DNA from: Clostridia bacterium | GTDB taxonomy: Bacteria > Bacillota > Clostridia > Oscillospirales > CAG-272 | NCBI GenBank assembly: GCA_028720145.1 | Contig: JAQYLJ010000067.1 | Location: forward strand, 27,890-91,889 | Direction of reading: 5' to 3' | Length of the DNA: 64,000 bases | In this document: positions 1 to 64,000 of the stretch, piece after piece | Position numbering within the stretch: the stretch's first letter is position 1 | Layout of the letters: each line of letters begins with the position of its first letter | Notes under the pieces: generated by a model | Databases searched by the model: none | What the model saw: only the letters and a program-made list of their open reading frames with translations | What the model was told of the DNA's origin: nothing | Translations under genes and position numbers: made by a program

Positions 1-2
1 TC

Positions 3-1280
3 GCCGCGAACTTCTCCGAGAAGTACCCCGAACTCTCGGTACAACTCCCCGAACTCATCTACAAGATTCAGAAGAAGATTGTCCGCCGCTGGCTGATTGA
101 GGATAAGAAGCGCGTCGACGGCCGCAGGATGGACGAGATTCGTCCGCTCGCCGCAGAGGTCGGCGTTCTGCCTCGCACGCACGGCTCGGGTATGTTCACC
201 CGCGGACAGACGCAGGTGCTCTCGATCGCTACCCTCGGCACCCTCTCGGATGCACAGAAACTGGACGGGCTGGACGACGAGGACTCCAAGCGCTATATGC
301 ACCAGTATAATATGCCCGGCTATTCGACCGGTGAAGCGAAGGCAATCCGTTCTCCCGGCCGTCGGGAAATCGGGCACGGCGCGCTCGCAGAGCGGTCACT
401 GATTCCCGTACTCCCCTCGGTGGAGGAATTTCCCTACGCCATCCGCGTGGTCTCCGAGGTGCTCTCCTCGAACGGTTCGACCTCGCAGGCATCGGTCTGC
501 GGCTCCACTCTCGCCCTGATGGACGCGGGCGTGCCGATTAAGGCACCGGTCGCCGGTATCTCCTGCGGTCTTATCACCGAGGATGACGGCACTTGGACCA
601 CCATGATTGACATTCAGGGGCTCGAGGACTTCTACGGCGACATGGACTTCAAGGTCGCCGGGACGCACAAGGGAATCACCTCCATTCAGATGGACCTGAA
701 GATTGACGGTCTGACTCCCGAAATCATCCGCGCCGCGCTCGAAACCACCCACGCGGGTCGTGACTATATCATCGACGAGGTGATTCTGAAAGCCATTCCC
801 GAGGCACGGAAAGAAGTGTCCGAATACGCGCCCAAGATGATTTCCATGAAGATTGACCCCGATAAGATTCGCGAGGTCATCGGCAGCGGCGGGAAAGTCA
901 TTCAGAAGATCGTTGCAGATACGGGTGCCAAGATCGATATCGACGACGACGGCACGGTCTGCATCGCGGCGGTGGACAAACACGCCATCGAAGCGGCGAA
1001 GAGCATCATCGATGCCATCGTGTTCGAGCCGGTCGTCGGCGAGACCTATGACGGCGTGGTGACCCGCATCGTGAAGAGCAAAGACGACGAGACCAAAGAT
1101 GTCGGCGTGATTGTGGAATACGCACCCGGGAAAGATACCCTCGTGCATATCTCCAAGTTGCAGGACAAGCGTACCGAGCGGTGCGAGGATGTCTGCCGCA
1201 TCGGCGATCATGTCAGAATCAAGTATATGGGGATCGACCGCAAGGGTCGTCAGGACTTCTCCATGAAGGACGCAGACTGA
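3..1280 (+). CDS. pnp: polyribonucleotide nucleotidyltransferase (PNPase), C-terminal part; 5' end lies outside the window
   Basis: Frame 3 is open from the window edge (AANFSEKYPEL...DGRRMDEIRPL). RNase PH-2 motifs are present (GSGMFTRGQTQ, NGSTSQASVCGSTLALMDAGVP, GDMDFKVAGT). KH (IREVIGSGGKVIQKI) and S1 (GETYDGVVTRIV) domains follow, then a hairpin/T-run terminator. Confidence 0.95.
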   Translation, partial: AANFSEKYPELSVQLPELIYKIQKKIVRRWLIEDKKRVDGRRMDEIRPLAAEVGVLPRTHGSGMFTRGQTQVLSIATLGTLSDAQKLDGLDDEDSKRYMHQYNMPGYSTGEAKAIRSPGRREIGHGALAERSLIPVLPSVEEFPYAIRVVSEVLSSNGSTSQASVCGSTLALMDAGVPIKAPVAGISCGLITEDDGTWTTMIDIQGLEDFYGDMDFKVAGTHKGITSIQMDLKIDGLTPEIIRAALETTHAGRDYIIDEVILKAIPEARKEVSEYAPKMISMKIDPDKIREVIGSGGKVIQKIVADTGAKIDIDDDGTVCIAAVDKHAIEAAKSIIDAIVFEPVVGETYDGVVTRIVKSKDDETKDVGVIVEYAPGKDTLVHISKLQDKRTERCEDVCRIGDHVRIKYMGIDRKGRQDFSMKDAD

Positions 1281-1318
1281 TTCCCAAAAGGCAAAAGACC
1301 GAAAAAAGAAAAGAAGTC

Positions 1319-1361
1319 AAAAGGAACCGAGGGGACTCCCTCGGTTTCCTTTTATTTTTTT
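1319..1361 (+). terminator. intrinsic terminator after pnp
   Basis: AAAGGAACCGAGGG-gact-CCCTCGGTTTCCTTT, followed by a T-run. Confidence 0.8.
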
Positions 1362-1403
1362 CGGCGCACTCCATGCGCCGAGCTTTGCCGGAGGGGAATC
1401 CCC

Positions 1404-2246
1404 ATGAGAAAAAATACGCGGGAACTCGTCAATATGCTCGCCGCCGCGGTATTCGTCCTGCTTCTGCTCTTTCTCGCGTGGGGCATCCATGCCTGTCGGA
1501 GCGAGACGGTCGCGCCCACGACCCCTACCCCCGTCGCACCCGCGGGGGAGACCGCCGTCGCGACCGACCCGCGTATCTCCTATGCGCTCCCGCCGCCGCA
1601 GGACGGACCTCTCTTTCTCGTCGCGTCCGACTGCCCGCAGAGCGATACGGAGCTCGCGGCGACCGCCGCCCGTCTCGTCCCCTGTGAGAGCGCGTCGGAC
1701 GAGGACGCGCTGTGGGTCACCCCGGGGGTCTTGATTCGACCCGAAGTGTTACTGCCGCTCGCGCGGCTCGCCCGCGGGTTCCGCACCGCGTTCCCATCGG
1801 GGGCACTCACCGTCACAGGAGGGTTTTGCTCGTCATCGGGTGTTGCCGATTCCACCGGCTTCGCCTTGACGCTCGCCGTGCGGACAGATGAGGGAGATAC
1901 GCCCATGACAGGCGAGACAAGGGAGGGAAAGTGGATGCTCCGACGGGCGGCGGACTACGGCTTCTTCAATTGTGATACCGACAACCCCGGTCGGCTCCTC
2001 TATATCGGGACACCCCATGCGCGTATCATGACCGACCACGGGCTTACGCCCGCCGCATATATCGCGTACATCAAGACCTTTTCGGAGAAGAACCCATTGA
2101 CAGATGCATCGTCCGACGGCACGCGCAAACTCTTTTTCCTCGCGGCGGACGCGGACGGCGCGGTCCTTTGGCTGCTCCCGGGAGTTCGGTTCACCTATAC
2201 CCCGGTCGACGGGGGCTATCTTGTGGTGGTATACGCGCAAAACTAA
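1404..2246 (+). CDS. membrane-anchored VanY/M15-like D,D-carboxypeptidase-fold protein; metal and catalytic motifs appear degenerate
   Basis: GGAGGGG RBS precedes the ATG, and there is an N-terminal TM (LAAAVFVLLLLFLAWGI). The C-terminal region follows the VanY pattern (GKWMLRRAADYGFFN; NPGRLLYIGTPHARIM). The SxHxxGxAxD and EPWH positions read ADSTGFALTL and NPGRLL. Confidence 0.5.
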   Translation: MRKNTRELVNMLAAAVFVLLLLFLAWGIHACRSETVAPTTPTPVAPAGETAVATDPRISYALPPPQDGPLFLVASDCPQSDTELAATAARLVPCESASDEDALWVTPGVLIRPEVLLPLARLARGFRTAFPSGALTVTGGFCSSSGVADSTGFALTLAVRTDEGDTPMTGETREGKWMLRRAADYGFFNCDTDNPGRLLYIGTPHARIMTDHGLTPAAYIAYIKTFSEKNPLTDASSDGTRKLFFLAADADGAVLWLLPGVRFTYTPVDGGYLVVVYAQN

Positions 2247-2480
2247 GTTTGCCCTTTCGGGCAAGTGAAGTTAACTTCGATGTGAAGTTCACTTCGTGAG
2301 TGAAGTTTCGCCGAGCGGCGAAGTGGGGGCAAACTGAACTTCACTGCGCGTGTTTGCGCGCAACTTCACTGTGTACGGCACAACTTCACTTTTGCGGAAG
2401 CAAAAATTTCACGAGCAAAGAAAGAGCAAACATACAAGAATGATTATCCTGTATATTTGCTCTTTCTGTTTTTGCTTCTC
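2247..2480. repeat. composite structured intergenic element, copy 1 (word-and-mini-hairpin array + 12-bp-stem/25-nt-loop hairpin)
   Basis: GTGAAGTT occurs at 2265, 2282 and 2300. AACTTCAC occurs at 2337, 2362 and 2382, with variant AATTTCAC at 2405. Unique perfect mini-hairpins sit between the words (2249-2264, 2307-2322, 2346-2361, 2371-2381, 2391-2404). The main hairpin is AGAAAGAGCAAA(2419-2430)/TTTGCTCTTTCT(2456-2467). Confidence 0.8.
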
Positions 2481-2502
2481 TTTGACTATTTAGAGAAGAG
2501 GA

Positions 2503-4404
2503 TTACTCCGCGAGGAGGTTACAGACCAGATCGGCGACCTCGGAGGGGTTATCGATCGTGAGACCCGAAATCAGGCACGCCTGCGCCCAGAGAATCTTCG
2601 CGACTTCCGCGAGTTTGGTCTGATTCGTCACATAAAGTGCTTTGATCTTTGCGGCGATGCTGTGGTCGCGGTTGATTTCGAGCACGGTCTGCGCCTTGAC
2701 ACTCCCGTCTCCGCCGGGCATTTTGGAGAGAACTTTCTCCATGCCGAGCGAGAGGTTCCCCTCGGTCGAGAGACAGACGGGGTGCGAGCCGAGCCCCGCC
2801 GTGAAGCGGACTTCGTGGACGGCATCTCCGATGCTGTCTTTGACGAATTTCAGAATTTCGGCGTTCTTCTCGTTCTCGTCTTTGAGGGCGGCTTTCTCTT
2901 CCTCGGTCGTCAGTCCGTCGGTGTCGGTGCAGACATTGGCGAACGCTTTGCCGCTATATTCGCGGAGCATTTGCAGAGCGAACTCGTCGACATCGTCGGT
3001 CAGGCACAGCACTTCATAGCCGTGTGCGACCGCCGCCTCGACCTGCGGGAGCAGACAAATCTTGTCGACCGTCTCGCCCGAGGCGAAGTAAATCTTGTCC
3101 TGTCCCTCCGCCATGCGGTCGACATACTCTTTCAGCGTGACATACTTCTTCTCTTTCGTGGAGATGAACAGCAAGAGGTCTTGGAGCGTGTCTTTGTGTG
3201 CGCCGTATTCCTCGTACACGCCGTATTTGAGTTGCAGTCCGAATGTGCGGAAGAACTCTTCATAGGCGTCCCGCTCGCCCTCGAGCATCTTTTTGAGCTC
3301 CGTGGTGATTTTGCGCTCGATGCCGCGCGCGATGGCGCGGAGCTGTCTGTCGTGCTGCAGGGTCTCGCGCGAGATATTGAGGGAGAGGTCGGCACTGTCG
3401 ACCAGCCCTTTGACGAACCCGAAGTAGTCGGGGAGCAGGTCTTTGCATTTCTCCATAATCATCACGCCGCTTGAATAGAGTTCGAGCCCCTTTTCGTAGT
3501 CGCGGCTGTAATAATCGTAGGGCGCGTGTTTCGGGATAAAGAGCAATGCTTCGTAGGTCGCCCCGCCCTCGGACTTCTGACGGATGACTTTCGCGGGAGA
3601 ATCGTAGTCGTAGAACTTCTCCTGATAGAAGGCGGCATATTCCTCGTCCTTGACCTCGCTCTGCGCGCGTTTCCAGATGGGGGTCATGCTGTTGAGGGTT
3701 CTGTCGCTCGTGACCGTTTCGTATTCGTCGGTCGAGCCCTCTTTCAGTTTCTCTTCGGTCACCTCCATCTTGATGGGGTAGCGGATGTAGTCGCTGTACT
3801 TCTTCACGAGTTCGGTGAGCTCATAGGTTTCGAGATACTCGCTGTACTTATCCTCGTCGGTATCGGGTTTGAGATAGAGCGTGATGGTGGTGCCGCGGGT
3901 CTCTTTCTCGGTCGGCTCCACCGTGTAGCCGTCGGTCCCCGTGGATTCCCACCGCCATGCTTCGTCCGCGTTCCACGCGCGGCTCTCCACGACCACTCGC
4001 TCTGCTACCATGAACGCAGAATAGAACCCGACCCCGAACTGTCCGATGATGTCGACGCCGTTCTTCTGCGCGTCCTCGTCTTTGCCCTCGTTCTCTTTGA
4101 AGGCGAGCGAGCCGCTCTTCGCGATGGTGCCGAGGTTGCTTTCCAGTTCGTCTTTCGTCATGCCGCAGCCGTTGTCCGAGATGGTCAGCGTCCGCGCCTC
4201 TTTGTCGGGAGCCAGACGGATAGAGAGGTCTTCCCGCGAGACGGTGAGGGAAGAGTCGGTCAGCGAGTGATAGTGCAGTTTGTCGCACGCGTCGCTCGCG
4301 TTGGAGATGAGCTCTCGGAGGAAGATCTCACGATGCGTATAGATGGAGTTGATCATCATGTCCAGGAGTTTTTTGGATTCGGTTTTGAACTGTTTTTTTG
4401 CCAT
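2503..4404 (-). CDS. htpG: molecular chaperone HtpG (Hsp90 family)
   Basis: 633 aa. The N-terminal GHKL ATPase signature is present (ETFQF-type start FKTESKKLLDMMINSIYTHREIFLRELISNASDACDKL, DNGCGMT, GQFGVGFYSAFMVA). Confidence 0.95.
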   Translation of the reverse strand: MAKKQFKTESKKLLDMMINSIYTHREIFLRELISNASDACDKLHYHSLTDSSLTVSREDLSIRLAPDKEARTLTISDNGCGMTKDELESNLGTIAKSGSLAFKENEGKDEDAQKNGVDIIGQFGVGFYSAFMVAERVVVESRAWNADEAWRWESTGTDGYTVEPTEKETRGTTITLYLKPDTDEDKYSEYLETYELTELVKKYSDYIRYPIKMEVTEEKLKEGSTDEYETVTSDRTLNSMTPIWKRAQSEVKDEEYAAFYQEKFYDYDSPAKVIRQKSEGGATYEALLFIPKHAPYDYYSRDYEKGLELYSSGVMIMEKCKDLLPDYFGFVKGLVDSADLSLNISRETLQHDRQLRAIARGIERKITTELKKMLEGERDAYEEFFRTFGLQLKYGVYEEYGAHKDTLQDLLLFISTKEKKYVTLKEYVDRMAEGQDKIYFASGETVDKICLLPQVEAAVAHGYEVLCLTDDVDEFALQMLREYSGKAFANVCTDTDGLTTEEEKAALKDENEKNAEILKFVKDSIGDAVHEVRFTAGLGSHPVCLSTEGNLSLGMEKVLSKMPGGDGSVKAQTVLEINRDHSIAAKIKALYVTNQTKLAEVAKILWAQACLISGLTIDNPSEVADLVCNLLAE

Positions 4405-4532
4405 AATACAATCCTTTCTCCCAAATGGGATATTTTATACAAGAAAAAGAGTGCGCCGCCGTCAGACTCCGACGAACGGTCGCACATCGTTTAGGGGTGG
4501 TGAGGTCATCGGGGGCGCGGTACCCTTTTCGG

Positions 4533-5621
4533 TCAAGGGGCGATACTCTCCACCCCTGTGAGCTCTCGCACGCGGTCGAGCATCTTCCGATAGCGCTCGT
4601 TTGCGTCCGCGGCTTTCTTTTTGCGGGCGGGCAGGAGAAACCAACGAATGACCCAAAAGAGGGGGAGCAGCGGCGGGAAACACCGCACCGCTTTAAATTC
4701 TCTCCGCATCACGCGGAAAGAGGGGAAAATACGACGGAAAAGACTTGCGTGGGGCGTCTCGCTCCCCGCGAGACCATTTCCGCCTCCGTTCGCGGCAATG
4801 TAACTGCCGAGTAGAATCGTGTCATTGGTCGCCGGCATATCGCCGAACCAGACCTCCGAGAGGTCGAACATACAACGGGCGAAGTTCGAGATGCCGCGCG
4901 CGGCAAACCAGTCGTCGAGCACGGGAATATCCGCTTCGTCGAGCTTCTGTCTGCACATATAGAGGTCGAGCAGGGAACGAATCCCAATCCCCGTGTCCGA
5001 GGAAAAGTTGCGGTGCATGAGCGACATCTGATAGGCGTAGAGAGCAGTCGGAGAGAAAGAATAGGAGATACCGTCCGTCGTGACGAGGGAGTCCCACGGG
5101 GTCTCGCCACCGTTGATCAGGTCCCCGTCGGAGAGAGAATACCGAATTTCGATCTTGACCTGATCAAGCAGATACAGGTCATGCTCCTCCCGGTTCACCC
5201 GACGGAATCCCATGTCTTCGATGAGAGCAGCGACTTCTTCCCGTTTCTCTAAAGCGACAAGAATGTTTAGGTCCTGCGAGGTGCGCCAGTTGGGTTGCGG
5301 GTACTGCGCGCGGAGACAATACCCCTGCAAGGGCATATGGGGAATCTCCCGCTCGGTAAAGAGTCGAAACAGCGCGTCCGCATAGTGGTCGAGGCGAATC
5401 TGTTTCCCGACCGCCTCGAAGTAGGCGGACTCCACCTGTTTGACGATATGCTCGGGGCGATTCGGCATCTCCGAGAGCGCACGGTGGACAAACCCCATGA
5501 GGCGGTGCCCCGCAGCAAGGGGGATTAAGCTGTCCCAATGAATATGTGCGGGGAGGGATTCTTTTCGCAACGCATGGCGTATGACGGCGATGAGTTCCAG
5601 ATATGTCTGTCGTCTTTCCAT
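4533..5621 (-). CDS. uncharacterised nucleotidyltransferase-family protein (NTP_transf_5-like)
   Basis: 362-aa ORF. The pattern LQGYCLRAQYPQPNWRTSQDLNILV resembles the KG..YP.p..R..DiDlLV core of this family. Assigned by eye only. Confidence 0.5.
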   Translation of the reverse strand: MERRQTYLELIAVIRHALRKESLPAHIHWDSLIPLAAGHRLMGFVHRALSEMPNRPEHIVKQVESAYFEAVGKQIRLDHYADALFRLFTEREIPHMPLQGYCLRAQYPQPNWRTSQDLNILVALEKREEVAALIEDMGFRRVNREEHDLYLLDQVKIEIRYSLSDGDLINGGETPWDSLVTTDGISYSFSPTALYAYQMSLMHRNFSSDTGIGIRSLLDLYMCRQKLDEADIPVLDDWFAARGISNFARCMFDLSEVWFGDMPATNDTILLGSYIAANGGGNGLAGSETPHASLFRRIFPSFRVMRREFKAVRCFPPLLPLFWVIRWFLLPARKKKAADANERYRKMLDRVRELTGVESIAP

Positions 5622-5639
5622 TGTGTTCCGCTTTCTGAG

Positions 5640-6512
5640 TTATTTCGCGCCTTTGTGGGTTAGAACCGACCCGATGGTCTTGAAGAAAATTTTGATATCG
5701 AGCCAAAAAGAGCGTTTTTCGACATAGAAGAGCTCCATCTCCTGTCTTTTGCCGTCGCTGTACCCGACATTGTTGCGGGCATATGCCTGCCAGTACCCGG
5801 TCAGACCCGGCTTCACGGATAAAAGGTCTTTCCGCTTCCCATAATATTTCAGAGACTCTTTTTCCATGATGGGGCGGGGACCGATGATGGACAATCGACC
5901 GACGAAAATATCCCATACCTGCGGCAGCTCATCGAGCGAAGTCTTACGCAAAAAGTTGCCGATCTTGGTAATACGCGGGTCGTTGTCGATTTTGAACTCG
6001 GTCTCGTATTGCTTTAACTGCTCGGGGGTGAGCTGACACTGAAATTTGTCCGCGTCCTTTTTCATGGAGCGGAATTTCGAGATCTTGATCTCTTTGCCGC
6101 CCCGCCCGAGACGGGGGTGACGGTAAAAGACCTTCCCGCCGTCGTCGCACTTGATGCAGATGGCGATAATCAGATAGACGGGCCAAATCAGAAGGAGCAG
6201 CAGTCCCGAGAGGAGAATGTCGAAAAAGCGTTTGACAAAATCAAACACCGGCTTTTTGTGATAGGAATACGGGATGGATTCGACTATTTCTTTGAGCGCG
6301 GCGTCCGCTTCTTCCGGGGTCAAAACGGTTGCCGTGGCGGTACCGTCTTCGACGGCTTCGGCAGTCGCGGTTTCCTCGGTTGCGACTTCTTCTGCCGTGG
6401 GTGCTTCATCGGAGACGGTGATGTCGGTCACCGCGGGTTCGGTCTCGGGGGTATCTGCGGGAGACCCTTTCGCGTCGGCGTGCAATTCGGGCGTTTGTAG
6501 ATTTGCCTGCAT
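5640..6512 (-). CDS. undecaprenyl-phosphate sugar phosphotransferase (bacterial sugar transferase, WbaP/EpsL-like) with an acidic T/E/A-rich N-terminal extension
   Basis: The C-terminal signature is KFRSM...DPRITKIGNFLRKTSLDELPQVWDIFVGRLSIIGPRP. One TM helix is present (LLSGLLLLLIWPVYLIIAI). A consensus TTGACA-17-TATAAT promoter lies upstream. Confidence 0.88.
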   Translation of the reverse strand: MQANLQTPELHADAKGSPADTPETEPAVTDITVSDEAPTAEEVATEETATAEAVEDGTATATVLTPEEADAALKEIVESIPYSYHKKPVFDFVKRFFDILLSGLLLLLIWPVYLIIAICIKCDDGGKVFYRHPRLGRGGKEIKISKFRSMKKDADKFQCQLTPEQLKQYETEFKIDNDPRITKIGNFLRKTSLDELPQVWDIFVGRLSIIGPRPIMEKESLKYYGKRKDLLSVKPGLTGYWQAYARNNVGYSDGKRQEMELFYVEKRSFWLDIKIFFKTIGSVLTHKGAK

Positions 6513-6575
6513 AAAGGTTCCTCTTTATTACGGTTTTTCAAAAATCTTCGTTATATAAAACAGTATGACTATATT

Positions 6576-6604
6576 ATTATAGTCTCTCTCTGCGTACTTG
6601 TCAA
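6576..6604 (-). promoter_or_regulatory. sigma-A-type promoter of the sugar-transferase gene
   Basis: The minus strand reads TTGACA-17 nt-TATAAT, a perfect consensus, about 60 nt upstream of the start. Confidence 0.65.
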
Positions 6605-6744
6605 GACGGAGCCGTCTTTTACGGTAGTATGCCCGCTTTTTCGCACCGTCACCAATCAAAAAACGCCGCGGTCGGACTCCTCCTTTTCGGGAAAGGGAGA
6701 GCCGCCACGGCGGCTTCGGGAAAGCGAAAGCGGGAGACCCCGCA

Positions 6745-7389
6745 TTATGTACGGATGAGAATCGCGCGACCTCCCGTGAGGGAGAGCATCTTGACAGCTT
6801 CTGCGGAGAATTCGTCCGCCTCCACCATCAGAGGTTTTCTGAGAACGCCGCGGGCGTGCACCGCGATATGCGTGGTGTTCTGTCCCACAATGCCCTGCTG
6901 TTTCAAAATGGAGAGATTGACGAAAGAATAGGGGGCGAAGAGGTCGGAGAGCGTATCGAGATAGACGGTGACGCGCTCGTTCCCGCTCTTTTTGGGGCGG
7001 TAGACCACCGCGGTCAGGGCGTTCGCCTGTTCGCTCGACATCATGTGATTGACATCTTTCGCATTGACGAAACTGCGGACGCAGACCCCGTCCCGCGTCT
7101 CGTCGACGAAGTCTACGACATCCGACACCGCGGAGGGGACGGGCATGAATAGGGTGGGCGCTTCCGCCTCTCCCGGGATGACCTCGACCTCGGCGTGGAT
7201 TTCCTGCGGCACGGGAGGGTTCGTCTCCTCCTGCAACTGCTTTTCGAGAAGTCTGTCATGCTTTTTCCGAATGATCTTGCCGACGATGAACCAGATGAGA
7301 GCCAAGAGCAACGCCCCGCCGACGATGGGGAGCACGATCTTCGGGTTCCATCCGAATGACGCAAACAGCGCTTTCAGCATATACAGCAC
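6745..7389 (-). CDS. membrane-anchored protein with a ribosomal-protein-uL15-like C-terminal domain
   Basis: N-terminal TM (IVLPIVGGALLLALIWFIVGKII). The C-terminus VNLSILKQQGIVGQNTTHIAVHARGVLRKPLMVEADEFSAEAVKMLSLTGGRAILI follows the uL15 C-terminal pattern (VNL..L...G.I....VKVLG.G.L.K.L.V.A..FS.SA...IE.AGG....). Confidence 0.55.
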   Translation of the reverse strand: MLYMLKALFASFGWNPKIVLPIVGGALLLALIWFIVGKIIRKKHDRLLEKQLQEETNPPVPQEIHAEVEVIPGEAEAPTLFMPVPSAVSDVVDFVDETRDGVCVRSFVNAKDVNHMMSSEQANALTAVVYRPKKSGNERVTVYLDTLSDLFAPYSFVNLSILKQQGIVGQNTTHIAVHARGVLRKPLMVEADEFSAEAVKMLSLTGGRAILIRT

Positions 7390-7440
7390 CTTTCTTGCCC
7401 CTTTGAGAAATCCTCGCGGGGACTGATTTCAGACGGATTC

Positions 7441-7469
7441 ATTCTAGCACAGATTCATCCTGAAATCAA
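7441..7469 (-). promoter_or_regulatory. promoter of the uL15-like membrane protein gene
   Basis: The minus strand reads TTGATT-17-TAGAAT. Confidence 0.55.
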
Positions 7470-7687
7470 GGGGAAATCCCCGCCGCTTTTCGACGGGATT
7501 CTCCCCTCTCGATGCGTTGCTTTTCCCGCCGGATTGCGAAGGAGGAGAGGGAACCAGTGCCAAAACGACTTTTCGGCATATCCACGAAAATCGGAAAAAT
7601 AATATAGGCAAATTGCACAAACTCAACTTTTCACGCAAATCGGCGTACAGGCAAATTGCCGATTTTTTCCCCTGAAATGTAAAATCA

Positions 7688-7716
7688 TTGATTTTAATGC
7701 GCCTTTGTGGTAGACT
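7688..7716 (+). promoter_or_regulatory. promoter of ptsH
   Basis: TTGATT-17-TAGACT with a TGn extension (TGgTAGACT). Confidence 0.55.
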
Positions 7717-7761
7717 GACTATGCAAAAGTGCCAAAGGAATTGCCTGACGAGGAGTTACTT

Positions 7762-8031
7762 ATGACGAGCCGCAGTGTAAAAGTCACCAATACGATCGGA
7801 CTGCACGCCAGTCCCGCCGCTTTTTTTATTCATGAAGCGTGCTCTTTCAAGAGCAGCATTTGGGTGGAAAAGGGAGACAGGAAAGCGAATGCCAAGAGCT
7901 TGATGAGCGTTTTGTCTCTTTGCGCGCGCCAAGGGGAAGAGCTTCTGCTCACCGCTGACGGCGAGGATGAGAAGACGGCGCTCGACGCTTTGGAAGACCT
8001 GCTTCTGCACCGCCTGAACGCCATGGCATAA
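7762..8031 (+). CDS. ptsH: HPr-family phosphocarrier protein
   Basis: His15 context is IGLHASPA and Ser46 context is NAKSLMSVLSL. The ATG at 7762 has a GAGGAG RBS about 7 nt upstream. The GTG at 7729 in the ORF track is probably not the start. Confidence 0.85.
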   Translation: MTSRSVKVTNTIGLHASPAAFFIHEACSFKSSIWVEKGDRKANAKSLMSVLSLCARQGEELLLTADGEDEKTALDALEDLLLHRLNAMA

Positions 8032-8187
8032 CGGTCGCTTCGCCACGCGTAGAGACGGCGGAGACACATTCCCCGATTCGTTTGGAATCGACCTGCCCCC
8101 GAGGGATACCGAAGAAGAAAACTGCTTTTTCGGAACGAACCTCGGGGACTGTTTTTTTGTGTTCGCCTGTTTTTAGCGTCCCCCTGT

Positions 8188-8216
8188 TTGACAGGCGGGC
8201 ATGATGGGTGTAAAAT
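8188..8216 (+). promoter_or_regulatory. promoter of the uvrC-rsmD-coaD operon
   Basis: TTGACA-17-TAAAAT, 32 nt upstream of the proposed uvrC ATG. Confidence 0.6.
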
Positions 8217-8247
8217 AGGGAAGAACAAACGAGAGGAGGGAGACCGA

Positions 8248-10077
8248 ATGAATCCGCATCTGACGGAGTTGCGCCGAAAGGCGGCGGCACTCCCGCTCTG
8301 CCCCGGGGTCTATCTCATGAAAGACAAGGACGGGGTAATCATCTATGTCGGGAAGTCGCGGAAACTCAAAAATCGGGTGAGTTCCTATTTTCAGTCCGAC
8401 CGAAAAACCTATAAGACCGAGAAGATGGTTTCCCATGTCGCGGACTTTGACTACATCCTCTGCGACGGGGAGATGGAAGCCCTGACCCTCGAAAACACGC
8501 TGATTAAGAAATACACCCCGCGCTACAATATCCGTCTCAAAGACGCGAAGTCCTATCCCTATATCAAAGTGACCGCCGAGGACTATCCGCGGGTGGTGGT
8601 GACGCGGGAGCGAAAAGCCGACAGAGGGCGCTATTTCGGACCCTATTCCTCATCCGCCGCGGCGCATGAAGTCGCGGACACCGTGACGCGCATCTTCTCT
8701 CTGCCGACCTGCCGCCGCGTGTTTCCGCGGGACATCGGGCGTGAGCGCCCCTGCCTGTACGCGCAGATGAAGCGGTGTGTCGCCCCCTGCACGGGCGGGG
8801 TCACGCCCGACCGCTACCGTGCCCTGATTCGCGCCGCGGAAGGGGTGCTCGCGGGGAATCTAAGGGAGACCCGCGCGTCTCTCACCGCTTCGATGACCGA
8901 GGCGGCGGAGAGGGAACAGTTTGAACTTGCTGCCCATTACCGCGACTGCCTCGCCGCCCTGACCCGCCTCTCGGAGAAACAGAAAGTGGTGGGGGACGCG
9001 GACGAGAATCGCGATGTTCTCGCGCTCTGGCAGGACGACCTTTGCTCGGTGCTCGCGGTTTTGTCGGTAAGAGACGGGAAACTGCATGAGAAGCGGGAAT
9101 ATCTGCTCACCGATAACGCCCTCGAAGGCGAGGATTACTCGTCTCTCGTTTCCGCGTTTTACGAGACTCCCGACACGGTGCCGCCCGAGGTGCTGGTGTC
9201 CTTTGAAGAGGACGAGGAGACCGAGGGGGTGCTCTCACGGTATCTCTCCGAGCTTTCCGGACACCGCGTTGAGGTACGCACCCCGAAGAAGGGGAAGCTG
9301 AAAGCCCTCGTCGACATGGCGATGACCAACGCGAAAGAGCGCGCGGACCGCTACCGCGCCGAGACCGAGACCGAGGAAAAAGTGTTGGTGTCCCTCGCAC
9401 GCCTTTTGGGTCTGGAGGTGGTCCCCTCGCGCATTGAGGTGTACGATATCTCCGAAATCGGAGAGGAGTATATCACCGCAGGCATGATTGTCACGCGCGG
9501 CACCTCACTTCTCAGGAGCGATTATCGCACTTTTCGGATGAAGACCCTCACGGGGGTGGACGACTATGCCGCCATGCGGGAGACTCTCTCGCGTCGGCTC
9601 GCCCATATCGGGGACGGCAGTCCGTCGCTCGGGGAAATCCCCGACCTCATTCTTCTCGACGGAGGAGTCGGACAGGTGAATGCGGTCAAGGGGATTCTGG
9701 ACGGTTTTTCGGTAAAACCCCCCGTCTTTGGGCTGGTAAAAGACGATTTTCACAAGACAAGAGCGATTACCGACGGGGAGCGGGAGCTATCCATCGCGCG
9801 GGAACAAGAGGTCTATGTCTTTCTCTACCGCTTACAGGAAGAGGTACACCGCGTGGCGGTACGCGCCACAATGGGGGCGAAGCGCAAGACCCTGAAACGC
9901 TCTGCGCTCGAAGCCGTGCCGGGCATCGGACCCGCGAAGGCGAAGAGTATACTCGCCAAGATGAAGTTCTCATCTCTGAAAACCGCCTCGGTCGACGAGA
10001 TGGTGAAGGCGGGCATCGGAGAAAAGGACGCGGCACGCGTCTATGCGTATTATCATAAGGAGGACACCGCGCGATGA
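8248..10077 (+). CDS. uvrC: excinuclease ABC subunit C
   Basis: GIY-YIG N-terminus (PGVYLMKDKDGVIIYVGKSRKLKNRVSSYF), UVR domain, and C-terminal (HhH)2 (LEAVPGIGPAKAKSIL). The start is set at the ATG after GAGGAGGGAG. The track start at 8188 falls inside the predicted promoter. Confidence 0.93.
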   Translation: MNPHLTELRRKAAALPLCPGVYLMKDKDGVIIYVGKSRKLKNRVSSYFQSDRKTYKTEKMVSHVADFDYILCDGEMEALTLENTLIKKYTPRYNIRLKDAKSYPYIKVTAEDYPRVVVTRERKADRGRYFGPYSSSAAAHEVADTVTRIFSLPTCRRVFPRDIGRERPCLYAQMKRCVAPCTGGVTPDRYRALIRAAEGVLAGNLRETRASLTASMTEAAEREQFELAAHYRDCLAALTRLSEKQKVVGDADENRDVLALWQDDLCSVLAVLSVRDGKLHEKREYLLTDNALEGEDYSSLVSAFYETPDTVPPEVLVSFEEDEETEGVLSRYLSELSGHRVEVRTPKKGKLKALVDMAMTNAKERADRYRAETETEEKVLVSLARLLGLEVVPSRIEVYDISEIGEEYITAGMIVTRGTSLLRSDYRTFRMKTLTGVDDYAAMRETLSRRLAHIGDGSPSLGEIPDLILLDGGVGQVNAVKGILDGFSVKPPVFGLVKDDFHKTRAITDGERELSIAREQEVYVFLYRLQEEVHRVAVRATMGAKRKTLKRSALEAVPGIGPAKAKSILAKMKFSSLKTASVDEMVKAGIGEKDAARVYAYYHKEDTAR

Positions 10078-10676
10078 TGCGGATTATCACCGGGAAAGCA
10101 AAAGGGGTCCGTCTCGCGACCCTCGAAGGGATAGAGACACGCCCGACCTCCGAGCGCGTGAAAGAGGCGGTCTTTTCCTCTCTGCAATTTGAGATTGAGG
10201 GCAGGCGCGTGCTCGACCTCTTCGCGGGGAGCGGGCAGCTCGGACTGGAAGCCATGTCGCGAGGTGCCGAAACGGCTATGTTCGTGGACGCGAACCCCGA
10301 TGCCATGGAAATCGTCAAACAGAACGCACGGAAGTGCGGTTTTTTCCCCGCCTGCCGCTATCTGATCTCCGACTATCGCGCCTATGCCCGAAAAGCGGGT
10401 CGAGACGGGCAGTGGGATTTGATTTTCATCGACCCGCCGTACAAGCTCGGATGCGTCGGCGACGCGGTCAAACGGCTGCTCGATGCCGATGCGGCAGCAC
10501 CCGGGTGCATCTTTGTTTTAGAGAGCGGAGAACCCGAAGTTTTTCGGGACAACCCGGAACTCACATCCCGCTTTGAGGTACTGAAAACAGCACGTTACAG
10601 CATCACCTATATCACCGTATTGCGTTTGAAGGGAGAAGGACAGAATGAAGAAGGTGCTGATTCCGGGGACCTTTGA
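10074..10676 (+). CDS. rsmD: 16S rRNA (guanine966-N2)-methyltransferase RsmD
   Basis: MRIITGKAKG..L....G..TRPTSERVKEAVFSSL, SAM motif LDLFAGSGQLGLEA, and DPPY motif (FIDPPYK). ATGA overlap with the uvrC stop. Confidence 0.9.
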   Translation: MMRIITGKAKGVRLATLEGIETRPTSERVKEAVFSSLQFEIEGRRVLDLFAGSGQLGLEAMSRGAETAMFVDANPDAMEIVKQNARKCGFFPACRYLISDYRAYARKAGRDGQWDLIFIDPPYKLGCVGDAVKRLLDADAAAPGCIFVLESGEPEVFRDNPELTSRFEVLKTARYSITYITVLRLKGEGQNEEGADSGDL

Positions 10677-11133
10677 CCCGATTACGCGCGGACACATGGA
10701 TCTCATCAGACGCGCCGCGGTCGCATACGACGAGGTGACGGTCGGCATTTTCGTCAATCCGGACAAGACCTGCTTCTTCTCTCGGGAGGAACGGGAAGAG
10801 CTCATCCGTCTCGCCACCATGCATATCCCGCATATCCACGTGATTACCTCAGACGGCTATACCGCCGACTATGCGCGGGAGGGAGAGTACGCGGCGATCA
10901 TCCGCGGGTATCGGAACGAGTCCGACCTCGCCTACGAGACGCGGATGGCGGCGTATAACCGCGAGCGGGGCGGAGTGAACACCATTCTTTGGGAGACACC
11001 CGCCGACCTTGCCTCCGTCTCCTCTTCTGCCGTGCGGAAACGCCTGTCCGAGGGAAAGGATGTCTCGGATTTGGTTCCGCCCGAGATACTGGAAACACTC
11101 TCGGGGCTCATGCGGGAGAGAAACACCCGATAA
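10645..11133 (+). CDS. coaD: pantetheine-phosphate adenylyltransferase
   Basis: PGTFDPITRGHMDLIRRA (the T/HxGH motif) and 162 aa length. A terminator follows. Confidence 0.93.
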   Translation: MKKVLIPGTFDPITRGHMDLIRRAAVAYDEVTVGIFVNPDKTCFFSREEREELIRLATMHIPHIHVITSDGYTADYAREGEYAAIIRGYRNESDLAYETRMAAYNRERGGVNTILWETPADLASVSSSAVRKRLSEGKDVSDLVPPEILETLSGLMRERNTR

Positions 11134-11144
11134 CCCGAACAAGG

Positions 11145-11175
11145 TCGCCCACCTCCGTGGGCGGCTCTTTTTTTC
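11145..11175 (+). terminator. intrinsic terminator after coaD
   Basis: GTCGCCCAC-ctcc-GTGGGCGGC, followed by TCTTTTTTT. Confidence 0.8.
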
Positions 11176-11649
11176 GGTGAATAAAATGATCAAGTGTTGC
11201 GCATCCCTTGACAATTCACTTTTTGCCCGAGCACCCCTCGTGAAAAAGATGCTCGCACGGCGTCATAAAGGATGGCACGAAAAGCAGAAAGAAAACGAAA
11301 ATTGCCGCATCCCGATCAATTTCGACGGACATCCTTGCCAAATATCGTCCAAAACCCGTCTGAAGCCGAATGACGGATTTTTGCCGTTTTCGGCGGAGAG
11401 CCGACTCGGAAAAACAAGGGGTTTTTCGGGGGGTTTTTAGGGTTTTTGGCTAAGAACGCCATTTTTCCCATGTTTTTTACGGACAATCCGAAAATTGGGC
11501 TGCTTTTTCAAAAAACGGAGAAACCTCTTTGACGACGTTGCTTTTCAAGGTTTTGCCGGGGGGTTTTGAGAGATTTTCGGCATAAATCACGGCTTTTTTC
11601 ACTCAAACTAGGGCAAAACGGGCAAGACAAAACTTTTTTGCCGAAATGA

Positions 11650-11679
11650 TTGCAAAGAGGCGCTTTTTCATGATAGAAT
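11650..11679 (+). promoter_or_regulatory. promoter of the UPF0104-type membrane protein gene
   Basis: TTGCAA-18-TAGAAT with a TGa extension. Confidence 0.5.
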
Positions 11680-11739
11680 AAAGACAGTAATCGCCCGGCG
11701 ACACCGACCGGGCGAAAAACATGGGAAGGAGGTGCCGAG

Positions 11740-13083
11740 ATGCAGACTTCACCGAAGAGCAAGCAGAAGAAAAACAAGACCGAAAAGATGCTTTCCGCCC
11801 GTTCACAGTTTACCAGTATGCTGTTCGTATCTGCGATCCTTGCGGTCACCTTCATTTTCCTCTTTACCAATGTCAATAAGATCACAAAGACCGGCGGCGA
11901 GGATGTCGAGCTCGGAAGTCTCGCTTACGAGCACCTGAATTGGTTTTGGCTCATTCCTGCGCTCGCCTGCCTTGCCGTCTCCATCCTTGCCGAGGCAGTG
12001 AACCTCTGGCTCCTCTGTCGGAAAGTCGGGTTCCCCCGCACCTTGAAACAGACGACGGTCTATGCGTCCTCGGATATTTATTTCTCCGCGATTACCCCCT
12101 CCGCGACGGGCGGTCAGCCTGCGGCGGCGTACTACATGACCAAGAGCGGCGTGCCCCTGTCTCTCTCGACCGCGGTCCTGCTTCTGAATGTGACGCTGTA
12201 CACCATCGGGCTTCTGTTCGTTTCTCTGCTCGCGTTTATTCTGAAACCATCGTATTTCTTCAGTGACTTTTCCACTTCGCAAAAAGTGTTCGTTTTGGTG
12301 GGGATCGGGTTCCACGCGATTCTGATTGCCTTCTGTCTCATCTGTATGTTCTCCCGCCGATTCGTCTTCTGGCTCGGCGATGTGGCATTCGGTCTGCTCG
12401 CCAAACTGCATATCGTCAAGAATAAGGAAGAGCGCATCGCCGCGTTCCGCGCCTCGGTCGCGACCTACCGCGCCGCGCTCGCCATTGTGAAACAGCATAA
12501 GTGGTTGCTCCCCGCCCTCTTCTTTAACGCGGTATTGCAGCGTGTCGCGCTCGCTCCCATCACCTACTTTGTCTTTCTTGCGATGGGCGGCATGGGCGTC
12601 CCCTCGCTCTCGTTCCTCGATGTCTTTACGACCCAACTTTACTGCATCGTCGGTGCGTCGGCTCTTCCAACACCGGGCGGCGCGGGTCTCGCGGAGATTC
12701 TCTACATGGGGATTTTCTCCCGCAGTATGGGCGGTGTCGCGAACGCATCCTCGCTTTGTATGTTCTCTCTGCTTCTCTCCCGCGGGATTTCTTCCTATCT
12801 CGCCATTGTGGTCTGCGGGGTCATCACCATCGTCCACCACACCAAGATGAAACGCGCGGAGTTCCGTCGCCGCCAGGCGAATGTCGGGCTCGAACAGATT
12901 TACGGCGCGGACGACTCTGACGAAGAGACCGAAGTGACGAACGGGGAGACCACCGTTTCCCTCGCGTCCGACGACACGGCGACCGACCCCGAGACGACAC
13001 CCGAGACCGAAGCCATAACCGAGACCGCGACGACGCAGGAACCCGACGCAGGGGTCGAAGTCAAACGGGAAGACGAAAAGTAA
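11740..13083 (+). CDS. flippase-like / LPG-synthase-TM (UPF0104-type) polytopic membrane protein with an acidic T/E-rich C-terminal tail
   Basis: GGAAGGAGG RBS. There are about 8 hydrophobic segments and family-like motifs (SDIYFSAITPSATGGQPAAAYYM; GASALPTPGGAGLAEI). Confidence 0.6.
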   Translation: MQTSPKSKQKKNKTEKMLSARSQFTSMLFVSAILAVTFIFLFTNVNKITKTGGEDVELGSLAYEHLNWFWLIPALACLAVSILAEAVNLWLLCRKVGFPRTLKQTTVYASSDIYFSAITPSATGGQPAAAYYMTKSGVPLSLSTAVLLLNVTLYTIGLLFVSLLAFILKPSYFFSDFSTSQKVFVLVGIGFHAILIAFCLICMFSRRFVFWLGDVAFGLLAKLHIVKNKEERIAAFRASVATYRAALAIVKQHKWLLPALFFNAVLQRVALAPITYFVFLAMGGMGVPSLSFLDVFTTQLYCIVGASALPTPGGAGLAEILYMGIFSRSMGGVANASSLCMFSLLLSRGISSYLAIVVCGVITIVHHTKMKRAEFRRRQANVGLEQIYGADDSDEETEVTNGETTVSLASDDTATDPETTPETEAITETATTQEPDAGVEVKREDEK

Positions 13084-13142
13084 ATCGGAAAGCACTTGCT
13101 TATTTCCGCCGTTTCCTTTATAATGGGAGACGGCGGTTTTAT

Positions 13143-13832
13143 ATGCCATATCAAACAAAATGTGAGGACAGTATCTTGAAACGCATATTTTCCCTGATTC
13201 TTGCGTGTCTGCTCCTCGGGGCATTGGTTCTCGCTTTCGGCTCGTGCGGAAAGAAGAATGTCACCGTGGAGAACGATGTCGCCGTGGAGATTGTGGTGAA
13301 GGACTATGGGACCATCACCTTGGAACTATACCCGAAGATCGCACCGAAGACGGTCGAAAACTTTGTGAATTTGGCAAAAGCGGGTTTTTACGACGGACTG
13401 ATTTTCCATCGGGTGATTTTGGGCTTTATGATTCAGGGCGGCGACCCGCTCGGGAACGGTACGGGCGGCTCGGACAACAAGATTAAGGGCGAGTTCTCGG
13501 CGAATGGGGTAACGAACAACCTGAATCATACCCGCGGCGTGATTTCGATGGCGCGCGGCTCGTCCGCGTATGAGCAGTATATTCAGATGGGATATCCGGA
13601 ATCCATTTTCAGCGCCGACCAGTTGGCGGCACTCCGTCAGGGATATGATTCCGCCTCTTCCCAGTTCTTTATCGTCCACAAGGATTCTCCGCATCTCAAC
13701 GGCTACTATGCCGCGTTCGGGCAGGTGACTGCGGGCATGGAAGTGGTCGATGCCATCGCGGCGGTGGAGACAAATTCGAGCGACAAGCCGCTCGTCGATG
13801 TGGTGATTGAGACGATTCGCGTCGTAGAGTAA
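13143..13832 (+). CDS. cyclophilin-type peptidyl-prolyl cis-trans isomerase, predicted lipoprotein
   Basis: Signal peptide plus lipobox (LLLGALVLAFGSCGKK). Cyclophilin core is [22 protein letters not shown]...SQFFIV. The true start may be the TTG at 13176, after GAGGA. Confidence 0.85.
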   Translation: MPYQTKCEDSILKRIFSLILACLLLGALVLAFGSCGKKNVTVENDVAVEIVVKDYGTITLELYPKIAPKTVENFVNLAKAGFYDGLIFHRVILGFMIQGGDPLGNGTGGSDNKIKGEFSANGVTNNLNHTRGVISMARGSSAYEQYIQMGYPESIFSADQLAALRQGYDSASSQFFIVHKDSPHLNGYYAAFGQVTAGMEVVDAIAAVETNSSDKPLVDVVIETIRVVE

Positions 13833-13871
13833 AATCCTTCCCTCACAAGATAGTGAGAGAATCAAAACAAA

Positions 13872-13905
13872 AGCGCCTCTTCGGAAAGAGACGCTTTTTC
13901 TTTTT
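13872..13905. terminator. bidirectional terminator between the convergent cyclophilin genes
   Basis: AGCGCCTCTT-cgg-AAGAGACGCT, flanked by an A-run (5') and a T-run (3'). Confidence 0.7.
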
Positions 13906-13962
13906 GGGGTGTTGCATTTACTCGATATTTACCCTGTTTTTTGTTCTGCTTTGTCGTGCGGG

Positions 13963-14436
13963 TTACGCGAGATACATTTTTTTGATGACCTGCGGGGTGC
14001 GGGGTTTATCGCGCATATCGGTCGGGACACTCGCGATGCGGTCGACGATGTCCATGCCTTCTGTCACCCGTCCGAATGCCGCGTACTGCCCGTCGAGGTA
14101 GGGCGCGTCGGCGTGCATGATGAAGAACTGGGAGGATGCCGAGTTCGGATAGGAGGACCGCGCCATGGAGATGACGCCGCGCGTGTGTTTCAGCGTGTTG
14201 TCGGCGAAGCCGTTCGCCGCAAATTCACCGGGGATGGTCTCGTCCGAGCCGCCCATCCCGTTCCCGAGCGGGTCGCCGCCCTGAATCATGAAGCCCGCAA
14301 TCACCCGATGAAAGGTCAGTCCGTCATAGAACCCCTCTTTGACGAGTTTCTCAAAATTGGCGACCGTCTTGGGGGCATAAGCGGGATAGAGTTCGAGGTG
14401 GATTTCTCCCCCGTTTTCCATTTCAATAACAACCAT
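13963..14436 (-). CDS. cyclophilin-type peptidyl-prolyl cis-trans isomerase (cytoplasmic)
   Basis: [18 protein letters not shown]...[22 protein letters not shown]...SQFFIMH. The start is set at the ATG after AAGGAG. The upstream extension to 14496 in the track is unlikely. Confidence 0.9.
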
Positions 14437-14573
14437 GATTTTCTCCTTTGGGCGCCCCGAAGACTTGCTTTCGCATGAGGGGCACTCTTTGCTCATATAC
14501 TATCGTAAAATGCACCTGCTGTCAAGAAAAAGCACGACGAACCGCAAAGGAAACGCGCGAGGGGAGAGCCACC

Positions 14574-15713
14574 ATGAAGAAACACACGCCGAATGCCCGC
14601 GACCTCGCGGCGATTCTCATCTGTTGCTCGTTTCTGATTCTGGCGGGGTGGCTGTTCCTCAAATACCTGTTCGCGATTTTCGTCCCGTTTCTTCTCGCGT
14701 GGGGGCTGGCGTTTCTCGTCCGCCCGCTCGCACGGAAAGTCGGGGGCGGGACCCGCATCCCCGAGCGTGTTTTACGGCTGATGTTCGCGGTCGCCCTGTT
14801 TCTCGCGGTCGGGGTAGCCGTCTGGCTGACGGGTGCGAGACTGGTGGCGGAACTCAAAAAACTGCTCGCCGCCTTGACCGCCGCGGGGGAGGGAGACCTC
14901 ATCGACGGGATTCTCTCTCGGTTCCCCTCGCTCCAAGGGGGACAGGCGGGGGCGTATTTCACGCGCCTTTTGCGGGAGGGTGCCGCGTCACTCGCCTCGC
15001 ATCTTCCGACGCTCCTTTCGCATCTGATGTCGGGTTTGCCGCATGCCCTCATCGCGTTCACGGTCACGCTCATCGCCTCGGTCTATTTTTGCCTGGATCT
15101 CGAACGCATCCATCGAGCGCTTCTGAGAATCCTGCCGTCACGGGTGCGGGCGTGGTTCTTGCAATGCAAGGGCGGAGTGTTTCGGGTGGGGAGTTTGTAC
15201 CTGAAATCTTATCTGACCCTCATGGGTGTCACTTTCCTCGAAATGCTTTTGGGGCTCGCGCTTTTGCGGGTCGAATACACGCTCCTGCTCGCGGCGGTCG
15301 TCGCCCTCGTAGACTTTTTCCCCGTCCTCGGCGTGGGGACGGTGCTGGTGCCGTGGAGCATCTGGTGCTTCGTATCCGCAAATCCCGGGCGGGGTATGGG
15401 GCTACTCGTTTTATGGGGGATCTCGCTTGTCGTGCGGCAGTTCTTGGAGCCGCACCTCATCGGGCACGGACTGGGGATCCATCCCTGCCTGACCCTCTTC
15501 GCCATGTATGCGGGTCTCAACCTGTTCGGGCTGACAGGCATGATGATCGGACCCGCGTTCGCCGCGCTGGTCTGCGCGTGGCTGCCCGCATTTTTCGGCG
15601 GCGGCAAATACAAAAGCGAAAGCGAGGACGAGACTCGCGAGCAAGCCACACCGCCCGCAGAAGAACCCTCATCGCCCGTGAAAGAGACAAAAATCGGGGA
15701 GCATCCCCGATAA
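14574..15713 (+). CDS. AI-2E family transporter (YtvI/PerM-like permease)
   Basis: Polytopic membrane protein with an AI-2E-like layout (FVPFLLAWGLAFLVRP...; FFPVLGVGTVLVPW). The ATG at 14574 follows GAGGGGAG. Confidence 0.75.
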   Translation: MKKHTPNARDLAAILICCSFLILAGWLFLKYLFAIFVPFLLAWGLAFLVRPLARKVGGGTRIPERVLRLMFAVALFLAVGVAVWLTGARLVAELKKLLAALTAAGEGDLIDGILSRFPSLQGGQAGAYFTRLLREGAASLASHLPTLLSHLMSGLPHALIAFTVTLIASVYFCLDLERIHRALLRILPSRVRAWFLQCKGGVFRVGSLYLKSYLTLMGVTFLEMLLGLALLRVEYTLLLAAVVALVDFFPVLGVGTVLVPWSIWCFVSANPGRGMGLLVLWGISLVVRQFLEPHLIGHGLGIHPCLTLFAMYAGLNLFGLTGMMIGPAFAALVCAWLPAFFGGGKYKSESEDETREQATPPAEEPSSPVKETKIGEHPR

Positions 15714-15765
15714 ATAAAAAACAAAACACCGATGCAAACGCATCGGTGTTTTCGTCGAACACGAC

Positions 15766-15951
15766 TTACGCGCGCTCGATCTTCCCGGAACGCAGGCAGC
15801 GGGAGCAAACATACACGGTTTTGGGCGTGCCGTTCACAATCGCCTTCACCCGACGGATGTTGGGCTTCCAGGTTCTGTTGGTCTTGCGGTGGGAGTGGGA
15901 GACGGTGTTACCGAACACCATGCCTTTGCCGCAAACATCACACTTTGCCAT
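15766..15951 (-). CDS. rpmB: 50S ribosomal protein L28
   Basis: 61 aa: MAKCDVCGKGMVFGNTVSHSHRKTNRTWKPNIRRVKAIVNGTPKTVYVCSRCLRSGKIERA. AGGAGG RBS. Confidence 0.95.
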   Translation of the reverse strand: MAKCDVCGKGMVFGNTVSHSHRKTNRTWKPNIRRVKAIVNGTPKTVYVCSRCLRSGKIERA

Positions 15952-16032
15952 CTGAAACACCTCCTGAAGCATTCGCGCCCCAAAAGGCGCCAATCGTATA
16001 TAAAATGATATAAAATCCAAGTCGCGTCCCTT

Positions 16033-16061
16033 ATTCTATCATAATGAATCTGAAAATGCAA
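16033..16061 (-). promoter_or_regulatory. promoter of rpmB
   Basis: The minus strand reads TTGCAT-17-TAGAAT. The leader to the ATG is about 75 nt. Confidence 0.6.
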
Positions 16062-16843
16062 TACTTTTGGACAAATATTTTTTCGGGGGCACACGGGCGG
16101 CATAATGCCATGATAGAATCGATCGGTCAGACACGCCGCTCGCCCCGCGCCCGGTTTCCGACGCGCGTCGCCCTCGCCTCGCGTAAGCCGCGCCCGCTGT
16201 ATGAAACCATTGCGAAGCGGTCAAAAGACACACAGCTCGCCGCGGGCGACACAACCGAAGACGGAAGAGACAAGAGACGGGGGCACGGAGAGGGCGAGAA
16301 CAGAACGGTCAGCCGTTAGAAATTATGAGACCTTATACAGAGAGAAAGACAAGAGATGATGACGCAAAAATTAACGGAATTAAAAAGTTGCGAAAATTAA
16401 ACTGTATTTTCTGCCTTATTCGGAATAATATCTCAGTAAAACAGTGATTGATTCGGAAAATACTTCCGAAAGTCTGTTTCAAAATTCAGATAATAGTATG
16501 TAATTTTTACAATCAATCAGCGCGATTGCCTTTTTGAAAAAACGGCTGTATGTAAATAATTTAATACAATCATTTTGACCTTTATTCGGGTGTTTTTCGT
16601 TTCATAGGACGGCGGTGGCGACGGGAAATCCCCCGACGGACACCGAACAGCGGAGGCACGCAAGGCGAGGAGAGAAGGAAGGCTCCCGGACGGAGAAAAT
16701 GCGTCACAGGGGAGACACGACGGCGGGAGAACGCGGCGGAGAGACCCCATCGCGGATGGCACAGAGCTGGTTGATCCTTCTGAGAAAGACCTGTTTTTCC
16801 CCCGTTTTTCGCGGATTTCCCGCCGATTCTCACGCGCGCGCCC

Positions 16844-16872
16844 TTGCATTTGCCTAAAATATTTGTTAAAAT
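16844..16872 (+). promoter_or_regulatory. promoter of the 16906 hypothetical gene
   Basis: TTGCAT-17-TAAAAT. Confidence 0.55.
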
Positions 16873-16905
16873 AGAAAAAGTCAATGAAAGAGGGAGTGTT
16901 CCTGT

Positions 16906-17853
16906 ATGTCGAAATCCTCATTTGCCAAGACTTATGAAGATGTGCAAGCCCATATCCGTACCCTTATCGAGCGGCTCGCGGAAGACGAGGAGTACCGTGC
17001 GCTCGAAGAGCGCGCCCGCGCGGCGGGGTATGCCCTGACCGTGACCCACCGCTATACGACGAGCCAGGAGTTCGCCGCCGACTTTGTTCCGCTCTCGGAC
17101 GAGGAGGGGAAGCTCCCGCACGGATTCGCGGCGGAGATTTGGTTCGACCTCAACCGCGGGGACAAGGTGCTCGCATTTTGCGATGACGACGGAAATGTGA
17201 CGCAGTGCAGTTATTCCATGACGGTCGCCAGCGCAGAGAGCTATTTCCTCTTCACCCGTGTTCGCCTGTATTCCTATGAAGAGATGATGCGGAAGAATCA
17301 GCTCATCGCGATCCTCGGAGACGACCTCGACGGCTTGGAGACCTACGGTGCCGCTGCGTCGCCGTTTACCCGCGACGCCATGACCCCGCTCGCCCCGCGC
17401 GGTGAAGAGGGTCTTATCCGCGGGATTGCCGCCGTCGGAGAGGGCTCGTATGTGGAGATCATTCCGACCGAGGACGACCATGAGACCGGGCATGAGAATG
17501 CCTGTTACTTCTCGACAGATGCATTTCTCCCGTACCGCATGATTCTTCTGTCGATCGTCGGCGCGGAGCGCTTGGATAGCGGCACCTCGCTGACCTTGGA
17601 TGCGGAGGAGACCGAGCGGTTCCTCGCCGCGCTCGAAGAGGCGGAGGAGGCGATTCATTCGGTCGATTCCTTCTCGGACGCGCTCTCGGACACCTGGGGG
17701 CTGACTTCGTTCGCACCCCCGCCGCGTCTCGAAAGTTGTCTCAATCGTCTGACCCTCTTACGGTCGGATGCATTCCTCTCCGACTGTGCGGATTTGGCGG
17801 CGTATCTCACCTCCGTGGGAGATGGCGCGCCCATCGTGACATTCATCTGGTAA
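16906..17853 (+). CDS. hypothetical acidic protein
   Basis: 315-aa ORF with a GAGGGAG RBS and its own TTGCAT-17-TAAAAT promoter. No recognisable motifs. Confidence 0.6.
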   Translation: MSKSSFAKTYEDVQAHIRTLIERLAEDEEYRALEERARAAGYALTVTHRYTTSQEFAADFVPLSDEEGKLPHGFAAEIWFDLNRGDKVLAFCDDDGNVTQCSYSMTVASAESYFLFTRVRLYSYEEMMRKNQLIAILGDDLDGLETYGAAASPFTRDAMTPLAPRGEEGLIRGIAAVGEGSYVEIIPTEDDHETGHENACYFSTDAFLPYRMILLSIVGAERLDSGTSLTLDAEETERFLAALEEAEEAIHSVDSFSDALSDTWGLTSFAPPPRLESCLNRLTLLRSDAFLSDCADLAAYLTSVGDGAPIVTFIW

Positions 17854-17864
17854 AGGAGTTATTT

Positions 17865-18206
17865 ATGCCGTATATTGATACCAAGGTGTCGGGACATTTG
17901 ACCCGGGACGCCGAAGAACACTTAAAAACCGCGTTCGGAGAAGCGATTACCTGCCTCTCCGGGAAGACCGAGAGTTATCTCATGCTCTCGTTCACCGAAT
18001 GTGCCCGTCTGTGGTTCGCGGGTACGGACGCGCCTGCCGCGATGCTGGAAGTCAGCGTCTTCGGGGGGCTCGACCACGAGGAGGCATCCGCGCTCACCGC
18101 ACGCCTGACCGACGCGGTCGCGGACACTCTGCTCATTCCGCGTGACCGCATCTATGTCAAGTACACGACCACGTCCGAATGGGGCTGGCAGGGAGAGCAG
18201 TTCTGA
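17865..18206 (+). CDS. MIF / phenylpyruvate tautomerase-family protein (tautomerase superfamily, Pro-1)
   Basis: Starts MP (catalytic Pro1) after an AAAGGAG RBS. It is 113 aa and collinear with MIF (…GK.E.Y…FAG…DRIYVKY…WGW.G..F). Confidence 0.7.
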   Translation: MPYIDTKVSGHLTRDAEEHLKTAFGEAITCLSGKTESYLMLSFTECARLWFAGTDAPAAMLEVSVFGGLDHEEASALTARLTDAVADTLLIPRDRIYVKYTTTSEWGWQGEQF

Positions 18207-18208
18207 CG

Positions 18209-19336
18209 ATGGCGAAGACCTCATCGGTTGTTCTGCCGCCTTTTGCCGACCCGCTCCTCGCGTGGTATGACCGAAACAAACGGGATCTCCCGTGGCGCGA
18301 GAACCCGACCCCCTATCGGGTATGGGTCTCCGAAATCATGCTGCAACAGACGCGGGTAGAGGCGGTGAAACCCTACTATTTTCGGTTCCTCGCCGCGCTC
18401 CCGACGGTTCACGCGCTCGCCGCGTGTCCGCCCGATACCCTCCATAAACTGTGGGAGGGACTGGGGTATTATTCGCGGGTGCGGAATCTGCAACGGGCGG
18501 CGGAACTCATCTGCCGCGACTATGGGGGAGAACTCCCGCGCGACCCCGAGATCCTCAAAAAACTCCCGGGCATCGGCAGTTACACCGCAGGTGCGATCGC
18601 ATCGTTTGCCTACGGGGTCCCCGCGCCCGCCGTGGACGGGAATGTCCTGCGCGTGCTCGCCCGCCTGCTCGCCGACCGTCGGGATGTGACCGACCCGCGC
18701 GTGAAAGCCGACTATGAGGCGGCGGTCGCCGCCGCCCTGCCTACCGACCGCCCGGGGGACTATAACCAAGCGCTGATTGAAGTCGGGGCGACGGTCTGCG
18801 GACCGAACACCTCGCCCGCCTGTGCCGCGTGCCCGCTCGTCGGCGTTTGCCGCGCACACGCGGAGGGCGTAGAAGACGAACTCCCCTATCGGGCGAAAAA
18901 GAAAACGCGGAAAATCGAAAAGCGCACGGTGCTTTTGGTGTCGGACGGGACACGGTATCTGATTCACCGCCGCCCGACAAGCGGACTGCTCGCCGATCTG
19001 TGGGAATTCCCCGCCATCGCGGGACACGCATCGACCGCGGAGGTCGCGGCGTACATGAAAGAACTCGGCTTGCCTCTGCGTTTCATCACGGAGGGAAAGC
19101 GCGCCAAACATATCTTCACCCATCTCGAATGGGAGATGTCCTCGTATCGCATCGACACCGACTTCTCGCGTCTCGCGACCGACAGCCCCCTTTTGCGGGA
19201 TGAGAGAGGGGACCTCACGCCCTCGCCCGCCGGGGACTGGATGCTCGCGACCCCCTCGGAAATTCACGAAGTGTACCCGCTGCCGTCCGCGTTTTCCGCA
19301 TTTCTCTCAGAAATCGGGGGAGAGCCGCCATGCTGA
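18209..19336 (+). CDS. mutY: A/G-specific adenine DNA glycosylase
   Basis: LLAWYDRNKRDLPWR, YRVWVSEIMLQQTRV, HhH-GPD motif (LPGIGSYTAGAIASFAY), Fe-S loop (CGPNTSPACAACPLVGVC), and a C-terminal NUDIX-like domain. Confidence 0.93.
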   Translation: MAKTSSVVLPPFADPLLAWYDRNKRDLPWRENPTPYRVWVSEIMLQQTRVEAVKPYYFRFLAALPTVHALAACPPDTLHKLWEGLGYYSRVRNLQRAAELICRDYGGELPRDPEILKKLPGIGSYTAGAIASFAYGVPAPAVDGNVLRVLARLLADRRDVTDPRVKADYEAAVAAALPTDRPGDYNQALIEVGATVCGPNTSPACAACPLVGVCRAHAEGVEDELPYRAKKKTRKIEKRTVLLVSDGTRYLIHRRPTSGLLADLWEFPAIAGHASTAEVAAYMKELGLPLRFITEGKRAKHIFTHLEWEMSSYRIDTDFSRLATDSPLLRDERGDLTPSPAGDWMLATPSEIHEVYPLPSAFSAFLSEIGGEPPC

Positions 19337-20109
19337 CGCGCGAAGAGTTGCTCAACCGTTTTCCCGCCCTCGGGGAAGTGGAAATCCATGAGGCGATTTC
19401 CTCGACCAACGACCGCGCGATCGCCCTCGCGAAAGCAGGCGCGCCGCATCTCACGCTGGTGCTGTCCGACAGTCAGTCGGTAGGACGGGGCAGGGGGAGC
19501 CGCTCGTTTTTCTCCCCATCCGGGACGGGGGTCTACTATTCCATCCTCGTCCGTCCGAAGTGCGCGGCGGAAGAGGTGTCCCGCCTGACTCTCCTCGCCG
19601 CCGTCGCGACGGCGGAAGCCATCGAGGAGATTGCTCCCCTGCAAGTGGGTATCAAGTGGGTCAATGACCTGTGGGTCAATAGACGGAAAGTGACGGGAAT
19701 CCTCACAGAGGGCGGCTTCACCCCGTCGGGAGACCCCGCTTGGGCGGTCATCGGCATCGGGGTCAATGTCGGGAAAATGACTTTCCCGCCATCGCTCGCA
19801 GCAGTCGCCACTTCTCTTGAAAACGAGGCAGGGTGTCCGCTCTCGCGGGACGACCTCATCTGTCATATGACCGAACGCCTGCTCACCCGCCTCGCCGATT
19901 TCCCAAACGGAGATTACCTCGACGCATACCGCGCCCGCTCGTGTCTTGTCGGCGCGACCGTCGAAATCGCGCGTGGGGAAGAGACCTACCCTGCCCGCGT
20001 CCTCGGGATCGGGGACAAGGGGGAACTGCTCCTCGATCGCGCGGGGGAGAGAGTTTCTCTTTCTTCGGGAGAGATCGCCCATGTCACTTTCCACGGGAAC
20101 AACCACTGA
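19330..20109 (+). CDS. birA: biotin--[acetyl-CoA-carboxylase] ligase, class I (no N-terminal HTH)
   Basis: SQSVGRGRGSRSFFSP (GRGRxGR motif) and KWVNDLWVNRRKVTGILTE. At 259 aa it is too short for a repressor domain. Confidence 0.9.
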   Translation: MLTREELLNRFPALGEVEIHEAISSTNDRAIALAKAGAPHLTLVLSDSQSVGRGRGSRSFFSPSGTGVYYSILVRPKCAAEEVSRLTLLAAVATAEAIEEIAPLQVGIKWVNDLWVNRRKVTGILTEGGFTPSGDPAWAVIGIGVNVGKMTFPPSLAAVATSLENEAGCPLSRDDLICHMTERLLTRLADFPNGDYLDAYRARSCLVGATVEIARGEETYPARVLGIGDKGELLLDRAGERVSLSSGEIAHVTFHGNNH

Positions 20110-20187
20110 CCCGAAATCCCCGAAGAATTTGGAAAAACAAGACCGAATGAAAACAAAATCATACATAGAAAACGAAAGGAACCTCCC

Positions 20188-20736
20188 ATGAATCCGTCCA
20201 CTACCCGTTCTTCAATGCGCCTGCGCAGACTCGCCGTGACGGCGCTCTTTGCCGCCCTGCTCGCGGTCATCTGCCCGATTTCTTTCCCCATCGCCACCAT
20301 TCCCGTGACCTTTTCGCTCCTTGTCATCTATCTCGCGGGGGGGCTGCTCGGACCCGTCTACGGGTTCCTCGCGGTGCTCGTCTATCTCGTACTCGGCGCC
20401 TGCGGGCTCCCCGTATTCTCCGGATTCTCGGGCGGGATTGGGAAACTGCTGGGACCGACCGGCGGGTATCTCATTGGCTATCTGCCCTGCGTCGCCATTG
20501 TCGGTCTGTCGAAGAAATTCCCGAAACTCTTTCCGGTTCTCTCGGTCCTCGGGCTCGCCGTCTGCTATCTGTTCGGAACCATTTGGCTGACCCTCTCGAC
20601 GGCGAACAGTTTTGTCGCCGCTCTCTCGATCGCGGTCGTGCCGTACCTGCCGTTTGACGCACTGAAAATCATCGCGGCGTCGCTCCTCTTCTATCCTCTG
20701 CGCCGCGCGTACTTAAAAATCACCCACGAAAACTGA
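20188..20736 (+). CDS. bioY: biotin transporter BioY (ECF S-component)
   Basis: PITFSLLVIYLAGGLLGP, GPTGGYLIGYLP, six hydrophobic helices, and adjacency to birA. Confidence 0.9.
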   Translation: MNPSTTRSSMRLRRLAVTALFAALLAVICPISFPIATIPVTFSLLVIYLAGGLLGPVYGFLAVLVYLVLGACGLPVFSGFSGGIGKLLGPTGGYLIGYLPCVAIVGLSKKFPKLFPVLSVLGLAVCYLFGTIWLTLSTANSFVAALSIAVVPYLPFDALKIIAASLLFYPLRRAYLKITHEN

Positions 20737-20830
20737 TTTACCCGCGCGTTTTTCGCGCGTTTCACCGCTTTTTTGACCCACCCGCCGAAAACGGGAATAT
20801 ACAGGCGCATATCGCCGAAAGGAATGTCCC

Positions 20831-21469
20831 ATGCTGAAAGTAGAAAGAATCTACGTCATGAACTTTGAGAACGCCATCCGAGGCGCACGGAACCCGATGA
20901 ACAGTTGGGGGAGAATGGACAGTTATTACGACGAGGACGGCAATTACCATCTGGGAGAAAACGATCTGTCGCTCGCCGTGCGGCTCGCCCGCGCCGGCTC
21001 GGATCACCGCAAGTATCTCCGTCAGGTGATGGTCTCCATGGACATTACCGCGCCGCTCTACTGGTGGAAAGAGTTTGACACCTATAAAGTCGGCACCGTG
21101 GCGAACTCCTGCTCGACCATGCACAAGATTCATGCCAAGGCGTTCTCCCGCGAGGACTTCGCCTGTGACCGCCTGACCCCCGACGCGCTCGCCGCGCTCG
21201 ACACACTCATCGCGTATTTGGAGGGGGAGCGGCAGGCGTATGTCGAGACCAAGGACCTCTCGCATTGGCACAACATGATTCAACTGCTCCCCTCGTCGTA
21301 CTTACAAATGCGGACGGTCACCCTCAACTACGAGGTGCTGATTCATATGTACGCGGCGCGCAAGAATCACAAGCTGCAAGAATGGCATGATTTCTGCGAC
21401 GCGGTACGCACCCTGCCTTACGCAAAAGAATTGATTTTACCTCCCGAGGAGGAAGAGGAACAAGCATGA
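20831..21469 (+). CDS. ThyX-fold (FAD-dependent thymidylate synthase-like) protein lacking the canonical ThyX motif
   Basis: Collinear by eye with ThyX: GSDHRKYLRQVMVSMDITAPLYWWKEFDTYKVGTVANSCSTMH against [40 protein letters not shown]. The later helix LLPSSYLQMRTVTLNYEVLIHMY also matches. ATGA overlap with nadE. Confidence 0.5.
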   Translation: MLKVERIYVMNFENAIRGARNPMNSWGRMDSYYDEDGNYHLGENDLSLAVRLARAGSDHRKYLRQVMVSMDITAPLYWWKEFDTYKVGTVANSCSTMHKIHAKAFSREDFACDRLTPDALAALDTLIAYLEGERQAYVETKDLSHWHNMIQLLPSSYLQMRTVTLNYEVLIHMYAARKNHKLQEWHDFCDAVRTLPYAKELILPPEEEEEQA

Positions 21470-23388
21470 AAGACGGCTTTTTACGCATCGGGACAGCCGT
21501 CCCGAGAACCCATGTGGCAAACCCGCAGGCGAATGCCGACGCGCATATTGCCGCCGCGCGGCGCGCGGCGGAAGAGGGGGTACGTGTCCTCGCGTTCCCC
21601 GAACTCTCGCTCTCCGCGTATACCTGCTCCGACCTCTTCTATCAGGATGTCTTGTTGAACGCCTGCGAAGAGGCGCTCGCACGCTATCTGCGTGAGACGG
21701 CGGAACTCGACCTCATCGGTTTTGTCGGTGTCCCCGTCAAGTGCTGCGGGAATCTCTATAACTGCGCCGCCGTGGTCTCGCGCGGGCACCTCTTGGGTCT
21801 TGTCCCCAAGAGCAATGTCTGCACCTATGCCGAGTTCTACGAGGGACGGCACTTCGCCGAGGCACCCGCGGAGCCGGTCTCACTCACCTATGCGGGGGAA
21901 GAGACGGTGCTCGGCACCAAGCAACTCTTTGTCTGTCGGGAGATGCCCGCCTGCGTCATCGCGGCGGAAATCTGCGAGGACCTCTGGGTGGCGAACCCGC
22001 CCTCGAACGCGCATACCGCCGCGGGTGCGACCCTGGTCGTCAATCTCTCCGCCTCGGACGAGGTGGTCGGGAAAACCGACTACCGCCGCGAGATGATCTC
22101 CATTCAGTCGGCGAGAGCCATGTGCGCGTATCTGTACGCCGACGCGGGAGAGGGAGAGAGCGGGAGCGACCTCGTCTTCGCGGGGAACTGTGTGGTCGCC
22201 GAGGCGGGGAGAATCCTCGCCGAGAGTCTGCCGTTCTCGGACACCCTCATTACCAAGACCGAGGTGGACCTCGGACGGGTGGAAGCCATGCGGGTCCGCA
22301 CCAATACTTTCCGCTCATCGCCCGACGCGTCCTACCGCGTGGTGCCGTTTTCTCTTGCGCTCTCGGAGACGCCGCTCTCCCGCGCCGAGAGTCAAACGCC
22401 ATTTGTCCCGACCGACACGACCGAGCGGAACGCGCGCACCGAACTCATTCTGAATATTCAGTCCCGCGCCCTCGCGGGGCGGCTCCGCCACACCGGATGC
22501 AAGACCATGGTGCTCGGGGTATCGGGGGGACTCGACTCTACCCTCGCCCTGCTCGTCTGTGCCCGCGCCGCCGACCTCGCGGGGCTCGACCGCTCGTCGA
22601 TTGTCGCCATTACCATGCCCTGTTTCGGCACCACCAAACGCACGAAGTCCAATGCCAAGACTCTCTCGGAGGCGCTCGGGGCAGAACTCAGGGTCATTGA
22701 TATCAAAAAATCGGTCGACCGCCATTTTGCCGATATCGGGCACGACGGAAAGACCTACGATGTCGTCTACGAAAACGCGCAGGCGCGCGAGCGCACACAG
22801 GTGCTGATGGATGTCGCGAACGGTTGCGGCGGACTGGTCGTCGGGACGGGCGACCTCTCGGAACTTGCGCTCGGCTGGGCGACCTACAACGGCGACCATA
22901 TGTCCATGTATGGGGTCAACGGCGGCGTGCCGAAAACCCTCGTGCGCTATCTCGTGGCGTTTGAAGCGGAACGGCTCGGGAAAGCGGGGAATACCGCTGC
23001 GGCGAAGTGCCTCCGAGACATTCTCGACACGCCCGTCTCGCCCGAACTCCTCCCGCCCGAAAAAGACGGGAATATCGCGCAGAAGACCGAGCACATTCTC
23101 GGACCCTACGAACTCCACGACTTCTTCCTCTACTATTTCGTGCGCTTCGGATTCCCTCCGAGAAAGATTCTCCGCATGGCGACCCTCGCGTTTGCGGGGA
23201 AATATACGGATGACGAGATTCGGCGCACCCTTGTCCTGTTTATCAAACGCTTCTTCACCCAACAATTCAAGCGTTCCTGTCTCCCCGACGGACCCAAGGT
23301 CGGGAGCGTCTGTCTCTCCCCGCGCGGGGACTGGCGGATGCCGAGTGATGCCGAGCGGGACGCATGGCTAAAAGACCTCGAATCATGA
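21466..23388 (+). CDS. nadE: glutamine-dependent NAD(+) synthetase (nitrilase-like + synthetase domains)
   Basis: N-terminal CN-hydrolase domain (FPELSLSAYTCSDLF; AAEICEDLW). The ATP-PPase P-loop is VLGVSGGLDSTLAL. 640 aa. Confidence 0.93.
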   Translation: MKDGFLRIGTAVPRTHVANPQANADAHIAAARRAAEEGVRVLAFPELSLSAYTCSDLFYQDVLLNACEEALARYLRETAELDLIGFVGVPVKCCGNLYNCAAVVSRGHLLGLVPKSNVCTYAEFYEGRHFAEAPAEPVSLTYAGEETVLGTKQLFVCREMPACVIAAEICEDLWVANPPSNAHTAAGATLVVNLSASDEVVGKTDYRREMISIQSARAMCAYLYADAGEGESGSDLVFAGNCVVAEAGRILAESLPFSDTLITKTEVDLGRVEAMRVRTNTFRSSPDASYRVVPFSLALSETPLSRAESQTPFVPTDTTERNARTELILNIQSRALAGRLRHTGCKTMVLGVSGGLDSTLALLVCARAADLAGLDRSSIVAITMPCFGTTKRTKSNAKTLSEALGAELRVIDIKKSVDRHFADIGHDGKTYDVVYENAQARERTQVLMDVANGCGGLVVGTGDLSELALGWATYNGDHMSMYGVNGGVPKTLVRYLVAFEAERLGKAGNTAAAKCLRDILDTPVSPELLPPEKDGNIAQKTEHILGPYELHDFFLYYFVRFGFPPRKILRMATLAFAGKYTDDEIRRTLVLFIKRFFTQQFKRSCLPDGPKVGSVCLSPRGDWRMPSDAERDAWLKDLES

Positions 23389-24017
23389 CGGATATTTTTT
23401 CTCTGTTTCAAAAAATCGGCTCTTCGACCCCTGTCGCCAAGGGACCCGTGACCCATCTCGTCGTGGGGCTCGGGAACCCGGGGAAGGACTATGAGGGCAC
23501 CCGCCATAACGCGGGGTTCATCTGCATCGACGAGGTGGCGAAACGCTGTGGTGTGAAGATTCTCTCGTCGAAATTCCACGCGCTGGTCTCCGAGGCGGAA
23601 TGCGGCGGGAAACGGGTTCTACTCATGAAACCGCAGACTTTCATGAACCTGTCGGGTGTGGCGGTTGCCGAGGCGGCGGGGTTCTATCAGATTCCCCCCG
23701 AGCGGATTCTCGTCATCTGTGACGATATCAACTTCGGCGTGGGGCACGCCCGCATCCGCCTGAAAGGCTCGAACGGAGGACATAACGGGCTCCGCAACAT
23801 AGAGGACCGATTGGGCTCGCAGGCGTACATGAGGATTCGCGTCGGCGTGGGGCAGAAACCCTCGCCGGAATATGACCTCGCCGCGTGGGTGCTCGGGAGA
23901 TTCCCGCAGGACGAACTACACCTGCTCGAAGAGACCATGGCGCCCCGCGTCGCGGACGCGGTCGAACTGATGCTCGCGGGGAAACCCGAGGACGCGATGT
24001 CCCGCTATTCCAAATAA
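23385..24017 (+). CDS. pth: aminoacyl-tRNA (peptidyl-tRNA) hydrolase
   Basis: LVVGLGNPGKDYEGTRHNAGF...GHNGLRNI. The start is ambiguous: ATG 23385 overlaps the nadE stop, and ATG 23364 is the alternative. Confidence 0.9.
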   Translation: MTDIFSLFQKIGSSTPVAKGPVTHLVVGLGNPGKDYEGTRHNAGFICIDEVAKRCGVKILSSKFHALVSEAECGGKRVLLMKPQTFMNLSGVAVAEAAGFYQIPPERILVICDDINFGVGHARIRLKGSNGGHNGLRNIEDRLGSQAYMRIRVGVGQKPSPEYDLAAWVLGRFPQDELHLLEETMAPRVADAVELMLAGKPEDAMSRYSK

Positions 24018-24021
24018 GACC

Positions 24022-27000
24022 ATGAAACTGACAAGGTTTTTGTTTTCCGACCCTCTCTTTGCGGAGACCCTCGAAGGAATCCGCGCACAGAGAGAGGCGG
24101 CGCGCCCGCTTCCCATCCTCGTGAACGGGCTGACCGGCGGGGCGGAGGACGCGTTCTGCTGTGAGGCGGCGACCGCGCTTTATCGTGAGTGCGGCACCCC
24201 CGTCCTCTTTCTCGTCCCGGACGAGACGCGGGCTGCACAATTGACCGCCTGCCTCACCTCTGCCGGGGTGCGCGCCCACCTTTTCCGACGGCGACCGCCG
24301 GTATATCGTTTTTATCCTGCCTCTCACGACATGGAGCGCGAGCGGCTTTTTGTCTTGCGTGCGTGTCTTTCGGGAGATGCCGAAGCGGTGGTGGCGACCT
24401 CTGCCGCCGCGCTCGGATACCTGATGCCCAAAGAGACCCTCGCGGCGTACTCGCTCTCGCTCGAGGTCGGGCGGGAATACCCGCAGGAAACACTCCTTGC
24501 GCGTCTCGCCGCGTTTGGGTACACTCGCTGTGACCTCGTGGAGGCACCCGGGCAGTATGCCCGTCGGGGCGGGATTGTCGACTTTTGGCAGCAGGCGGGG
24601 GATTTCCCCCTCCGCATGGAATATTTCGGGGACGAGATCGACCGCATGGGCTATTTCGACCCGCTCACCCAGCGCGTCACCGAGACGGTCTCGTCTTATA
24701 CCTTGTTGCCCGCGCGGGAAGTCCTTTTGGACGAGGGAGCCGTCTCGCGGGTACGCGCTTCGATTGCGCGAATGCGCGGGCGTGCCGAGGGGGATGCGCT
24801 CGAACTGCTGAAACGGGAGGAGATCGCCCTTTCGGGGGACGAGGAATTTCTCTCGCGCGACCGCTTTCTGCCCCTCATCTATCCAGAGAAAAACACCCTG
24901 TTTGACTATTTCCCCGCAAAAACCCCCGTATTTTTCATGGGAACCAACGAGGTCACGGCGTCATACAAGGCAGAGTGGGAGAGCGAACGCGAACAGATCG
25001 AACGCCTGATTGTCGAGGGCGTCCTCGAAGAAAAATACGCGGGGTCTCTCTCGGACGAAAAGACATTCACCGAGATTCTCTCTCGCGCGGTGCCGGTGCA
25101 TCTCAACGCGTTCGGCGGCGGCTCCTTCCAAAAAGAGGGGGGGCTCTTCGGCTTCCGCTGCCGCAGACTTCCGACCTATGCCGATTCCCCCAAAGCACTC
25201 CTCGACGACCTGTCGTCCTATCTCAAACTTTCCTATACCGTCCTTTTGGTCTGCGAGACCTCCGCCGAGGCGGCGCGTCTCCGCGCGTACCTGACCGATG
25301 CGGGCTATCAGGCGGTCATCGCCCCCGAGGGGCTGACGCCCGAGAACGCCGTCCCCGGTGTGGTCTATCTGCTCTCGGGATGGGATCTCTCCTCGGGGTA
25401 TGAATTGCTCACGCCCCGCCTCGCGGTGCTCTCGACCCTACATGGCAACGCCGCCGCGTCCCCCCGCCGCCTCTCGCAGGGGAGAAAACGGCGGTTCACC
25501 CCTGGCAGGACCATTCTCTCTTATTTGGAACTCAAACCCGGCGATCTCGTCGTCCATGAGAAGTACGGGATCGGGCGGTTCACGGGCATTGAGACCCTCC
25601 GACAGGACGGTGTGTGCCGTGACTATATCACCATTCAGTATGCGGGGACAGACCGTCTGTTCATTCCCGCGGACGCACTCGACGCGGTCACCAAATATGT
25701 CGGCGGTGAGGACGGAAAGGTCCCGCTCTCCAAGATGGGCGGCACCGCCTGGACGAAGACCAAGTCCCGCGCGAAAGCGGCGGCGAAAGAGATGGCGCAG
25801 GAACTCATCGCGCTGTACGCCGCCCGTATGCGGGAACCCGGGATTGCGTTCCCACGCGAAGAGGAGATGGAAACCGAGTTCGCGGGGAATTTCCCCTATG
25901 AACTCACCGAATGTCAGGCGCAGGCGCTCGAGGACATTTTCCGCGATATGGAGAAACCCACGCCGATGGACCGTCTCCTCTGCGGAGATGTGGGATACGG
26001 AAAGACCGAGGTCGCGCTCCGTGCCGCATTTCGTGCCATCGCGAACGGGAAACAGGTGGCGATTCTCGTCCCGACCACCATTCTCGCCTTGCAACACTAT
26101 GAGACCGCGGTCAGTCGGATGCGTGGGTTCGCCGTCAAAGTGGATATGCTCTCCCGTATGCGTACCCCAAGGGAACAGGCTGCGGTACGCCGCCGTGTGG
26201 CGCGCGGAGAGACCGATCTCATCATCGGCACGCACAGTTTGCTCGCGGGGTCGATTACATTCAAGCGGCTAGGGCTGCTCATCGTGGACGAGGAACAGCG
26301 GTTCGGCGTGGCACAAAAAGAGAAAATCAAGAGTTTCGCCAAGGATATCGATGTCCTGACCCTGACGGCGACCCCCATCCCCCGCACGCTGAATATGGCG
26401 GTCGGCGGGATTCGGGACCTGTCGGTGCTCGACCTCGCGCCGGGAGACCGCCGCCCCGTGGAGACCTATGTCCTCGAATACGCGGAGGAGCCGATTTTCT
26501 CGGCGATTCGGAAAGAACTCGCCCGCGCGGGACAGGTGCTCTATCTCTATAACCGCGTCGAGACCATCGACCTCGTCGCGGGGCGGGTGCAAAAGGCGTT
26601 CCCCGGGGCGCGCGTGGCGTATGCCCACGGGCAGATGGAGCGTGGGGTGGTGGAGGACATTTGGCAGGCGCTCGTGCGCGGGGAGATCGACATTCTCATC
26701 TGCACCACTATCATTGAGACAGGGGTCGACCTCCCGAACGCGAACACCCTCATCATCGAGGATGCCGACCGTCTCGGACTCGCACAACTCCATCAGATTC
26801 GCGGACGCATCGGCAGGTCCTCCCGTCAGGCGTATGCCTATCTCACCTACCGCGCAGGGAAAGTCCTCACGGAAGAATCGCGCCAGCGGCTCGCCGCCCT
26901 GCGGGAATATACCGAATTTGGTGCGGGGTTCCGCATCGCCCTTCGTGACATGGAGATTCGCGGCGCGGGGAATCTGCTCGGCGCGGATCAGCACGGACAT

Positions 27001-27549
27001 ATTCTGTCGGTCGGGTATGACCTCTATGTGAAACTGCTCGAAGAGGCGGTGCTCACCGAACAGGGCAAACCCAAGACCCCTGCGTTTGAATCCAAGATTG
27101 ACCTCAAAGTCGACGCATATCTGCCGGATTCGTATATTCCGTCCTCGGCGCACCGCATGGAACTCTATAAGAAGATTTCTCTCATTGAGACCGAAGAGGA
27201 CAGGGAAGACCTCATCGACGAACTCTGCGACCGCTTCGGCGACCCGCCGAAGCCCGCTCTGAATCTGACCTATGTGGCGCTCTGCCACGCGCTCGCGGTG
27301 AAGTGTCGGATTCTCACCCTGACCCGCAACGAGAAGAACCTGCTGATTCTCGCGGAAAAGCCCGACCCCGATGTCTGGGCGGAACTCTATCATGCCTTCG
27401 ACGGGTTCCGTCCGCCTTCCACGCGCAGTCCCTATCTCACGCTGGGCATGAAGGATTTGAAGAATCCCGCACGCACCGCCGCCGAGATGGTGCGGCTCTA
27501 TTCCGAGACCTACGAAACCCTGCATAAGGAGGTTCCAAATGCCGAATAA
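24022..27549 (+). CDS. mfd: transcription-repair coupling factor
   Basis: 1175 aa with a CarD/TRCF RNAP-interaction domain (GDLVVHEKYGIGRF), DEAD-box helicase motifs (GDVGYGKTEVA, DEEQRFG, TATPIPRT, QLHQIRGRIGRS) and a TRG region. Confidence 0.95.
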   Translation: MKLTRFLFSDPLFAETLEGIRAQREAARPLPILVNGLTGGAEDAFCCEAATALYRECGTPVLFLVPDETRAAQLTACLTSAGVRAHLFRRRPPVYRFYPASHDMERERLFVLRACLSGDAEAVVATSAAALGYLMPKETLAAYSLSLEVGREYPQETLLARLAAFGYTRCDLVEAPGQYARRGGIVDFWQQAGDFPLRMEYFGDEIDRMGYFDPLTQRVTETVSSYTLLPAREVLLDEGAVSRVRASIARMRGRAEGDALELLKREEIALSGDEEFLSRDRFLPLIYPEKNTLFDYFPAKTPVFFMGTNEVTASYKAEWESEREQIERLIVEGVLEEKYAGSLSDEKTFTEILSRAVPVHLNAFGGGSFQKEGGLFGFRCRRLPTYADSPKALLDDLSSYLKLSYTVLLVCETSAEAARLRAYLTDAGYQAVIAPEGLTPENAVPGVVYLLSGWDLSSGYELLTPRLAVLSTLHGNAAASPRRLSQGRKRRFTPGRTILSYLELKPGDLVVHEKYGIGRFTGIETLRQDGVCRDYITIQYAGTDRLFIPADALDAVTKYVGGEDGKVPLSKMGGTAWTKTKSRAKAAAKEMAQELIALYAARMREPGIAFPREEEMETEFAGNFPYELTECQAQALEDIFRDMEKPTPMDRLLCGDVGYGKTEVALRAAFRAIANGKQVAILVPTTILALQHYETAVSRMRGFAVKVDMLSRMRTPREQAAVRRRVARGETDLIIGTHSLLAGSITFKRLGLLIVDEEQRFGVAQKEKIKSFAKDIDVLTLTATPIPRTLNMAVGGIRDLSVLDLAPGDRRPVETYVLEYAEEPIFSAIRKELARAGQVLYLYNRVETIDLVAGRVQKAFPGARVAYAHGQMERGVVEDIWQALVRGEIDILICTTIIETGVDLPNANTLIIEDADRLGLAQLHQIRGRIGRSSRQAYAYLTYRAGKVLTEESRQRLAALREYTEFGAGFRIALRDMEIRGAGNLLGADQHGHILSVGYDLYVKLLEEAVLTEQGKPKTPAFESKIDLKVDAYLPDSYIPSSAHRMELYKKISLIETEEDREDLIDELCDRFGDPPKPALNLTYVALCHALAVKCRILTLTRNEKNLLILAEKPDPDVWAELYHAFDGFRPPSTRSPYLTLGMKDLKNPARTAAEMVRLYSETYETLHKEVPNAE

Positions 27550-28684
27550 ACCGAATGTGAAAAAAGAAAAACAGGCAAAGAAAACAGCAAAGAGTCGCCC
27601 GGTTTTATGGCTCCTCGTTGCCGTATTGGTGGTGGCGGCGATCGCACTCACCATCGTCCTCGGTGTGTCGAGTGCACAGCGGGTTCTGTCGTTCCGCGGC
27701 ATCCGAGTTGACCGCGACCTCTACGCTTATTGGCAAGCGCGCTACCGCTACGAGTATTTGCAGGTGAACGCGCCCGCAGGCGCGTATGATACCGAGGGAT
27801 TCTGGAACTCGGTCATGGACGAGACGACCGGGATGACCTACGGCGAGGACTGCGAGGCGCAGACCCAAACGCGGGTGCTCCGCATCGTGACTGCCGCCTA
27901 TCTGTTCGACACCTCGGGGCTGACTCTGACCGACCCCCAGCGGCAGACCATCGCGGACGGTTTGAACGACTTACTTACCTATCGGTTCGACGGGGATGAA
28001 AAGAAGTTCGACGAAGCGGCGAAACCCTACGGCTTCTCTTTCTCGGATGTGAAAAAGGCGTATCTCTATGAATACAAGGCGGTCAATCTCCCGGGACATA
28101 TCACCCTCTCGGATGAGCAGATTTCCTCGTATTATACGACCCACTACACGAGAGTGCAGTGGCTCTATCTCCCCGCGTCCACGCCCGCCGAGACCATCAC
28201 CCACCTGCGGGGGCAACTCGCGAGCGCGGCGGGCGCGAATGATCGTCTCACGCTGTTCAGCTCGCTTCTAACCGACCCCGAATACAATCAAAACCCCGCA
28301 TACAGTGCCTATTCGGACGGGTACTATTTCTCGACCGACTCAATTTACCTCGACAGTTTCCGTGACGCTTTCACGGAGACCTATCCGTCGACCGACGGGA
28401 AGAAGATTTACGAGGCGGCGTTCTCGCTCGAAAATCCCGGGGATTACACCGAGGTCTCGACCGACGACGGTCTGTGGGTCGTGATGCGCTATCCGCTGAA
28501 TTATGCGTCGATTGCGAACGACACCTATCTCGAATCCATGTTCGCCGACTTAAACGAACTCGCCCTCGCCGATTACCTCGTCTCGTGGCTCGACTCCTTC
28601 GCCCCCGAAGCAAAGTGGAAGACGGGACACGCGAAGACATGGGTCCCGCACGGGCAGAACTCCGACCTCTATCTGTTCTTCTGA
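27539..28684 (+). CDS. membrane-anchored PrsA/SurA-like foldase homologue (parvulin-like domain, probably degenerate)
   Basis: N-terminal TM (VLWLLVAVLVVAAIALTIVL) and a position immediately after mfd. The C-terminal half follows the parvulin layout (VQWLYL ... LFSSLLTDPEYNQ ... DGYYFS ... AAFSLENPGDYTEVSTDDGLWVVMR), but the HIL-type histidine position reads WLY. Confidence 0.45.
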   Translation: MPNKPNVKKEKQAKKTAKSRPVLWLLVAVLVVAAIALTIVLGVSSAQRVLSFRGIRVDRDLYAYWQARYRYEYLQVNAPAGAYDTEGFWNSVMDETTGMTYGEDCEAQTQTRVLRIVTAAYLFDTSGLTLTDPQRQTIADGLNDLLTYRFDGDEKKFDEAAKPYGFSFSDVKKAYLYEYKAVNLPGHITLSDEQISSYYTTHYTRVQWLYLPASTPAETITHLRGQLASAAGANDRLTLFSSLLTDPEYNQNPAYSAYSDGYYFSTDSIYLDSFRDAFTETYPSTDGKKIYEAAFSLENPGDYTEVSTDDGLWVVMRYPLNYASIANDTYLESMFADLNELALADYLVSWLDSFAPEAKWKTGHAKTWVPHGQNSDLYLFF

Positions 28685-28830
28685 TTTTTTGATTGTTTTT
28701 GTTTGCATAGAAAAATCGCCCTCCGCGAATGAGTAATACTCTTTACGGAAAAATTGAAAAACCAACTATGTGCGAGTGCCGCATTTGAAAGGTCAAATGC
28801 AAATTGGGTAAGTACCCCCCTTATATAAGC

Positions 28831-29097
28831 AGAAAGAGCAAGAGTAAAAGGATAAATACCTTCTATTCTTGCTCTGTTCGTTTTGTAATGAATTGATGCT
28901 TACGCATCATGAATTGGCGTGCGCCATGATTTCTCGTCTGCGTACCGCTTCCTCCATGAATTGAATTGCAACCCATGTGCCGAAGGCACAATTCATGCCG
29001 AAGGCAATTCATGAAAGCATTTCTTTCAATTCATGCAACCGTAAGGTTGCAATTCATTGCGTGTTCTCCGTTAAGGATAACACGCGAAACGGAGGGC
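28831..29097. repeat. composite structured intergenic element, copy 2 (inverted orientation relative to copy 1, different word)
   Basis: The main hairpin is AGAAAGAGCAAG(28831-28842)/CTTGCTCTGTTC(28868-28879) with a 25-nt loop containing AGGATAA. ATGAATTG occurs at 28888, 28909 and 28956. CAATTCAT occurs at 28989, 29005, 29027 and 29050. Mini-hairpins separate the words (e.g. GCAACC-gtaa-GGTTGC at 29035-29050). Confidence 0.8.
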
Positions 29098-29123
29098 GTT
29101 CTTTATTGGGTTTTATTCGGTCG

Positions 29124-30215
29124 TCAGTCGAGTTCGGTCACGCGCTCGTAGGAGCCGAGGACTTTCAGACCGCTGCACAGGGTGCCGAGGTCGTCGAGCA
29201 TCGCCTGTCCCGCGGGGGAATTGAGGTTCCCCTCCGCCTCGACGAAGAAGAAGTTGCTCCATATAAGTTTCTTGGTCGGGCGGGAGCGCAGGGAGCGCAT
29301 ATTGAAGCCGTGCTCGCCGATGGAGGCAATCGCGCGGGCGAGGGCACCCGCCTCGTTTCTGACTGTGAAAGTCAGGATGAAACAGCCGTCCTCGCGGCAG
29401 GCGCGGTGCGGATTGCGGGTCATGACCGCGAAACGGGTGGTGTTATTCGCGTTCTCGTTGATATTCGCGGCGAGAATGTGGAGGCGGTAGAGCTCCGCCG
29501 CCTCGGGGGAGCAGATGGCGGCGAGGGTGGGGTCGCCCGTCTCGGAGACTCTGCGCGCCGCGACCGCCGTATTGGATTCCTCTTCGATCTCGTAGCCGCG
29601 GGAGGCGAGATAGGGCGCGCATTGCGAGAGCGCCTGCGGATGGCTGATGACCTTCTTCACCGTGTCGAGGGTCGCACCCTCACAGCCGACGAGACATTGA
29701 TGGATGGGGGCGTCATACACCGCGTTGACATACAGATGCCCGAAGTAGGCGAGGTCCATGACCTGCGCGACATCGCCGGCAAAACTGTTTTCGAGCGGGA
29801 GGACCGCCGAATCACATTCCCCTTTTTCGACCGCCTCATACGCCTCGCGGAACCCGGGATAGGCGACGAGGGTCGCGTCGGGGAAAATCTTTTTCGCCGT
29901 GAGGTGCGCGAACGCGCCGACCACCCCCGCGTATGCTACTCGCTGACCGTCCGCTACCCGATGGTTGAGGCACTCGGACAGCCCGACGACATTCTGTAAA
30001 AACAGCGCGTAATATGAGCGGGTTAAGTCGTCTCCGAGCAGGGGAGACACCTCGCGCAAAGTCTCGTCCGGGTCGATCGCGACCGAGGGAGGGAGCCCCT
30101 CTGCCCGCTGACACGCGGCGACATGACGACCGGCGTTCATGCGCGCTTCAAATGCGAGCGCGAGCGCGCGGTCGGTCTCTTTGACTTGATTGATTGCTTT
30201 TTGCAGTTCGTCCAT
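29124..30215 (-). CDS. pheA: prephenate dehydratase with an N-terminal chorismate-mutase-like domain and a C-terminal ACT domain
   Basis: PDT core (VAYAGVVGAFAHLTA...LPLENSFAGDV...TRFAVM), ACT domain (GALARAIASIGEHGFNMRSLRSRP), and a roughly 85-aa helical N-terminal region resembling AroQ chorismate mutase. Confidence 0.85.
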   Translation of the reverse strand: MDELQKAINQVKETDRALALAFEARMNAGRHVAACQRAEGLPPSVAIDPDETLREVSPLLGDDLTRSYYALFLQNVVGLSECLNHRVADGQRVAYAGVVGAFAHLTAKKIFPDATLVAYPGFREAYEAVEKGECDSAVLPLENSFAGDVAQVMDLAYFGHLYVNAVYDAPIHQCLVGCEGATLDTVKKVISHPQALSQCAPYLASRGYEIEEESNTAVAARRVSETGDPTLAAICSPEAAELYRLHILAANINENANNTTRFAVMTRNPHRACREDGCFILTFTVRNEAGALARAIASIGEHGFNMRSLRSRPTKKLIWSNFFFVEAEGNLNSPAGQAMLDDLGTLCSGLKVLGSYERVTELD

Positions 30216-30343
30216 GCGATACTCCTGTCAATACTTACAATGAATATACACTCCCGCGCGCGGTTTGTCAAGACGCGGGTTCCACTTGATTTTTGCCTGT
30301 CGGTTTGGTAAAATAACTCGGAAGAATGAGAAAGGGGGACGCT

Positions 30344-31333
30344 ATGAAGATAGGGAATATCGAGCTGACATACGGCTTGTGTCTCGGTCCCATGGCGGGA
30401 TATACCGACTACGCCATGCGCTCGGTCTGTCGCTCGTTCGGGGCGGAATACCTTGTCTCCGAGATGGTGTCGGCGAAAGCCGTCTGTTACGGAGACCGCA
30501 AGACCATCCCCCTCGCCAGAGTGACCCCCGCGGAGATGCCGTGCGCGGTGCAACTCTTCGGGCATGAGCCCGAGGTACTCGCAGAGGCGGCACGCAGGAT
30601 TGCGGACGGGGTCGGGGACGGGGTCGCCCCCGCGGCGATCGACCTCAACTTCGGGTGCCCGGTGCACAAGATCGTCTCGCAGGGAGACGGCTCCGCCGTC
30701 ATGCGGGACCCAGCCCTCGCCGAGCGGCTGGTCCGTGCGGTCTCGGATGCCGTCGGGATTCCCGTGACCGTGAAGATACGGGCGGGATGGGACGAGGCAC
30801 ATATGAACGCCGCAGAGGTCGCACGCGCCGCCGAAGCGGGCGGTGCCGCCTGCATCTTTGTCCACGGGCGCACCCGCACCCAGTTCTACGCGGGACGGGC
30901 GGATTATGGGGTCATCCGAGAAGTGAAAGAGGCGGTCTCCATCCCCGTGGTCGGAAACGGGGATGTGGACAGCGCGGAGGCGGGAAAACGGCTCCTCCTT
31001 GACAGTGGGTGCGACGGAATCATGGTGGGACGCGCCGCGGTGGGGAACCCGTTTTTGTTCCGCGAACTCCGCGCCATGCGCGCGGGAGAACCCTGTCCCG
31101 CACCCACGCCGGAAGAGCGCTATCAGACCGCCGCGCGGCAGCTCGCGCTCGCCGTCTCGGAAAAGGGAGAGCACACGGCGGTACTCGAAGCGCGGAAGCA
31201 CCTCGGGGAATACCTCCGCGGGCTTCACGGAGCCGCCGCCGCCCGCAGTCGCATCTTCCGCGCCGAAGACGCACAGACCCTGCTCGCCGTCTTGCGCGAG
31301 ACGCTGGGGATTGTGCAAGAGAATGAATCGTGA
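30344..31333 (+). CDS. dusB: tRNA dihydrouridine synthase
   Basis: LGPMAGYTDYAMRSV, DLNFGCPVHKIV, TVKIRAGWD, FVHGRTRTQFY. The ATG at 30344 follows GAGAAAGGGGGA. Confidence 0.9.
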   Translation: MKIGNIELTYGLCLGPMAGYTDYAMRSVCRSFGAEYLVSEMVSAKAVCYGDRKTIPLARVTPAEMPCAVQLFGHEPEVLAEAARRIADGVGDGVAPAAIDLNFGCPVHKIVSQGDGSAVMRDPALAERLVRAVSDAVGIPVTVKIRAGWDEAHMNAAEVARAAEAGGAACIFVHGRTRTQFYAGRADYGVIREVKEAVSIPVVGNGDVDSAEAGKRLLLDSGCDGIMVGRAAVGNPFLFRELRAMRAGEPCPAPTPEERYQTAARQLALAVSEKGEHTAVLEARKHLGEYLRGLHGAAAARSRIFRAEDAQTLLAVLRETLGIVQENES

Positions 31334-31377
31334 AAAACGGAGGAGCGCCGCGGCGCTCCTCCGTATCGTTTGTTTTT
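31332..31377. terminator. bidirectional terminator between dusB and trpS
   Basis: 13-bp perfect palindrome ACGGAGGAGCGCC/GGCGCTCCTCCGT, flanked by AAAAA and TTTGTTTTT. Confidence 0.8.
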
Positions 31378-31398
31378 CGGTTCTTTCGATTGATAAAA

Positions 31399-32397
31399 TC
31401 AGTTCACGAACCCGATTTTGCGGCGGACCTTGGAGAGGGTCTTGCGCGCATAGTGGGTCGCGGCGGCGGCACCGTTCTTCATGACCTCCTCGAGGTACGC
31501 CTTGTCCGCCGTCAGCCGCTTGAACTCGTCCTGCACCGGACGCAGAGCGTCGGCACACGCCTCTCCGACCGCGGTCTTGAAGTCACCGTAGCCGCGACCG
31601 TCGAACTCCCGCTCGATTTCTTCAAAGGTCTTGCCCGTGAAGCAGGAATAGATGGTCATGAGGTTGGAGACCCCGGGTTTCTCCGTGGGGTCATAGCGCA
31701 CCTCGCTCCCCGAGTCGGTCACCGCGCGTTTGAACTTGCGGAGAATGGTGTCGGGGTCGTCGAGGATGCGGACGACCGCGTTCTCGTTCGGGTCGGATTT
31801 CGACATTTTCGCGGCGGGGTCCTGGAGGGACGCGATCTTCATGCCCGTCTCAGGGATATACGGCTCGGGCACCACGAAGGTGTCGCCGTAGACCCCGTTA
31901 AACCGCTCGGCGATGTTGCGTGCGAGTTCGAGGTGCTGTTTCTGGTCGATGCCGACCGGCACGATATCGGTCTGATAGAGCAGAATATCTGCTGCCATGA
32001 GCGAGGGGTAGGTGAACAGCCCCGCGTTGATGTTGTCGGCGTGTTTCTGGCTCTTGTCCTTGAACTGGGTCATGCGCGAGAGTTCCCCGAACATGGTGTA
32101 GCAGTCGAGGATCCACCCGAGTTCGGCGTGTCCCGACACCTGCGACTGGACGAAGAGACAGTTCTTCTCGGGGTCGAGCCCGCAGGCGATATAGAGAGCG
32201 AGCGTCTCGTAGGTGCGGCGGCGGAGTTCCGCCGGGACCTGGCGCACGGTGATGGCGTGGAGATCGACGACGCAGTAGAAGCGGAGCATCTCCTCGGGGA
32301 ATGCCGTGAAGTTTTTGATGGCGCCGAGGTAGTTGCCGATGGTGAGGTTCCCGGACGGCTGTACCCCGGAGAATACGACTTTTCTGTTATCGAGCAT
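31399..32397 (-). CDS. trpS: tryptophan--tRNA ligase
   Basis: SGVQPSGNLTIGNYLG (HIGH-like region), KMSKSDP (KMSKS), 332 aa. Confidence 0.95.
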   Translation of the reverse strand: MLDNRKVVFSGVQPSGNLTIGNYLGAIKNFTAFPEEMLRFYCVVDLHAITVRQVPAELRRRTYETLALYIACGLDPEKNCLFVQSQVSGHAELGWILDCYTMFGELSRMTQFKDKSQKHADNINAGLFTYPSLMAADILLYQTDIVPVGIDQKQHLELARNIAERFNGVYGDTFVVPEPYIPETGMKIASLQDPAAKMSKSDPNENAVVRILDDPDTILRKFKRAVTDSGSEVRYDPTEKPGVSNLMTIYSCFTGKTFEEIEREFDGRGYGDFKTAVGEACADALRPVQDEFKRLTADKAYLEEVMKNGAAAATHYARKTLSKVRRKIGFVN

Positions 32398-32441
32398 AAT
32401 TGACCCTCCCGGTCAAATGAAATCTGTTCCGATTTTGTAAA

Positions 32442-32470
32442 ATCATAGCACGGGCGGGCGGGGTTGTCAA
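32442..32470 (-). promoter_or_regulatory. promoter of trpS (short leader, no T-box)
   Basis: The minus strand reads TTGACA-17-TATGAT. Only about 40 nt separate it from the GGGAGGG RBS. Confidence 0.6.
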
Positions 32471-32692
32471 GAAATCGGCGCGAAAAGCGCGAAAAGAGAG
32501 AAAGAGATGCCGCACGGGCAGGTCTCGGCGGGGTGCGTGGCGCGCGAAAAGCAAATGAAAGGCAGAGGGGATAAAAGAGGGAGTCCCGCGCCGACTTTCG
32601 GGAAAAGTCGGGAAAGCGCGGAAAAAGCCGGCTCTCTTTCCGATAATTAAGAAAAATCCTGTATTTCTCTTGAAAAAATCGCGTGCGCGTAC

Positions 32693-32721
32693 TTTACAAA
32701 TATAAAAGAGTGTGCTACAAT
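32693..32721 (+). promoter_or_regulatory. promoter of nifJ
   Basis: TTTACA-17-TACAAT. Confidence 0.55.
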
Positions 32722-32800
32722 CTATAAGGTTTACGGGGTCATTTTCCCCGAGGACCACTCAAACAGGCGAATAAAAATTTACATAACGGAGGAATATCCA

Positions 32801-35800
32801 ATGATAGAAAGAAAAAAGCTTTCTATGGACGGTAACACGGCTGCCGCGCATGTGTCTTACGCATTCACGGAAGTAGCCGCCATCTACCCGATCACCCCTT
32901 CCAGTCCGATGGCTGAGGTGACCGACACCTGGTCCGCGACCGACAAGAACATTCTCGGTCAGCCGGCGAGAAATATCTTCGGTGAGCGCGTGAAGGTCAT
33001 CGAGATGCAGTCCGAGGGCGGCGCAGCGGGTGCTGTGCACGGCTCGCTCGCATCCGGTGCTCTGACCACGACTTATACGGCATCGCAGGGTCTGCTCCTG
33101 ATGATCCCGAATATGTACAAGATTGCCGGTGAATTGCTCCCCTGCGTCATCCATGTGTCGGCGCGTTGCGTAGCTTCGCACGCCCTCAATATTTTCGGGG
33201 ATCACTCCGATGTGTATGCCTGCCGGCAGACCGGTTTCGCGATGCTCGCGGAGACCAACCAGCAGGAGATCATGGACCTCGGCGCGGTCGCACACCTCGC
33301 GACCATCGAGGGCAGAGTCCCGTTCCTGAACTTCTTTGACGGCTTCCGTACCTCTCACGAGATTCAGAAGATCGCCGTCTGGGATTACAAAGACCTCGCC
33401 GAGATGGTGGATATGGACGCGGTCAACGCGTTCCGCGCACGGGCAATCAACCCCGAGCACCCCGTCCTCCGCGGCTCTGCCGAAAACGGGGATATCTTCT
33501 TCCAGCACAGAGAGGCGTGCAACCCCTACTACGACGCCATCCCCGCCATCGTTGAGAAATACATGGGGAAGGTCAACGAGAAACTCGGCACCAACTACGG
33601 TCTCTTCAACTACTACGGCGCACCCGATGCCGACCGCGTGATTATTGCGATGGGTTCTGTCTGCGATGTGGCGGAAGAAGTCATTGACTACATGAACGCA
33701 CACGGCGAGAAGGTCGGTATTCTGAAAGTCCGTCTGTACCGTCCGTTCTGCGCGCAGAAGATGGTCGACGCTCTGCCGAAGACCGTCAAGAAGATCGCGG
33801 TCCTCGACCGTACCAAAGAGCCCGGCTCGCTCGGCGAACCGCTCTATCTCGATGTGGTTGCCGCTCTCGCACAGTGCGGCGTGAAGGACATCACCGTGGT
33901 GGGCGGCCGTTACGGTCTCGGTTCCAAGGACACCACCCCCGCGTCGGTCTTTGCCGTTTACGACAACCTCGCGGAGAAAGAACCCAAGAACGGGTTCACC
34001 ATCGGTATCAACGATGACCTGACCGGTCACTCGCTCACCGAGAAGGCGTGCCCCGACACGGCTCCTGCCGGCTCCATCTCCTGCAAGTTCTGGGGTCTCG
34101 GCGGCGACGGTACCGTCGGTGCGAACAAGAACTCCATCAAGATCATCGGCGACCATACCGACAAATACATTCAGGCATACTTCCAGTATGACTCCAAGAA
34201 GACGGGCGGCGTGACCATCTCTCACCTCCAGTTCGGTGATACGCCCATCAAGTCTCACTACTATATCAACAAGGCAGACTTCGTCGCCTGCCACAATGCG
34301 TCTTATATCCTCAAAGGATACAAGATCGTGCAGGATGTGAAACCGGGCGGGACCTTCCTGCTCGACTGCCAGTGGAAAGAGAGCGACCTCGACGCGCATC
34401 TGCCGGCATCCGTCAAGAGCTATATTGCCAAGAACAATATCAAGTTCTATATCATCGATGCGACCGACATCGCCAAGAACGAAGTCGGGAACATGAAGGT
34501 GAAGAACACCATTCTCCAGTCCGCGTTCTTCGCGCTGGCGAAGGTGCTCCCGATCGAGGAAGCCATCGGCTACATGAAGTACATGGCGACCAAGTCCTAC
34601 TCCAAGTTCGGTGAGGATGTCGTCGCGCAGAACCACAAGGCGATCGAGATGGGTGCGGGCGCACTCACCGAGGTCAAAGTGCCCGCCGAGTGGGCGAACG
34701 CAGGGGAAGATGCCGCAGAGGCACCCGCGGTCGGTCCTCGCGCAGACCTTGTGAAGTTCGTCAACGAGATTGTGAAGCCCGTCGGAAAGATGGACGGTGA
34801 CTCTCTGCCCGTCTCCGCGTTCAAGGACCTCGCGGACGGCACTCTGCCGCAGGGCTCCGCCGCTTACGAGAAGCGCGGTGTCGCGGTCTTCTGCCCGACA
34901 TGGAACGAGAGCGCTTGTATCCAGTGTAACACCTGTGCGTTCGTCTGCCCGCACGCCGCGATTCGTCCGGTGGCGATGACCGCAGAGGAAGCCGCGAAAG
35001 CACCCGCTTCCGCGAAGATTGTTGACACCAAGCCGAAACCCACCTACAAGTTCACCATGGCGATCTCGCCTATGGACTGTATGGGATGCACCAACTGTGT
35101 GAAGGTCTGCCCCGTCAACCAGCAGGTGGATAAGAAGGCGGCCGCCGCAGGCGAGAAGCCCGATACCTCCAAGTACGCGCTCCGCATGGTCGCGTCCGCA
35201 GGTGAGGCGGCTCAGCAGCCCGTGTTCGACTACGCGGTCTCCGCTGTCTCCGAGAAGAAAGACCTCGTCGGCACCTCGGTCAAAGCCAGCCAGTTCAAAC
35301 AGCCGTTGCTCGAATTCTCCGGCTCTTGCGCGGGTTGCGCCGAGACCTCCTATGCGCGTCTCGTGACCCAGCTCTTCGGCGAGAGAATGTATATTTCCAA
35401 CGCGACCGGATGCTCCTCCATTTGGGGCGGCTCGGCTCCCGCGACCCCGTACACCGTGAACAAGGAAACCGGACGCGGACCCGCGTGGGCGAACTCCCTG
35501 TTCGAGGACAACGCGGAGCACGGCTTCGGTATGGCGATCGGTCAGAAGACCATCCGTGAGAAACTGAAAGGGTATGTCGAAGAGATCCTCGCGAAAGAGG
35601 ATGCGAAACCCGAGGTCAAAGCCGCCGCACAGGCGTACATCGATACCTTCGATGACGGCAAGAAGAACGGCGAAGCGACCGACGCACTCGTGAAGGCGCT
35701 CGAAGCTTGCGACTGCGACTGCGGTCTTAAGGGCAAGATTCTCGCCGAGAAGGATTATCTCTCCAAGAAGTCCGTCTGGATCTTCGGCGGCGACGGCTGG

Positions 35801-36424
35801 GCATACGATATCGGCTTCGGCGGTCTCGACCATGTCCTCGCATCCGGCGAAGATGTCAATGTGATGGTCTTCGACACCGAGGTGTACTCGAACACCGGCG
35901 GGCAGGCATCCAAGGCATCCAACATCGGTCAGGTGGCACAGTTCGCCGCCGCCGGTAAAGCCATCGGCAAGAAGAACCTCGCGGAAATCGCGATGTCCTA
36001 CGGCTATGTCTATGTGGCACAGGTCGCTATGGGCGCGGATATGAATCAGTTGCTCAAAGCCATGACCGAGGCGGAGGCATATCCCGGACCGTCTCTCATC
36101 ATCGGCTACGCTCCTTGCGAAATGCACGGCATCAAGGGCGGCGGGATGCAGAACAGCCAGTTCGAGATGAAGAAAGCCGTCGAGGCAGGTTACTGGCACC
36201 TCTTCCGCTTCAACCCCGCGCTGAAAGCAGAGGGCAAACCCGCGTTCTCGCTCGACTCCAAGGAGCCGACCGCGGACTACGAGGCGTTCATCAAGGGTGA
36301 AGCACGGTACGCGCGTCTCGCGCAGACCTTCCCCGACAGAGCGCAGGCGCTCTTCGCACGCGCGGCAGAAACCGCAAAGGCGAAGTACGAGCACCTCAAG
36401 AAACTCGGCGAGTTCTACTCGTAA
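32801..36424 (+). CDS. nifJ: pyruvate:ferredoxin (flavodoxin) oxidoreductase
   Basis: 1207 aa. MDGNTAAAHVSYAFTEVAAIYPITPSSPMAE; two ferredoxin-type 4Fe-4S motifs (CIQCNTCAFVCPHAAIRP; CMGCTNCVKVCP); TPP-binding GGDGWAYDIGFGGLDHV. Confidence 0.97.
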   Translation: MIERKKLSMDGNTAAAHVSYAFTEVAAIYPITPSSPMAEVTDTWSATDKNILGQPARNIFGERVKVIEMQSEGGAAGAVHGSLASGALTTTYTASQGLLLMIPNMYKIAGELLPCVIHVSARCVASHALNIFGDHSDVYACRQTGFAMLAETNQQEIMDLGAVAHLATIEGRVPFLNFFDGFRTSHEIQKIAVWDYKDLAEMVDMDAVNAFRARAINPEHPVLRGSAENGDIFFQHREACNPYYDAIPAIVEKYMGKVNEKLGTNYGLFNYYGAPDADRVIIAMGSVCDVAEEVIDYMNAHGEKVGILKVRLYRPFCAQKMVDALPKTVKKIAVLDRTKEPGSLGEPLYLDVVAALAQCGVKDITVVGGRYGLGSKDTTPASVFAVYDNLAEKEPKNGFTIGINDDLTGHSLTEKACPDTAPAGSISCKFWGLGGDGTVGANKNSIKIIGDHTDKYIQAYFQYDSKKTGGVTISHLQFGDTPIKSHYYINKADFVACHNASYILKGYKIVQDVKPGGTFLLDCQWKESDLDAHLPASVKSYIAKNNIKFYIIDATDIAKNEVGNMKVKNTILQSAFFALAKVLPIEEAIGYMKYMATKSYSKFGEDVVAQNHKAIEMGAGALTEVKVPAEWANAGEDAAEAPAVGPRADLVKFVNEIVKPVGKMDGDSLPVSAFKDLADGTLPQGSAAYEKRGVAVFCPTWNESACIQCNTCAFVCPHAAIRPVAMTAEEAAKAPASAKIVDTKPKPTYKFTMAISPMDCMGCTNCVKVCPVNQQVDKKAAAAGEKPDTSKYALRMVASAGEAAQQPVFDYAVSAVSEKKDLVGTSVKASQFKQPLLEFSGSCAGCAETSYARLVTQLFGERMYISNATGCSSIWGGSAPATPYTVNKETGRGPAWANSLFEDNAEHGFGMAIGQKTIREKLKGYVEEILAKEDAKPEVKAAAQAYIDTFDDGKKNGEATDALVKALEACDCDCGLKGKILAEKDYLSKKSVWIFGGDGWAYDIGFGGLDHVLASGEDVNVMVFDTEVYSNTGGQASKASNIGQVAQFAAAGKAIGKKNLAEIAMSYGYVYVAQVAMGADMNQLLKAMTEAEAYPGPSLIIGYAPCEMHGIKGGGMQNSQFEMKKAVEAGYWHLFRFNPALKAEGKPAFSLDSKEPTADYEAFIKGEARYARLAQTFPDRAQALFARAAETAKAKYEHLKKLGEFYS

Positions 36425-36439
36425 GCAAACCCAATCACG

Positions 36440-36471
36440 AAAGCAGGGCACCCGCCCTGCTTTCTTTTTTT
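36440..36471 (+). terminator. intrinsic terminator after nifJ
   Basis: AAAGCAGGGC-accc-GCCCTGCTTT, followed by CTTTTTTTT. Confidence 0.85.
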
Positions 36472-36539
36472 GCGGGTGAACCTCCATCAGTATCAAGTAT
36501 TGCTTGTCGCTTGATGATTCGCCGCGCAGAGGATTCTTC

Positions 36540-37095
36540 CGTATTGTAGGACGGGGAAAAGCGACGCGGACACAGCGACATATCAAGGGCTCGCCCTTTG
36601 GGAGAGCTCCCGACGAAGTCGGGTGAGAGGGTGTAATGCCCCCAAAGCGACCGATAAGGTTTTCAATTTGTGCTCTTTCACCCTCTCCGTCACGCTTCGC
36701 GCGCCACCTCTCCCAAAGTGAGAGGCATAATTTCACTGCAACGCCTGTCCCGCGGTTTTTCAAAAGCCACACAGTATCGCATTGCAACTAAAAAGCGGCG
36801 GGAGCAAGCCCCCGCCCTACGATGAGGTCTTTACTTGCGTCCCTTGTGTAAAGGGAGGTGGCGCGCGCGAGCGTGACGGAGGGATTGTAATGTGGTCGCC
36901 CGACGACTCAAATGCGAGAAGTGTTGCACTCCGATTGATCATTCACTGCACAAAAGATTTTCCACGTTGTAGGGCGGGGGCTTGCTCCCGCCGCATTTTT
37001 TTGTAGGGCGATTCTCACTTCGTCGCAGACGAAAACTCACTTTGCGTCAGCAAGACTCACTGCGGCGCATAGCGCCACTTGCTCCCGCCGTCCCG
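36540..37095. repeat. REP/BIME-like cluster of GTAG-tailed palindromes plus a third word/mini-hairpin array
   Basis: A perfect 26-bp inverted repeat joins 36795-36820 (GCGGCGGGAGCAAGCCCCCGCCCTAC) and 36969-36994. A second imperfect IR joins 36680-36714 and 36853-36887. TGTAGG(G/A)CG occurs at about 36544, 36968 and 37002. The CTCAC word array lies at 37014-37080. Confidence 0.75.
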
Positions 37096-37193
37096 TCGGC
37101 AGAGCAAATTCCCCATGCTGCCCCCGCAACTGCTCCTTACGAGAGGCGGCTATCGCGGGGCGCGAAAGGGGAACGGAAACCCTTTCGGAAGAA

Positions 37194-37220
37194 TTAGCAC
37201 TCTCAAAGATAGAGTGCTAA
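37194..37220 (+). promoter_or_regulatory. CIRCE operator (HrcA binding site)
   Basis: TTAGCACTC-tcaaagata-GAGTGCTAA is a perfect match to the CIRCE consensus TTAGCACTC-N9-GAGTGCTAA. It lies 200 nt upstream of the hsp20 ATG. Confidence 0.85.
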
Positions 37221-37419
37221 CATTTACAATTTGTTCATATAAAACACACACACTTTGTGATTTCCGAAACTAGAATACAGGTGAAAAGAAAATGAAGGAG
37301 ATGATAGCAATGTGCTATGAAAACTTCTCCGACCGATGCGGTCGCCCCTCAGTCGGAGCCGACAAATAATGTGCGGGCGACAACAATCAATATTGGATTA
37401 AATTTTGGAGGTATCTATT

Positions 37420-37875
37420 ATGTTTGAAGTCATTTCTCGTAAGAATCATCCTGTTTCCGCGTATAATCCTTTCCGTGAGATGGAGGAGTTTGAAAGAAAC
37501 TTCTTCGGGAATCCCATCGGCGCCTTCTTCGGGTCGAAAGACCTCGCCGAGTTCAAGACCGATGTGACCGATGAGGGGGATTATTACCTCTTGGAAGCGG
37601 ATCTCCCCGGCTTTGATAAGAAAGATATCCATCTGGATATCAACGGCGATACGCTGACGGTATCCGCCGAGAGACATTCCAAGGTGGAGGACAAAGACAA
37701 GAAGGATAAGGTCTTGCGCGTGGAGCGTTCCTACGGTTCCTACACCCGCACCTTTGATCTCACCGGCATTGATGCAAATGACATTTCGGCGAAGTACGAA
37801 AACGGCGTTTTGACGCTTCGGTTGCCGAAAAAACTTGAAATCGTGCCGGAAAGCAGACGGCTCGAAATCGAGTGA
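37420..37875 (+). CDS. Hsp20/alpha-crystallin family small heat-shock protein
   Basis: ACD pattern: FKTDVTDEGDYYLLEADLPGFDKKDIHLDINGDTLTVSAE...RSYGSYTRTFDL...ISAKYENGVLTLRLPK. GGAGGT RBS 8 nt upstream, and its own hairpin/T-run terminator. Confidence 0.92.
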   Translation: MFEVISRKNHPVSAYNPFREMEEFERNFFGNPIGAFFGSKDLAEFKTDVTDEGDYYLLEADLPGFDKKDIHLDINGDTLTVSAERHSKVEDKDKKDKVLRVERSYGSYTRTFDLTGIDANDISAKYENGVLTLRLPKKLEIVPESRRLEIE

Positions 37876-37888
37876 TCTATTTCCATCG

Positions 37889-37918
37889 GGCGGCGAGCAA
37901 TCTCGCCGTCCTTTTTTT
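37889..37918 (+). terminator. intrinsic terminator after hsp20
   Basis: GGCGGCGAG-caat-CTCGCCGTC, followed by TTTTTTT. Confidence 0.75.
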
Positions 37919-37945
37919 CGCGGGAAAATCCCCAAAAGAGAAAAC

Positions 37946-37995
37946 AAAAAAGAGCAACCTTTCGCCCAAAGAGGAGGGGCAGGGTGCTCTTTTTC
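37946..37995 (-). terminator. probable terminator of the XRE regulator gene
   Basis: AAAAAGAGCA…TGCTCTTTTT 10-bp stem with a long structured loop. On the minus strand a T-run follows. Confidence 0.5.
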
Positions 37996-38023
37996 TATTG
38001 TCGGCTCGGTCAAAGGGGAGTGG

Positions 38024-38302
38024 CTACGACAACAGTTTTTTTAATTGCTCCAAACGGTCGATGGTCTCGTCAATCAGGGCGATTCGCTCGGCGGAGCCCG
38101 AGAGGTTCAGCGAGGTGCGTCCGACCAAATAATCAATCGTGACCCCGAAGAAGTCCGCGAGCCGAATCAACGCATCGCTGTCGGGATTGGTCTTTCCTGT
38201 CTCATAGTTGGAGATGGTGCGCTGGTCGATTCCCGTCGCCTTGGCAAGGTCGCTCTGCCGCAGGTCTTGGTCTTCCCGCAAGTCCCGAATCCGATTCTTC
38301 AT
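38024..38302 (-). CDS. XRE-family helix-turn-helix transcriptional regulator
   Basis: IRDLREDQDLRQSDLAKATGIDQRTISNYETGKTNPDSDALIRLADFFGVTIDYLVG is a Cro/C1 HTH_3 pattern. AAGGAG RBS. Divergent from the LRR gene. Confidence 0.88.
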   Translation of the reverse strand: MKNRIRDLREDQDLRQSDLAKATGIDQRTISNYETGKTNPDSDALIRLADFFGVTIDYLVGRTSLNLSGSAERIALIDETIDRLEQLKKLLS

Positions 38303-38359
38303 ACACGCTCTCCTTACCAAGTTTTTGACTATTATAGCAAATGAATAGAAAAACAATAC

Positions 38360-38412
38360 TTGGCAAGAAAGAATTTTATTATATAATTTGTATATACCAA
38401 TAATTTGGTATA
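38360..38412 (+). promoter_or_regulatory. promoter of the LRR lipoprotein gene plus a palindromic operator candidate
   Basis: TTGGCA-16-TATAAT (38360-38387), followed by the perfect palindrome TATACCAA-taat-TTGGTATA (38393-38412). It sits in the divergent region shared with the XRE regulator. Confidence 0.5.
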
Positions 38413-38434
38413 CAATTCAATCTTTTGGAGGATT

Positions 38435-39592
38435 ATGATGAAAAAGAGCATTTTCAGACTGACGACAATTCTATTACTGTGCGCGCTCTGTGCGTTACTT
38501 CTGGCCTTTTCCGGATGCGAGGACGAATCAACGAGTGATTCAAGAATACCAAGCACCTCGGACACATCCGGTACAACGAAAAAACCATCAAATAGCGGAA
38601 GCTCTAATACGGCCGACAAACCATCAAATAGCGGAAGTTCCGATACGACCGACAAACCATCGAACAGCGGAAGTTCCAATACGACCGAGAAACCATCGAA
38701 TGAAGAGTCATCCTTCTTCATCATGACGGGTCAGACATTGTCCGGGCTGACAGATGCGGGGAAAAAGCAAACTTCCATTGTAATACCAAGTAAAATCGAC
38801 GGAGTAACGGTTACGGCAATCGGAAGATCGGTATTTCAATACTGCTATTACTTAACCTCGGTTTCCATTCCGAGTAGTGTGACAAGTATTGGAAACTACG
38901 CGTTTTTTCATTGTGAATCACTAAAATCAATTGCAGTTCCAAGTAGCGTAAAGACGATTGGAGAAGACGCATTTTCTTTTTGTTCGGCAATGACATCAAT
39001 AACATTAGTGAACGGAGTCACCGGTATTGGTGAGAGAGCATTCTCTGGATGCAGCAGTCTGAAATCTGTTACCATTCCCGACAGCGTGACCAACATAGGG
39101 GGGAGTGCTTTTTATGGGTGTACCGCAATCAAGCAGGCAACAATGCCAACGATTGCGATTTCCAGTGTTCCGAAAGATTAATTAGAGACGGTGGTACTGA
39201 ATGGCGGGTCAAGCATCCCCAACTTCGCATTTCAATATTGCAGTACATTGAAATCAGTACAAATCCCCGGCACCGTGACGAGCATCGGCATGTTCGCGTT
39301 TGACTATTGCAAAGGATTGACCTCCGTGACCATTCCCGACAGCGTAACAGAAATCGGTGCACACGCGTTCTTTAATTGTTTCGGTCTCACAAGCGTGAAG
39401 ATCGGAAAAGGCGTGAAGAGTATTGGAGGTTACGCATTTAGCGGTTGTAGCAAATTGACATCCGTAACCTTTGCTAACCCGACTGGATGGAAAGCAGGGG
39501 GTACAGCAATGGATGTCAGTGATCCGGCAAAGGCGGCGGCGTATCTGGTTCCCGGATATCCGTATGGGAGCTATGAATGGACTCGCGGATAA
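38435..39592 (+). pseudogene. BspA-type leucine-rich-repeat (LRR_5-like) lipoprotein gene interrupted by an in-frame TAA at 39179-39181
   Basis: Signal peptide plus lipobox (LLCALCALLLAFSGC), then 3.6 tandem copies of KPSNSGSSNT(A/T)(D/E), then LRR units (SVTSIGNYAFFHCESLKSI...). ORFs 38405-39181 and 39191-39592 are in the same frame. The repeat pattern continues straight across the stop (…ISSVPKD*LETVVLNGGSSIPNFAFQYCSTLKSV…). Confidence 0.7.
38582..38713 (+). repeat. 36-bp coding tandem repeat (about 3.6 copies; KPSNSGSSNTAD units) in the LRR lipoprotein linker
   Basis: The units are 38582-38617, 38618-38653 and 38654-38689, plus a partial fourth. Confidence 0.85.
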
Positions 39593-39633
39593 ATCCACAG
39601 TATATTGGAGTATATAGAAAAGAGGAACAACAA

Positions 39634-40143
39634 ATGCAAAACAATCGGTTTTCGGTACAAATAGGAGACGACACTTTCGAGGTGCTCCATGACAGGGAGA
39701 ATGTAAAATTGCGGTATGAGCAGCCCTTTCATATGCTGAAAATCAGTTGTCGGTTCCTCGATGAAGTGCGGGACAATGTCGGTTTGGATTTCCACTATGA
39801 AATCCATTTCGGCGCACGGGACAGTTTCGTCCGACTCTGTTGTCATCTCCATCCGTATGAGTCATACAAGAGTCTCACGCCGAAACAAGTGAAAGATCAA
39901 CTGACAAGCGCGGGGAAGAGCCACCTGCTCGAGCTGCGTGAAACCCTCGCCGAGAAGTTCAAAACGGCATTCGCAGGTTACGATCATGTAATTTTTGCCG
40001 CAAAAACGAAGAATTATCTCGGGCTGATTCGCCGCCCCATTTGCTGTGACGATTTTGACAGAGCGGTCTGTGAGAGCAAGACCTTTCTCTGTGAGACATG
40101 GGAGAAGGCAAAGCCGATTATTCGGGCAGTGTGCTTGTCTTAA
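39634..40143 (+). CDS. hypothetical Cys-rich protein
   Basis: 169-aa ORF with an AAAGAGGA RBS 8 nt upstream, followed by a strong terminator. No recognisable motifs. Confidence 0.5.
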   Translation: MQNNRFSVQIGDDTFEVLHDRENVKLRYEQPFHMLKISCRFLDEVRDNVGLDFHYEIHFGARDSFVRLCCHLHPYESYKSLTPKQVKDQLTSAGKSHLLELRETLAEKFKTAFAGYDHVIFAAKTKNYLGLIRRPICCDDFDRAVCESKTFLCETWEKAKPIIRAVCLS

Positions 40144-40172
40144 CTCATTCTTTCTGCACTTTTTGAGAGCGC

Positions 40173-40219
40173 GGGGAGAGACTGCGAGGAACAGTCTCTC
40201 CCCCGTTTTCGTTCTTTCC
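40173..40219 (+). terminator. intrinsic terminator after the 39634-40143 gene
   Basis: GGGGAGAGACTG-cgaggaa-CAGTCTCTCCCC (12 bp perfect), followed by GTTTTCGTTCTTT. Confidence 0.8.
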
Positions 40220-40235
40220 CTTAGGCGCGCGAGGG

Positions 40236-40264
40236 TTGAAAACCCGCAGGGATTGTTGTAAAAT
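40236..40264 (+). promoter_or_regulatory. promoter of the HK-RR operon (about 185-nt leader)
   Basis: TTGAAA-17-TAAAAT. It is embedded in a 46-nt block repeated at 50658-50704. Confidence 0.55.
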
Positions 40265-40449
40265 GAAGAAAAGAAAGCGTCCGCACGCGCGGGGGAGAAC
40301 CGCGCGGGCACCACGCGGGAACCACGCGGGAGCGAGCAAAAACACGCTGCGGCGAGCAAAAACTCGCGGCATCAAGCGGAAACTGCGGGCGAACAAGCGG
40401 GCGCGACCGACCGTCGGGCGGTGCTTCGGGCAAAACGGGAGAGGGAAAC

Positions 40450-42237
40450 ATGGAAAAGAAATCTGTACTCGCGAAAGTATCGACGATTGCCGCCGTGGTG
40501 GTCGGGTGTACGTTCATCGCGTTCCTGATCTTCATGTTCGCGGCAAACAGCATCGAGATCTTCGCGTCCAGACCGAACGGGGGTTATCGGACGGTCGAGG
40601 ACTACACGCGCACGGATATCGAGACAGAGACCGCGCCCGCGGGGGTCGTGACCGAATACCGCTTCCCCGTCGGAGATACGGTCGACCCCGACGCGCATCT
40701 CGCGTTCTATACGACCCATCAGTACACCGAAGTCCTCATCGGCGGAGAGACGGTCTATCGCCTGACCGCCTCGGAGAACAGCATCACAAAAACGACTGGG
40801 AGCAACTGGGTGATGATCCCCCTGTCCGCCGCCGACGCGGGCAAAGAGGTGACCGTCCGCATCACGCCCGTCTATCGGGACTTTATCAGCAGAAAGACCG
40901 AGTTCCTGCTCGGGAGCGACCTCGCCATCTATGCCGCACGGCTCATGCACGACCTCCCCGAACTGATTTTGAGTATGCTCGCAGTCTTCATCGGCGCGGT
41001 CTTTGTCGTCATCGGGCTATGGAACCTCTTGCGGCGGAAACAGGGCAAGGCGCTCACCCTGCTCGGGATGTTCTCGGTCATGGTGGGACTGTGGCGTTTG
41101 ACCGATACGCGCTTCACGCCGTTCCTCTTTCCCGAACGCCCCGTCTTCGTCTTCTATTTCTCCATCGCGATGCTCATGCTCGGGATTGTCCCGCTGATGA
41201 AGTCGCTCGGGCATCGGTATCACAGTATGTCGAGCAAAATCGTCTTCAACACTTGTTGTATCGGCATTGTGGGGGTCAGTCTCCTACAACTGATTCTGCA
41301 AATCACGGGCGTGATGGATATTCGGGAAAACCTGTTCCTCACGCATATCATGGTCGTCATCGGCGCGATTGCCATCCTCGTCAACTCGATTTATTATAAT
41401 TATAAGTGGAAGAATCGCGGGGACGACGGGAACCGCATCATCAGTTTTCTGCCGTTTGTCTGCGTCGTGGGTGCCATCGCCGATTTGGCGGCGTTCTATA
41501 TCAAAGGGAACTCGGCGGGGCTGGTCTTCACTCTGGCGGCATTCGTCCTCTATACCGTCATCTCGGGGATTCGGATGCTGCTCGATTACGGGGAGCGCGG
41601 CAGACGGCTCGCCGAACAGGAGAAAGAACTTCTAAAAAGCCGTATCGCCATCATGCTCTCGCAAATCAAGCCGCATTTTCTCTACAATTCGCTCAGCTCC
41701 ATAGGCGAGCTCTGTATGGTCGACCCCGCACAGGCGCGGGACGCGCTGACCGACTTCTCCGCCTATCTGCGGAGCAACATGGATTTCATCGACACGAAGG
41801 AATGCGTGCATTTCTCGAATGAACTCAAACACATCGAGACCTATCTGAAACTCGAAAAGATGCGGTTCGGAGACCGTCTGCAAGTCGTGTACGACATACG
41901 GGAGGACAATTTCTTTCTGCCGCCTCTGACGGTCCAACCCCTGGTGGAGAACGCGGTCAAGCACGGCATCTGCGCCAAGCCCGAGGGCGGGACCATCACG
42001 CTCGCCACGCGGCGCGAGGGGGAGCAAATCGTCATCACGGTCTCGGACGACGGTGCCGGATTCGACGAGCGGGAAACCGACGGGAAAGAGGAACGCTCGC
42101 ATATCGGTCTCGCGAATATCAAGAAGCGTTTGGAACTCATGATGGGTGCGACCTTGACCGTCCACAGCGAAAAAGGGGTCGGGACGGTCGTCACGGTGAT
42201 ACTGAACACAAATACTGCGGGGGAGACGGAAGCATGA
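40450..42237 (+). CDS. sensor histidine kinase, LytS/His_kinase(PF06580)-type core with N-terminal extracellular domain + 7TM (7TMR-DISM-like) sensor
   Basis: TM1, then a roughly 150-aa extracytoplasmic segment, then seven further hydrophobic helices. The H-box is QIKPHFLYNSLSSI and the GHKL ATPase shows PPLTVQPLVENAVKHG and DDGAGF...GIGLANIKKRL. Confidence 0.85.
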   Translation: MEKKSVLAKVSTIAAVVVGCTFIAFLIFMFAANSIEIFASRPNGGYRTVEDYTRTDIETETAPAGVVTEYRFPVGDTVDPDAHLAFYTTHQYTEVLIGGETVYRLTASENSITKTTGSNWVMIPLSAADAGKEVTVRITPVYRDFISRKTEFLLGSDLAIYAARLMHDLPELILSMLAVFIGAVFVVIGLWNLLRRKQGKALTLLGMFSVMVGLWRLTDTRFTPFLFPERPVFVFYFSIAMLMLGIVPLMKSLGHRYHSMSSKIVFNTCCIGIVGVSLLQLILQITGVMDIRENLFLTHIMVVIGAIAILVNSIYYNYKWKNRGDDGNRIISFLPFVCVVGAIADLAAFYIKGNSAGLVFTLAAFVLYTVISGIRMLLDYGERGRRLAEQEKELLKSRIAIMLSQIKPHFLYNSLSSIGELCMVDPAQARDALTDFSAYLRSNMDFIDTKECVHFSNELKHIETYLKLEKMRFGDRLQVVYDIREDNFFLPPLTVQPLVENAVKHGICAKPEGGTITLATRREGEQIVITVSDDGAGFDERETDGKEERSHIGLANIKKRLELMMGATLTVHSEKGVGTVVTVILNTNTAGETEA

Positions 42238-43049
42238 ACATATTGGCGCTGGACGACGAGAATCTCGCGCTCGCGGGACTGATGCGGGAGATCGGGACTC
42301 TGTTCCCCGACGCGCACACGGTCGGCTGTCAGAACGCGGAGGAAGCCATGCGGTACGCGAAGCAACTGACCGAGGCGGGCGAGACGCTCGACTATGCCTT
42401 CTGCGATATTGAACTGCCGGGGATCAGCGGACTGGAAGTCGCGAAAATGCTGAAAACCTATTTCCCGAAACTCAAACTGTTTTTCTGCACCGCATACAGT
42501 CAGTTCGCCATCAACGCCTTCGGAATGAAAGCGAAAGGATATCTGTTAAAGCCGATTCGGGCGAAAGACATCGCCGAGGTGCTCGACGAAATGGTCTCCG
42601 ACTGGAAGAGCGAGCCGAGCACGCTGAAAAAAGATATTCGGGTACAGACCTTCGGGGACTTCGAGGTGTTTCTTAACGGGAAACCCCTGCATTTCGAGCG
42701 CGCCAAAGCCAAGGAACTCCTCGCCTACCTCGTCGATAGAAAGGGTGCGGGGGTCACGACCGAGCGGATCGCCGCGGTGTTGTTCTCTGACGAGAACTAC
42801 GGGAAAAAACTCAAAAATACCGTGACGAGGACCGTCTCTTTCCTGAAAGCCGATCTCATCGCGGCGGGGATCGGGGATATTCTCGTCAAGTCGTGGAACC
42901 AGTTGGCGATTGACACGAGCAAAATCAAGTGCGACGCTTACGACTACGAGCGGGGGGATGTCGCGGCGGTCAACGCCTATCGGGGCGAATATATGTTCGG
43001 TTATGAGTGGGCGGAGTTCTCGGTCGGTCGGTTTGACAAGAATCGGTAA
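42234..43049 (+). CDS. response regulator: REC + winged-helix/BTAD-like (SARP/SAPR-type) output domain
   Basis: REC motifs (ILALDDE; FCDIELPGISG; GYLLKP). The output domain starts VQTFGDFEVFLNGKPLHFERAKAKELLAYLVDRKG, the SARP/OmpR-type wHTH pattern. ATGA overlap with the kinase gene. Confidence 0.8.
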   Translation: MNILALDDENLALAGLMREIGTLFPDAHTVGCQNAEEAMRYAKQLTEAGETLDYAFCDIELPGISGLEVAKMLKTYFPKLKLFFCTAYSQFAINAFGMKAKGYLLKPIRAKDIAEVLDEMVSDWKSEPSTLKKDIRVQTFGDFEVFLNGKPLHFERAKAKELLAYLVDRKGAGVTTERIAAVLFSDENYGKKLKNTVTRTVSFLKADLIAAGIGDILVKSWNQLAIDTSKIKCDAYDYERGDVAAVNAYRGEYMFGYEWAEFSVGRFDKNR

Positions 43050-43066
43050 TAATGTTAAAAAATCAT

Positions 43067-43097
43067 AAAAAGCAGGGGCGTTATTCCCCTGCTTTTT
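43067..43097 (+). terminator. intrinsic terminator after the response-regulator gene
   Basis: AAAAAGCAGGGG-cgttatt-CCCCTGCTTTTT. Confidence 0.8.
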
Positions 43098-43138
43098 ATA
43101 TATTTAGACGAAAAAAATACAAAAAATGTTGAAAAATG

Positions 43139-43170
43139 TCGTCCTTTCGTCGTCCTTTGTGATGGATAAT
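43139..43170 (+). promoter_or_regulatory. activator-dependent-type promoter of the giant surface-protein gene: two TCGTCCT heptamers + -10 GATAAT, no -35
   Basis: TCGTCCT (43139-43145) and TCGTCCT (43150-43156) repeat with an 11-nt period. An 8-nt gap (ttgtgatg) then precedes GATAAT (43165-43170). No TTGACA-like hexamer is present. Confidence 0.5.
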
Positions 43171-43231
43171 GAGAGGGAATTCTTATCAATTCATGTAATT
43201 CTTATCAATTATCTATTCGGAGGAATGAATC

Positions 43232-46200
43232 ATGATTGCAAAAACAAACGGAAAATGGAAAGGCATCCTCGGCATGACGCTCATGCTCGCCTGCGTGCTA
43301 TGCCTGACCTTGGTATTGGTGTTTCTGGTACCCGGGACGAAGGCGAGCGCGGCTGCGCCTGTCCGACCGGATGGCAGTTTCACCAATATCAGCAATAGTT
43401 ACGACGCTACAAACTATATGAGTAATGTGTACGGCGGCGAGTATAATTACCTATTGACCGAAGACGGTATTCAGATGAATGCCAATATGGTCATAGCAGA
43501 CCACGCTGTCGTCAACCTGTGCCTGAATGGGCATGATTTGAATTTCGCGTCGGGATATAACATTCAAATCATCGACGGCGTTCTGAATATCTTTGACAGC
43601 GGCAGCGTCAAATCGTTATACGGCGTAGATACCGGAGAGGGTACGGGTGAGGGCACCGAGTTGCTTCCCGTGTTTATCAACGGGTATAACGGTACGCTCA
43701 ATGTCGTCGGCAGCACGGTAGATTCGCTGGGCCCCGTTACGGTCGGCATCTACGGCAGCGTCGGCGTATATGGCGGCGGTAAAATTATCAACAGTTCGCT
43801 CGGCGAGTCCGAAAGCCCCACGGTTAGCAAAGGGATTGCAATCAGTCTTTCGTCCGGCGCCGGCAATCTGACTCTTTCGGACGGGGCAACAATCGGCTAT
43901 TTGTGCGGCGGCGGCACGATCAATGCAAACGGCTATGGGGGCACGGTCAATATTCTGCCGCACGGCGTCTCCACTTTCAAAAATATTTCCGCAGAGAATA
44001 TCAATATGATAGACTCCTCCGGCAATTATTTTATGGAAACGAGCGGCGACGACATTGTGATTACAGCCAATGTAACCTATACGGTCGTTCTGAAAAATGC
44101 CAAACTTGACGAGAGATTCTACGAGACTTCTTTGCTCACGGCCGAGGGCTCGGGCGTTGTGATCACCGAAAACGAATATAACGGCTATAATATCGTACAG
44201 TCGTTTAAGGCAGGCACCGGCACATTCAAGGAATTGATCGTAACGGTAAAAGACGGATACCTTCTGCCCGCGTACTTTGAAGAACAGGCAGGGATTGAAG
44301 ACCCGTATGTATTGGCGTCCGGCTATCAGGGTTTGAAGTTGACCCGCAGCGGGAACTCTTTGTATGTCCGTTGCTCGAATTGGACCGGCGATACGGATAT
44401 AACGGTCAGCGTAGCCGGAACCGAACCTGCCGAAGGCGATGTCGTGTGCGACGGTATCAAGTTTACCACGCCCATCAATCAGTCAGGGGCATGCACCCAG
44501 GGCAGTGGATATGCGGGCGATTGGGGTTCTTCTTATACGGGTCCGGACGGTTCGTTTTCGATACTCAACATGTGCGTCACCTCGACAATGAGTCTCTATC
44601 TGGAAGAAGATGTCGTGATGTTTACGCACGGAAGTATCGGTTCGTCCGGCGATTATACGGCAGAGTATCCTCCCGAGAACATCACGGTAGACCTGTATCT
44701 CAACGGGCATACGCTCACACTGTACGGTTCGGGTGGTGACTCGGCAGGTATCACGGTCTATCCCAATGCGTCATTCAATATTTATGACAGCGCAGCCGGA
44801 ACCGGCAAGATCGTTTTGGAATCGCAAGACGATTCGCAGTATGATTCCGGATTGCTTGATAATCTTTGCGTGCTGGCTGTAAAGGGCGGTACGGTCAATC
44901 TGTACGGCGGTACGCTTTCGGGTTATTTTGAAGCGGTACGATTGGAGCCCTCTGCCAAATATACCCAGACCACCTCGCAGGACGAACTGGGGAATACGAT
45001 TACCACCAAAAAATACAGCACGACCACATTCAGAATGTTCGGCGGAGAACTCAACATTAAGTACACGAAGTATGCAGTCAATATCGTAGCGGCGCTGTAT
45101 GCATCGCAGGATATCACCTATGAGGAAAATGTTATACACAATTTCGCCGCGCACGACATTAAGATTTACGGCGACAGCAAACTGACCGGCGTGATTTCGA
45201 CCACGCAAGATACCGACCTCAACTTCGACGCATACGGTTTCACCGGCGATGCGATCAGCATTCGGGCAAACAAGGCAAGAGAAGGCGAAGTGCTTTGCCG
45301 CCATACGACTGCGAATAAAATCAATTTCGTAAACAAGGGCTTCACCGCCATTGACGACGAAGTGAATGAGGGGAATGTCATCGTGAAGCCCGCGATGGAA
45401 ATCAGTCTCATCCCGGACGAGCACAGCGTGTTCTCCAACGGCTCGGAAAGCGGTATCACCTCGTTCGGCGCTTTGCAGGGGAAGACGCTCGCAGAGGCGG
45501 GACTCCAACTCGTAGCCGACGCCGGATATGAGGCGAAAGAGTACATTTATCAGGCGATCATCGTCGGCGTTGCCGCAGGCGACGACTTCACGGTTCTCCT
45601 GCTCAGCGACGGCTCACTCTGGGCTTGCGGCGGGAACGAATTCGGTCAACTCGGCAACAAGTCTTTCGAGGGTTCCTCCGCTTTCATCCCCATGCAGACC
45701 GAAAGCGGCGCGATTAAGGGCGTCTCGGCAGTCTATGCCAAAGGTCAGATGGTAGTTGCGCGCATGAACGATCAATCTACGATGGCTTGCGGCGACAACA
45801 CCTACGGACAACTCGGCGTGAACAGCACCGAAACGAAGGTCAACTACTTTATGCCTATGGTAGATGCCGAAGGAAAAACGCTTTCCAATGTTGTAAATGT
45901 TTACATGGGTGGCAACCACACCTTCGTACAGAATTTCAACTCGGATACGAGGATATATGATCTCTACGCCTGCGGTAAAAACGACCACGGACAATTAGGT
46001 ATCGGCTCGACGGAAGACAAAAACATTTTAATCAAGGTCACCGTGAGCGAAGGTATTACCGATTATTTCAGTGTCGAGTGCGGCGTGGATTTCACCGTCT
46101 TCAATACATATTGGAACCACAGTTTTATTACCTTTATGGCGGGTAACGGTGCTTTCCTCAGTACCCTGAACGGACATATCTATTCGAGCGGGGATTGGAA

Positions 46201-49200
46201 CTATACCGACATCAATTTGCAGATTACCTCGCAAGACTATACCACACCAACCCAGTTATGTGATGATCCCTACCAGCAAGTACGATTCCGTGTTGGCGAC
46301 GGGTTTATACTGGCGTTTGTGTTTGACTCAATGAATGAGTATAAACTTTTGGCGATGGGCGACAACTCCAAGGGGCAGTGCGGTAACTACGGAGGCGGCA
46401 CGATCAATTCGTTCTCGCCTATGAAAGACGCAAACAATAATGATGTTACGGGCGTTCGCGACATCTATATCGGCAAAGATTTCGTCGTCGTCTTCAAGTT
46501 CGACGGCTCGGTATGGGTGTGCGGTAACAACGAAAACGGACAACTCGGTATCAATAGTTCCGAACCCATTGTCTATGTGCTCACGCAGGTCGCGCAAAAC
46601 CTGGACAACTACTCGAAGTGGGCGGTCGGCGGCAGCCACCTCGTCGCGCTCAAAAACGACGGATCGTTCTATGTTACGGGTAGCAACGCGGCAGGTCAGC
46701 TCGGTTTCGATTCTTCTGTCGGAAAGAAGATGGTTCTCACCGAAAGAAAACTCACAGAAGCGCAACTCACCGCCACTTCGCTCGCAGACATTACCGCAGA
46801 CTTCAACATGGATTTGAGGGTGGTAACCGGACTGCTTGAATTCAACATCAACATGAACGCAAACACCGGCGATCCTGCGGACGACAAGGTAGCAAAAACC
46901 CAACTCCATAAACTCTATGTGAAGGATTTGCCCGACCCCGAATGGGACGAGTTCCACACCTTTGTGGGCTGGTTCACGGCGGCAGAGGGTGGCGAAGCGG
47001 TCACCGACCGGACCCTGACCGAAGACATCGAGATCTTCGCGCATTGGACTCTGAACTATAAGATTACTCTTGACGCGCAGGGCGGTTCGACTTCTTCCGC
47101 ATATCTCGTCACGAAGGACGGGAAACTCACGACCCTTCCCAACGCGAAATACGATGCTTCGCATCTGTTCTTCGCCTGGTACACCGAGAAGAACGGCGGC
47201 GGGGAAGAGGTCACGCTCGATACCGTGTTCACCGCGGACACCACGATTTATGCAAGTTACATCACCGTGGGCAAGACGATTGACCGTATCGAAAAGACGA
47301 CCGAAGGACTTGTCGATACCTATACCATCTATTATACCGACGACACGACTTACTCCTTTACCGTCACCAACGGTTCGAGCGGTTCGGGCAGCGGCTCCAG
47401 CGAAGCGCCTTCTATCGGCGAGAACGGCAACTGGTGGATTGGCGAAACCGATACGGGTGTGAGCGCGAGCGGTACGGACGGTGCGGACGGCGCAGACGGG
47501 AAGACCCCGCAACTCCGCATCAATTCCGAGACGAATATGTGGGAAGTCTCCTACAACGAGGGTTCCACTTGGACCTCGCTCGGCGTGAAAGCGACGGGTG
47601 CCGCAGGCGCAGATGGTGCTGACGGCAACAGCATCGAAAAGGTCGAAAAGATCAGTACCGAAGGGCTGGTCGATACATACCGCATCACCTTCACCGACGG
47701 CTCGACCTTCGACTTCACGGTGACGAACGGTGCTGACGGCACGGACGGCACAAACGGCAAGAAACTGGAAATGCAGATCAATGCCGAGACCAACGAGTGG
47801 GAGTACCGCTATGAGGGCGATACCGAATGGACTTCCACCGGCGTGAAAGCGACCGGCGCGAACGGCTCCGACGGTGCAGACGGGAAGACCCCGCAACTCA
47901 AAATCGGCGAGGACAACTACTGGTATGTATCCTATGACGACGGTGCGACCTGGACGAGCCTGAATGTCAAGGCGACAGGCGAAAAGGGTGCGGACGGCAC
48001 GGACGGCGTGACCCCGCAGCTCCGTATCAATTCTTCTACGAACTATTGGGAAGTGTCGTACGATAACGGCACGAGCTGGAACTCTCTCGGCGTGAAGGCG
48101 ACGGGTGAGGGTGCGGGCTCGGGCTCAGGCACCGACGGCATCACTCCCAAACTCCGTGTGAACGCGGAAACCAATGAGTGGGAAGTCTCCTACGACAACG
48201 GCACGACCTGGGAATCCCTCGGCGTGAAAGCGACCGGCTCTGACGGCGCAGACGGTGCCGATGGTGCAGACGGCAAGAAGATTATCATTCGCATTAACCC
48301 GACCACGGGCGAGTGGGAGTATCAGTACGAGGGCGACACCGAATGGACATCTCTCGGTGTGAAAGCCACCGGCGAAAAGGGTGAACAAGGCGAAAAGGGT
48401 GAAGACGGCAGAGGCATCGTCAAGATTGAAAAGACGAGCACAAGCGGTCTCATCGACACTTACACCATCACCTACACCGATGGCACGACTTCGACCTTCA
48501 CTGTGACGAACGGTCAAGGTGGTGCGAACGGCGCAGATGGCGCGGACGGCGAAGACGGTATCACCCCGCACATTGGCGCGAACGGCAACTGGTTCATCGG
48601 TGAAACCGATACCGGTGTCAAGGCGGTCGGTACCAATGGTACCAACGGCGCAGACGGTGCCGATGGTGCAGACGGCAAGAAGATTATCATTCGCATTAAC
48701 CCGACCACGGGCGAGTGGGAGTATCAGTACGAGGGCAACAGCGAATGGACCTCTCTCGGCGTGAAAGCCACCGGCGAAAAGGGTGAACAAGGCGAAAAGG
48801 GTGAACAGGGTGAAAAAGGCGAACAGGGTGAAAAAGGTGAGCAAGGAGAAAAGGGTGATACCGGTGAAAAAGGCGACGCCGGCAGAGGCATCGTTAAGAT
48901 CGAAAAGACCGGCACTCAGGGTCTGATTGACACCTACACCATCACCTACACCGACGGCACGACCACGACCTTCACCGTGACGAACGGTTCCGACGGCGGC
49001 AGCGGCAGTAACGGTGCCTACGGTGGCAACCCCTTCACGGGTTCCAACGGCAACTGGTGGATCGGCTCGACCGATACGGGCGTGAGCGCGGGCGGCGGTG
49101 TCGATGGAGCGACTCCGCAGTTCCGCGTCAATGCCGATACAAAGGAATGGGAAGTGTCGAACGATAACGGCACGACCTGGCTCTCTCTCGGCGTGAAAGT

Positions 49201-49378
49201 CATTGAACAACAGGTCGGGGAGAATGGTGAAAACACCACGCTCGCGACGACCGTCGGCTGTTCCGCGGCACTCGTGGCAGTGGTCATCGCCATCGTCATC
49301 ACCATTCTCGCCATTCGCGATAAGAAACGGATGCAGAAAGTTCTGGACTCCATGAAGAACGGCGAGGATAAAGAATGA
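43232..49378 (+). CDS. giant (2048 aa) mosaic cell-surface protein: signal peptide, beta-helix-like region, RCC1 repeats, Listeria-Bacteroides (Flg_new-like) repeats, collagen-like G-X-Y linkers alternating with three short module types, C-terminal TM anchor
   Basis: GGAGG RBS and signal peptide (LMLACVLCLTLVLVFLV…ASA). Six or seven RCC1 signatures are present (GGNEFGQLG, GDNTYGQLG, GKNDHGQLG, GDNSKGQCG, GNNENGQLG, GSNAAGQLG) at about 45560-46720. Two HxFxGW(F/Y)T…W units lie at about 46955-47260. Repeated modules span 47279-49200. The TM is AALVAVVIAIVITILAI, followed by a basic tail. Confidence 0.9.
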   Translation: MIAKTNGKWKGILGMTLMLACVLCLTLVLVFLVPGTKASAAAPVRPDGSFTNISNSYDATNYMSNVYGGEYNYLLTEDGIQMNANMVIADHAVVNLCLNGHDLNFASGYNIQIIDGVLNIFDSGSVKSLYGVDTGEGTGEGTELLPVFINGYNGTLNVVGSTVDSLGPVTVGIYGSVGVYGGGKIINSSLGESESPTVSKGIAISLSSGAGNLTLSDGATIGYLCGGGTINANGYGGTVNILPHGVSTFKNISAENINMIDSSGNYFMETSGDDIVITANVTYTVVLKNAKLDERFYETSLLTAEGSGVVITENEYNGYNIVQSFKAGTGTFKELIVTVKDGYLLPAYFEEQAGIEDPYVLASGYQGLKLTRSGNSLYVRCSNWTGDTDITVSVAGTEPAEGDVVCDGIKFTTPINQSGACTQGSGYAGDWGSSYTGPDGSFSILNMCVTSTMSLYLEEDVVMFTHGSIGSSGDYTAEYPPENITVDLYLNGHTLTLYGSGGDSAGITVYPNASFNIYDSAAGTGKIVLESQDDSQYDSGLLDNLCVLAVKGGTVNLYGGTLSGYFEAVRLEPSAKYTQTTSQDELGNTITTKKYSTTTFRMFGGELNIKYTKYAVNIVAALYASQDITYEENVIHNFAAHDIKIYGDSKLTGVISTTQDTDLNFDAYGFTGDAISIRANKAREGEVLCRHTTANKINFVNKGFTAIDDEVNEGNVIVKPAMEISLIPDEHSVFSNGSESGITSFGALQGKTLAEAGLQLVADAGYEAKEYIYQAIIVGVAAGDDFTVLLLSDGSLWACGGNEFGQLGNKSFEGSSAFIPMQTESGAIKGVSAVYAKGQMVVARMNDQSTMACGDNTYGQLGVNSTETKVNYFMPMVDAEGKTLSNVVNVYMGGNHTFVQNFNSDTRIYDLYACGKNDHGQLGIGSTEDKNILIKVTVSEGITDYFSVECGVDFTVFNTYWNHSFITFMAGNGAFLSTLNGHIYSSGDWNYTDINLQITSQDYTTPTQLCDDPYQQVRFRVGDGFILAFVFDSMNEYKLLAMGDNSKGQCGNYGGGTINSFSPMKDANNNDVTGVRDIYIGKDFVVVFKFDGSVWVCGNNENGQLGINSSEPIVYVLTQVAQNLDNYSKWAVGGSHLVALKNDGSFYVTGSNAAGQLGFDSSVGKKMVLTERKLTEAQLTATSLADITADFNMDLRVVTGLLEFNINMNANTGDPADDKVAKTQLHKLYVKDLPDPEWDEFHTFVGWFTAAEGGEAVTDRTLTEDIEIFAHWTLNYKITLDAQGGSTSSAYLVTKDGKLTTLPNAKYDASHLFFAWYTEKNGGGEEVTLDTVFTADTTIYASYITVGKTIDRIEKTTEGLVDTYTIYYTDDTTYSFTVTNGSSGSGSGSSEAPSIGENGNWWIGETDTGVSASGTDGADGADGKTPQLRINSETNMWEVSYNEGSTWTSLGVKATGAAGADGADGNSIEKVEKISTEGLVDTYRITFTDGSTFDFTVTNGADGTDGTNGKKLEMQINAETNEWEYRYEGDTEWTSTGVKATGANGSDGADGKTPQLKIGEDNYWYVSYDDGATWTSLNVKATGEKGADGTDGVTPQLRINSSTNYWEVSYDNGTSWNSLGVKATGEGAGSGSGTDGITPKLRVNAETNEWEVSYDNGTTWESLGVKATGSDGADGADGADGKKIIIRINPTTGEWEYQYEGDTEWTSLGVKATGEKGEQGEKGEDGRGIVKIEKTSTSGLIDTYTITYTDGTTSTFTVTNGQGGANGADGADGEDGITPHIGANGNWFIGETDTGVKAVGTNGTNGADGADGADGKKIIIRINPTTGEWEYQYEGNSEWTSLGVKATGEKGEQGEKGEQGEKGEQGEKGEQGEKGDTGEKGDAGRGIVKIEKTGTQGLIDTYTITYTDGTTTTFTVTNGSDGGSGSNGAYGGNPFTGSNGNWWIGSTDTGVSAGGGVDGATPQFRVNADTKEWEVSNDNGTTWLSLGVKVIEQQVGENGENTTLATTVGCSAALVAVVIAIVITILAIRDKKRMQKVLDSMKNGEDKE
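48773..48889 (+). repeat. collagen-like G-X-Y tract (13 triplets, mostly GEK/GEQ; 18-bp tandem unit) inside the giant gene
   Basis: GEKGEQGEKGEQGEKGEQGEKGEQGEKGDTGEKGDAGRG. The paralogous position at about 48371-48415 has only 5 triplets. Confidence 0.9.
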
Positions 49379-50526
49379 AAGTACTGACAGTATTGCTGTT
49401 CATCGGCTTGGCGGTGCTGTGCGGCTCATTCGGGTATCTGCTCTATCTGACCTTTCACAAAACCGACGACAAACCGAAAAGCGGGCATGTCGCTACGGAA
49501 AAACAAAAGGATAGTGTTTCGCAAAAGACTTCGGGAACGGTCGTTCCCGAAGTCGCCCCCGCCGCGGGCAAAAAGCCCCCTGTGGTACTGCCGCCCGTCG
49601 GGGACGAGAGCGAAAACGGGGTGAGACAATGGGACGCGGCGAAAAATCAATACCTGTTTTTCCTCTATAACCGCAGTTTCACCGCGCGGCTGATTCAGGC
49701 GGACGACGAGACGAAATCCTACTATTCTGTTCTAAAGAACGAGATTCTCTCCTACGGGAAAATCGGGAGCCGCATCAGTTGGAAACACGAACTGTTCCGT
49801 GTGAGCAGAGAGCCGGTCATCCGCATGAAATTCCGCGGCAAGACCTTGTGCCTGTATTTTGCGTTGACCCCCGCGGACTACGCGCTCACCAAATACAAGG
49901 TCGAGGATGCGTCCGATGCGGCGATGAACGCCGAACTGCCCTGTCTCTATCGCATCTCCAACGACCGCAGATGCGCTTACGCAAAGGATCTCATCGCCGC
50001 GGTCATGGCGAAGTACGGGCAGACAAAGATGAAGACCCTCGACACCGATTATGTCGCTCATTATCCGTATGAGGCGAACGAACCGCTGATTGCCCGCGGG
50101 CTCATCAAGCTGGTGTCGCAATCGGACGCGCAAAGCGGCTCGGAATCCGTGCCGCCCGTTTCGGAACCGCAGGCAGACGAAGAAGAACTCTCGGCTGCGA
50201 TGGCGTCGCCCGACCCGAATCTCGCAGATATCGACTATGTGGATGAGGGAGATACGGACTTTGTGCCGACCGCGGACACGCCCGGCGTGGAGGTCATCGG
50301 CATCGTGTGGCCGGAAAAGAGAAAGAACAACAAGATTTATCGCTACGACCCGAACGGAGAGACCATCTCCGCAGGCGATATCGTACTTGTACCCTCTTTT
50401 GATGCGGTACACGGGAAAGAGGTCGTCCGAAAGGTCGCGGTGGCGAAGGGTAATTACCGAGAAGGCCCCGAAAAATTGCCAAAGACCCTGAAAAAACTCA
50501 TCAGCGTCGTGACTCGTAAGAGTTGA
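49375..50526 (+). CDS. hypothetical membrane-anchored protein, translationally coupled to the giant surface-protein gene
   Basis: ATGA start/stop overlap and an N-terminal TM (VLTVLLFIGLAVLCGSFGYLLYL). No catalytic motif is recognised. A terminator follows at 50540-50579. Confidence 0.7.
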   Translation: MKVLTVLLFIGLAVLCGSFGYLLYLTFHKTDDKPKSGHVATEKQKDSVSQKTSGTVVPEVAPAAGKKPPVVLPPVGDESENGVRQWDAAKNQYLFFLYNRSFTARLIQADDETKSYYSVLKNEILSYGKIGSRISWKHELFRVSREPVIRMKFRGKTLCLYFALTPADYALTKYKVEDASDAAMNAELPCLYRISNDRRCAYAKDLIAAVMAKYGQTKMKTLDTDYVAHYPYEANEPLIARGLIKLVSQSDAQSGSESVPPVSEPQADEEELSAAMASPDPNLADIDYVDEGDTDFVPTADTPGVEVIGIVWPEKRKNNKIYRYDPNGETISAGDIVLVPSFDAVHGKEVVRKVAVAKGNYREGPEKLPKTLKKLISVVTRKS

Positions 50527-50539
50527 GACGCGCACGGCG

Positions 50540-50579
50540 GCGGGCAGACGCGAGTCTGCCCGCTGTCTTTTGCCTTTTT
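50540..50579 (+). terminator. intrinsic terminator ending the giant-protein operon
   Basis: GCGGGCAGAC-gcga-GTCTGCCCGC, followed by TGTCTTTTGCCTTTTT. Confidence 0.8.
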
Positions 50580-50665
50580 GTCCGTTTGGATTCACAAGTC
50601 CCCGTTTTGTGCTCGGGTGTATGCGTTTTGTGCTCGCATATCCCCGCGGGAGCACCTCGCGAGGG

Positions 50666-50694
50666 TTGCAATCCTCCCGGGATTGTTGTAAAAT
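50666..50694 (+). promoter_or_regulatory. promoter of the U32-maf-nth-toprim operon
   Basis: TTGCAA-17-TAAAAT. Confidence 0.55.
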
Positions 50695-50822
50695 GAAAGA
50701 AAAGTCGCCTCTCAGGGGCGAAAGGGTCCCGAGAGGGAACCGATAAAACCAAAACACGAACAATCCGAAGACGCCAAAGAACCAAGCAAACAAAAGGGAT
50801 TCTTTCGGGAAGAAAGATAGCG

Positions 50823-52856
50823 ATGAGAGGGGGCGAGGAGATGAGACGAGAGACGAGCTTACCGGAACTGCTCGCACCGGCAGGGAGTGAAGAGGCGTTT
50901 TACGCCGCGCTCGCAGCGGGAGCGGACGCCATCTATCTCGGGGGCAAGCAGTTCAGCGCACGCGCCTATGCCGAGAACTTCGATGACGAGACCCTCGCCC
51001 GCTGTCTCGCCGCCGCCCATGCACGTGGGGTCAGGGTCTATGTCACGGTGAACACCCTGCTCTATGAGCCCGAACTCGCGGACGCGGTGCGGTACGCCGA
51101 GACCCTGTGCCGTCTGGGCGTGGACGGCATGATTACGACCGATGTCGGGCTCGCGGACTATCTGCGGGAGCATCTGCCCCAGTTGCCTCTGCACGCGTCC
51201 ACCCAACTCTCGCTTCACAGCACGGCGGGCGCGGTCGAGGTCTCCGACCTCGGGTTTACCCAAATCGTGCTCGCGCGGGAACTCTCGGAAGAAAATATCC
51301 GCTCGGCGGTCGAAGGGGCACCCGCTCCCGTCGAAGTCTTTATTCACGGGGCGCTCTGCGTCTCCCACTCGGGACAATGCCTGTTTTCCTCGCTCGTCGG
51401 CGGGAGGAGCGGGAACCGCGGAGAGTGCGCGCAACCCTGCCGCCTGCCTACGAAAGACGGGAGTTATCCCCTCAGTTTGAAAGACCTGTGTCTTGCCCGC
51501 CATATCCCCGCTCTCATTGATGCAGGGGTGGCGTGTCTCAAAATCGAGGGACGCATGAAACAGCCCGCGTATGTCGGGCGGGTGACCGCCATCTACCGCC
51601 GTCTGCTCGACGAGAGACGCGCCGCGACCGACGCGGAGTATCGGGAACTCGAAGGCATCTTCTCGCGGAGCGGGTTCACCGACGGTTATTTCACGGGGAA
51701 AACCGAAAGTGCCATGACGGGCGTCCGACGGGAACAGGATAAAGATGAGAGCCGCGCCGCGGTCTATCAGCCGCCGTGCCTGCCCCCTGTTCCCCTGACA
51801 GCGGAGGCGGAAATTGTCGAGGGCAGACCCGCTACCTTGTGTCTTACCCGCCCCGATGGGGCAAATATCCGCGTGACGGGGGAGACCCCCGCGCCCGCGC
51901 GCTCGTCCCCCCTGACCCCCGAGGGAGTCAAGACCCGACTCGGGAAATGCGGCGGGACCCCCTATCTCCTCCCGCCCGAGAACATTCGTCTCACCCTCGG
52001 CGAGGGACTGAACCTTTCGCCCGCTTCTTTGAACGCCTTGCGCCGCGCGGCGCTGGACGGGCTCTCGGGCGCACGAGACGAGATTCCTGCGCTCCCCATC
52101 CCCGAGAAGGTGACGGCGGGATTCGCGGGACCCGAGAACAGCGCGCTGTTTTTCTCTGCCGCGACCTATGCCGCCCTCGGCGAGGAACGCGACTTCTTCT
52201 CGGTGGTGTTCGTCCCGCTTTGGGAGTACGACACGCTCGAAAATCCGCCTGTCGGCGTATGGCTTCCACCCGTGATTACCGACAAAGAGGAGCCGGAAAT
52301 ACGGCATCTCCTTGACAAAGCGAAGGCGCGCGGAGCCACTCACGCTCTCGTGGGGAACCCGGGACAGGTGAAGCTCGCCCGCGAGGCGGGACTGACCGTC
52401 TTCGGTGACTTCCGACTCAATATACTGAACAGTCGCGCCGCCGCCTACTGGCATCGGCACGGAGTCTCGGACGCGGTGCTCTCGCCCGAACTCACGCCCG
52501 CAGGGATGCGGGACATCGGGGGGCGCGCCATCGTCTACGGGCGCATTCCTCTCATGCTGACCGAGCGGTGCTATATGAAACTCTTCGGCGGGTGCGTCAG
52601 ATGCGGGGAAGTCCCGCTCACCGACCGCACGGGGACGGAGTTCCCGCTCGTGCGGATTCCCCCACACAGAAATATGATTCTCAACAGCGTACCGACCTAT
52701 GTCGGGGACAGACGCGATCTCATCCCCGCGGGGGTACGCGCCCACTTCATCTTCACAACCGAAACGCCGGACGAATGCCGTCGGGTCCTCGCCGCCTACC
52801 GCCGCGGGGAACCCATCTCGGGCGCGTACCGCCGTTTCCCCAAATCCAGGAGGTAA
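50823..52856 (+). CDS. U32-family peptidase-like protein (family now linked to RNA hydroxylation)
   Basis: PELLAPAGSEEAFYAALAAGADAIYLGGKQFSARAYAENF and the ExxxxC region (GECAQPCR). 677 aa. The start is either ATG 50823 or ATG 50841. Confidence 0.85.
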   Translation: MRGGEEMRRETSLPELLAPAGSEEAFYAALAAGADAIYLGGKQFSARAYAENFDDETLARCLAAAHARGVRVYVTVNTLLYEPELADAVRYAETLCRLGVDGMITTDVGLADYLREHLPQLPLHASTQLSLHSTAGAVEVSDLGFTQIVLARELSEENIRSAVEGAPAPVEVFIHGALCVSHSGQCLFSSLVGGRSGNRGECAQPCRLPTKDGSYPLSLKDLCLARHIPALIDAGVACLKIEGRMKQPAYVGRVTAIYRRLLDERRAATDAEYRELEGIFSRSGFTDGYFTGKTESAMTGVRREQDKDESRAAVYQPPCLPPVPLTAEAEIVEGRPATLCLTRPDGANIRVTGETPAPARSSPLTPEGVKTRLGKCGGTPYLLPPENIRLTLGEGLNLSPASLNALRRAALDGLSGARDEIPALPIPEKVTAGFAGPENSALFFSAATYAALGEERDFFSVVFVPLWEYDTLENPPVGVWLPPVITDKEEPEIRHLLDKAKARGATHALVGNPGQVKLAREAGLTVFGDFRLNILNSRAAAYWHRHGVSDAVLSPELTPAGMRDIGGRAIVYGRIPLMLTERCYMKLFGGCVRCGEVPLTDRTGTEFPLVRIPPHRNMILNSVPTYVGDRRDLIPAGVRAHFIFTTETPDECRRVLAAYRRGEPISGAYRRFPKSRR

Positions 52857-52862
52857 TTCATC

Positions 52863-53453
52863 ATGGAACTTCTGCAACTGCCGAAAGACATTCCCGTCGT
52901 CCTCGCGTCCAAGTCGCCGCGCAGACGGGAACTGCTCGCGGGGATGGGAATCCCGTTCACCACCGTCACCTGCGAGGTGGACGAGAGTTATCCTGACCTC
53001 ATGCACCCGCGGGACGCGGTGCGTTTCCTCGCCGAGAAAAAAGCGCGCGCCGCTGCGGAGACCCTCGAAGAGACGGCGGTCGTCATCGCGTCGGATACTT
53101 TGGTGGAGGTGGACGCCGTTCCGCTCGGGAAACCCAAAGACAAAGAGGACGCGCATCGGATGCTCGCCCTGCTCTCGGGCAGACACCACAATGTCCATAC
53201 CGGCGTCTGCGTGATTTACGGCAAGCAGATGATCTCCGCCGTGGACACGACCGATGTCTTTTTCCTGCCGCTCGACGACGAGGAGATCGACGCGTATATC
53301 GCCACGGGAGAACCCATGGATAAGGCGGGTGCCTACGGGATTCAGGGCATCGGCGGGAAGTTCGTCTCGCATATCAACGGGCATATGGATACGGTCATCG
53401 GACTCCCCTGTGAACTCCTTTCGGAACTGCTCTCCGAGGTGGTATGGCAGTGA
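52863..53453 (+). CDS. maf: Maf-like nucleoside triphosphate pyrophosphatase
   Basis: VVLASKSPRRRELL, SDTLVEVD, KAGAYGIQG. Confidence 0.9.
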   Translation: MELLQLPKDIPVVLASKSPRRRELLAGMGIPFTTVTCEVDESYPDLMHPRDAVRFLAEKKARAAAETLEETAVVIASDTLVEVDAVPLGKPKDKEDAHRMLALLSGRHHNVHTGVCVIYGKQMISAVDTTDVFFLPLDDEEIDAYIATGEPMDKAGAYGIQGIGGKFVSHINGHMDTVIGLPCELLSELLSEVVWQ

Positions 53454-54127
53454 TGCGGAGCGAGAAAGAAAAGCGCGCCCGTCTCGCCGCCATCTCAGAT
53501 GCGCTCACCGAACTCTACCCTGACGCCGTCTGCGCCTTGGAATACGGAGGTGACCCGTGGAGACTGCTCGTGATGGGGCGGCTCTCGGCACAATGCACCG
53601 ATGCGCGGGTCAATCTCGTGTCGCAAGAGTTGTTCCGTAAATTCCCGAATGCCGCGAGCATGGCGGCGGCACCCCTCTCCGAGATCGAAGAGATCGTCCG
53701 CCCCTGCGGGCTCTATCACACCAAAGCCGAGAATCTCCGCGACGCGTCCGCGATGCTGGTAAACGAGTACGGCGGGATTCTACCCGACGAGATGGACGAA
53801 CTGCTCAAATTCCCGGGCGTGGGACGGAAGATAGCCAACCTGCTGCTCGGCGATATTTTTCACAAGAGCGCGGTCGTGACCGACACCCATTGTATTCGCA
53901 TCTGCGGGCGGTTCGGGATGTACCCCGAGACCCTCAAAGACCCGTATCGGGTCGAGAAGATTCTTGTCAAATTGCTTGTGCCCGAGACCTCGTCCGACTT
54001 CTGCCACCGCATCGTCCTCTTCGGGCGGGAATACTGCCACGCTCGCGGACCGAAGTGTGGGGACTGCCCGCTCGCGGCAAAAGGGCTCTGCGAGCATCGG
54101 ATGCGCGAGGTACGCCATGGCGGATAA
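53444..54127 (+). CDS. nth: endonuclease III
   Basis: HhH-GPD (LLKFPGVGRKIANLLLG), the catalytic Asp region DTHCIRI, and a 4Fe-4S loop (CHARGPKCGDCPLAAKGLC). Confidence 0.92.
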   Translation: MAVMRSEKEKRARLAAISDALTELYPDAVCALEYGGDPWRLLVMGRLSAQCTDARVNLVSQELFRKFPNAASMAAAPLSEIEEIVRPCGLYHTKAENLRDASAMLVNEYGGILPDEMDELLKFPGVGRKIANLLLGDIFHKSAVVTDTHCIRICGRFGMYPETLKDPYRVEKILVKLLVPETSSDFCHRIVLFGREYCHARGPKCGDCPLAAKGLCEHRMREVRHGG

Positions 54128-54680
54128 AATCAGAATCCGACAGGCGGTACTGGTCGAGGGGCGGTATGATAAAATCGCGCTCGAACAGTTGCTCGATGCC
54201 CGCATCTTTACGACCGAGGGATTCGGGATTTTCCATAACACCGAAAAGAAAGCACTCCTCCGCCGCATCGCCGAGACCGAGGGGATTCTCCTGCTCACCG
54301 ACAGCGACGGGGGCGGGAAACAGATTCGCGCCTATCTCGCGGGCATTCTCCCCGCCGAGGGGCTGACCCACCTCTATATCCCGCAGGTCGCGGGGAAAGA
54401 GAGACGCAAAGCCCACTCGTCAAAAGCGGGGTATCTCGGCGTGGAGGGGACCGACCCCGAAATTCTGCGCGGGATTTTCGCGCCGTTCGCGACCGACGCA
54501 CCCGTGCGGGAGAAAAAAACGTATACCAAACTCGACCTCTACGAGCGGGGACTGCTCGGCGGCGAGGGGGCAAAAGAAAAACGCGAAGCCCTCTGCCGCC
54601 GTCTCGGTCTCCCGCCGCTCTCGTCAAACGCCTTCCTCGCGGCGGTCAACCTGCTCGGGGAATCCATCGACCCCGTGTGA
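54117..54680 (+). CDS. Toprim-domain protein (RNase M5 / DUF4093-like)
   Basis: IRQAVLVEGRYDKIALEQLL…ILLLTDSDGGGKQIR shows the Toprim E…DxD pattern. The ATG at 54117 overlaps the nth end. The longer track ORF from 53964 is an upstream read-in. Confidence 0.7.
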   Translation: MADKIRIRQAVLVEGRYDKIALEQLLDARIFTTEGFGIFHNTEKKALLRRIAETEGILLLTDSDGGGKQIRAYLAGILPAEGLTHLYIPQVAGKERRKAHSSKAGYLGVEGTDPEILRGIFAPFATDAPVREKKTYTKLDLYERGLLGGEGAKEKREALCRRLGLPPLSSNAFLAAVNLLGESIDPV

Positions 54681-54738
54681 AACGGGCGGGGAAGCACCGT
54701 CTCGCGCCCGCGGGCGAAAACCCCGACGAAAAAATAAG

Positions 54739-54767
54739 TTGCATTCTATTCACGACTTGGATATAAT
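54739..54767 (+). promoter_or_regulatory. promoter of the GldAFG-like ABC operon
   Basis: TTGCAT-17-TATAAT, followed by a roughly 145-nt hairpin-rich leader. Confidence 0.6.
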
Positions 54768-54915
54768 ATTCTGGTAAACTACAAAAAAATGAGGGCTTAG
54801 CGCGCGCGAGGCGAGGCCCTCGGTACAGTTGGATATGGGGACTGTCGTATCAGCGCGAAATGCCTGCGACAGTCCCGTAAAAATCAAAGAGAGGAGCGGC
54901 AGAGCCGCAAGTCAG

Positions 54916-55896
54916 ATGATTACAGTCGAACACCTCATCAAGCGTTACGGAACCTATTACGCCTTAAACGATGTGAGTTTCAGCATCGGGGAGGGCGAGA
55001 TCGTGGGTCTTTTGGGACCGAACGGCGCAGGGAAATCCACCACCATGAATATTGTCACGGGGTACCTGTCGGCGACCTCGGGCGATGTCACGGTCGGCGG
55101 GGTCAGTCTCGCGGAGAACCCGCGGGAGGTCAAGCGGATGATCGGGTATCTGCCCGAACTGCCGCCCGTCTACCCCGACATGACGGTGGAGGAATACCTG
55201 CGCTTTGTCTATCAGCTGAAAGGGTGCGAACTGCCGCGGGACGAGCATATCGGGGAGATCCTCGATGTGGTGAAACTGAAAGATGTGCGTGCCCGCCTGA
55301 TTCGGAACCTCTCGAAAGGGTACCGCCAGCGCGTGGGTATCGCGCAGGCACTCATCGGCGACCCGAAGGTCATCATCTTCGACGAGCCGACGGTGGGTCT
55401 CGACCCCAAACAGATTCTCGAAGTGCGGAACCTGATTCGCTCGCTCGGAAAAAAACATACCGTCATTCTCTCGACCCATATCCTCGCCGAGGTACAGGCG
55501 GTCTGCGAGCGCATCATCGTCATCAACCGCGGGACCATCATCGCGGACGAGCACACCGATGAACTCGCGCGGGTCATGGAAGAGAACGCGCACTATCGCT
55601 ACGCCATCTGCGGACCGCAGAAAGAAGTCGTGGCGGGGCTCCGCGGATGCCGCGGGGTGCTCGATGTCGAGCCGGCGGGTGAACGCGACGGAGACGCGAA
55701 TGTTTATTTGATTGAGACTTCGGGCGGGGTGGACGCGCGGAAGAACCTCTTCAAAGTCTGTCAGGAAAAGGGATGGGCGATCCTCGGTGCCAAAGAGGTG
55801 GGGACCGACCTCGAATCCATCTTTATTCGTCTTGTTGACCGCGCGAACGATGCGGGCAAGAAAAACGCCAAAAGCGGGAAAAAGGAGGGCAAATAA
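54916..55896 (+). CDS. ABC transporter ATP-binding protein (ABC-2 / GldA-like)
   Basis: Walker A GPNGAGKST, signature LSKGYRQR, Walker B VIIFDEPTVGLD. The start is set at MITVEHLIKRYG, but the RBS is weak and the start is uncertain. Confidence 0.85.
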   Translation: MITVEHLIKRYGTYYALNDVSFSIGEGEIVGLLGPNGAGKSTTMNIVTGYLSATSGDVTVGGVSLAENPREVKRMIGYLPELPPVYPDMTVEEYLRFVYQLKGCELPRDEHIGEILDVVKLKDVRARLIRNLSKGYRQRVGIAQALIGDPKVIIFDEPTVGLDPKQILEVRNLIRSLGKKHTVILSTHILAEVQAVCERIIVINRGTIIADEHTDELARVMEENAHYRYAICGPQKEVVAGLRGCRGVLDVEPAGERDGDANVYLIETSGGVDARKNLFKVCQEKGWAILGAKEVGTDLESIFIRLVDRANDAGKKNAKSGKKEGK

Positions 55897-56601
55897 ATGG
55901 GTGCCGTCTATCGCAGGGAGTTGACCTCCTATTTCACCACCCCCATCGGGTATGTCTTCGTGGCGGTATTTCTCGCGCTCTCGGGCGCGGTCTTCGCCGC
56001 GACCACGCTGTTCGCCATGTCGTCGGATGTCACCGAGTATTTTTCCTATATGCTGTTCCTCTATGTGGTGCTCTTGCCCCTGCTCACCATGAAATCGTTC
56101 AGTGAAGAGCGCAAGACCCGCACCGAACAGCTGATTCTCACCTCTCCCGTGTCGCTCTTCGGCATGGTGATGGGGAAATTCCTCGCGGCGCTGACCATGT
56201 TCGGCGGGTGCCAACTGCTCGCGTCGACCGTGTTTTTGGTGCTCGCGCGGTATGCGGAAATCAAAGTCGCGGTGCTCTTCGGGAACATCCTCGCCATTCT
56301 GCTCGTCGGGATCTCGTTCCTCTCCGTCGGGCTGTTCGTCTCGGCGATTACCGAGAACCAACTGACCGCCGCCATCGGTACCATCGCGATTTTGCTCTTC
56401 TTCTTACTCATCAGTTTCCTGAATCAAATTATCAATGTCTACTGGATTCGCTTCCTCATCAACTGCGTGTCGATTTGGTCTCGGTTCCAGAACTTCTCGC
56501 AGGGCATCTTTGACCTGTCGTCGCTCTTCTACTACCTGTCTGTCTCGGCTGTGTTCCTGTTCCTCACCATTCGGGTGTATGACCGCCGCAGATACAACTG
56601 A
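55897..56601 (+). CDS. ABC-2 type transporter permease (GldF-like)
   Basis: It abuts the ATPase stop, has six hydrophobic segments, and carries the SFSEERKTRTEQLILTSPV motif typical of ABC-2/GldF permeases. Confidence 0.8.
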   Translation: MGAVYRRELTSYFTTPIGYVFVAVFLALSGAVFAATTLFAMSSDVTEYFSYMLFLYVVLLPLLTMKSFSEERKTRTEQLILTSPVSLFGMVMGKFLAALTMFGGCQLLASTVFLVLARYAEIKVAVLFGNILAILLVGISFLSVGLFVSAITENQLTAAIGTIAILLFFLLISFLNQIINVYWIRFLINCVSIWSRFQNFSQGIFDLSSLFYYLSVSAVFLFLTIRVYDRRRYN

Positions 56602-56612
56602 CGGAGGAGCGC

Positions 56613-58148
56613 ATGAAAAAGCACAATTTCTTGGAAAGGATCGGGGACAAGTTCCACTCGTCCAAACGGATGGGGGTGCTCATGACCGCGCTCTTCATCG
56701 CGGTGGTCGTGACCGTCAACATTGTCCTCTTCGGGCTTGCCTCCCGCTTCGGGTGGTATTTCCGCACCGATACGGTGTATGAGCACACCATCTCGGACGC
56801 GACCGACGGCTACCTCTCCGAAGTGAAAGACAGGGGGAATGTACGGATTCTCTTCTGTGACGCGAAGGATACTTTGGAGTCCGACGAGGTCTATAACCTC
56901 GTCTATCAGACCGCCTGCCAATATGCGGAGAAGTACGACTTTGTCTCGGTGGAGAATGTCAATATCTTCACGAACCCCGAACTCGTCGAGCCCTATAAAT
57001 ACGAACTGGAACCCGACGGTTCCTATAAAAAAGACCCCGAAACGGGGAAACGCATCAAAATCAACGAGATTTCCACGAGTACCGTCATCTTCGTCTCGGA
57101 GAGAGACTTTGCGGTGCTCCCCATGCACACCTTTTTCGTTCTGGATGAGGATCAGCTCATCACCGCCTATAACGGGGAAGAGGTGACCGCCGCCATGATT
57201 CACCGAGTGCTCTCGGTCGAGGACCGACCGGTGGCATACTTCACCGCGAACCACGGGGAGACCTACGCGACCGCATTCTATTACCGCCTGCTCTTCGCCG
57301 GCTACACCATGCAAGAGGTCGACCTGTGGAGCGAGACCCCCGAGGCAGGCGACGGAAATATTCTGATTATCTCCAATCCCCGTTACGATTTCGACCGCGG
57401 CGACGCATCGCACGGGGTCGTCGGGGAGATTGACCGCATCCAAGCGTTCACCGACGCGGGCGGTACGGTCTACGCCATGCTCGACCCCCTCATCACGGGG
57501 ACGGTGCAACTCGAAAAGTATCTCTCGGAATGGGGCATCACCGTCATGCGTGCCGAGACCTCGGCGCGCGCAGCGGACACCGTGTTCGTGCGCGACTCCG
57601 CAGACGCCGTCACGACCGACGGCTACGGGCTGATTACTTCGTTCGGGGAGAGCGACGTCGGCAGGGAAATGAAAGCGGAAATGGATAGTTTCGGCGCGGG
57701 GCGGGTCATCGTCTCACAGGCGTCTCCCCTGATTCTGAATGAGGTCGCGGGGAAGACGGTCTCGTCGCTCCTCGTCTCGTCTCAAGCTTCTCAGGCATAC
57801 GCGGGCGGGTCGAGCATCGATACGGCGGGCTCCTATACCGTCGCCGCCATGTCGCAAGACACGACGACCGGAGGCGGGGTCTTCGCCGTCGGGTCGGTCT
57901 ACCTGACCGCCCAGAACGCCATTACCACGAACGAATACGGGAACAAGGATTTCGTGTTCTTGGTCTTCCGGCATTTGAGCGGCGCATCTGTACCGCTCGG
58001 CTCCTCCTATCTCCTCTTCTCTTCGACGGGAATTGAGGACCTGACCATGTGGGAGGCACGGCTCTGGACCATTCTCTTCGCCGGGGTGCTCCCCGTCGGG
58101 GTCGCGGTCGCGGGTGTCATCTGTATCCGAAGGAGGAGGAACCGCTGA
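56613..58148 (+). CDS. GldG-like ABC-transporter auxiliary protein (paralogue 1)
   Basis: N- and C-terminal TM anchors flank a large extracytoplasmic domain. Its position directly after the GldA/F-like pair matches the GldG family layout. Assigned from context and architecture. Confidence 0.6.
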   Translation: MKKHNFLERIGDKFHSSKRMGVLMTALFIAVVVTVNIVLFGLASRFGWYFRTDTVYEHTISDATDGYLSEVKDRGNVRILFCDAKDTLESDEVYNLVYQTACQYAEKYDFVSVENVNIFTNPELVEPYKYELEPDGSYKKDPETGKRIKINEISTSTVIFVSERDFAVLPMHTFFVLDEDQLITAYNGEEVTAAMIHRVLSVEDRPVAYFTANHGETYATAFYYRLLFAGYTMQEVDLWSETPEAGDGNILIISNPRYDFDRGDASHGVVGEIDRIQAFTDAGGTVYAMLDPLITGTVQLEKYLSEWGITVMRAETSARAADTVFVRDSADAVTTDGYGLITSFGESDVGREMKAEMDSFGAGRVIVSQASPLILNEVAGKTVSSLLVSSQASQAYAGGSSIDTAGSYTVAAMSQDTTTGGGVFAVGSVYLTAQNAITTNEYGNKDFVFLVFRHLSGASVPLGSSYLLFSSTGIEDLTMWEARLWTILFAGVLPVGVAVAGVICIRRRRNR

Positions 58149-59836
58149 TGGAAGAAAAACAAGAAAAACCGTCGTTCTTTCGGCGTCATCGCCGCGCTGT
58201 TTTCACCTCTGTCACCGCAGGGCTCATCGTGGTCCTTTTGGCACTCAATATCGGTTTGGCATATCTGTTTCAGGAGAAGACCCTCTACGGCGACCTCACC
58301 CCCGAGGGGCTCTACACCCTCTCCGACACCATGTTGGACACCTGCTCGCGTCTCAGAGGCGATGTGACCGTCACCTTCTGTGACGAGCCGGACAGACTGC
58401 TCGACAACTACGAGAGCCGCTATGTTTATCTCATGGCGAAACAGCTCGAAAACAAGTTCGATAACATTCATGTCGAGACCTACAATCTCGTGAAGAACCC
58501 CACCGCGGTCAGTAGGTTTAAGGCAAATTCGGTCACCGAAATCAAGGCGGACAGCGTGATCGTCTCCTGCGGCGGCAGATACCGCATCCTCTCGGCGGCG
58601 GCGTTCTGGTCGCTCAAAGAGTCCTCGGCGAGTTCGACCGATTACTACTCGTTCAACGGGGAATACCGACTGGCGACCGCGTTTCTCGCGGTGACCTCGA
58701 TTGAGGAACCCGTGGTCTGCTTTACCTACGGTCACGGCGAACATTTCTTCGTGCCGGAGGAGAAAAAAGCCGAGGTGCCGGCGGAGGTCGCCGCCGCGTC
58801 CGACCCCGATAAGTCCTTGTTCTACTATCTGCTTTGCGACTCGGGGATGCGGGTCTCGTATATCAATCTCGATGAAGAAGAAATCCCCGAGAACTGTATT
58901 CTTCTGGTGATGGACGGCCCGACGACCGACTATTCGGCGGGGAATGTCAACAGCATCACCGAGAAAACCGCACTTAAACGGATGCACGCGTTTCTCGCGG
59001 AGCAGTACGGCGCCCTGATGCTCTTCAAAGACCCGACCGCGCGCCTCAAAAACCTCGAAGACTTCTCGAAGGACTGGGGCATCGCGTTCGAGGACGGGTA
59101 TTATCTGCGCGAGACCCCCGAGAACTCTCTTTCCGACAGCGAAAACACGAGACAAAAGCTCTTCGCGAACCTCTCGACCGATTCGTCCTCGCTCGCAAAT
59201 TCCATCTATTATGACATCGCCGCGCTCGCGACCTCTCCCCGCACGGTGGTGGCGGACAGCGGGATTGTCCGCACGGGGTGGAAGAACGATTATGTCGGCA
59301 CCTCCTCGACCATGAATGTCGGGGCGCTGTACAGCGATTTCTTCACCACTTCTCCCGACGCGCGCCCCGTGAACATCTCCGATCAGACGGTCGGCGAGGC
59401 GGGCACCTACGCCATGGCGGCGGTCAGCGTGCGGCGGTATCTCGACACCTACGAGAATGTGTATTACTCGGGTTATTACTTCGGCGCGGCGACCACCGCG
59501 CTCACCTCGAATACCTATCTCGGAAATCAGTCGTACTGTAACTACGACCTCATGTTCACCACGGTGCGGTCGATCTCCCGCACCGACGCCTATGCGTCGA
59601 TCGAGCTCGGCGGTTCGAGCTTGAACTCTCCCACGCTGGGAGGGAAGCCGCTCGCGACCTTGGTGCTCGACGAGGCAGGGAATGTCAAGCACGACAGCGA
59701 CGGCAACGAGCGGGGATATTACCCCATCGTGGATAAAAAGGTACAGCTCGGTTGGTCGATCCCGCTGATTCTCATCCCGGTGATTCTCGTCGGGTGCGCG
59801 GGAACGGTCGTTATCATCAAACGGAAGAACAGGTAA
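58148..59836 (+). CDS. GldG-like ABC-transporter auxiliary protein (paralogue 2)
   Basis: TGATG overlap with the previous gene. It has the same bitopic architecture (N-terminal TM VFTSVTAGLIVVLLALNIGL, C-terminal TM IPLILIPVILVGCAGTVVII) and local similarity to paralogue 1 (GDLTPEGLYTLSD / TISDATDGYLSE). Confidence 0.6.
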   Translation: MEEKQEKPSFFRRHRRAVFTSVTAGLIVVLLALNIGLAYLFQEKTLYGDLTPEGLYTLSDTMLDTCSRLRGDVTVTFCDEPDRLLDNYESRYVYLMAKQLENKFDNIHVETYNLVKNPTAVSRFKANSVTEIKADSVIVSCGGRYRILSAAAFWSLKESSASSTDYYSFNGEYRLATAFLAVTSIEEPVVCFTYGHGEHFFVPEEKKAEVPAEVAAASDPDKSLFYYLLCDSGMRVSYINLDEEEIPENCILLVMDGPTTDYSAGNVNSITEKTALKRMHAFLAEQYGALMLFKDPTARLKNLEDFSKDWGIAFEDGYYLRETPENSLSDSENTRQKLFANLSTDSSSLANSIYYDIAALATSPRTVVADSGIVRTGWKNDYVGTSSTMNVGALYSDFFTTSPDARPVNISDQTVGEAGTYAMAAVSVRRYLDTYENVYYSGYYFGAATTALTSNTYLGNQSYCNYDLMFTTVRSISRTDAYASIELGGSSLNSPTLGGKPLATLVLDEAGNVKHDSDGNERGYYPIVDKKVQLGWSIPLILIPVILVGCAGTVVIIKRKNR

Positions 59837-59845
59837 GGAGAAAAA

Positions 59846-62800
59846 ATGAAACGCAAAAAACTGATTCTCATTTTGTCTCTTTCCGCCGTATTCCTGGTGG
59901 CTCTTGTACTGGCACTGCTCGGGAAATTCGTCTGGGGATGGTTCGACGGAGAAGAAAAGGAACCGTATGTGCCGCCGACCCTCGAAGAGGAGGGCGAAGC
60001 GTACTATTACTTCGGCGGTTCCCTCGTCAAAGACACGGTGCTCATGTACCCGCAGATCGGACGCTCCGATATTGCGACGGTGCGGGTGCATAACACCAAA
60101 GGGGAGAACTATTTCTTCTATCACTATATTTCCGGCGCGAGCAATTACTTTATGCTCGGGCAGAGTAAGACCGATGAGTTCGGTGCCGACGATATTTCGC
60201 TCTATTTCCCCTCGATTATCGAGGAGTTCGGCGGTTCGTTCGACTACACCTCGCTCTATGACGATGCGACGACTTTGCCCATTATGCTCGCCGCCGTCGG
60301 CACGGTGAAGATTCAGGAGCGTCTGCGCCCCGAGAACGGAGAGTTCTCCGAAGAGTGGCTCGCGCGGTACGGGCTCGCCGAACGGGATGATCCCGCCTAT
60401 TTCGAGGTGGTGACCTATCTGCGGGACGAGAACGGGAACTATGTTTATATCGACGCGGACGAGAATCCGGTCGGGCGCGATCCCGACAACGGGAAATACT
60501 ATTACTTGGTCCATGACGGAGAGGGAACCGCCTATACCCGCGGAGAGGAATTTCCCGGCACGGTCGAGGAACTCACGCCCATGGCGGACACCGACACCGT
60601 GAAGCGGGTCTATGTCGGGTATTCGACGGTGGACGATGCTTCCTATTATCTCCGTCTTGAAGGACGGAATGTGGTCTACACGGTCGCCGCTTCCTCGCTC
60701 ACGCAGGTGGTGGAGCGCGACATCGGCTACTATGTCGCCCCGCGGCTCGTGACCGAAGCCGAGTCCTCGTACGCCTACCAGTTGACCCCGGGACTCACGG
60801 TGTCTCACGGGCATTATACCGAAGACCCGTCGACGGTGCTCGAGGGCAGTATGTCGGTCGGACTGCGGATTCATGACCTTTGGACATTCCGTATCAACTC
60901 CGGTGAGAATGCCAAAGAGGAACACAAGCAGAATCTCTATCGGCAGGTGAACCTGGCGCTGAGTGACTGCGACCCCGCATTCCTCGCCGCCCTTGTCGGT
61001 GCGCATATCGGGGACACCGTGGATATTCTGCTCGCGGACAGGCGGCTCGCGGACCCGGACGAGACGCGCACCTATCTCATCTCTGCGATCAACGGCGTGA
61101 TGGTGGGGACCGAATATGTAACCGAGGCGGGACAAACGGTTTCCGACGGCGCCCGTCTGGTGCTCACCTACGAGAGCGCCGACGGACTCACCCTGATGGG
61201 GTGTCTCGACCTCTCGGACCCCACGCTCCCCGCGTCGGTGCGCACCGCGCTGGTCGGGCAGACGGTCGGGACCCTATCGACTCCCATTCTCCTCTCGGTC
61301 ACCTACGATGACAGTGTGGTGAATCGGAGTGAAGTGGTCACCACCGTGACCTCAATCTCCGCGATTACCGACCTCAGTGGAAATGAGCGTTCTGCCGTAA
61401 CTTACGGCAGCGCCGTGACATTTACCTATGCCGTCATGCGCGACGGCGACCTCGTCGGAAACTCGGATCCCGTCACGCTGTATATCCCCGCCGAGGCGGA
61501 AGCGACGAACGATGAAGCATGGCTCACGCTGAACCGCCGCGAGGACGGAGACCTTCTGTTCCCCCTCTCCCTCATGCGCCCGCTCGGCACGGCGCTCCTC
61601 GGACAGACGGTCGTGACTTATTCGACGCAGAACGAGGCGGAGGCACCGACCGTTACGGTCTCGTTCCCCCTCGATTATTTCTCCGACTTTACCCTCTACG
61701 ACGGCGCGGAGATTGAATGCGCCAACGCCTACGAAGAGATCATCACCTTCGGCTACACCAATCAGGCGGATGTCTATTTCGGCTCTTCTCGGTATGTCAT
61801 CACGGGACCCGGCGACCGTGACCTCTACGGTCTGGATTCCATGGCGTCCCTGACCGCGCTCCGCATCTTTTCGGACCTCAAGGGCGATGAGACGGTCGCG
61901 CTCGGGATCGATGACGAGGTGATTCGGAAATACGGTCTCTACGCCTACCGCATCTATTATGAACTGCCGTTCAACTGCTACGCGAAGACCGATGAGAGCG
62001 ATCGGCAACAGTATTACTACAAAGGCACGGTCGGCTATGAGCTGCTCGTGAGCGAGCTCCAACCCGACGGCAGTCGGTATGTCGCGTCCACGCAGTACGA
62101 CAATGTGGTGCTGGTCTCGGACGGCAGTCTGTTCGATTTCGTCGAGTGGTCGTTCGAGAACGATTGGGTGCAGAACAACCTGCTCATGGTCTCGTATAAG
62201 GACCTGCGCGGGATGGTATTCGACCTCAATTTCCACGAGAGCGACGGCGAAGAATTTCAAAAGATCTACGCGTTTGATGTCGCGGTAGACCTCTTATACA
62301 AATATACGACCAAGTACTATCAAAATGGGGAAGAGGTCGTCACCTATACCGAGAGCCCGCGTCTGTACGCCGCGCTTTTGGACGGCGGTGTTCACGACGG
62401 CATGAAGTCCTACGCGGAACTGCGGAGTTACTTCAAGTACAAAAACAACGGGTATTTCGTCGACTATTCGGGTGTCGAGGAGGCGCTGCAACTCAAGACC
62501 GGCGCCGGTCGGCTGGTCTACCGTATCAGCGACACCGAGCGCTATATCCTCGAGCTCGACCCCGTGTCTTCGCCGTATCGCGACTTGGATGCCGTGTACG
62601 ATTACGCCTTCGACCCGAGTAACCCCGAGTACTACGACGGCTGTACGAACTTCCAGACCTTGCTCCAAATCATCAACCTCACGCGGTATTGGGGGAACGC
62701 GGAGGAAGACGACGGACTGACCGAAGAGGAGATCGCCGCCTTACTCGCGGACGACGACGCCTGCGTCATGACGATCGCGCTGACCCTCACGAGCGACGAG

Positions 62801-62992
62801 AATCGGCGGGACGGTCGCGGGTACACCCTGCGGTTCTACAACTATTCGACCCATTCGCTCGTCAGCATCACCGACGAGAGTACCGGCAGGGAGACCCATC
62901 ACTTCTATATTCAGGCGAGAGAAGTCGCGAAAATCGCGGAGGCGGTCGTCGCGCTGTCTCGAGGAGAGAAAATCGATATCGACCGCTATTAA
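59846..62992 (+). CDS. large (1048 aa) N-terminally anchored extracytoplasmic protein, possibly DUF4340-related
   Basis: N-terminal TM (LILILSLSAVFLVALVLALLG). It is the last gene of the GldAFG-like operon, where DUF4340 proteins usually sit. No catalytic motifs are seen. Confidence 0.5.
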   Translation: MKRKKLILILSLSAVFLVALVLALLGKFVWGWFDGEEKEPYVPPTLEEEGEAYYYFGGSLVKDTVLMYPQIGRSDIATVRVHNTKGENYFFYHYISGASNYFMLGQSKTDEFGADDISLYFPSIIEEFGGSFDYTSLYDDATTLPIMLAAVGTVKIQERLRPENGEFSEEWLARYGLAERDDPAYFEVVTYLRDENGNYVYIDADENPVGRDPDNGKYYYLVHDGEGTAYTRGEEFPGTVEELTPMADTDTVKRVYVGYSTVDDASYYLRLEGRNVVYTVAASSLTQVVERDIGYYVAPRLVTEAESSYAYQLTPGLTVSHGHYTEDPSTVLEGSMSVGLRIHDLWTFRINSGENAKEEHKQNLYRQVNLALSDCDPAFLAALVGAHIGDTVDILLADRRLADPDETRTYLISAINGVMVGTEYVTEAGQTVSDGARLVLTYESADGLTLMGCLDLSDPTLPASVRTALVGQTVGTLSTPILLSVTYDDSVVNRSEVVTTVTSISAITDLSGNERSAVTYGSAVTFTYAVMRDGDLVGNSDPVTLYIPAEAEATNDEAWLTLNRREDGDLLFPLSLMRPLGTALLGQTVVTYSTQNEAEAPTVTVSFPLDYFSDFTLYDGAEIECANAYEEIITFGYTNQADVYFGSSRYVITGPGDRDLYGLDSMASLTALRIFSDLKGDETVALGIDDEVIRKYGLYAYRIYYELPFNCYAKTDESDRQQYYYKGTVGYELLVSELQPDGSRYVASTQYDNVVLVSDGSLFDFVEWSFENDWVQNNLLMVSYKDLRGMVFDLNFHESDGEEFQKIYAFDVAVDLLYKYTTKYYQNGEEVVTYTESPRLYAALLDGGVHDGMKSYAELRSYFKYKNNGYFVDYSGVEEALQLKTGAGRLVYRISDTERYILELDPVSSPYRDLDAVYDYAFDPSNPEYYDGCTNFQTLLQIINLTRYWGNAEEDDGLTEEEIAALLADDDACVMTIALTLTSDENRRDGRGYTLRFYNYSTHSLVSITDESTGRETHHFYIQAREVAKIAEAVVALSRGEKIDIDRY

Positions 62993-63025
62993 ACGGGGTT
63001 TTTCCAAACTCCGCGAAAAAAGGGA

Positions 63026-63054
63026 TTGATTTTGCGATTTTTCCGTGTTATAAT
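63026..63054 (+). promoter_or_regulatory. promoter of the 63123 gene
   Basis: TTGATT-17-TATAAT with a TGt extension. Confidence 0.6.
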
Positions 63055-63122
63055 AAACAAGATTGATACGCGCCCGTGCGCGTGTAAACGCAAACTTTAT
63101 ATTCATGCAAAGGATTTTGACC

Positions 63123-64000
63123 ATGAAAAAAAGAATTCTGTGCCTTGTGCTGGCTGTGGTTCTGATTGGGTCTGCCGTGTTCTTTTTCACCTACGGAAAA
63201 CTGACGGCGTCCTATCCCTATGCCGAGAAGGACATGAGCAAGTATGTGAACATCGCCTCGAAAGAGTTTGTGGAGGCGCTGTATACCGGGGCGAGAGAAC
63301 CCGAAGCGGTATCGGATGATACGGTTCGTTACGCCATCGCCGCGGCGATCGCCAAAGTGGCGAAAGAGACCGATCTCGGCGTGATCGAAGCATACGATAC
63401 GCTGTATGTGAAGTACTACGCCACCATCGAACAGGACGGGAAGACGGTAGTCGTGACCAAGGACGACGCGCTGGATCCCACCAAGAACACCACCGTCCAG
63501 TTGGGCACCGACAGTGATCTCGCCCGTCTGTTTGAAGAGTTCTTGCTCGGGAAGAACGCCGCGGATACCGCTTATACCGTCATCAAAAAGGGCGACAACA
63601 ACCGGATTCTCGTACGGAAAGGGGACAAACTCCACTTCTCGTATAAACTGGAAGACGGTACGGTGACTAAGAATCAGACCGCCGTGGTGAAGGGGAGCGA
63701 CTTCCTCGACTTCATCGCACAGGGCTCCGATATCACCGCGCAGTTCCTCGCCGCCATGTCCGACCCGGGCGTGCTCGTCGGTGAGGATATCACAATTACC
63801 GTCAATGTGCCCGAAGAGGGCGGTAGCGGCACCGTCGAAAAGAAATACACCTTCAATGTGGATTATGTATTCCGCGATAAGGTGATCGGCGGCAATGTGC
63901 AGGAAGGCGATGTCGTCGACATCGAATACTGCGAGATTACCACGGGCGACAACGGCGAAGATGTCGCGGGCGAGAGACTGCCCTACTACGGCATCGCGAC
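63123..64000 (+). CDS. membrane-anchored protein, 3'-truncated by the window edge (possible trigger-factor/FKBP-like foldase)
   Basis: It is absent from the ORF track because no stop is reached. My manual translation from ATG 63123 is stop-free to 64000 (MKKRILCLVLAVVLIGSAVFFF…GDVVDIEYCEITTGDNGEDVAGE). A TTGATT-17-TGtTATAAT promoter lies upstream. Confidence 0.6.
   Translation, partial: MKKRILCLVLAVVLIGSAVFFFTYGKLTASYPYAEKDMSKYVNIASKEFVEALYTGAREPEAVSDDTVRYAIAAAIAKVAKETDLGVIEAYDTLYVKYYATIEQDGKTVVVTKDDALDPTKNTTVQLGTDSDLARLFEEFLLGKNAADTAYTVIKKGDNNRILVRKGDKLHFSYKLEDGTVTKNQTAVVKGSDFLDFIAQGSDITAQFLAAMSDPGVLVGEDITITVNVPEEGGSGTVEKKYTFNVDYVFRDKVIGGNVQEGDVVDIEYCEITTGDNGEDVAGERLPYYGIA

Follow-up and report, generated by a model that had tools for sequence, protein, structure and literature searches.

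What is the array of short repeated words and small hairpins that fills the entire space (positions 2247-2502) between two convergent genes of an uncultured clostridium, and does it function as RNA or as DNA? The array lies in a stretch of 64,000 nucleotides (here termed the window) of contig JAQYLJ010000067.1, from the Clostridia bacterium assembly GCA_028720145.1, with the gene for a 280-aa hypothetical protein (1404-2246, plus strand) on its left and htpG (2503-4404, minus strand) on its right; the presence of pnp, mfd, pheA, PFOR and uvrC among the surrounding genes indicates that this is bacterial chromosome. An earlier note on the locus described an 8-mer that is reiterated together with its complement, with hairpins in between that keep their pairing without keeping their sequence, and proposed selection for structure in RNA or ssDNA. 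The array is real and non-random, and it belongs to a dispersed family, related to the Rfam motif Gut-1, whose hairpins are kept across species. A larger composite that contains such an array is polymorphic at a terminator loop, and the copy between the two convergent genes (copy 1) stands in for an ancestral terminator.

Organization of the array and its adjacent hairpin

The word GTGAAGTT is present at 2265, 2282 and 2300 on the plus strand and its complement AACTTCAC at 2337, 2362 and 2382, the six exact words spanning 2265-2389. They account for six of the eight copies of this word or its complement in the window, where 1.3 copies are expected and eight were reached in none of 100 shuffles. 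A fourth reverse word at 2405-2412 has decayed to AATTTCAC and is exact in the sister strain L127, so the earlier count of three forward words and 'three or four' complementary ones was accurate. The mini-hairpins listed at that time (TTGCCC-tttc-GGGCAA, TTCGCC-gagc-GGCGAA, GCGCG-tgtttg-CGCGC and TTTGC-ggaa-GCAAA) are likewise all present and all perfect, and the spacer hairpins between the words are unrelated in sequence. Word spacing is uneven (17, 18, 37, 25 and 20 bp) and differs from copy to copy.

Read on the plus strand, the array opens with a terminal hairpin, AAGTTTGCCC-tttc-GGGCAA (2245-2264), which holds the TAA stop codon (2244-2246) of the 280-aa gene; the array end, ...GGGCAAACTTAGTT, is kept in all arrays of the same word class (class 2, see below). 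The forward arm (2265-2307) comprises the three GTGAAGTT words with two short spacers, the palindrome GAAGTTAACTTC and CAC-ttc-GTG, and is followed by a centre (2308-2336) consisting of the hairpin TTCGCC-gagc-GGCGAA and a segment designated X (GGGGGCAAACTG), the partner of 2245-2254. The reverse arm (2337-2412) contains the three AACTTCAC words and the degenerate fourth, with the hairpins GCGCG/CGCGC, GTG-tacgg-CAC and TTTTGC-ggaa-GCAAAA between them. The 5' part of the terminal hairpin can pair alternatively with 2327-2335, and the resulting long-range helix of 9-10 bp (2246-2254 with 2327-2335), which had previously been overlooked, can close the forward-word arm as a domain. When folding of copy 1 is compared with that of shuffled sequences, z-scores of -7.4 and -9.4 are obtained for the two strands.

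Next to the reverse arm is a long AT-rich hairpin, module H (2414-2474), which reads CAGAAAGAGCAA...AGGATAA...TTGCTCTTTCTG on the minus strand and has an A-tract on one side and a T-tract on the other (A makes up 55% of the upstream flank and T 58% of the downstream flank). Its perfect outer stem is the 12-bp stem with a 25-nt loop that had been noticed beside the array (2419-2430 with 2456-2467), and the stem runs on inward until the arms are 21 nt long, with 90% complementarity and a 7-nt loop between them. With an A-tract ahead of a 21-bp AT-rich stem that is followed by TGTTTTTGCTT on the plus strand, H looks like a bidirectional terminator, although a scan for consensus terminators called neither H nor the array. 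The consensus of the H stem contains one G-T and one A-C pair, and the stem is therefore uninformative for the assignment of a strand. Array and H together make up copy 1 (2238-2474), which is the stretch that differs from relatives lacking the array.

Several other identities were considered and rejected. Small peptides encoded in ATGAATTGA words were dismissed because other word classes have no start codon, a CRISPR-like array because the words are just 8 nt long and irregularly spaced, and a replication origin with iterons because the element is present in many copies per genome and its words fall into several classes. Elsewhere in the window, a 36-nt tandem repeat (38582-38701) that was considered as a type III toxin-antitoxin system lies inside a BspA-type LRR gene.

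Relationship to the Rfam motif Gut-1

The array had not been recognized as a known RNA family, and at gathering thresholds a search of Rfam finds nothing in the window. However, when the whole window was searched by E-value against 4227 Rfam families, the sole matches were to Gut-1 (RF01706), and these are located at the two arrays that the window contains: at 2240-2311 of the plus strand in copy 1 (38.4 bits, E = 6e-4 for the whole window) and at 28969-29059 of the minus strand in the second array, copy 2 (29.3 bits, E = 0.12). A weaker match (25.1 bits) is present on the reverse arm of copy 1 at 2358-2414 of the minus strand. Neither array of the window reaches the curated Gut-1 gathering cut-off of 50 bits, and most arrays of the three word classes described below are also beneath it; the homologous arrays at locus L116, of the same word class as copy 1 (54.5 bits), and at L008, which has the word GTGAAAT (57.3 bits), exceed it.

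The Gut-1 consensus consists of three hairpins with GUGAAAU between them. The model aligns over its full length (1-77 of 77) with 2240-2311, where GUGAAGUU words replace GUGAAAU and hairpin 2 is weak. Copy 1 thus has the hallmark of Gut-1, three short variable hairpins separated by a (G)UGAAAU-type word, and nearly all of the loci that carry H share with Gut-1, which derives from gut metagenomes alone, an origin in uncultured bacteria of the gut. Gut-1 was described from 43 examples, all from human gut metagenomes, and was graded as certainly RNA on the basis of covariation and as probably not cis-regulatory, with no function proposed (Weinberg et al., 2010, Genome Biol 11:R31, PMC2864571). 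Its Rfam family type is 'Gene; sRNA', and no later paper on Gut-1 was found in the literature searched.

The flanks given in the original Gut-1 Stockholm file contain four copies of AUAUCAC with hairpins between them, following three of GUGAUAU, together with a closing helix AUAUUCGCC...GGCGAAUAU around the modelled arm, a terminator hairpin ahead, and an outer inverted repeat that encloses all of these. This is the same inverted-word architecture as in copy 1. The copy 1 array is a below-threshold relative of the orphan motif Gut-1, and to that extent the earlier statement that it matches no known RNA family does not stand; moreover, the Rfam model covers just one arm of a two-armed inverted array. 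The differences are in the words, which are GTGAAGTT, ATGAATTG and TCGATATG rather than the GTGAAAT or GTGATAT of Gut-1, and in the unit, which is about twice as long as the model, having two inverted arms and a closing helix, and often forms part of a composite with the order U-H-array-T. The Gut-1 family description mentions neither the two arms nor the composite nor insertion polymorphism.

A family of arrays with distinct words

Copy 2 was found by a scan of the window for k-mer clusters. It is in the opposite orientation to copy 1 and has a different word, and the H hairpin lies ahead of it here too (CAGAAAGAGCAA..AGGATAA..TTGCTCT). A scan for this hairpin in one genome of each species revealed at least 118 loci, nearly all in gut MAGs, among Clostridia, Eubacteriales, Christensenellaceae and Oscillospiraceae from the guts of sheep, goats, deer, yaks and humans. 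Among the matches listed, a bidirectional word array follows 48 of 108 H copies on the AGGATAA strand, with the word ATGAATTG in 28 cases, TCGATATG in 12 and GTGAAGTT in eight. The earlier note had allowed that the element might have no further copies in the genome or in relatives; there is a second copy in the window, and there are dozens in relatives.

At least three word classes are well sampled (class 1, ATGAATTG; class 2, GTGAAGTT; class 3, TCGATATG), and GTGATAT, GTGAAAT, ATGAAATC and CGCGATAT are rarer words; the core GA[AT]NT is common to all classes. With W for a word, W' for its complement and hp for a hairpin, the architecture is identical in every class: H, a T-rich tract, W hp W hp W (hp W), X, hp W' hp W' hp W', and x-loop-X'. 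X is a class-specific segment of 10-12 nt, and each class has its own matching X'. A further hairpin, T (GCGTGTTCTCC-GTTAA-GGATAACACGC), often ends the array, and a module of about 100 nt, U, is often found upstream of H, which gives the recurrent order U-H-array-T. The words are invariant while the sequences between them change, and words that are consistently degenerate are inherited as such.

Arrays with the same words and without U, H or T are present in seven metagenome contigs (L137, L197, L199, L203, L205, L230 and L234) and in two phage contigs (L292 and L347), indicating that the array is a module in its own right. In phage contig L292, two class-2 arrays in mutually inverted orientation follow the portal gene and a head-module gene, respectively; in L347, a class-1 array follows the large terminase gene, and half-arrays of classes 3 and 2 precede the portal gene. 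One set of words travels together, and the host range of the repeat is uncultured gut Clostridia and some of their phages. BLAST searches of cultured phage and plasmid collections gave no match. A loose-gap three-word pattern proved unspecific in metagenome and viral collections, where it returned about 300 loci, of which about 10 are true arrays and most are chance or coding repeats.

The constancy of the words amid changing surroundings, the direct-then-inverted layout in all classes and the shared core GA[AT]NT are features that might be expected of a dsDNA binding-site array for a sequence-specific protein, be it centromere- or parS-like, nucleoid-associated or involved in phage packaging, on which the direct-then-inverted words would load oligomers symmetrically. 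The location of phage arrays beside terminase and portal genes fits such a role, and a further lead is that GTGAAAT and GTGAAGTT resemble box A of P1 parS and GTGAAAC, the half-site of chromosomal parS. Nevertheless, we regard this explanation as very unlikely, given that the spacing is uneven and varies between copies, that several word classes and tens of copies occur per genome, some of them inside terminators, and that consistently degenerate words are inherited; in addition, the compensatory changes and strand-specific loop rule described in the next section would make no sense for the binding of a duplex.

Conservation of pairing and the choice between RNA and DNA

Twelve class-2 arrays, taken from different organisms, were examined for covariation. 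Pairing in the four local hairpins is 89%, and six pairs change on both sides; the covariation score was not reached in any of 500 column shuffles, and pairing falls to 11-45% when the partners are slid by 1-3 columns. Similar numbers are obtained if X:X' is used in place of the terminal hairpin (6-7 two-sided changes, 0/500 shuffles); the X:X' helix itself is 96.6% paired over the 12 arrays, with one compensatory change of G-C to A-T in L137. Among the covarying pairs there is only one one-sided change. These counts bear out the proposal that pairing is kept without sequence. The suggestion that forward and reverse words could zip into a stem is matched by the predicted RNAalifold consensus, a thermodynamic model in which this W:W' zipper forms (-36 kcal/mol); since the words never vary, covariation cannot speak on it.

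The spacers were read on the antisense-word strand, which is the top strand in one arm and the bottom strand in the other. Hairpins are formed by 109 of 120 distinct spacers, compared with 40/120 after shuffling, and their base pairs comprise 493 Watson-Crick pairs, six G-T and no A-C, the latter two counts being suggestive for the strand assignment. The 57 triloops include 30 of the form GNA and two of the form TNC; 28 of the 37 tetraloops are GNNA (13 of these GNRA) and none is TNNC; and the closing pair is C-G in 89 of the 109 hairpins. These loop, pair and closing-pair rules hold on the antisense-word strand of both arms. As this rule for the loops applies to one strand and changes strand from arm to arm, the favoured strand of each arm is the one that runs 5' to 3' outward from the centre.

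In RNA helices under selection, a substantial fraction of the pairs is normally G-U, and the loops tend to be GNRA or UNCG. Triloops of the type c(GNA)g and tetraloops of the type c(GNNA)g are reportedly, from the work of Hirao, Yoshizawa, Bevilacqua and colleagues, extra-stable mini-hairpins of DNA. In tandem gene pairs, seven elements are co-oriented with the neighbouring genes and seven anti-oriented, and no promoter-like site was found. The loop and wobble statistics, the random orientation and the lack of a promoter-like site lean towards ssDNA, or a foldback that acts irrespective of orientation, and away from a strand-specific sRNA. RNA and ssDNA are still the right pair of alternatives. 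The DNA-versus-RNA argument is one of loop and wobble statistics combined with stability rules for d(cGNAg) and d(cGNNAg) minihairpins.

In keeping with its Rfam classification, the array could be a genuine structured ncRNA in which the X-closed arm would form a domain of several hairpins and offer single-stranded GUGAAGUU words for binding by a protein or a further RNA, with the second arm as a partner or antisense regulator. The match to the Gut-1 covariance model, the hairpin covariation with its far lower slid-partner controls, the strong folding z-scores and the many loops that are GNRA or UUCG-like all speak for this. The words are at the joints between hairpins, as they are in the protein-sponge RNAs CsrB and RsmZ, and the sense-word half-arrays of phage contig L347 are located in the 5' leader of the portal gene. 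However, a promoter-like site was not found, orientation to the neighbouring genes is random (7 vs 7), and the same architecture on both strands leaves the RNA strand undefined. Selected RNA helices would not usually have as few wobble pairs as 6/499, GNA is the prevailing triloop, half of the tetraloops of the form G..A fall outside GNRA, and the element lies within terminators that it splits and differs in presence even between near-identical strains. An sRNA seems rather unlikely to us. The proposal of selection for structure is upheld in so far as the hairpins covary, but they are not by themselves signs of an RNA gene, and the element shows the behaviour of a dispersed insertion that is present or absent in terminators.

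Location in and at intrinsic terminators

Copy 2 is a complete U-H-array-T composite of 355 bp (28730-29084, plus strand), in which U occupies 28730-28830, H 28833-28881, a class-1 array of three ATGAATTG words followed by four of CAATTCAT 28888-29058, and the T hairpin 29059-29085. Its empty site was identified in L120, a Eubacteriales MAG (GCA_051889175.1) that was reached via PheA homologues and whose PheA is 99% identical to that of the window. Downstream of pheA, L120 has an intact terminator, aaaagaaCGCCCTCCG-TTTCG-CGGAGGGCGattttt, both flanks of which are orthologous to those of the window; in the window the 355-bp element is inside the loop of that terminator, with TTCG (CGAA on the plus strand) on either side. 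The comparison assigns the 5' half of the host terminator stem, CGCCCTCCG, and the first CGAA of a 4-bp duplication to 28717-28729, and the second CGAA, an A and the 3' half of the stem, CGGAGGGCG, to 29085-29098. The 4-bp target duplication is known from this single filled/empty pair; the repeats CATT, ATAA and TAT at other junctions fit a 3-4-bp duplication and can be read either as duplication or as terminal repeat. In 14 of 21 further full-length copies, the flanking sequences together make up a GC stem, unique in sequence, that is preceded by an A-tract and followed by a T-tract; these flanks are host terminators split by the element.

The ends of the composite form an imperfect inverted repeat, GCGTGATGTTCTTAGCGGAGAA...TTCTCCGTTAAGGATAACACGC, in which 18 of 22 positions match when one end is reverse-complemented; they have also been written as GCGTGATG...ACACGC. 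This terminal inverted repeat is diverged in copy 2 and absent from copy 1, and the array arms are inverted repeats by construction. The elements thus have several traits of MITEs, being non-coding, 240-390 bp long and repeated (two copies in 64 kb, at least 118 loci), with a duplication and presence/absence at an orthologous site in the case of copy 2 and L120. No transposase was found in the checked parts of the window ORFs, and neither a RAYT nor an autonomous version, with arms or inverted terminal repeats around a gene, in the 64-kb window or the 8-kb loci. Clustering of 895 ORFs from the 118 listed loci revealed no recurrent neighbour gene, only common paralogue families (ABC, MATE, P-type ATPase, LRR and AraC). 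No pair of modules encloses a candidate transposase; the only T-T pair at 1.2 kb, at L075, has ordinary genes between its modules, those for Fur and rubrerythrin.

At copy 1, strains whose flanking protein is 95% identical keep the array, whereas relatives at 90% and 86% identity lack the array and have a canonical bidirectional terminator within a spacer of 110 bp (the terminator in L131 and L132-L134 reads aaaaaaaGCCCCGAGCC-attc-GGCTCGGGGtt). The flanks common to copy 1 and these relatives end with ...gtggtggtata and resume with cttctctttgac..., and in place of 2238-2474 the array-less relatives carry a 90-bp terminator region; H takes the position of the ancestral terminator. The 280-aa protein ends in ...VVVYTP* in the array-less relatives and in ...VVVYAQN* in the window, where the conserved array end AACTAAGTTTGCCC supplies its stop codon. 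Copy 1 is therefore a replacement of the terminator region, without duplication, and not a clean insertion, with a polarity that is inferred without an outgroup.

Such locations raise the question of whether the host has adopted the element as a bidirectional terminator, an insulator or a REP-like 3'-end stabiliser, with this use, and not mobility, maintaining the pairing. Eighteen of 34 copies are between convergent genes and 32 of 34 abut the 3' end of a gene; H has its A-tract and T-tract, copy 1 is where relatives have a canonical terminator, and its array has been kept in the strains with a 95% identical flanking protein. These locations are explained equally well by an insertion preference for terminators, however, and a simple hairpin would suffice for the purpose, leaving the word arrays and the class structure unexplained; nor did the terminator scan call H or the array. 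Adoption is compatible with the explanation that we prefer and does not exclude it, and as an account of why the pairing is kept we consider it unlikely.

Discussion

The explanation that we prefer, with a probability of roughly 0.55, is that positions 2238-2474 are a copy of a dispersed, non-coding, modular foldback repeat, similar to MITEs and REPINs, which acts as ssDNA or by folding back. Its core module is a foldback array of two inverted arms, each with three to four identical 8-nt words between short perfect hairpins and one of them closed by a long-range helix of 9-12 bp. The modules U, H, array and T would move, or would recently have moved, as small non-autonomous elements into or at intrinsic terminators, probably mobilized by an enzyme that acts in trans. 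The words may serve in the arms as constant elements for recognition or pairing, displayed between hairpins that arise in ssDNA, and the functional strand of each arm would be the one running 5' to 3' outward. The ability to fold back and the presence of its own A/T-flanked hairpin may allow the element to be tolerated when it inserts into a terminator, and at copy 1 H now probably ends both convergent transcripts, those of the 280-aa gene and htpG.

Several points count against this reading: neither a transposase, a RAYT or another partner nor an autonomous version was found in the sequences covered, the duplication comes from one filled/empty pair, copy 1 is not a clean insertion, and the DNA-like character is argued from loop and wobble statistics and stability rules. 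In addition, the exactness of the words across species and phages could instead reflect a host or phage factor that uses them, and Gut-1 has been rated as certainly RNA, on covariation, by Weinberg et al.

The earlier note had also envisaged a match to an already described MITE or REP family, and the element does behave much like the described repeats of this class. A close parallel is with the REP, BIME and REPIN sequences of Proteobacteria, which are moved by the Y1 HUH transposase RAYT. Like these, the arrays are extragenic and clustered at the 3' ends of genes; their units are inverted and can fold, as RNA or ssDNA, into hairpins whose pairing is preserved by compensatory changes; and the unit is a short conserved single-stranded word beside a hairpin, with no gene linked in cis. 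They are nevertheless not REP sequences, which have a conserved imperfect palindrome of 20-40 nt with a 5' GTAG. In REP the hairpin is conserved and the word is GTAG, whereas here an 8-nt word is conserved and the hairpins vary, and the units are arranged as three in one direction followed by three in the other (->->-> <-<-<-), not alternately.

Small size, lack of coding capacity, imperfect terminal inverted repeats, a short target duplication and many dispersed copies are shared with the Correia/NEMIS, ERIC and RUP MITEs, which carry terminators or target them, and with IS1397 and ISKpn1. The latter two insert into the loops of REP palindromes and are therefore similar in having an extragenic hairpin loop as target; here the target is ordinary intrinsic terminators, and the word-and-hairpin arrays have no counterpart in any of these elements. 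Unlike bacterial MITEs and IS1397, the word-and-hairpin element has, to our knowledge, no cognate transposase or autonomous partner. The BOX elements of Streptococcus pneumoniae are similarly modular, with variable combinations and copy numbers, and are non-coding, intergenic and highly structured, but their modules are unrelated in sequence to those described here and they have neither inverted word arrays nor documented insertion into terminator loops. In eukaryotic foldback (FB) transposons the arms are long inverted repeats of short tandem units and the element snaps back; these are kilobase-sized and have no mini-hairpins between units, and the analogy is one of architecture only.

A more specific and decidedly tentative proposal, which we put forward as a rather doubtful one, is that Gut-1-type arrays are the Firmicute counterpart of REPINs and operate on ssDNA. 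A word-specific enzyme for each class, HUH-type or other, would recognize the words beside extra-stable c(GNA)g and c(GNNA)g DNA mini-hairpins on the outward strand and would copy or move the arrays; their targets would be terminator hairpins, both bacterial and phage, that are extruded and so have single-stranded loops. If true, this would represent a new class of mobile DNA with a new choice of target, and would give a function to an 'RNA' motif that has been an orphan for 15 years.

What is new here is that the Gut-1 model represents one half of a foldback unit that has two arms and a closing helix, that at least three further word classes are missed by the Rfam model, that this unit belongs to a modular element for which an empty site, in the loop of a terminator, has been documented, and that its hairpins are more DNA-like than RNA-like in appearance. 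No new category is opened by these findings; an orphan Rfam family is reframed, and a concrete, testable case of insertion into a terminator loop is provided. If confirmed, Gut-1 would move from RNA gene to mobile repeat, which would account for contig breaks in MAGs of these lineages, offer a marker of strain-level variation, and point to an enzyme that recognizes words next to hairpins and targets terminators.

Variation in the T hairpin, the mini-hairpins and the flanking terminator

Two forms of the T hairpin, the module that follows the array, are found, each the exact reverse complement of the other: GTGTTCTCC-GTTAA-GGATAACAC is the majority form, and about 6 copies have GTGTTATCC-TTAAC-GGAGAACAC. 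The copies concerned lie at 29059-29085 of the window and at loci L004, L030, L062, L091, L106 and L119 from other contigs. The entire near-palindrome is inverted with respect to the array, an arrangement resembling the outcome of template switching or local inversion.

Some array mini-hairpins carry a small additional hairpin within their loop, as for example in atgc[catttgc-ttcg-caaatatc]gcat compared with the usual atgc-tgac-gcat. These lie in the first spacer of class-1 arrays at loci L024 and L026, and in class-3 arrays at L016, L031, L045 and L050; the nesting mirrors, on a small scale, the way in which the complete element has inserted into the loop of a terminator. At another locus (L205, 1400-1700), a class-2 array that lacks the U, H and T modules has a complete copy of one terminator hairpin (aaaaGCGCTCCCGCaGGAGCGCtttttt) on each side, and the terminator here is duplicated whole around the array, not split.

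Arrays in phage contigs

Two contigs that carry terminase, portal and Gp15-like genes, and so are of phage origin, contain word arrays the same as those of the element; the arrays occupy gaps between genes of the packaging and head module (L292, 3845-4055 and 7848-8058; L347, 4733-4904 and 9594-9729). The two arrays of L292 are mutually inverted copies 3.8 kb apart. Positions 4684-4743 of the same contig match the GP20-b RNA (RF03003).

Other repeats

Three contigs (L124, L125 and L126) encode identical PheA proteins that are 71% identical to PheA of the window, and their spacers downstream of pheA (4108-4662, 556 bp; 4108-5092, 986 bp; and 4108-4852, 746 bp, respectively) are made of a different modular repeat, in whose units caggcaaacaaacggtttctccgat and cgggtacacaag are found. 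A separate repeat family thus occupies a similar site, and its copy number varies.

Within the window, a tandem repeat at 38582-38701 (36-nt unit, 3.3 copies, 89% matches) was considered as a type III antitoxin array, a reading that we reject; it is part of the ORF at 38405-39181, which encodes BspA-type leucine-rich repeats, and is therefore a coding repeat. A 9-nt periodicity at 48776-48882, with ten or more copies of GAAAAGGGT and its variants, falls within a very large ORF of 2048 aa (43232-49378) and corresponds to a collagen-like Gly-X-Y stretch. The sequence GCGCGAAAAG occurs three times (32478, 32487 and 32542; region 32478-32560) in the long non-coding leader that precedes the PFOR gene (gene start at 32801).

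Elements and contig ends

The contig of the sister strain with the empty site (L120, JBJFCY010000002.1) stops 271 bp beyond pheA, and several further loci, such as L009, L081 and L230, terminate at or within an element. The repeats of the element may therefore break MAG assemblies.

Follow-up and report, generated by a model that had tools for sequence, protein, structure and literature searches.

The stretch of DNA analysed here (64 kb, hereafter the window) contains at positions 28685-29123 a relatively AT-rich, 439-nt spacer of lower G+C, within which lies the repeat element referred to below as copy 2. As the initial annotation had stated, the element is flanked by convergent ORFs, namely 27539..28684 on the + strand, a 381-aa gene, and 29124..30215 on the - strand, which encodes a prephenate dehydratase domain (PF00800). 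Compared with shuffled sequence, the whole spacer has folding z-scores of -6.9 (+ strand) and -9.4 (- strand). Zero Rfam matches were obtained at gathering thresholds across the 64-kb window, a scan of the window found no tRNA or tmRNA genes, and promoter-like sites were absent in and beside both copy 2 and its truncated relative elsewhere in the window, copy 1 (2247..2468, - strand).

Other alleles of this locus were found through contigs encoding an identical prephenate dehydratase protein. Two of them (L002 and L003) have a spacer of 80-83 nt with a single hairpin, CGCCCTCCG-tttcg-CGGAGG(a)CG, between an A-tract on its 5' side and a T-run on its 3' side; judged by its sequence, this empty-site spacer is an ordinary bidirectional intrinsic terminator. 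When the filled and empty alleles are aligned, the difference amounts to exactly positions 28730-29082 (353 bp) plus a second CGCGAA, a hexamer that is single in the empty site and doubled around the insert (28724..28729 and 29083..29088) as a putative target-site duplication; the comparison covers one locus, at which an exact deletion across 6-bp microhomologies would leave the same picture. The two terminator halves that adjoin each other in the empty site, the A-tract with the stem CGCCCTCCG (28711..28725, stem at 28717-25) and the stem CGGAGGGCG with a T-rich tail (29090..29117, stem at 29090-29098), stand 364 nt apart in the window, where 28711-28725 pairs with 29090-29104. The candidate reading of the spacer as one large RNA closed by this helix was rejected, because the exact 353-bp insert in the filled/empty alignment marks the predicted long-range helix as the split host terminator stem. 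Independent samples (L117-L120) also show the filled state, with an identical left junction, and many metagenome contigs (L004-L010) end inside the element, which is what a repeated sequence or polymorphic site would produce. For copy 1 a single contig was found, in the same state as the window, and no empty site.

The initial annotation had placed the feature at 28779-29097, which overlaps the insertion but misses its first ~50 nt and takes in host sequence rightward. It had also drawn two overlapping distal stems in a pseudoknot-compatible order, of which GCGTGTT/AACACGC (29059-29085) is real and conserved family-wide, but CTCCGT/ACGGAG should not be counted among the element's own structures: ACGGAG (29089-29094) is host sequence, lying in the 3' half of the terminator stem, and because the flank at this position differs in all other copies there is no conserved pseudoknot. 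The splitting of a terminator hairpin by an insertion did not figure in that account.

Read along the + strand, the insertion begins with a left terminal repeat (28730..28756), which is degenerate here (TGAGTAATACTCTTTACGGAAAAATTG) relative to the family consensus (GC)GTGATGTTCTTAGCGGAGAATTTG of the class A alignment, and continues with a 5' module (28757..28830) that contains a hairpin GCATTTGAaaggTCAAATGC at 28781-28800 and is kept in classes A, B and C of the family described below. Hairpin H with its T-rich tail follows (28831..28885, hairpin at 28831-28875), a terminator-like structure with the loop motif AGGATAA that was recovered both as an inverted-repeat pair and by pattern retrieval. 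Its arms AGAAAGAGCAAG/CTTGCTCT (28835-28851 / 28859-28875) form a 17-nt stem of 88% complementarity around a 7-nt loop; this hairpin had been reported before and is real, but the 25-nt loop then assigned to it is in fact a longer stem with the 7-nt loop. Beyond H lie a word half-array (28887..28963), a central segment (28964..28988) and an anti-word half-array (28989..29058). The central segment consists of AATTGCAACC, which pairs with 29045-54 (arms 28955-73 / 29045-63), and a hairpin TGTGCCgaaGGCACA reaching 2 nt into the first anti-word. The right terminal repeat GCGTGTTCTCCGTTAAGGATAACACGC forms the terminal hairpin T (29059..29085), which is unique in the window and likewise kept in classes A, B and C. 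The motif AAGGATAA occurs at 28848 and at 29073, and no conserved ORF was found in the 353-bp element.

Exact copies of the word (C/A)ATGAATTG start on the + strand at 28887 (W1, 28887-95), 28908 (W2, 28908-16) and 28955 (W4, 28955-63), and on the - strand at 28989, 29005, 29027 and 29050, where an exact word search reads CAATTCAT(G/T) on the + strand; a degenerate word, CATGATTTC (W3, 28925-28933), is conserved. This succession of three words and a degenerate one followed by four complements, all inside 172 nt, agrees with the earlier count. Outside copy 2 the exact word occurs just once in 64 kb (43187), and five of the six exact matches to CATGAATTG in the window, or seven of 13 when at most one mismatch is allowed, fall within the same 172 nt. 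A k-mer scan of the whole window for 7-mers occurring at least five times together with their complement within 300 nt returned the '+++----' word layout at two loci only, 2264-2384 and 28888-29051; the third match of the scan is a coding tandem repeat.

Hairpins occupy the intervals of both half-arrays. Those of copy 2 include ATGCttacGCAT and GCAACCgtaaGGTTGC, which bears out the earlier report of mini-hairpins between the words, and a shorter GCCgaaGGC type; the accompanying claim that they are unique did not hold, as they are kept slot by slot among same-class copies in other genomes. Family-wide, 159 distinct inter-word segments have a mean of -3.95 vs -1.54 kcal/mol for shuffled sequence, and the shortest mini-hairpins are unstable by themselves. 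Words are spaced irregularly, 9 to 45 nt apart, some copies contain nested extra hairpins, and a sub-variant (L033, L085 and L098) has other hairpins in the same slots with unchanged words. Loops are of the UNNC type beside words and of the GNNA type beside anti-words. In class A the outer word pair departs from the inner pairs in matching fashion (AATGAATTG with CAATTCATT), and in all classes the extended word 4 pairs with sequence extending the last anti-word, a pairing with which a local hairpin competes; the central-segment design of copy 2 is also present in classes B and C. Three class A copies have an uncompensated G-to-A change in W4, which argues, at the sequence level, against strict W4:AW1 pairing. 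Double changes in the RNAalifold analysis affect 7 of 98 pairs in class A and 6 of 41 pairs in class B, within-class covariation being weak because the copies are too similar (~83% identical).

Several other readings of the arrays were tried and discarded. Neither the loop types, which cannot assign the strand in a grammar that reverse complementation leaves unchanged, nor the counts of G.U vs A.C (~21 vs 13 in class A) are decisive for strand. Kissing of UNNC with GNNA loops was dropped, since the complementarity of UUAC and GUAA in the window is not matched in other class A copies (TGAC with GTAA or GCGA). Small ORFs were dismissed as well, for the class A word contains ATG-AAT-TGA but the ATG is missing from the other classes, and a DnaA-box reading of TTATCC fails as the CACA part of the box is missing.

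The H pattern common to copies 1 and 2, AAAGAGCAA-N-AGGATAA-N-TTGCTCT, was used to search bacterial and archaeal genomes at one genome per species, and retrieved 103 genome stretches against ~2.5 expected by chance (our own estimate). The earlier proposal that the two window copies form one family with different words and opposite orientations, and not a chance resemblance, is upheld by this retrieval. Nearly all hosts are metagenome-assembled genomes (MAGs) of uncultured gut Clostridia from ruminant and human samples, labelled Christensenellaceae, Oscillospiraceae, 'Eubacteriales' or Ruminococcus; several genomes hold 2-4 copies, and dozens of copies occupy unrelated loci. More than half of the H matches are followed by a word and then an anti-word array starting ~55-60 nt from the hairpin start. 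Solo H accounts for about half of the genome matches and lies 5-20 nt past stop codons, followed by T5-7, and these solo copies look, from their sequence, like intrinsic terminators of conserved sequence. The H of the window is not called by the consensus terminator scan owing to the 5-nt offset of its T-run (CTCTGTTCGTTTTG).

The words fall into a few discrete classes (ATGAATTG, TCGATAT, GTGAAGTT, TGAAAT and GTGATAT) and are not free per copy. Class A, (C)ATGAATTG, has ~26 loci, copy 2 among them, class B, TCGATAT(G), ~20 loci, and class C, AGTGAAGTT, seven loci including copy 1, whereas class D is defined by the word TGAAAT and the GTGATAT class was seen only beside a T hairpin, in metagenome contig L140. 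Classes A, B, C and D have one backbone; A, B and C have the left repeat, 5' module, H and T in common and differ in their arrays. The module order is left terminal repeat (GC)GTGATGTTCTTAGCGGAGAA, 5' module, H with T-rich tail, word array, centre, anti-word array and T. Full-length members are ~350 nt long and conserved throughout, with 83% mean column identity among 14 class A copies that have unrelated flanks. In their consensus, the left end GCGTGATGTTCTTAGCGGAGAA is an imperfect copy of the right end in inverted form, GCGTGTTATCCTTAACGGAGAA, with agreement at ~18 of 22 positions. Decayed and truncated copies exist. Copy 1, of class C (word GTGAAGTT), retains H (2419-2468) and the arrays and has neither the 5' module nor the T hairpin, and the stop codon of the adjoining ORF 1404..2246 falls in element-derived sequence (AACTAAGTTTGCCC).

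The exact 27-mer of the T hairpin was found at 20 loci in metagenomes, 16 of them beside word and anti-word arrays, the other four being too truncated or unclear to classify. The hairpin occurs in both orientations, being flipped in six copies, and a solo T hairpin is present in L024. Neither the 20 metagenome matches nor ~0.7 Mb of fetched loci contained an ORF flanked by the end motifs, or a transposase or any further mobilising gene bearing such ends, and plasmid, phage and viral collections gave no match to the element.

The location within a terminator extends well beyond the locus of copy 2. When 40 nt on each side of the element were folded against each other, 20 of 25 full-length copies gave a nested stem of 7 bp or more without interruption (mean 10.6), as against 9.9% of 1000 control positions (mean 4.6). 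These flanking stems are locus-specific in sequence and usually continue into an A-tract leftward and a T-tract rightward, and the neighbouring ORFs, which end 15-60 nt from the element, are convergent in 11 and divergent in one of 20 classifiable cases. On this sequence evidence a terminator-loop location is common to most full-length copies in other genomes. A duplication at the junction is clear in few copies and invisible in many, and its length varies (6 vs ~4 bp): CGCGAA, 6 bp relative to the empty site, in the window, ATAA(GG) in L032, CAAG in L065 and TATG in L029.

The sole meaningful Rfam similarity at relaxed thresholds is to Gut-1 (RF01706), a grammar that is absent from the initial annotation. 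Copy 2 scores 29.3 bits (28969-29059, - strand) and copy 1 38.4 bits on the + and 25.1 bits on the - strand, all below the curated gathering score of 50 bits, whereas siblings on the same H/T backbone exceed it (71.7 bits in L074 and L106, 54.8 in L074 and 53.4 in L132). In the cmscan alignment of copy 2 all three model hairpins are covered and the words are aligned to AUGAAUUG, and copy 2 also has the Gut-1 layout of at least three short hairpins with a UGAAAU-like word between them. The window copies are below the threshold because their words differ (ATGAATTG, GTGAAGTT); they are word-variants of the Gut-1 grammar and, by the curated score, not Rfam members. In its original description, Gut-1 is presented as a probable non-coding RNA known from human gut metagenomes only, with neither a function nor a cultured host given (Weinberg et al. 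2010, PMC2864571). It resembles the present element in its consecutive short hairpins, its repeated (G/A)UGAAnU-type word and its occurrence in gut bacteria, but the published 77-nt motif corresponds to one half-array only, and the anti-word half, H, T, the insertion into a terminator loop and presence/absence among strains are not described in the text consulted (PMC2864571). In the sequence flanking the original Gut-1 alignment (Stockholm file, PMC2864571), a terminator, a word array and an anti-word array appear in the same order; for instance, BAAZ01000095 has a terminator hairpin, GUGAUAUU three times and AAUAUCAC four times between convergent genes, with an enclosing long-range stem. A full-text search found no later literature on Gut-1 beyond the 2010 paper.

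Among known repeats, bacterial MITEs such as the Correia elements, RUP and bcr1 are close parallels. Like them, the element is small, non-coding, multi-copy and dispersed, has decayed copies and, at some loci, short junction repeats, and shows presence/absence: at 353 bp it stands at non-orthologous sites with unrelated flanks, has terminal inverted repeats in its consensus (the left end being degenerate in copy 2), and has an intact empty site at the copy 2 locus only. It differs in that it has no known parent insertion sequence, a transposase-encoding parent being found neither in the fetched loci nor among the metagenome T matches, in that its interior consists of conserved modular structured arrays with interchangeable word classes and not of transposase remnants, and in that its target is a structure, the terminator loop, and not a sequence. 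REP/BIME of enterobacteria and BOX of pneumococcus are mosaic extragenic repeats of alternating hairpin units, and REP/BIME are marked by a conserved ~35-nt palindromic unit and an association with RAYT transposases. They share with the element the modular hairpin units, whose internal number varies, and a frequent location in 3' UTRs or where two genes converge. No resemblance in sequence and no accompanying RAYT-like gene was noted, and in REP the palindrome is conserved, whereas in the element it is the word that is conserved and the hairpins that vary by unit. IS1397 inserts into REP loops. IS1272/TnSha1, an IS1182-family element, selects terminator hairpins irrespective of their primary sequence, cutting the stem and deleting part of the target without duplication (Furi et al. 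2016, PMC4923244). The present element has in common with IS1272 the structure-directed integration into hairpin-forming terminators, but it sits in the loop and leaves the hairpin whole, short duplications are seen, and, unlike IS1272 and IS1397, it does not encode a transposase.

Copy 2 is therefore best read, with moderate confidence, as a dispersed non-coding mosaic repeat of ~350 bp from gut Clostridia, probably a non-autonomous mobile (MITE-like) element that resides in a terminator loop and has a Gut-1-type core. Insertion polymorphism, terminator-loop location, dispersal, modularity and the conservation of the hairpins as structure are all demonstrated by the comparisons above. An enzyme supplied in trans would recognise the terminal repeats and insert the element into extruded or single-stranded hairpin loops by a short staggered cut; targeting of terminators by structure has a precedent in IS1272 (PMC4923244). 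H, situated in the middle of the element, may then replace the split terminator, such that transcription from either convergent gene would still stop. One of the two neighbouring genes would gain a structured 3' UTR of ~250 nt made up of T, the arrays and H, and the opposite gene would meet H almost immediately. The order of stop codon, arrays and H is seen in copy 2 for the prephenate dehydratase gene (- strand) and in copy 1 for ORF 1404..2246 (+ strand), and, with promoter-like sites missing from both copies, any transcription of the arrays would have to be read-through. In RNA or single-stranded DNA the mini-hairpins may fold out and bring the words together as neighbours, after which the words could either form a side-branched rod by pairing with the anti-words or be recognised by a single factor.

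A somewhat unlikely alternative is that the element primarily encodes a structured small RNA of the Gut-1 class that serves the cell, such as by titrating an RNA-binding protein through the words, its mobility and terminator location being secondary. Weinberg et al. rate Gut-1 as certainly RNA, non-coding and not cis-regulatory (PMC2864571), and the sibling arrays above the Rfam threshold would be consistent with such a gene, as would the invariant words among variable loops and exchanged hairpins, the loop classes typical of stable RNA loops, and the layout in L074 and L106, where a word-only array between T and H resembles a small transcription unit ending in a terminator. However, no promoter-like site was found in or beside the element. 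The locus is also dispensable, as strains with an identical neighbour protein have the empty site, and decayed or truncated copies are common. Furthermore, several word classes per genome (A and C in the window) would require several partner proteins, and the anti-word array would sequester the words.

That a sequence-specific protein binds the words as double-stranded DNA, in two opposed sets like those of transposon-end repeats, iterons or plasmid centromeres, with the hairpins as incidental spacers, is distinctly less probable. Such sites would fit the repetition in every class of a 7-9-bp site 3-5 times one way and then 3-4 times reversed, the concerted change of all sites of an element between classes, as in co-evolution with a cognate protein, and the variation of the words on one theme (anti-words ATTTCAC, ATATCAC, ACTTCAC, AATTCAT and ATATCGA). 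Cooperative binding to a duplex, however, normally requires helical phasing, and the spacing of 9-45 bp is irregular and is altered by inserted hairpins; the spacers are kept as hairpins and not as sequence, and the terminal repeats are common to all classes, so that one end-acting enzyme would suffice without the words. Because of the irregular spacing, the nested hairpins, the slot-wise hairpin swaps and the biased loop classes, the sequences argue that the arrays act single-stranded and not as phased duplex sites.

For the mobile repeat that we prefer, pairing of words with anti-words alone fails to account for the identity of all 7-8 words per element and for their concerted change between classes, and a word-specific reader is possible. 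It may even be suggested, quite tentatively, that the Gut-1-type arrays are the cargo of an undescribed class of mobile elements that target terminator loops and bring their own replacement terminator, the word serving as a recognition code for a cognate trans factor, either protein or RNA.

The mode of mobilisation could also be of another kind, with a HUH/Y1-type enzyme (IS200/IS605 TnpA-like or REP-associated) recognising hairpins such as T in single-stranded DNA and integrating the element into single-stranded loops at the replication fork. A target hairpin loop is single-stranded once extruded, the terminal module is a hairpin found in both orientations and, in L024, on its own, and the element is almost wholly composed of hairpins. 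Transposons of the IS200/IS605 type make no target duplication and have asymmetric left and right hairpin ends, whereas window copy 2 is bordered by a 6-bp duplication, the ends of the element are inverted repeats, and no tnpA-like gene was seen nearby, all of which makes this route quite improbable. The notion that copies 1 and 2 resemble each other only by coincidence, as unrelated low-complexity sequence of AT-rich spacers, for which the lower G+C of the spacer is the sole argument, is hardly credible and had to be rejected in view of the concentration of CATGAATTG matches, the layout confined to two loci of the window, the 103 H-pattern stretches and the full-length homologues in many genomes.

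The components of the element have known relatives in the Gut-1 motif, MITEs, BIME-like mosaics and terminator-targeting transposons, and no prior description of their combination, or of a link between Gut-1 and a mobile terminator-resident element, was found in the literature searched. Gut-1-type arrays are now placed in a defined mosaic element of ~350 bp, for which boundaries, a filled/empty allele pair, a structural target, host genomes (MAGs of gut Clostridia) and interchangeable word classes are available. For genome annotation, the element explains recurrent contig breaks and long AT-rich structured spacers between convergent genes. An unexplained motif is thereby turned into one whose mobility, mover, termination at H and word reader can be tested. 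If the recognition-code reading is true, the arrays would represent a new recognition system and more than a folded spacer, and the family as a whole indicates that terminators can be colonised yet not destroyed.

Modules of the element are shuffled between copies, as judged from the mosaic arrangements present at two of the loci compared from other genomes and metagenome contigs, L106 (reverse strand, ~2560-2800) and L074. In both, a fragment of class B separates two T hairpins (T being the terminal hairpin of the right end). The second of these is followed by a class D word-only array, the hairpin GGGGAGGATATCATCCTCCCC, the terminator-like hairpin H and a complete array, the latter being class A in L106 and class B-like in L074. 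The class D word-only array of these mosaics is a bona fide match to the Rfam motif Gut-1 (71.7 bits). At a further locus (L117:3040-3103), a second class A word array starts 3' of a variant T hairpin. The arrangement is a tandem element or else an artefact that the repeat introduced during assembly.

For the T hairpin, two orientations were found among the right ends of elements when compared with window positions 29059-29085. The stretch between the perfect arms GCGTGTT/AACACGC is flipped in 6 of ~39 copies (L014, L037, L049, L085, L097 and L107), reading ...TTATCCTTAACGGAGAAC... versus the usual ...TTCTCCGTTAAGGATAAC..., and the inverted interior looks like the product of either a flip/flop inversion or recombination between a left end and a right end. 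A lone T-type hairpin, GCGTGATACTCTTAACGGAGTATCACGC, was identified in L024 (~2190-2245) with neither arrays nor H close by, and may be a footprint of excision or recombination.

Within the window, the stop codon (2244-2246) of the ORF 1404..2246 falls inside the class C-conserved sequence AACTAAGTTTGCCC, and copy 1 of the element appears to supply the end of this reading frame. Three other repeats were noted in the window. The 36-bp tandem repeat at 38582-38701 (3.3 copies), located inside the ORF 38405..39181, encodes a recurring KPSNSGSS-type linker and is ordinary coding sequence. The 9/27-bp repeats GAAAAGGGT at 48776-48876 lie inside the 2048-aa ORF 43232..49378, and would give rise to Gly-X-Y-like repeats in a large putative surface protein. 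Immediately upstream of the start of the same ORF, direct repeats of AATTCTTATCAATT at 43178-43210 hold the sole other exact CATGAATTG of the 64-kb window, and may constitute an operator-like site.

An additional word class, CGTTATGAG, occurs in ~4 repeats with hairpins in between, ~120 nt upstream of H in L016 (reverse strand), and word diversity therefore exceeds the classes counted in this analysis. H itself was also observed without the rest of the element at ~49 loci within L011-L113 (for instance L019:4823-4864, L054, L090 and L103). In this solo form it is a terminator-like hairpin of conserved sequence, located directly 3' of stop codons in many species, and it may be a dispersed unit in its own right or a leftover of deleted elements.

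Follow-up and report, generated by a model that had tools for sequence, protein, structure and literature searches.

A two-component system adjoining the gene for a giant stalked surface protein in an uncultured gut Clostridia bacterium

In an uncultured gut Clostridia bacterium, the genes for a membrane sensor and a DNA-binding regulator adjoin the gene for a 2048-residue stalked surface protein. The best explanation of this locus, which we consider probable, is that a two-component switch controls the surface-protein gene beside it. On this view the locus holds an adhesin-like surface protein under two-component regulation, which makes it a lineage-specific form of a familiar arrangement and not a new kind of system. 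An earlier note on the same 64,000-nucleotide stretch of DNA (the window) had proposed an undescribed cell-surface system. As far as sequence comparison reaches, it is right that no characterised protein has the architecture of the giant protein, whose head is nearly orphan, but the proposal is overstated because its parts are all of known kinds: a LytS-family kinase, a COG3947/SARP-type response regulator, RCC1 and Flg_new proteins (Ellegaard et al. 2015, PMC4449606) and a collagen-like stalk.

Gene calling gives four co-directional ORFs of 595, 271, 2048 and 383 aa flanked by strong terminators, as the earlier note had described, with ATGA overlaps at two junctions, kinase/regulator and giant gene/gene 4 (Table 1). 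For both flanking hairpins no shuffled sequence folds as well. An ORF at 40236 is a spurious frame, this position being a promoter-like site and not a gene start. The candidate promoter found there is followed by a GC-rich leader of ~180 nt with a weak fold (z -2.7) and no match in Rfam. Because a third strong terminator-like hairpin lies at 43064-43100, the segment likely comprises two transcription units, not one four-gene operon, the giant gene having its own predicted promoter. A similar hairpin follows the regulator gene in a related locus (L008). The kinase and regulator would be co-transcribed and their transcript probably ends at this hairpin, read-through of which could additionally co-transcribe all four genes.

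Table 1. Features of the locus, with positions counted from the first nucleotide of the window
Feature	Position	Strand	Evidence
Intrinsic-terminator hairpin, end of upstream unit, left boundary	40173..40203	+	12-bp stem, T-rich tail; -33.8 kcal/mol, z -4.8
Sigma-70-like promoter candidate for kinase-regulator operon, TTGAAA-17-TAAAAT	40236..40264	+	10/12 consensus positions
Sensor histidine kinase, 595 aa	40450..42237	+	His_kinase (PF06580) E 6.5e-21, HATPase_c E 7.7e-14 (Pfam)
Response regulator, 271 aa: REC, OmpR/SARP-type winged helix, short C-terminal stub	42234..43049	+	REC (PF00072) E 5e-14
Palindromic terminator-like hairpin between A-run and T-run, directly after regulator stop	43064..43100	.	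-21.7 kcal/mol, z -6.2, 0/200 shuffles as good
Two 11-bp direct repeats, putative regulator operator	43138..43159	+	unique in window, 0.06 matches expected
-10 box GATAAT, predicted giant-gene promoter	43165..43170	+	exactly 5 nt after repeat 2
Two exact copies of AATTCTTATCAATT in predicted 5' UTR of giant gene	43178..43191, 43197..43210	+	2 matches vs 0.00 expected
Giant surface protein gene, 2048 aa	43232..49378	+	ORF call
Signal peptide, residues 1-40, hydrophobic core 15-33, then ...KASA/AAP	43232..43351	+	sequence and hydropathy; kept in orthologues
Lineage-restricted all-beta head, residues 41-760	43352..45511	+	only 4 hits in 1.84e9 representatives
RCC1-type beta-propeller, residues ~770-1165	45539..46726	+	WD40_RLD E 5e-52, RCC1 2e-31, RCC1_2 1e-22
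Two Listeria-Bacteroides (Flg_new) repeats, residues ~1235-1345	46934..47266	+	PF09479 E 5.2e-12, 2 stretches
Stalk, residues ~1350-2000	47279..49231	+	DUF4988 E 2e-26 in 5 stretches; Collagen 1.5e-6; CFSR 0.003
C-terminal TM anchor, residues ~2006-2028, then ~20-aa basic tail (RDKKRMQ...)	49247..49315	+	hydropathy 2.99
Gene 4, 383 aa, ATGA-coupled to giant gene	49375..50526	+	185 homologues; AF2 and Foldseek
Intrinsic-terminator hairpin, right boundary	50536..50567	+	14-bp stem, 10 GC pairs, T-rich tail; -32.4 kcal/mol, z -4.2

The kinase has a LytS/YehU-type core, with PF06580 and HATPase_c both above their gathering cut-offs and a PDB match to 6swj (E 3.5e-20). Hydropathy places one N-terminal TM helix before a ~140-aa external segment, which is followed by six clear TM helices and by a seventh, weaker candidate, in keeping with the 7TM-sensor LytS-type kinase first described. 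This topology fits 7TMR-DISM, with the 7TMR-DISMED2 and 7TMR-DISM_7TM Pfam models unmatched at E up to 1, and neither a 5TM-5TMR_LYT module nor a GAF domain was found in residues 1-390 (Pfam, E up to 1). The sensor region has orthologues in loci L004, L006, L008, L010, L151, L153 and L155 (E 1e-115 to 1e-145). LytS/LytR and BtsS/BtsR (YehU/YehT) share the kinase core, and it is the BtsR and LytR models that give the REC domain of the locus regulator its highest scores; they differ in having a 5TM-LYT sensor where the locus kinase has an external segment and 7-TM block, and a LytTR output where the locus regulator has a winged helix.

The response regulator is, by its sequence, a REC-winged helix protein of the COG3947/SARP-like family. 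Full-length alignments to the OmpR-family structures 1p2f, 1kgs and 7lz9, together with precomputed PF00486 matches on many homologues (54-60% identity; JGI name "two-component SAPR family response regulator"), identify the OmpR/SARP-type winged helix, which in the locus protein itself is weak against Pfam (Trans_reg_C E 0.038). No LytTR output domain was found, the C-terminal half aligning with OmpR-family winged helices. Of the REC-wHTH/BTAD architecture initially assigned, REC and the winged helix stand, but a complete BTAD (PF03704) had no match at E up to 1; the stub of ~45-55 residues after the winged helix appears by eye to resemble only the first BTAD helices.

The two direct repeats, GTCGTCCTTTC and GTCGTCCTTTG, occupy the -35 region of the predicted giant-gene promoter, which has no recognisable -35 hexamer. 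Repeats whose invariant GTCC cores are spaced by 11 bp are present downstream of the orthologous regulator in all 11 related loci, whatever the cargo, and in each the gap from repeat 2 to a TAnAAT-type hexamer is fixed at 5 nt and the promoter faces the next gene. Of 120 matches in a blind motif scan of metagenome contigs, six had a PF06580 kinase no more than a few kb away, and four of these six also a regulator homologue (E 1e-54 to 1e-94). Most of the 120 matches are unrelated, so the 21-mer cannot serve as a diagnostic by itself. The two AATTCTTATCAATT copies have no equivalent in L008 or L030.

PhoB at pho boxes and the SARPs (ActII-ORF4, DnrI, AfsR) activate transcription at direct repeats standing in for the -35 box. 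The locus resembles these systems in its tandem direct repeats with an 11-bp period (one helical turn) just upstream of a -10 element and without a -35 box, and in the OmpR/SARP-type winged helix of the regulator adjoining the putative operator. It differs in that the repeat GTyGTCCwTT and its 5-nt gap to the -10 box are particular to this locus family, and in that classical SARPs are without REC, whereas the locus regulator carries REC and only a stub of BTAD. From the conservation of the 11-bp repeats and this analogy, we infer that the regulator binds them, and the presence of a putative operator of this type ahead of the giant gene suggests that the protein is displayed only on signal.

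The kinase-regulator-giant order was found in three further lineages: with a full-length giant orthologue of 56% identity end to end in L008/L009, with a full-length orthologue (P0243) of 39% identity over the head in L030, and with an N-terminal orthologue fragment in L155/L156, where the contig ends inside the giant gene. Together with the conserved putative operator, this upholds the link between the two-component system and the giant protein drawn in the earlier note. It is unlikely that the two are simply neighbours without a regulatory link, an accessory surface-protein gene having landed beside a housekeeping two-component system. That explanation would account for the terminator and separate predicted promoter between the regulator and giant genes, for orthologous kinase-regulator pairs adjoining other genes in other genomes, and for a GC3 that is housekeeping-like in the kinase (0.77) and regulator (0.75) and lower only in the giant gene (0.66) and gene 4 (0.69). 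It does not account for a gene order kept in four lineages with differing outer flanks, nor for a direct-repeat promoter that travels with the regulator gene in 11 of 11 loci. The accessory origin suggested from base composition has weak support in the case of the giant gene and none in that of the two-component system. The segment is indeed more AT-rich than its flanks, modestly so (54.5% GC vs ~59.5%, with 57.2% for the window), but the AT-richest stretch (37000-40235, 47.9% GC) lies outside it.

Under the favoured two-component switch, the kinase would sense via its external segment and 7-TM block, signalling through its LytS-family (PF06580) catalytic core. The phosphorylated regulator would bind as a tandem dimer to the 11-bp repeats and recruit RNA polymerase, by analogy with PhoB at pho boxes and SARPs at heptad repeats, and this recruitment would switch on expression of the giant gene and, coupled to it in translation, of gene 4.

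The gene 4 product begins with a TM helix (residues 1-28), from which a disordered linker leads to a YjbR/YdhG-like alpha/beta domain (83-250); an acidic linker connects this domain with a small beta domain at the C-terminus (~305-375, "IYRYDPNGE..GDIVLVP"). The protein had no Pfam, NCBIfam or PHROG match. The AF2 model exceeds pLDDT 95 for residues 83-250, and its best Foldseek PDB matches are YdhG-like, YjbR and DUF1801 structures (probability 0.96-1.0, TM 0.52-0.62, E ~0.02). In the model this region has the predicted fold of the small alpha/beta proteins MmcQ/YjbR and YdhG (DUF1801), from which gene 4 differs in lacking a sequence-level match, in that long linkers and an N-terminal TM helix tether the domain to the membrane, and in its extra C-terminal beta domain. 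The family (185 hits) is spread widely through Clostridia, mostly in other contexts; many homologues are fused to a uL15-like domain (PF00828) and one is named MmcQ/YjbR by NCBI. Gene 4 had been described as an ATGA-coupled membrane protein. The overlap and a membrane helix are present, but the helix is single and N-terminal and the bulk of the protein is probably cytoplasmic, because basic residues follow the TM helix in homologues and because of fusions to uL15-like, YjbR-like and McrC-like domains. The product would be a membrane-tethered, probably cytoplasm-facing protein with a YjbR-like domain.

All four genes could instead form one dedicated surface system, with gene 4 as an obligatory membrane partner in anchoring, export or signalling via the conserved cytoplasmic tail of the giant protein. 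The implied translational coupling and the conservation of that tail (in P0242 and P0243) would fit, as would recurrence of the gene 4 C-terminal domain in membrane proteins of cargo clusters of orthologous two-component systems (L006, 6599-7003; L151, 4868-6481). The four genes had been presented as a single module, and the first three do recur together in L008/L009, L030 and L155/L156, but in the two other lineages whose downstream region could be seen, the giant gene is followed by a LytTR-like gene (L008) and by EF-P (L030), not by gene 4. The homologue of gene 4 that is closest among those from other species has unrelated genes around it, and the gene 4 family is broad and often fused to the uL15-like domain, all of which makes an obligatory partnership improbable. 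Gene 4 is more likely a passenger or accessory gene of this lineage than a conserved partner.

The same two-component family would drive quite different cargo elsewhere. Behind the orthologous regulator and repeats in the 11 loci are giant orthologues in four lineages, TasA/SipW-like secreted proteins in four loci, GGDEF/EAL enzymes in two and a secreted protein without identity in one. A more tentative reading, possible but on balance doubtful, is that the family acts as a portable "sensor plus promoter" cassette with a pho-box-like operator after the regulator gene and varied envelope cargo, and that the gene 4 C-terminal domain, recurring in membrane proteins of three cargo clusters, is a previously unrecognised cytoplasmic accessory factor for displayed structures. 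If so, one external signal would remodel the cell surface in lineage-specific ways, the cargo plugged in by evolution being in some cases a giant stalked protein whose head is almost orphan, in others TasA/SipW-type fibre operons or c-di-GMP enzymes.

On its domain types and topology alone, the giant protein would be adhesin-like and stalked. The RCC1 propeller, Listeria-Bacteroides repeats, collagen-like linked modules and C-terminal TM helix in place of LPXTG that had been read from the sequence were recovered by domain matches and hydropathy, the collagen match just above threshold. The propeller is of the seven-bladed RCC1 type (PF25390, 177.8 bits vs a cut-off of 150, with further matches to PF00415 and PF13540). 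The stalk consists of three kinds of small module, "GLVDTYTItYTDG..FTVTNG", "TPQLRIN..WEVSYD.G.TW.SLGVKATG" (the DUF4988 core) and "GNWWIG.TDTGV", with Gly-X-Y tracts only 4-13 triplets long linking them; the longest run has 13 triplets (residues 1848-1886) and the others 4-6 (PF01391, 28.3 bits vs a cut-off of 27.2). It includes a tandem GAAAAGGGT array (48776-48876), and module number varies among orthologues of 2048, 2370 and 2049 aa. No LPXTG precedes the TM helix, where the sequence reads ...ENGENTTLATTVGC..., and Pfam identified no SLH or cell-wall-binding domains. After Sec export the product would be held by its C-terminal TM helix in type I topology, and the ~650-residue stalk of collagen-linked modules would lift the Flg_new repeats, the propeller and the 720-aa head off the cell, a layout consistent with an adhesin or ligand-binding fibril.

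The head has only three relatives among 1.8 billion protein clusters and no Pfam, PHROG or PDB match. It is built of two homologous modules of ~200-250 aa (about residues 75-275 and 465-715; hhalign probability 91.6%, E 8e-7), each beginning ...CLNGH.L..., around a ~190-aa insert. The N-terminal beta-helix-like region claimed at the outset was not borne out by these searches, and the single-sequence AF2 model (pLDDT 36, all strand) is unusable. Because the head has no recognisable fold, there is room for an enzymatic role, in which the giant protein would be a surface-tethered enzyme, for instance a lyase or hydrolase of polysaccharides whose catalytic head is a beta-helix. All-beta composition and repeated G-x-hydrophobic strands would suit a parallel beta-helix, and the best NCBIfam match is to the BT3328 hyaluronate-lyase family. 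That match is limited to the DUF4988 part, however, and identity as a BT3328-family hyaluronate endo-lyase was rejected, with only model positions 71-173 of 840 aligned at 74.7 bits vs a cut-off of 1100. As no Pfam beta-helix, lyase or glycoside-hydrolase model matched the head at E up to 1 and no PDB sequence match was found for it, we give this role a small chance. An exosporium, S-layer or phage-derived fibre of BclA or tail-fibre type would suit the Gly-X-Y tracts and the weak matches to Scl adhesins and collagen-like phage tail-fibre PHROGs, but is very improbable: those matches come from the Gly-X-Y tract alone, the locus is surrounded by housekeeping genes (PFOR, Hsp20, U32 peptidase, Maf, Toprim) and not by genes of a prophage or spore coat, SLH and cell-wall-binding domains are lacking, and the Sec signal and C-terminal TM anchor argue for display on the vegetative-cell membrane.

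Several known surface proteins come close to the giant protein. Those of honeybee-gut Bifidobacterium that combine RCC1 with Listeria-Bacteroides repeats are LPXTG-anchored and encoded in tandem gene families, and each of their 2-4 propellers is preceded by a Flg_new domain (Ellegaard et al. 2015, PMC4449606). They are likewise gut-bacterial, with RCC1 propellers and Flg_new, and strain- or lineage-variable, whereas the locus protein has a single propeller with Flg_new after it, carries an orphan head on a collagen/DUF4988 stalk, is held by a TM anchor and comes with a dedicated two-component system. Scl1/Scl2 of Streptococcus and BclA of Bacillus and Clostridioides also keep a globular variable head off the cell by Gly-X-Y tracts, but here the tracts are short linkers between beta modules, not one long triple helix, and the protein is without LPXTG or exosporium targeting; the Scl models score far below their cut-offs (22.6 vs 400 and 19.7 vs 325). 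The repeated "TPQ.rI...W.vSyD.G.TW..LG" module (PF16378, E 2e-26) is common to the locus protein and to DUF4988 proteins of Bacteroides (the N-terminal region of the BT3328 family); in the locus protein, which has no lyase domain, it occurs about nine times as the stalk of a Gram-positive-type, TM-anchored protein.

Judged from its sequence, the locus encodes a stalked, TM-anchored surface protein, probably under two-component control, whose head is nearly an orphan. All four co-directional genes proposed in the earlier note were recovered as ORFs: a histidine kinase (HK), a response regulator (RR), the giant protein and gene 4 (Table). The HK/RR and giant/gene 4 pairs are each joined by an ATGA start/stop overlap, and the flanking terminators are real, as no shuffled sequence equalled either hairpin. 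A third hairpin of the same quality as the flanking terminators, overlooked previously, lies immediately after the RR stop codon, and the segment therefore probably comprises two transcription units, one for HK and RR and one for the giant gene with gene 4. An ORF at 40236-41399, implied by the start previously assigned to the segment, was rejected as a gene, being an Arg-rich alternative frame that overlaps HK. Within the GC-rich leader of ~180 nt upstream of HK (40270-40449, +) are a tandem repeat of 20 nt (40320-40359) and several hairpins with CGCGGG; the leader has a fold z of only -2.7 and no Rfam match. Rfam gave no match at gathering threshold anywhere in the window, and only sub-threshold chance matches, on the terminator hairpin, within 40100-43300; on this ground a riboswitch or c-di-GMP leader was rejected for both HK and the giant gene.

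Features of the locus, of the giant protein and its orthologues, and of distant operators (window positions unless a locus or residues are named)
Feature	Position	Strand	Details
Upstream terminator hairpin	40173-40203		-33.8 kcal/mol
Promoter-like site TTGAAA-17-TAAAAT	40236	+	not a gene start
HK (histidine kinase)	40450-42237	+	ORF, 595 aa
RR (response regulator)	42234-43049	+	ORF, 271 aa
Hairpin after RR	43064-43100		-21.7 kcal/mol, z -6.2; A-run on one side, T-run on the other
Putative operator	43138-43159		two 11-bp direct repeats
Giant protein	43232-49378	+	ORF, 2048 aa
Signal peptide	residues 1-40		sequence/hydropathy; borne out
RCC1/WD40_RLD propeller	residues ~770-1165		E 5e-52; borne out
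Two Listeria-Bacteroides (Flg_new) repeats	residues ~1235-1345		E 5e-12; borne out
Stalk			~650 residues; borne out
Stalk module 1			DUF4988 core 'TPQLRIN..WEVSYD.G.TW.SLGVKATG'
Stalk module 2			'GLVDTYTI.YTDG..FTVTNG'
Stalk module 3			'GNWWIG.TDTGV'
C-terminal TM helix	residues 2006-2028		short basic tail after; no LPXTG
Gene 4	49375-50526	+	ORF, 383 aa
Downstream terminator hairpin	50536-50567		-32.4 kcal/mol
Giant orthologue, Ca. Coproplasma	L008/L009		2370 aa; 56% identity end to end
Giant orthologue	L030		2049 aa; same architecture
Giant orthologue, another Coproplasma MAG	L155/L156		contig stops after 227 head residues
GTTGTCCTTTTGTTGTCCTTT operator	L033 949-969	+	distant RR-family locus
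GTTGTCCTTTTGTTGTCCTTT operator	L033 7561-7581	-	distant RR-family locus
GTTGTCCTTTTGTTGTCCTTT operator	L104 3799		distant RR-family locus
GTTGTCCTTTTGTTGTCCTTT operator	L088 1400		distant RR-family locus

The domain evidence identifies the first two genes as a LytS-family kinase with a SARP/OmpR-type regulator, so the labels in the earlier note were essentially right. HK has PF06580 His_kinase and HATPase_c domains and matches PDB 6swj (E 3.5e-20). Its hydropathy profile comprises an N-terminal TM helix, an external segment of ~140 aa and six clear TM helices with a weaker seventh candidate, and the charged loops agree with an external-domain-plus-7-TM topology; no Pfam sensor model matched this region. 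RR combines a REC domain (E 5e-14) with a C-terminal half that aligns to OmpR-family winged helices (full-length structures 1p2f, 1kgs and 7lz9), and a Pfam search found neither a LytTR domain nor a complete BTAD. The pair differs from LytS/LytR in both output domain and sensor, and RR differs from classical SARPs in possessing a REC domain and lacking a full BTAD. Homologues of RR at 54-76% identity are numerous in Clostridia, many carrying PF00486, and are named 'two-component SAPR family response regulator' by JGI, which we take to be COG3947. Literature searches (COG3947; SARP-type REC regulators in Firmicutes; DUF4988) returned no characterised counterpart and no paper on this RR family.

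Upstream of the giant gene stand the direct repeats GTCGTCCTTTC and GTCGTCCTTTG, followed exactly 5 nt past the second by GATAAT; this promoter has no recognisable -35 hexamer and the repeats fill that position. Across the whole 64-kb window this pattern is found a single time, where 0.06 occurrences are expected. The arrangement is conserved at all distinct loci with an orthologous RR (11/11), where invariant GTCC cores with an 11-bp spacing, a 5-nt gap and TAnAAT come after the RR stop codon and ahead of the following gene, whatever that cargo may be: giant protein, TasA-like protein, GGDEF enzyme or another secreted protein. Tandem repeats with one-turn spacing in place of a -35 box are the signature of PhoB (pho boxes) and SARP activators. 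Because of this resemblance we infer that phosphorylated RR would bind the repeats and, once bound, activate the giant-gene promoter; the circuit would then be analogous to PhoB/SARP-type activation at a promoter without a -35 box, here driving an adhesin-like gene. Of the 120 matches listed in a blind motif scan of metagenome contigs, 6 had a PF06580 kinase no more than a few kb away; four of the 6 also showed a homologous RR, the cargo there differing again (membrane phosphoesterase, permease and peptidase). Most of the 120 were unrelated, so that beyond these 6 the scan says little about motif specificity.

The GTTGTCCTTTTGTTGTCCTTT operator, with a -10 box after it, is also retained by more distantly related members of the RR family (Table). 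At those loci it points towards non-surface genes, which encode a membrane metallophosphoesterase, an M13-like peptidase, and an amino-acid permease together with an acetamidase. This operator can also stand upstream of the two-component operon itself, a placement suggestive of autoregulation. In its predicted 5' UTR the giant gene has AATTCTTATCAATT in two exact copies (43178-43191 and 43197-43210, +, 19 bp apart; 0.00 expected by chance). Neither L008 nor L030, both orthologous loci, has these copies, which may represent an additional operator specific to the lineage or else an RNA element. With its putative RR-operator link, the circuit is concrete and testable, having a defined operator, regulator and target, and the direct targets of a large uncharacterised RR family (COG3947) might be predicted from sequence alone.

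A scan of genome contigs with RR gave only 20 loci, the window's own genome not being among them. HK-RR is followed immediately by a giant orthologue in three other lineages (L008/L009, L030 and L155/L156; Table), the number of stalk modules varying among orthologues. The recurring triad bears out the link between the two-component system and the giant protein, and the conserved operator supports it further. The expectation that all four genes would co-occur held for the HK-RR-giant triad but not for gene 4, which is missing downstream of the giant orthologue in both lineages with a visible downstream region; the next gene is LytTR-like in L008 and encodes EF-P in L030.

In other MAGs, HK-RR orthologues that share the sensor domain (E 1e-115 to 1e-145) stand ahead of quite different cargo. 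At four loci (L006/L012, L010, L011 and L151/L152) the next genes encode small secreted proteins with a TasA/SipW-like signal ('VGYAALTD...'), followed, where more downstream sequence is available (L006/L012, L151/L152), by a multi-TM signal-peptidase fusion. At L004/L005 and L153/L154 the next genes encode GGDEF and EAL enzymes, then TasA-like and SipW-like proteins. The small secreted proteins of the TasA-like clusters (L006 3088-9231; L010 3071-3625; L011 ~1785 onward; L151 3140-8683) share an unusual signal, ...CLGVGYAALTD(T/S)L..., which two paralogues of ~350 aa also bear. A further product of the clusters, 371 aa long, joins a multi-TM part to an S26 (SipW-like) signal peptidase. The clusters resemble a fibre operon of the TasA/SipW type, as yet uncharacterised, in Christensenellales-like MAGs and are putatively driven by the orthologous two-component systems. 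One conserved sensor and operator are thus coupled to swapped cargo (giant protein, TasA/SipW fibres or c-di-GMP enzymes), suggesting that the signal governs a surface/biofilm-state switch across the clade.

Within the giant protein, the RCC1 propeller and Listeria-Bacteroides repeats described in the earlier note were found, as was a C-terminal TM anchor in place of LPXTG (Table). The collagen-like linked modules also stood: the stalk consists of three kinds of module, ~20-35 residues each, linked by Gly-X-Y tracts of 4-13 triplets. Its matches were to collagen tracts only in PDB and to collagen-like tail-fibre PHROGs, both driven by the GXY tract, and an NCBIfam match to the BT3328 lyase family took in only that family's N-terminal DUF4988 part (74.7 bits against a cut-off of 1100). 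The head (residues 41-760) had no match in Pfam (E up to 1), PHROGs or PDB, a PDB profile search with its alignment giving a single chance match (E 0.52). An exhaustive HMMER search of 1.84 billion representatives yielded only four matches, namely a same-species fragment and three relatives (two full-length orthologues and one further fragment); a word-indexed homologue search returned only a 97% identical fragment, and a metagenome-contig scan with the head alignment found no relative. The head contains two homologous modules of ~200-250 aa, each starting '...CLNGH.L...', around an insert of ~190 aa (internal duplication, hhalign probability 91.6%). A single-sequence AF2 model of the head was all strand but unusable (pLDDT 36); the beta-helix-like fold suggested earlier is plausible but was borne out by neither database match nor model. 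As a whole, the giant protein is plausibly an adhesin or colonisation factor, with its head a candidate for a new binding domain.

The giant protein falls outside the Scl/BclA collagen proteins: LPXTG is missing, the GXY tracts serve as short linkers, and the scores fall far short of the cut-offs. RCC1 with Flg_new on gut-bacterial surface proteins has been published for honeybee Bifidobacterium (PMC4449606), where the proteins are LPXTG-anchored and form tandem gene families, unlike the TM-anchored giant protein. Most of what the earlier note observed stands, and about half of its interpretation does. The idea of an undescribed system survives in part, as a literature search found no characterised protein with the full architecture of the giant protein, but the four genes are not a conserved system and the components are all of known kinds.

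Gene 4 had no Pfam (E up to 1), NCBIfam or PHROG match. The protein comprises a single TM helix at its N-terminus, disordered linkers, a central domain of ~165 aa and a C-terminal domain of ~70 aa. The central domain belongs to a widespread Clostridia family (185 matches) whose members often have two copies or a uL15-like PF00828 domain, one being named MmcQ/YjbR by NCBI. AF2 modelled residues 83-250 with pLDDT above 95 (55-sequence alignment), and the best Foldseek matches in PDB were YdhG-like, YjbR and DUF1801 structures (probability 0.96-1.0, TM 0.52-0.62, E ~0.02), a fold-level lead to kinship with YdhG/YjbR rather than established family membership. P0002, P0006, P0035 and other proteins belong to a large and uncharacterised family of Clostridia in which an N-terminal TM helix is combined with long linkers of acidic/Pro-rich composition, with one or two domains of YjbR-like type and often with a C-terminal uL15-like domain (PF00828); the NCBI name 'uL15 family ribosomal protein' on some members is probably misleading. 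A 525-aa protein, presumably a McrB-like AAA protein, precedes a DUF2357 (PF09823) protein that we read as McrC-like at L004 (16715-20709) and L153 (10143-12595). In L004 the central domain is fused to this DUF2357 protein, two copies lying at its C-terminus, which hints that the domain binds nucleic acid.

The earlier description of gene 4 as an ATGA-coupled membrane protein fits its overlap and single TM helix, but the bulk of the protein is probably cytoplasmic, since basic residues follow the TM helix in its homologues. Its closest homologue from another species (56% identity) lies among unrelated genes, and gene 4 is for this reason best read as a lineage-specific addition to the operon. 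The C-terminal domain, '(I/F)YRY(D/S)PNGE..GD(I/V)VLVP...' (window 50287-50499; L006 6599-7003; L151 4868-6481), reached a pLDDT of only ~60 in the gene 4 model. It also terminates membrane proteins in the TasA-like clusters of L006 and L151, where it follows a long (PE)n linker and makes up the cytoplasmic end of a protein with two TM helices; given this recurrence, gene 4 may have a functional link.

Animal and human guts commonly house Christensenellales-type Clostridia, most of which are uncultured, and to our knowledge almost nothing has been established of their surface biology. Because signal-regulated adhesins and PhoB/SARP-type promoters are already well known, the locus changes no general principle; its most useful results are a sequence-defined operator for a large uncharacterised RR family and cargo swapping in related gut Clostridia.

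The genes around the segment are ordinary chromosomal ones, with Mfd, Dus, PFOR and Hsp20 upstream and a U32 peptidase, Maf, an HhH-GPD glycosylase and a Toprim/RNase M5-like gene downstream. An AT-rich and hence accessory segment, as suggested earlier, receives slight support overall (54.5% GC against a window mean of 57.2% and about 59.5% in the flanks) but does not hold for the two-component genes, whose GC3 is at housekeeping level (HK 0.77, RR 0.75) while that of the giant gene (0.66) and gene 4 (0.69) is lower. A prophage or mobile-island origin was rejected in view of the housekeeping flanks and this native GC3. The AT-richest part of the window (44-50% GC), at 37.0-40.2 kb, lies outside the segment and includes a BspA-type LRR_5 lipoprotein gene directly upstream (38405-39592, +; signal ...LLAFSGC) whose in-frame stop (39179-39181) marks either a pseudogene or a sequencing error. 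Between it and the terminator at 40173 is a 188-aa ORF (39577-40143, +) without a Pfam match. MAGs with the labels Eubacteriales, Candidatus Coproplasma and Borkfalkiaceae are the nearest relatives. The source is probably an uncultured member of the gut Clostridia with kinship to these groups, and a 99% identical strain is present in a Logan assembly (L001). LRR_5 genes also adjoin the orthologous loci in L008 and L155, in L155/L156 upstream as in the window, and such surface-protein genes therefore tend to cluster.

Follow-up and report, generated by a model that had tools for sequence, protein, structure and literature searches.

A tandem 11-bp repeat in place of a -35 box as the probable operator of a receiver-fused, SARP-like regulator before a giant surface-protein operon of a gut Clostridia bacterium

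Our analysis of a 64-kb stretch of DNA from a Clostridia bacterium (the window, in whose coordinates all positions are given) points to a response regulator, its DNA site and its target encoded side by side. The 22-bp element at 43138-43159 is probably the operator of the regulator encoded immediately upstream, and thereby the core of a -35-less, activator-dependent promoter of the giant operon at 43232-50526. Judged from its sequence conservation, the box is very probably the docking site of this neighbouring SARP-like response regulator; the element is best described as a SARP/OmpR-type activator site that replaces the -35 box and is worked by a receiver-fused mini-SARP in gut Clostridia.

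The window has a G+C content of ~58%, its intergenic DNA is AT-rich, and nearly all DNA runs containing the sequence are pig-gut metagenomes. A terminator (40173-40203) precedes a canonical sigma-A-type promoter on the plus strand (TTGAAA-17-TAAAAT, 40236-40264, 10/12 matches), which serves a plus-strand operon of two genes: a 595-aa sensor histidine kinase (40450-42237; His_kinase PF06580 and HATPase_c) and a 271-aa response regulator (42234-43049; receiver [REC] domain, OmpR-type winged helix and a ~45-aa tail resembling the first 2-3 helices of the SARP BTA domain), the start codon of the second overlapping the stop codon of the first. The operon is closed by a strong intrinsic terminator on the same strand (43065-43099), with 14-bp arms, a 7-nt loop and a T-run. 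Because this terminator separates the regulator gene from the gene that follows, the latter must have its own promoter in 43100-43231. That gene, the predicted target (43232-49378, plus strand), has a GGAGGA ribosome-binding site 7 nt 5' of its ATG (43219-43224, plus strand) and encodes a giant surface protein of 2048 aa, with a signal peptide, RCC1-like repeats, DUF4988 repeats, collagen-like repeats and a C-terminal membrane anchor. Its stop is overlapped by the start of a plus-strand gene for a 383-aa membrane protein (49375-50526; N-terminal membrane helix, no Pfam family), so the pair is probably translationally coupled, and a terminator lies 3' of it (50536-50567). The 383-aa gene was considered as a paralogue of an equally long ORF at 129-1280, a relationship rejected at an E of 2.6, and a 90-aa ORF overlapping the promoter (43126-43398) was taken as spurious. 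Directly 3' of this operon with its collagen-like repeats lies a U32 peptidase gene (50823-52856; collagenase-type, DUF3656) with its own promoter-like site. BspA-type leucine-rich-repeat ORFs (LRR_5, 38405-39592), 5' of the two-component operon, appear split across consecutive frames and may represent a disrupted surface-protein gene.

Between the terminator and the giant gene, the heptamer TCGTCCT occurs at 43139-43145 and at 43150-43156, i.e., with a start-to-start distance of 11 nt. The exact repeat extends beyond the heptamer, with a repeat finder returning the 10-mer GTCGTCCTTT in two copies of 100% identity and an 11-nt period. The distal copy (43138-43147, plus strand) forms the upstream half-site and fills the -35 slot; the proximal copy (43149-43158, plus strand) forms the downstream half-site, and its heptamer, ending at 43156, is followed by 8 nt (43157-43164, TTGTGATG) and then by a GATAAT -10 hexamer (43165-43170, plus strand). 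The hexamers located 16-18 nt 5' of this -10 (CCTTTC, TCCTTT and GTCCTT) match TTGACA at only 1/6, 1/6 and 0/6 positions, the -35 slot falling inside the distal repeat, and a consensus scan of 42900-43400 returned no sigma-70 promoter on the plus strand. A TTGAAA at 43130-43135 was ruled out as a -35, since its 29-nt spacer places it too far from the -10. In contrast to this -35-less target promoter, the promoter of the kinase-regulator operon has its -35 and lacks the regulator box, which occurs once only in the window. The initial annotation had described TCGTCCT twice at 11-nt phasing, a proximal copy 8 nt before GATAAT and no -35 hexamer, all of which we confirm, with a repeat longer than described; the SARP promoter geometry that it recognized agrees with the published definition (PMC10936776).

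The exact tandem heptamer pattern has one occurrence in the 64 kb, against 0.00 expected from 100 shuffles, and is thus unique in the window rather than scattered through it, whereas single heptamers are near chance level (19 seen, 12.5 expected). When up to 2 mismatches are allowed, the tandem is not significant in the window alone (1 versus 0.81 expected); the significance of the box therefore rests on the exact tandem together with comparative data.

For the comparison, 37 genomic loci with regulator homologues (53-75% identity) were assembled, covering many Clostridia and several bacterial families. In most of these, inspection by eye of the DNA 3' of the regulator stop codon revealed a tandem YGTYGTCCTTT followed by TATAAT. 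A degenerate form of the pattern (at most 2 mismatches) gave 38 matches in 258 kb of regulator loci, versus a shuffle mean of 1.6, and 37 sites once overlapping registers were collapsed. The -10 begins exactly 8 nt after the proximal heptamer in 34 of these 37, mostly as TATAAT, with one further site at 6 nt and one at 7 nt. Information content is limited to the two 11-bp units and the -10, with unconserved flanks; in each unit, G-t-Y-G-T-C-C leads into a weaker TTT, and the positions of the -10 that the search left unconstrained are 80-97% conserved across the family sites. At L006:2955-2990 and L017:4856-4890 there are three consecutive 11-bp units, the last of which is still 8 nt from the -10.

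Since the pattern was derived from the same loci, two independent controls were added. In a motif-free test, exact 7-mers containing both G and C were sought as repeats at offsets of 5-25 nt downstream of the regulator gene; an offset of 11 was found in 18/36 loci and every other offset in 0-3. In a control on real DNA, comprising 714 kb of unrelated metagenome loci that carry a chance 17-mer, a -10 at 8 nt accompanied 1/148 pattern matches. The exact 17-mer TCGTCCTTTCGTCGTCC had been tried as a regulon finder in metagenome contigs and was rejected: its matches (at least 120, mostly environmental) are chance occurrences, with a -10-like hexamer at 8 nt in 1/125 of those in the fetched metagenome loci. 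On these sequence comparisons, box, 8 nt and -10 make up a conserved cassette that is specifically tied to the regulator family. The proposal that regulator, site and target belong together, put forward from the window sequence, thus gains support from phylogenetic footprinting.

The regulator itself carries a receiver domain (PF00072, E 5e-14) whose residues D8, D58, T86 and K106 are invariant across 54 homologues, D58 being the phospho-acceptor, and whose best NCBIfam scores are to LytR/BtsR-type receivers. With an acceptor Asp in the receiver, a winged-helix output and an adjoining histidine kinase gene, it has the constitution of a two-component response regulator of the OmpR/PhoB family. 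Its effector domain is less readily placed by sequence. Pfam calls REC only, Trans_reg_C being weak (E 0.035) in the window regulator while PF00486 is called in homologues of 54-60% identity; BTAD gives no Pfam match in the window regulator even at an E of 10. Sequence searches against the PDB (phmmer/hmmsearch) returned DrrB (E 0.02) and EmbR (E 0.73), with no SARP signal by sequence alone, so the class of the effector domain was settled only by structure comparison. The AlphaFold model of the full-length protein has a pLDDT of 82.6 with a confident winged helix; against the PDB, Foldseek matched it best to OmpR/PhoB-family regulators, and to AfsR chains over ~160 columns. An AF2 model of residues 131-271 (pLDDT 87, pTM 0.83) was compared separately. 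For these C-terminal 141 residues, the six best PDB matches are AfsR (8hvr, 8k60) and EmbR (2ff4, 2fez), aligned over 143-148 columns that take in the whole domain including the tail (E 5e-6 to 6e-4; top match 8hvr_I, AfsR, E 5e-6, 143 columns). PhoB comes next (E 1.7e-3, 86 columns), and the plain PhoB, ArlR and SaeR domains align over 84-104 columns with an E of 1.7e-3 or worse. Model and matches (PhoB, ArlR, AfsR and EmbR) thus agree on an OmpR-type winged helix, as in the SARP family, with a predicted fold that resembles SARP domains more than it does the effector domains of plain OmpR/PhoB regulators.

A full BTA/BTAD domain comprises ~150 aa and seven helices; here, only ~45 residues with 2-3 helices follow the winged helix, and because the BTA domain is incomplete the regulator should not be filed as a bona fide SARP. 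The tail is nonetheless near-invariant in the family over residues 230-271 (C233-D-A-Y-D237, G251, Y253 and W259-A260, i.e., CDAYD...G.Y...Y.WA). In AfsR, the DNA-binding domain is the base on which the first three BTA helices (of seven) stand (PMC10936776). As modelled, the window regulator is a receiver joined to an OmpR-type DNA-binding domain and a BTA stub, with a SARP-like fold short of a full SARP. The initial description of the upstream gene as REC-SARP-like fares well on these data, with AfsR and EmbR on top in Foldseek and with homologues at 56-57% identity named 'two-component SAPR family response regulator' by JGI. Its nearest homologues were found in MAGs of Coproplasma, Borkfalkiaceae and other Clostridia. 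A profile of the effector domain retrieved 3,133 cluster representatives at 50% identity, 1,803 of them at E ≤1e-10, indicating a large and uniform family, mostly of ~265-275-aa proteins with the domain at the C terminus. The JGI name is that of COG3947, with the architecture REC, wHTH and BTAD; the window regulator has the first two and a partial BTAD, and its family is uniformly ~265-285 aa with a truncated BTAD. Architectures of the COG3947 type are catalogued but are not known to have been studied, and in the literature searched we found no characterized member, DNA site or regulon of the REC-SARP-like family.

Box sequence and regulator sequence vary together. Regulators with the recognition helix VTR(T/I)VSFL (the window, L001, L002 and L004) adjoin boxes with C at the second heptamer position (GTCGTCC), whereas all others have A, T or S at the position of this Arg (R200 in the window regulator) and boxes reading GT(T/G)GTCC. 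Three Arg-type homologues that had no part in forming this rule (P0010, P0011 and P0002) were each correctly predicted to have a C-type box (3/3), which reads GTCGTCC for P0010 and P0002 and GTCGTAC for P0011. The corresponding arrangements at L160, L163 and L164 are, respectively, GTCGTCCTTTCGTCGTCC, 8 nt and TAAAAT; GTCGTACTTTAGTCGTAC, 8 nt and TAAACT; and GTCGTCCTTTCGCCGTCC, 8 nt and TATAAT. Contact of an Arg with the G of the C:G pair would make chemical sense. Because a single clade probably unites the Arg-type proteins, the co-variation counts as one evolutionary event, not seven.

We infer binding by the window regulator, an activating sign, dependence on phosphorylation, the transcription start and the polymerase contacts, in a mechanism that would run as follows. 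The partner kinase (40450-42237) would phosphorylate the regulator at D58, upon which two regulator molecules would bind side by side in head-to-tail orientation, one per 11-bp repeat, each via the recognition helix of its winged helix. Were transcription to start at 43177 or 43178, 7-8 nt 3' of GATAAT, the box of 22 bp would extend from -39/-40 to -18/-19, a predicted placement equal to that of the AfsR afs box. The bound dimer would make up for the absent -35 through contacts with sigma region 4 and with the core of RNA polymerase ('sigma adaptation'), and polymerase of the sigma-A type would then open the GATAAT -10, activating the giant surface-protein operon. The activation contacts may differ from those of AfsR, because the BTA domain that makes many of the AfsR polymerase contacts is mostly absent.

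This mechanism is modelled on well-described systems. In SARP target promoters, the direct repeats are spaced by 11 or 22 bp, and 8 bp separate the 3' repeat from the -10; on the afs box, spanning -40 to -19, two AfsR protomers sit side by side and touch each 11-bp unit over its first 8 bp, AfsR engaging sigma region 4, the beta-flap tip, the beta' zinc-binding domain and the alpha C-terminal domain (PMC10936776). The window promoter shares with SARP promoters (AfsR/afsS; ActII-ORF4, RedD and DnrI; EmbR by structure) the 11-bp period and the 8 bp to the -10, both of which are conserved in the family, as well as a box in the place of the -35, which from the predicted start would lie at about -40 to -19, and units in which the first 7-8 bp are conserved and the last 3 are not. 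The proteins are also alike, the window effector domain being nearest to AfsR and EmbR in structure, including the helices that pack on the winged helix. The differences are likewise plain: SARPs are actinomycete proteins, whereas this one belongs to a Clostridia bacterium of the pig gut; it has an N-terminal receiver domain and a cognate histidine kinase; it has 2-3 of the seven BTA helices in ~45 residues, with no Pfam BTAD; its predicted target is a giant surface-protein operon instead of an antibiotic cluster; and the GTYGTCCTTT sequence is unlike SARP boxes.

The other relative is the PHO box, in which 7 conserved and 4 variable bases recur on an 11-bp period with the core CTGTCAT (PMC4415409). 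As with PhoB/PhoP, a regulator composed of a receiver and a winged helix would be activated by a partner kinase, class II promoters of this kind have two 11-nt direct-repeat units bound head-to-tail in place of the -35, and the family core TTGTCCT resembles the E. coli CTGTCAT. Unlike PhoB, the window regulator carries an extra, conserved, SARP-like helical tail at its C terminus, its partner kinase is a LytS/YesM-like His_kinase (PF06580), its receiver scores best against LytR/BtsR-type receivers (NCBIfam), and the spacing to the -10 follows the SARP rule. Because PHO boxes share the design, 'SARP-style' is a refinement within OmpR-type tandem recognition and not a separate principle; the 8-nt spacing and the effector-domain fold favour the SARP variant of that recognition.

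This kinship raises the possibility of a generic OmpR/PhoB class II site, PHO-box-like and not SARP-specific, with the tail a lineage-specific decoration that has no role in activation. We hold this to be unlikely. It would account for the two 11-nt units (7 conserved plus 4 variable) and the likeness of the cores (PMC4415409), for a full-length model closest to OmpR-family regulators, and for Pfam seeing REC only in the window and Trans_reg_C in homologues; however, the C-terminal half fits AfsR/EmbR over 143-148 columns rather than the 84-104 of plain domains, and with better E values, the near-invariant tail corresponds to the BTA helices that pack on the AfsR DNA-binding domain, and 8 nt to the -10 is the SARP rule. 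Quite unlikely in our estimation is a regulator that acts as a repressor, with the tandem operator lying over the -35 and spacer of a promoter that fires on a (near-)perfect -10 alone. Here, the TATAAT consensus in many family members, often preceded by TG, could allow some -35-independent activity, and the box overlaps a region that RNA polymerase must occupy. Yet the TG directly abuts the hexamer, unlike that of an extended -10 (TGn), the lack of a -35 is itself a conserved family trait, and the fixed 8-nt spacing (34/37) is a hallmark of polymerase-docking activators, where repressor operators tolerate variable placement. The same box also stands before putatively autoregulated kinase and regulator genes, and AfsR and EmbR, the closest structural relatives, are activators.

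Recognition of the box by a different factor, be it a paralogous regulator or an alternative sigma with TTGTCC as its -35, would make the neighbouring position incidental. The near-identical boxes of paralogous systems in one MAG (L011 and L013) do make cross-binding possible; against this, regulator homologues from several bacterial families have the box beside them in most of the 37 loci, and its sequence tracks the recognition helix of the adjoining regulator. Nor would a sigma factor have its -35 in two copies at 11-bp phase; these would leave spacers of 9 or 20 bp to a -10 that has the housekeeping consensus. We therefore regard a different factor as very improbable. That the repeat is a functionless product of chance or slippage has a likelihood close to nil: when up to 2 mismatches are tolerated, the tandem does not reach significance in the window by itself, but 0.00 exact tandems are expected, and box and spacing, unlike the flanking bases, are kept between regulators only 53-75% identical.

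The operator reading is also informed by the genes that lie behind the box in other loci. An RCC1-repeat giant secreted protein recurs there in L004 and L036, the downstream product in L001 shares N-terminal sequence with the giant RCC1-repeat protein, and L163 has a giant DUF4988 protein. GGDEF genes follow the box in L002 and in L160, the latter continuing with an EAL gene, a RelA/SpoT-domain gene follows it in L012, and further loci have other secreted proteins. Kinase-like ORFs of ~600 aa, judged by length and N-terminal sequence only, are found behind the box in L013, L018, L021, L029 and L034, and in L033 and L034 the box precedes the regulator's own gene. Positive autoregulation and neighbouring effector genes are typical of two-component regulons, and a box before kinase or regulator genes in other loci is as expected for autoregulated two-component systems.

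Two contigs of a single Hominilimicola MAG (L011 and L013) encode paralogous regulators, each beside the near-identical box TGTGTCCTTTTGATGTCCTTTG, which raises the question of whether the paralogues keep their specificity or share a common regulon; because these paralogues share almost the same box, the adjoining regulator need not be its sole binder. Behind the box in L008, L014, L018 and L037 are ~120-aa ORFs resembling stand-alone receivers (N terminus MLILLVENN...), their sequences hinting at a phosphate sink or a branch of the pathway. Beside a regulator-family member at L020:1450-1700 is a small peptide with a double-glycine-type leader (…ELKKVSGG…), and downstream of the regulator in L022 and L027 is a look-alike, by N-terminal sequence only, of HlyD-type secretion proteins; these neighbours suggest candidate bacteriocin-type rather than surface-protein loci.

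More broadly, we give an even chance to the proposal that the locus is one instance of a large type of regulon in gut Clostridia, in which phosphorylation-controlled mini-SARPs (REC, winged helix and the first BTA helices; at least ~1,800 clusters at 50% identity) use one cassette (GTYGTCCTTT twice, 8 nt, TATAAT and no -35) to switch on giant surface proteins, c-di-GMP and (p)ppGpp enzymes and their own two-component genes. Were this so, SARP-style sigma adaptation would not be an actinomycete speciality, a BTA stub would suffice for it, and the paralogous systems of a genome would converge on a shared box. Members of this two-component family are very common among uncultured gut Clostridia, and for them the locus offers a candidate triad of regulator, operator and target that is ready for experiment. 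With the consensus box, regulons can be predicted across thousands of genomes; the targets seen near it are adhesin-like giant surface proteins, enzymes of the GGDEF and RelA/SpoT types and the genes of the systems themselves. It further suggests that -35 replacement of the SARP type can come under receiver-domain control with a minimal activation domain, which bears on SARP-RNA polymerase contacts and on portable kinase-controlled promoters for Firmicutes.

Transcript data bear on the predicted start, which from the position of the -10 would lie at 43177-43180 on the plus strand. The 5' region is covered by one true metatranscriptome (X27), in the form of low-depth assembled contigs only. One contig matches the genome from 43180 downstream, its 10 preceding letters agreeing at 6/10; a second, from a variant strain, covers 42969-43150 and runs through the terminator. 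These contigs are compatible with a start near 43177-43180 and give a weak hint of it. Across four pig-gut DNA runs, there was no strain variation in 43120-43231, at a diversity too low for this to carry weight.

The leader between the -10 and the ribosome-binding site contains a second direct repeat on the plus strand, AATTCTTATCAATT at 43178-43191 and 43197-43210, with a 19-nt period (2 matches in the window, 0.15 expected). It is present in 4/4 strains checked and absent from the orthologous promoters, i.e., specific to the window, and may be an operator for another factor or a recent duplication. A structured 5' UTR leader was rejected (fold z = -0.11), as was a known RNA element, Rfam giving only sub-threshold matches, on the terminator hairpin. 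A further tandem repeat with an 11-nt period, GAACCACGCGG in 3.2 copies at 40297-40331, lies within the long, G+C-rich leader (~40270-40449) that separates the kinase start codon from the canonical promoter; the repeat's sequence is unrelated to the GTCGTCC box.
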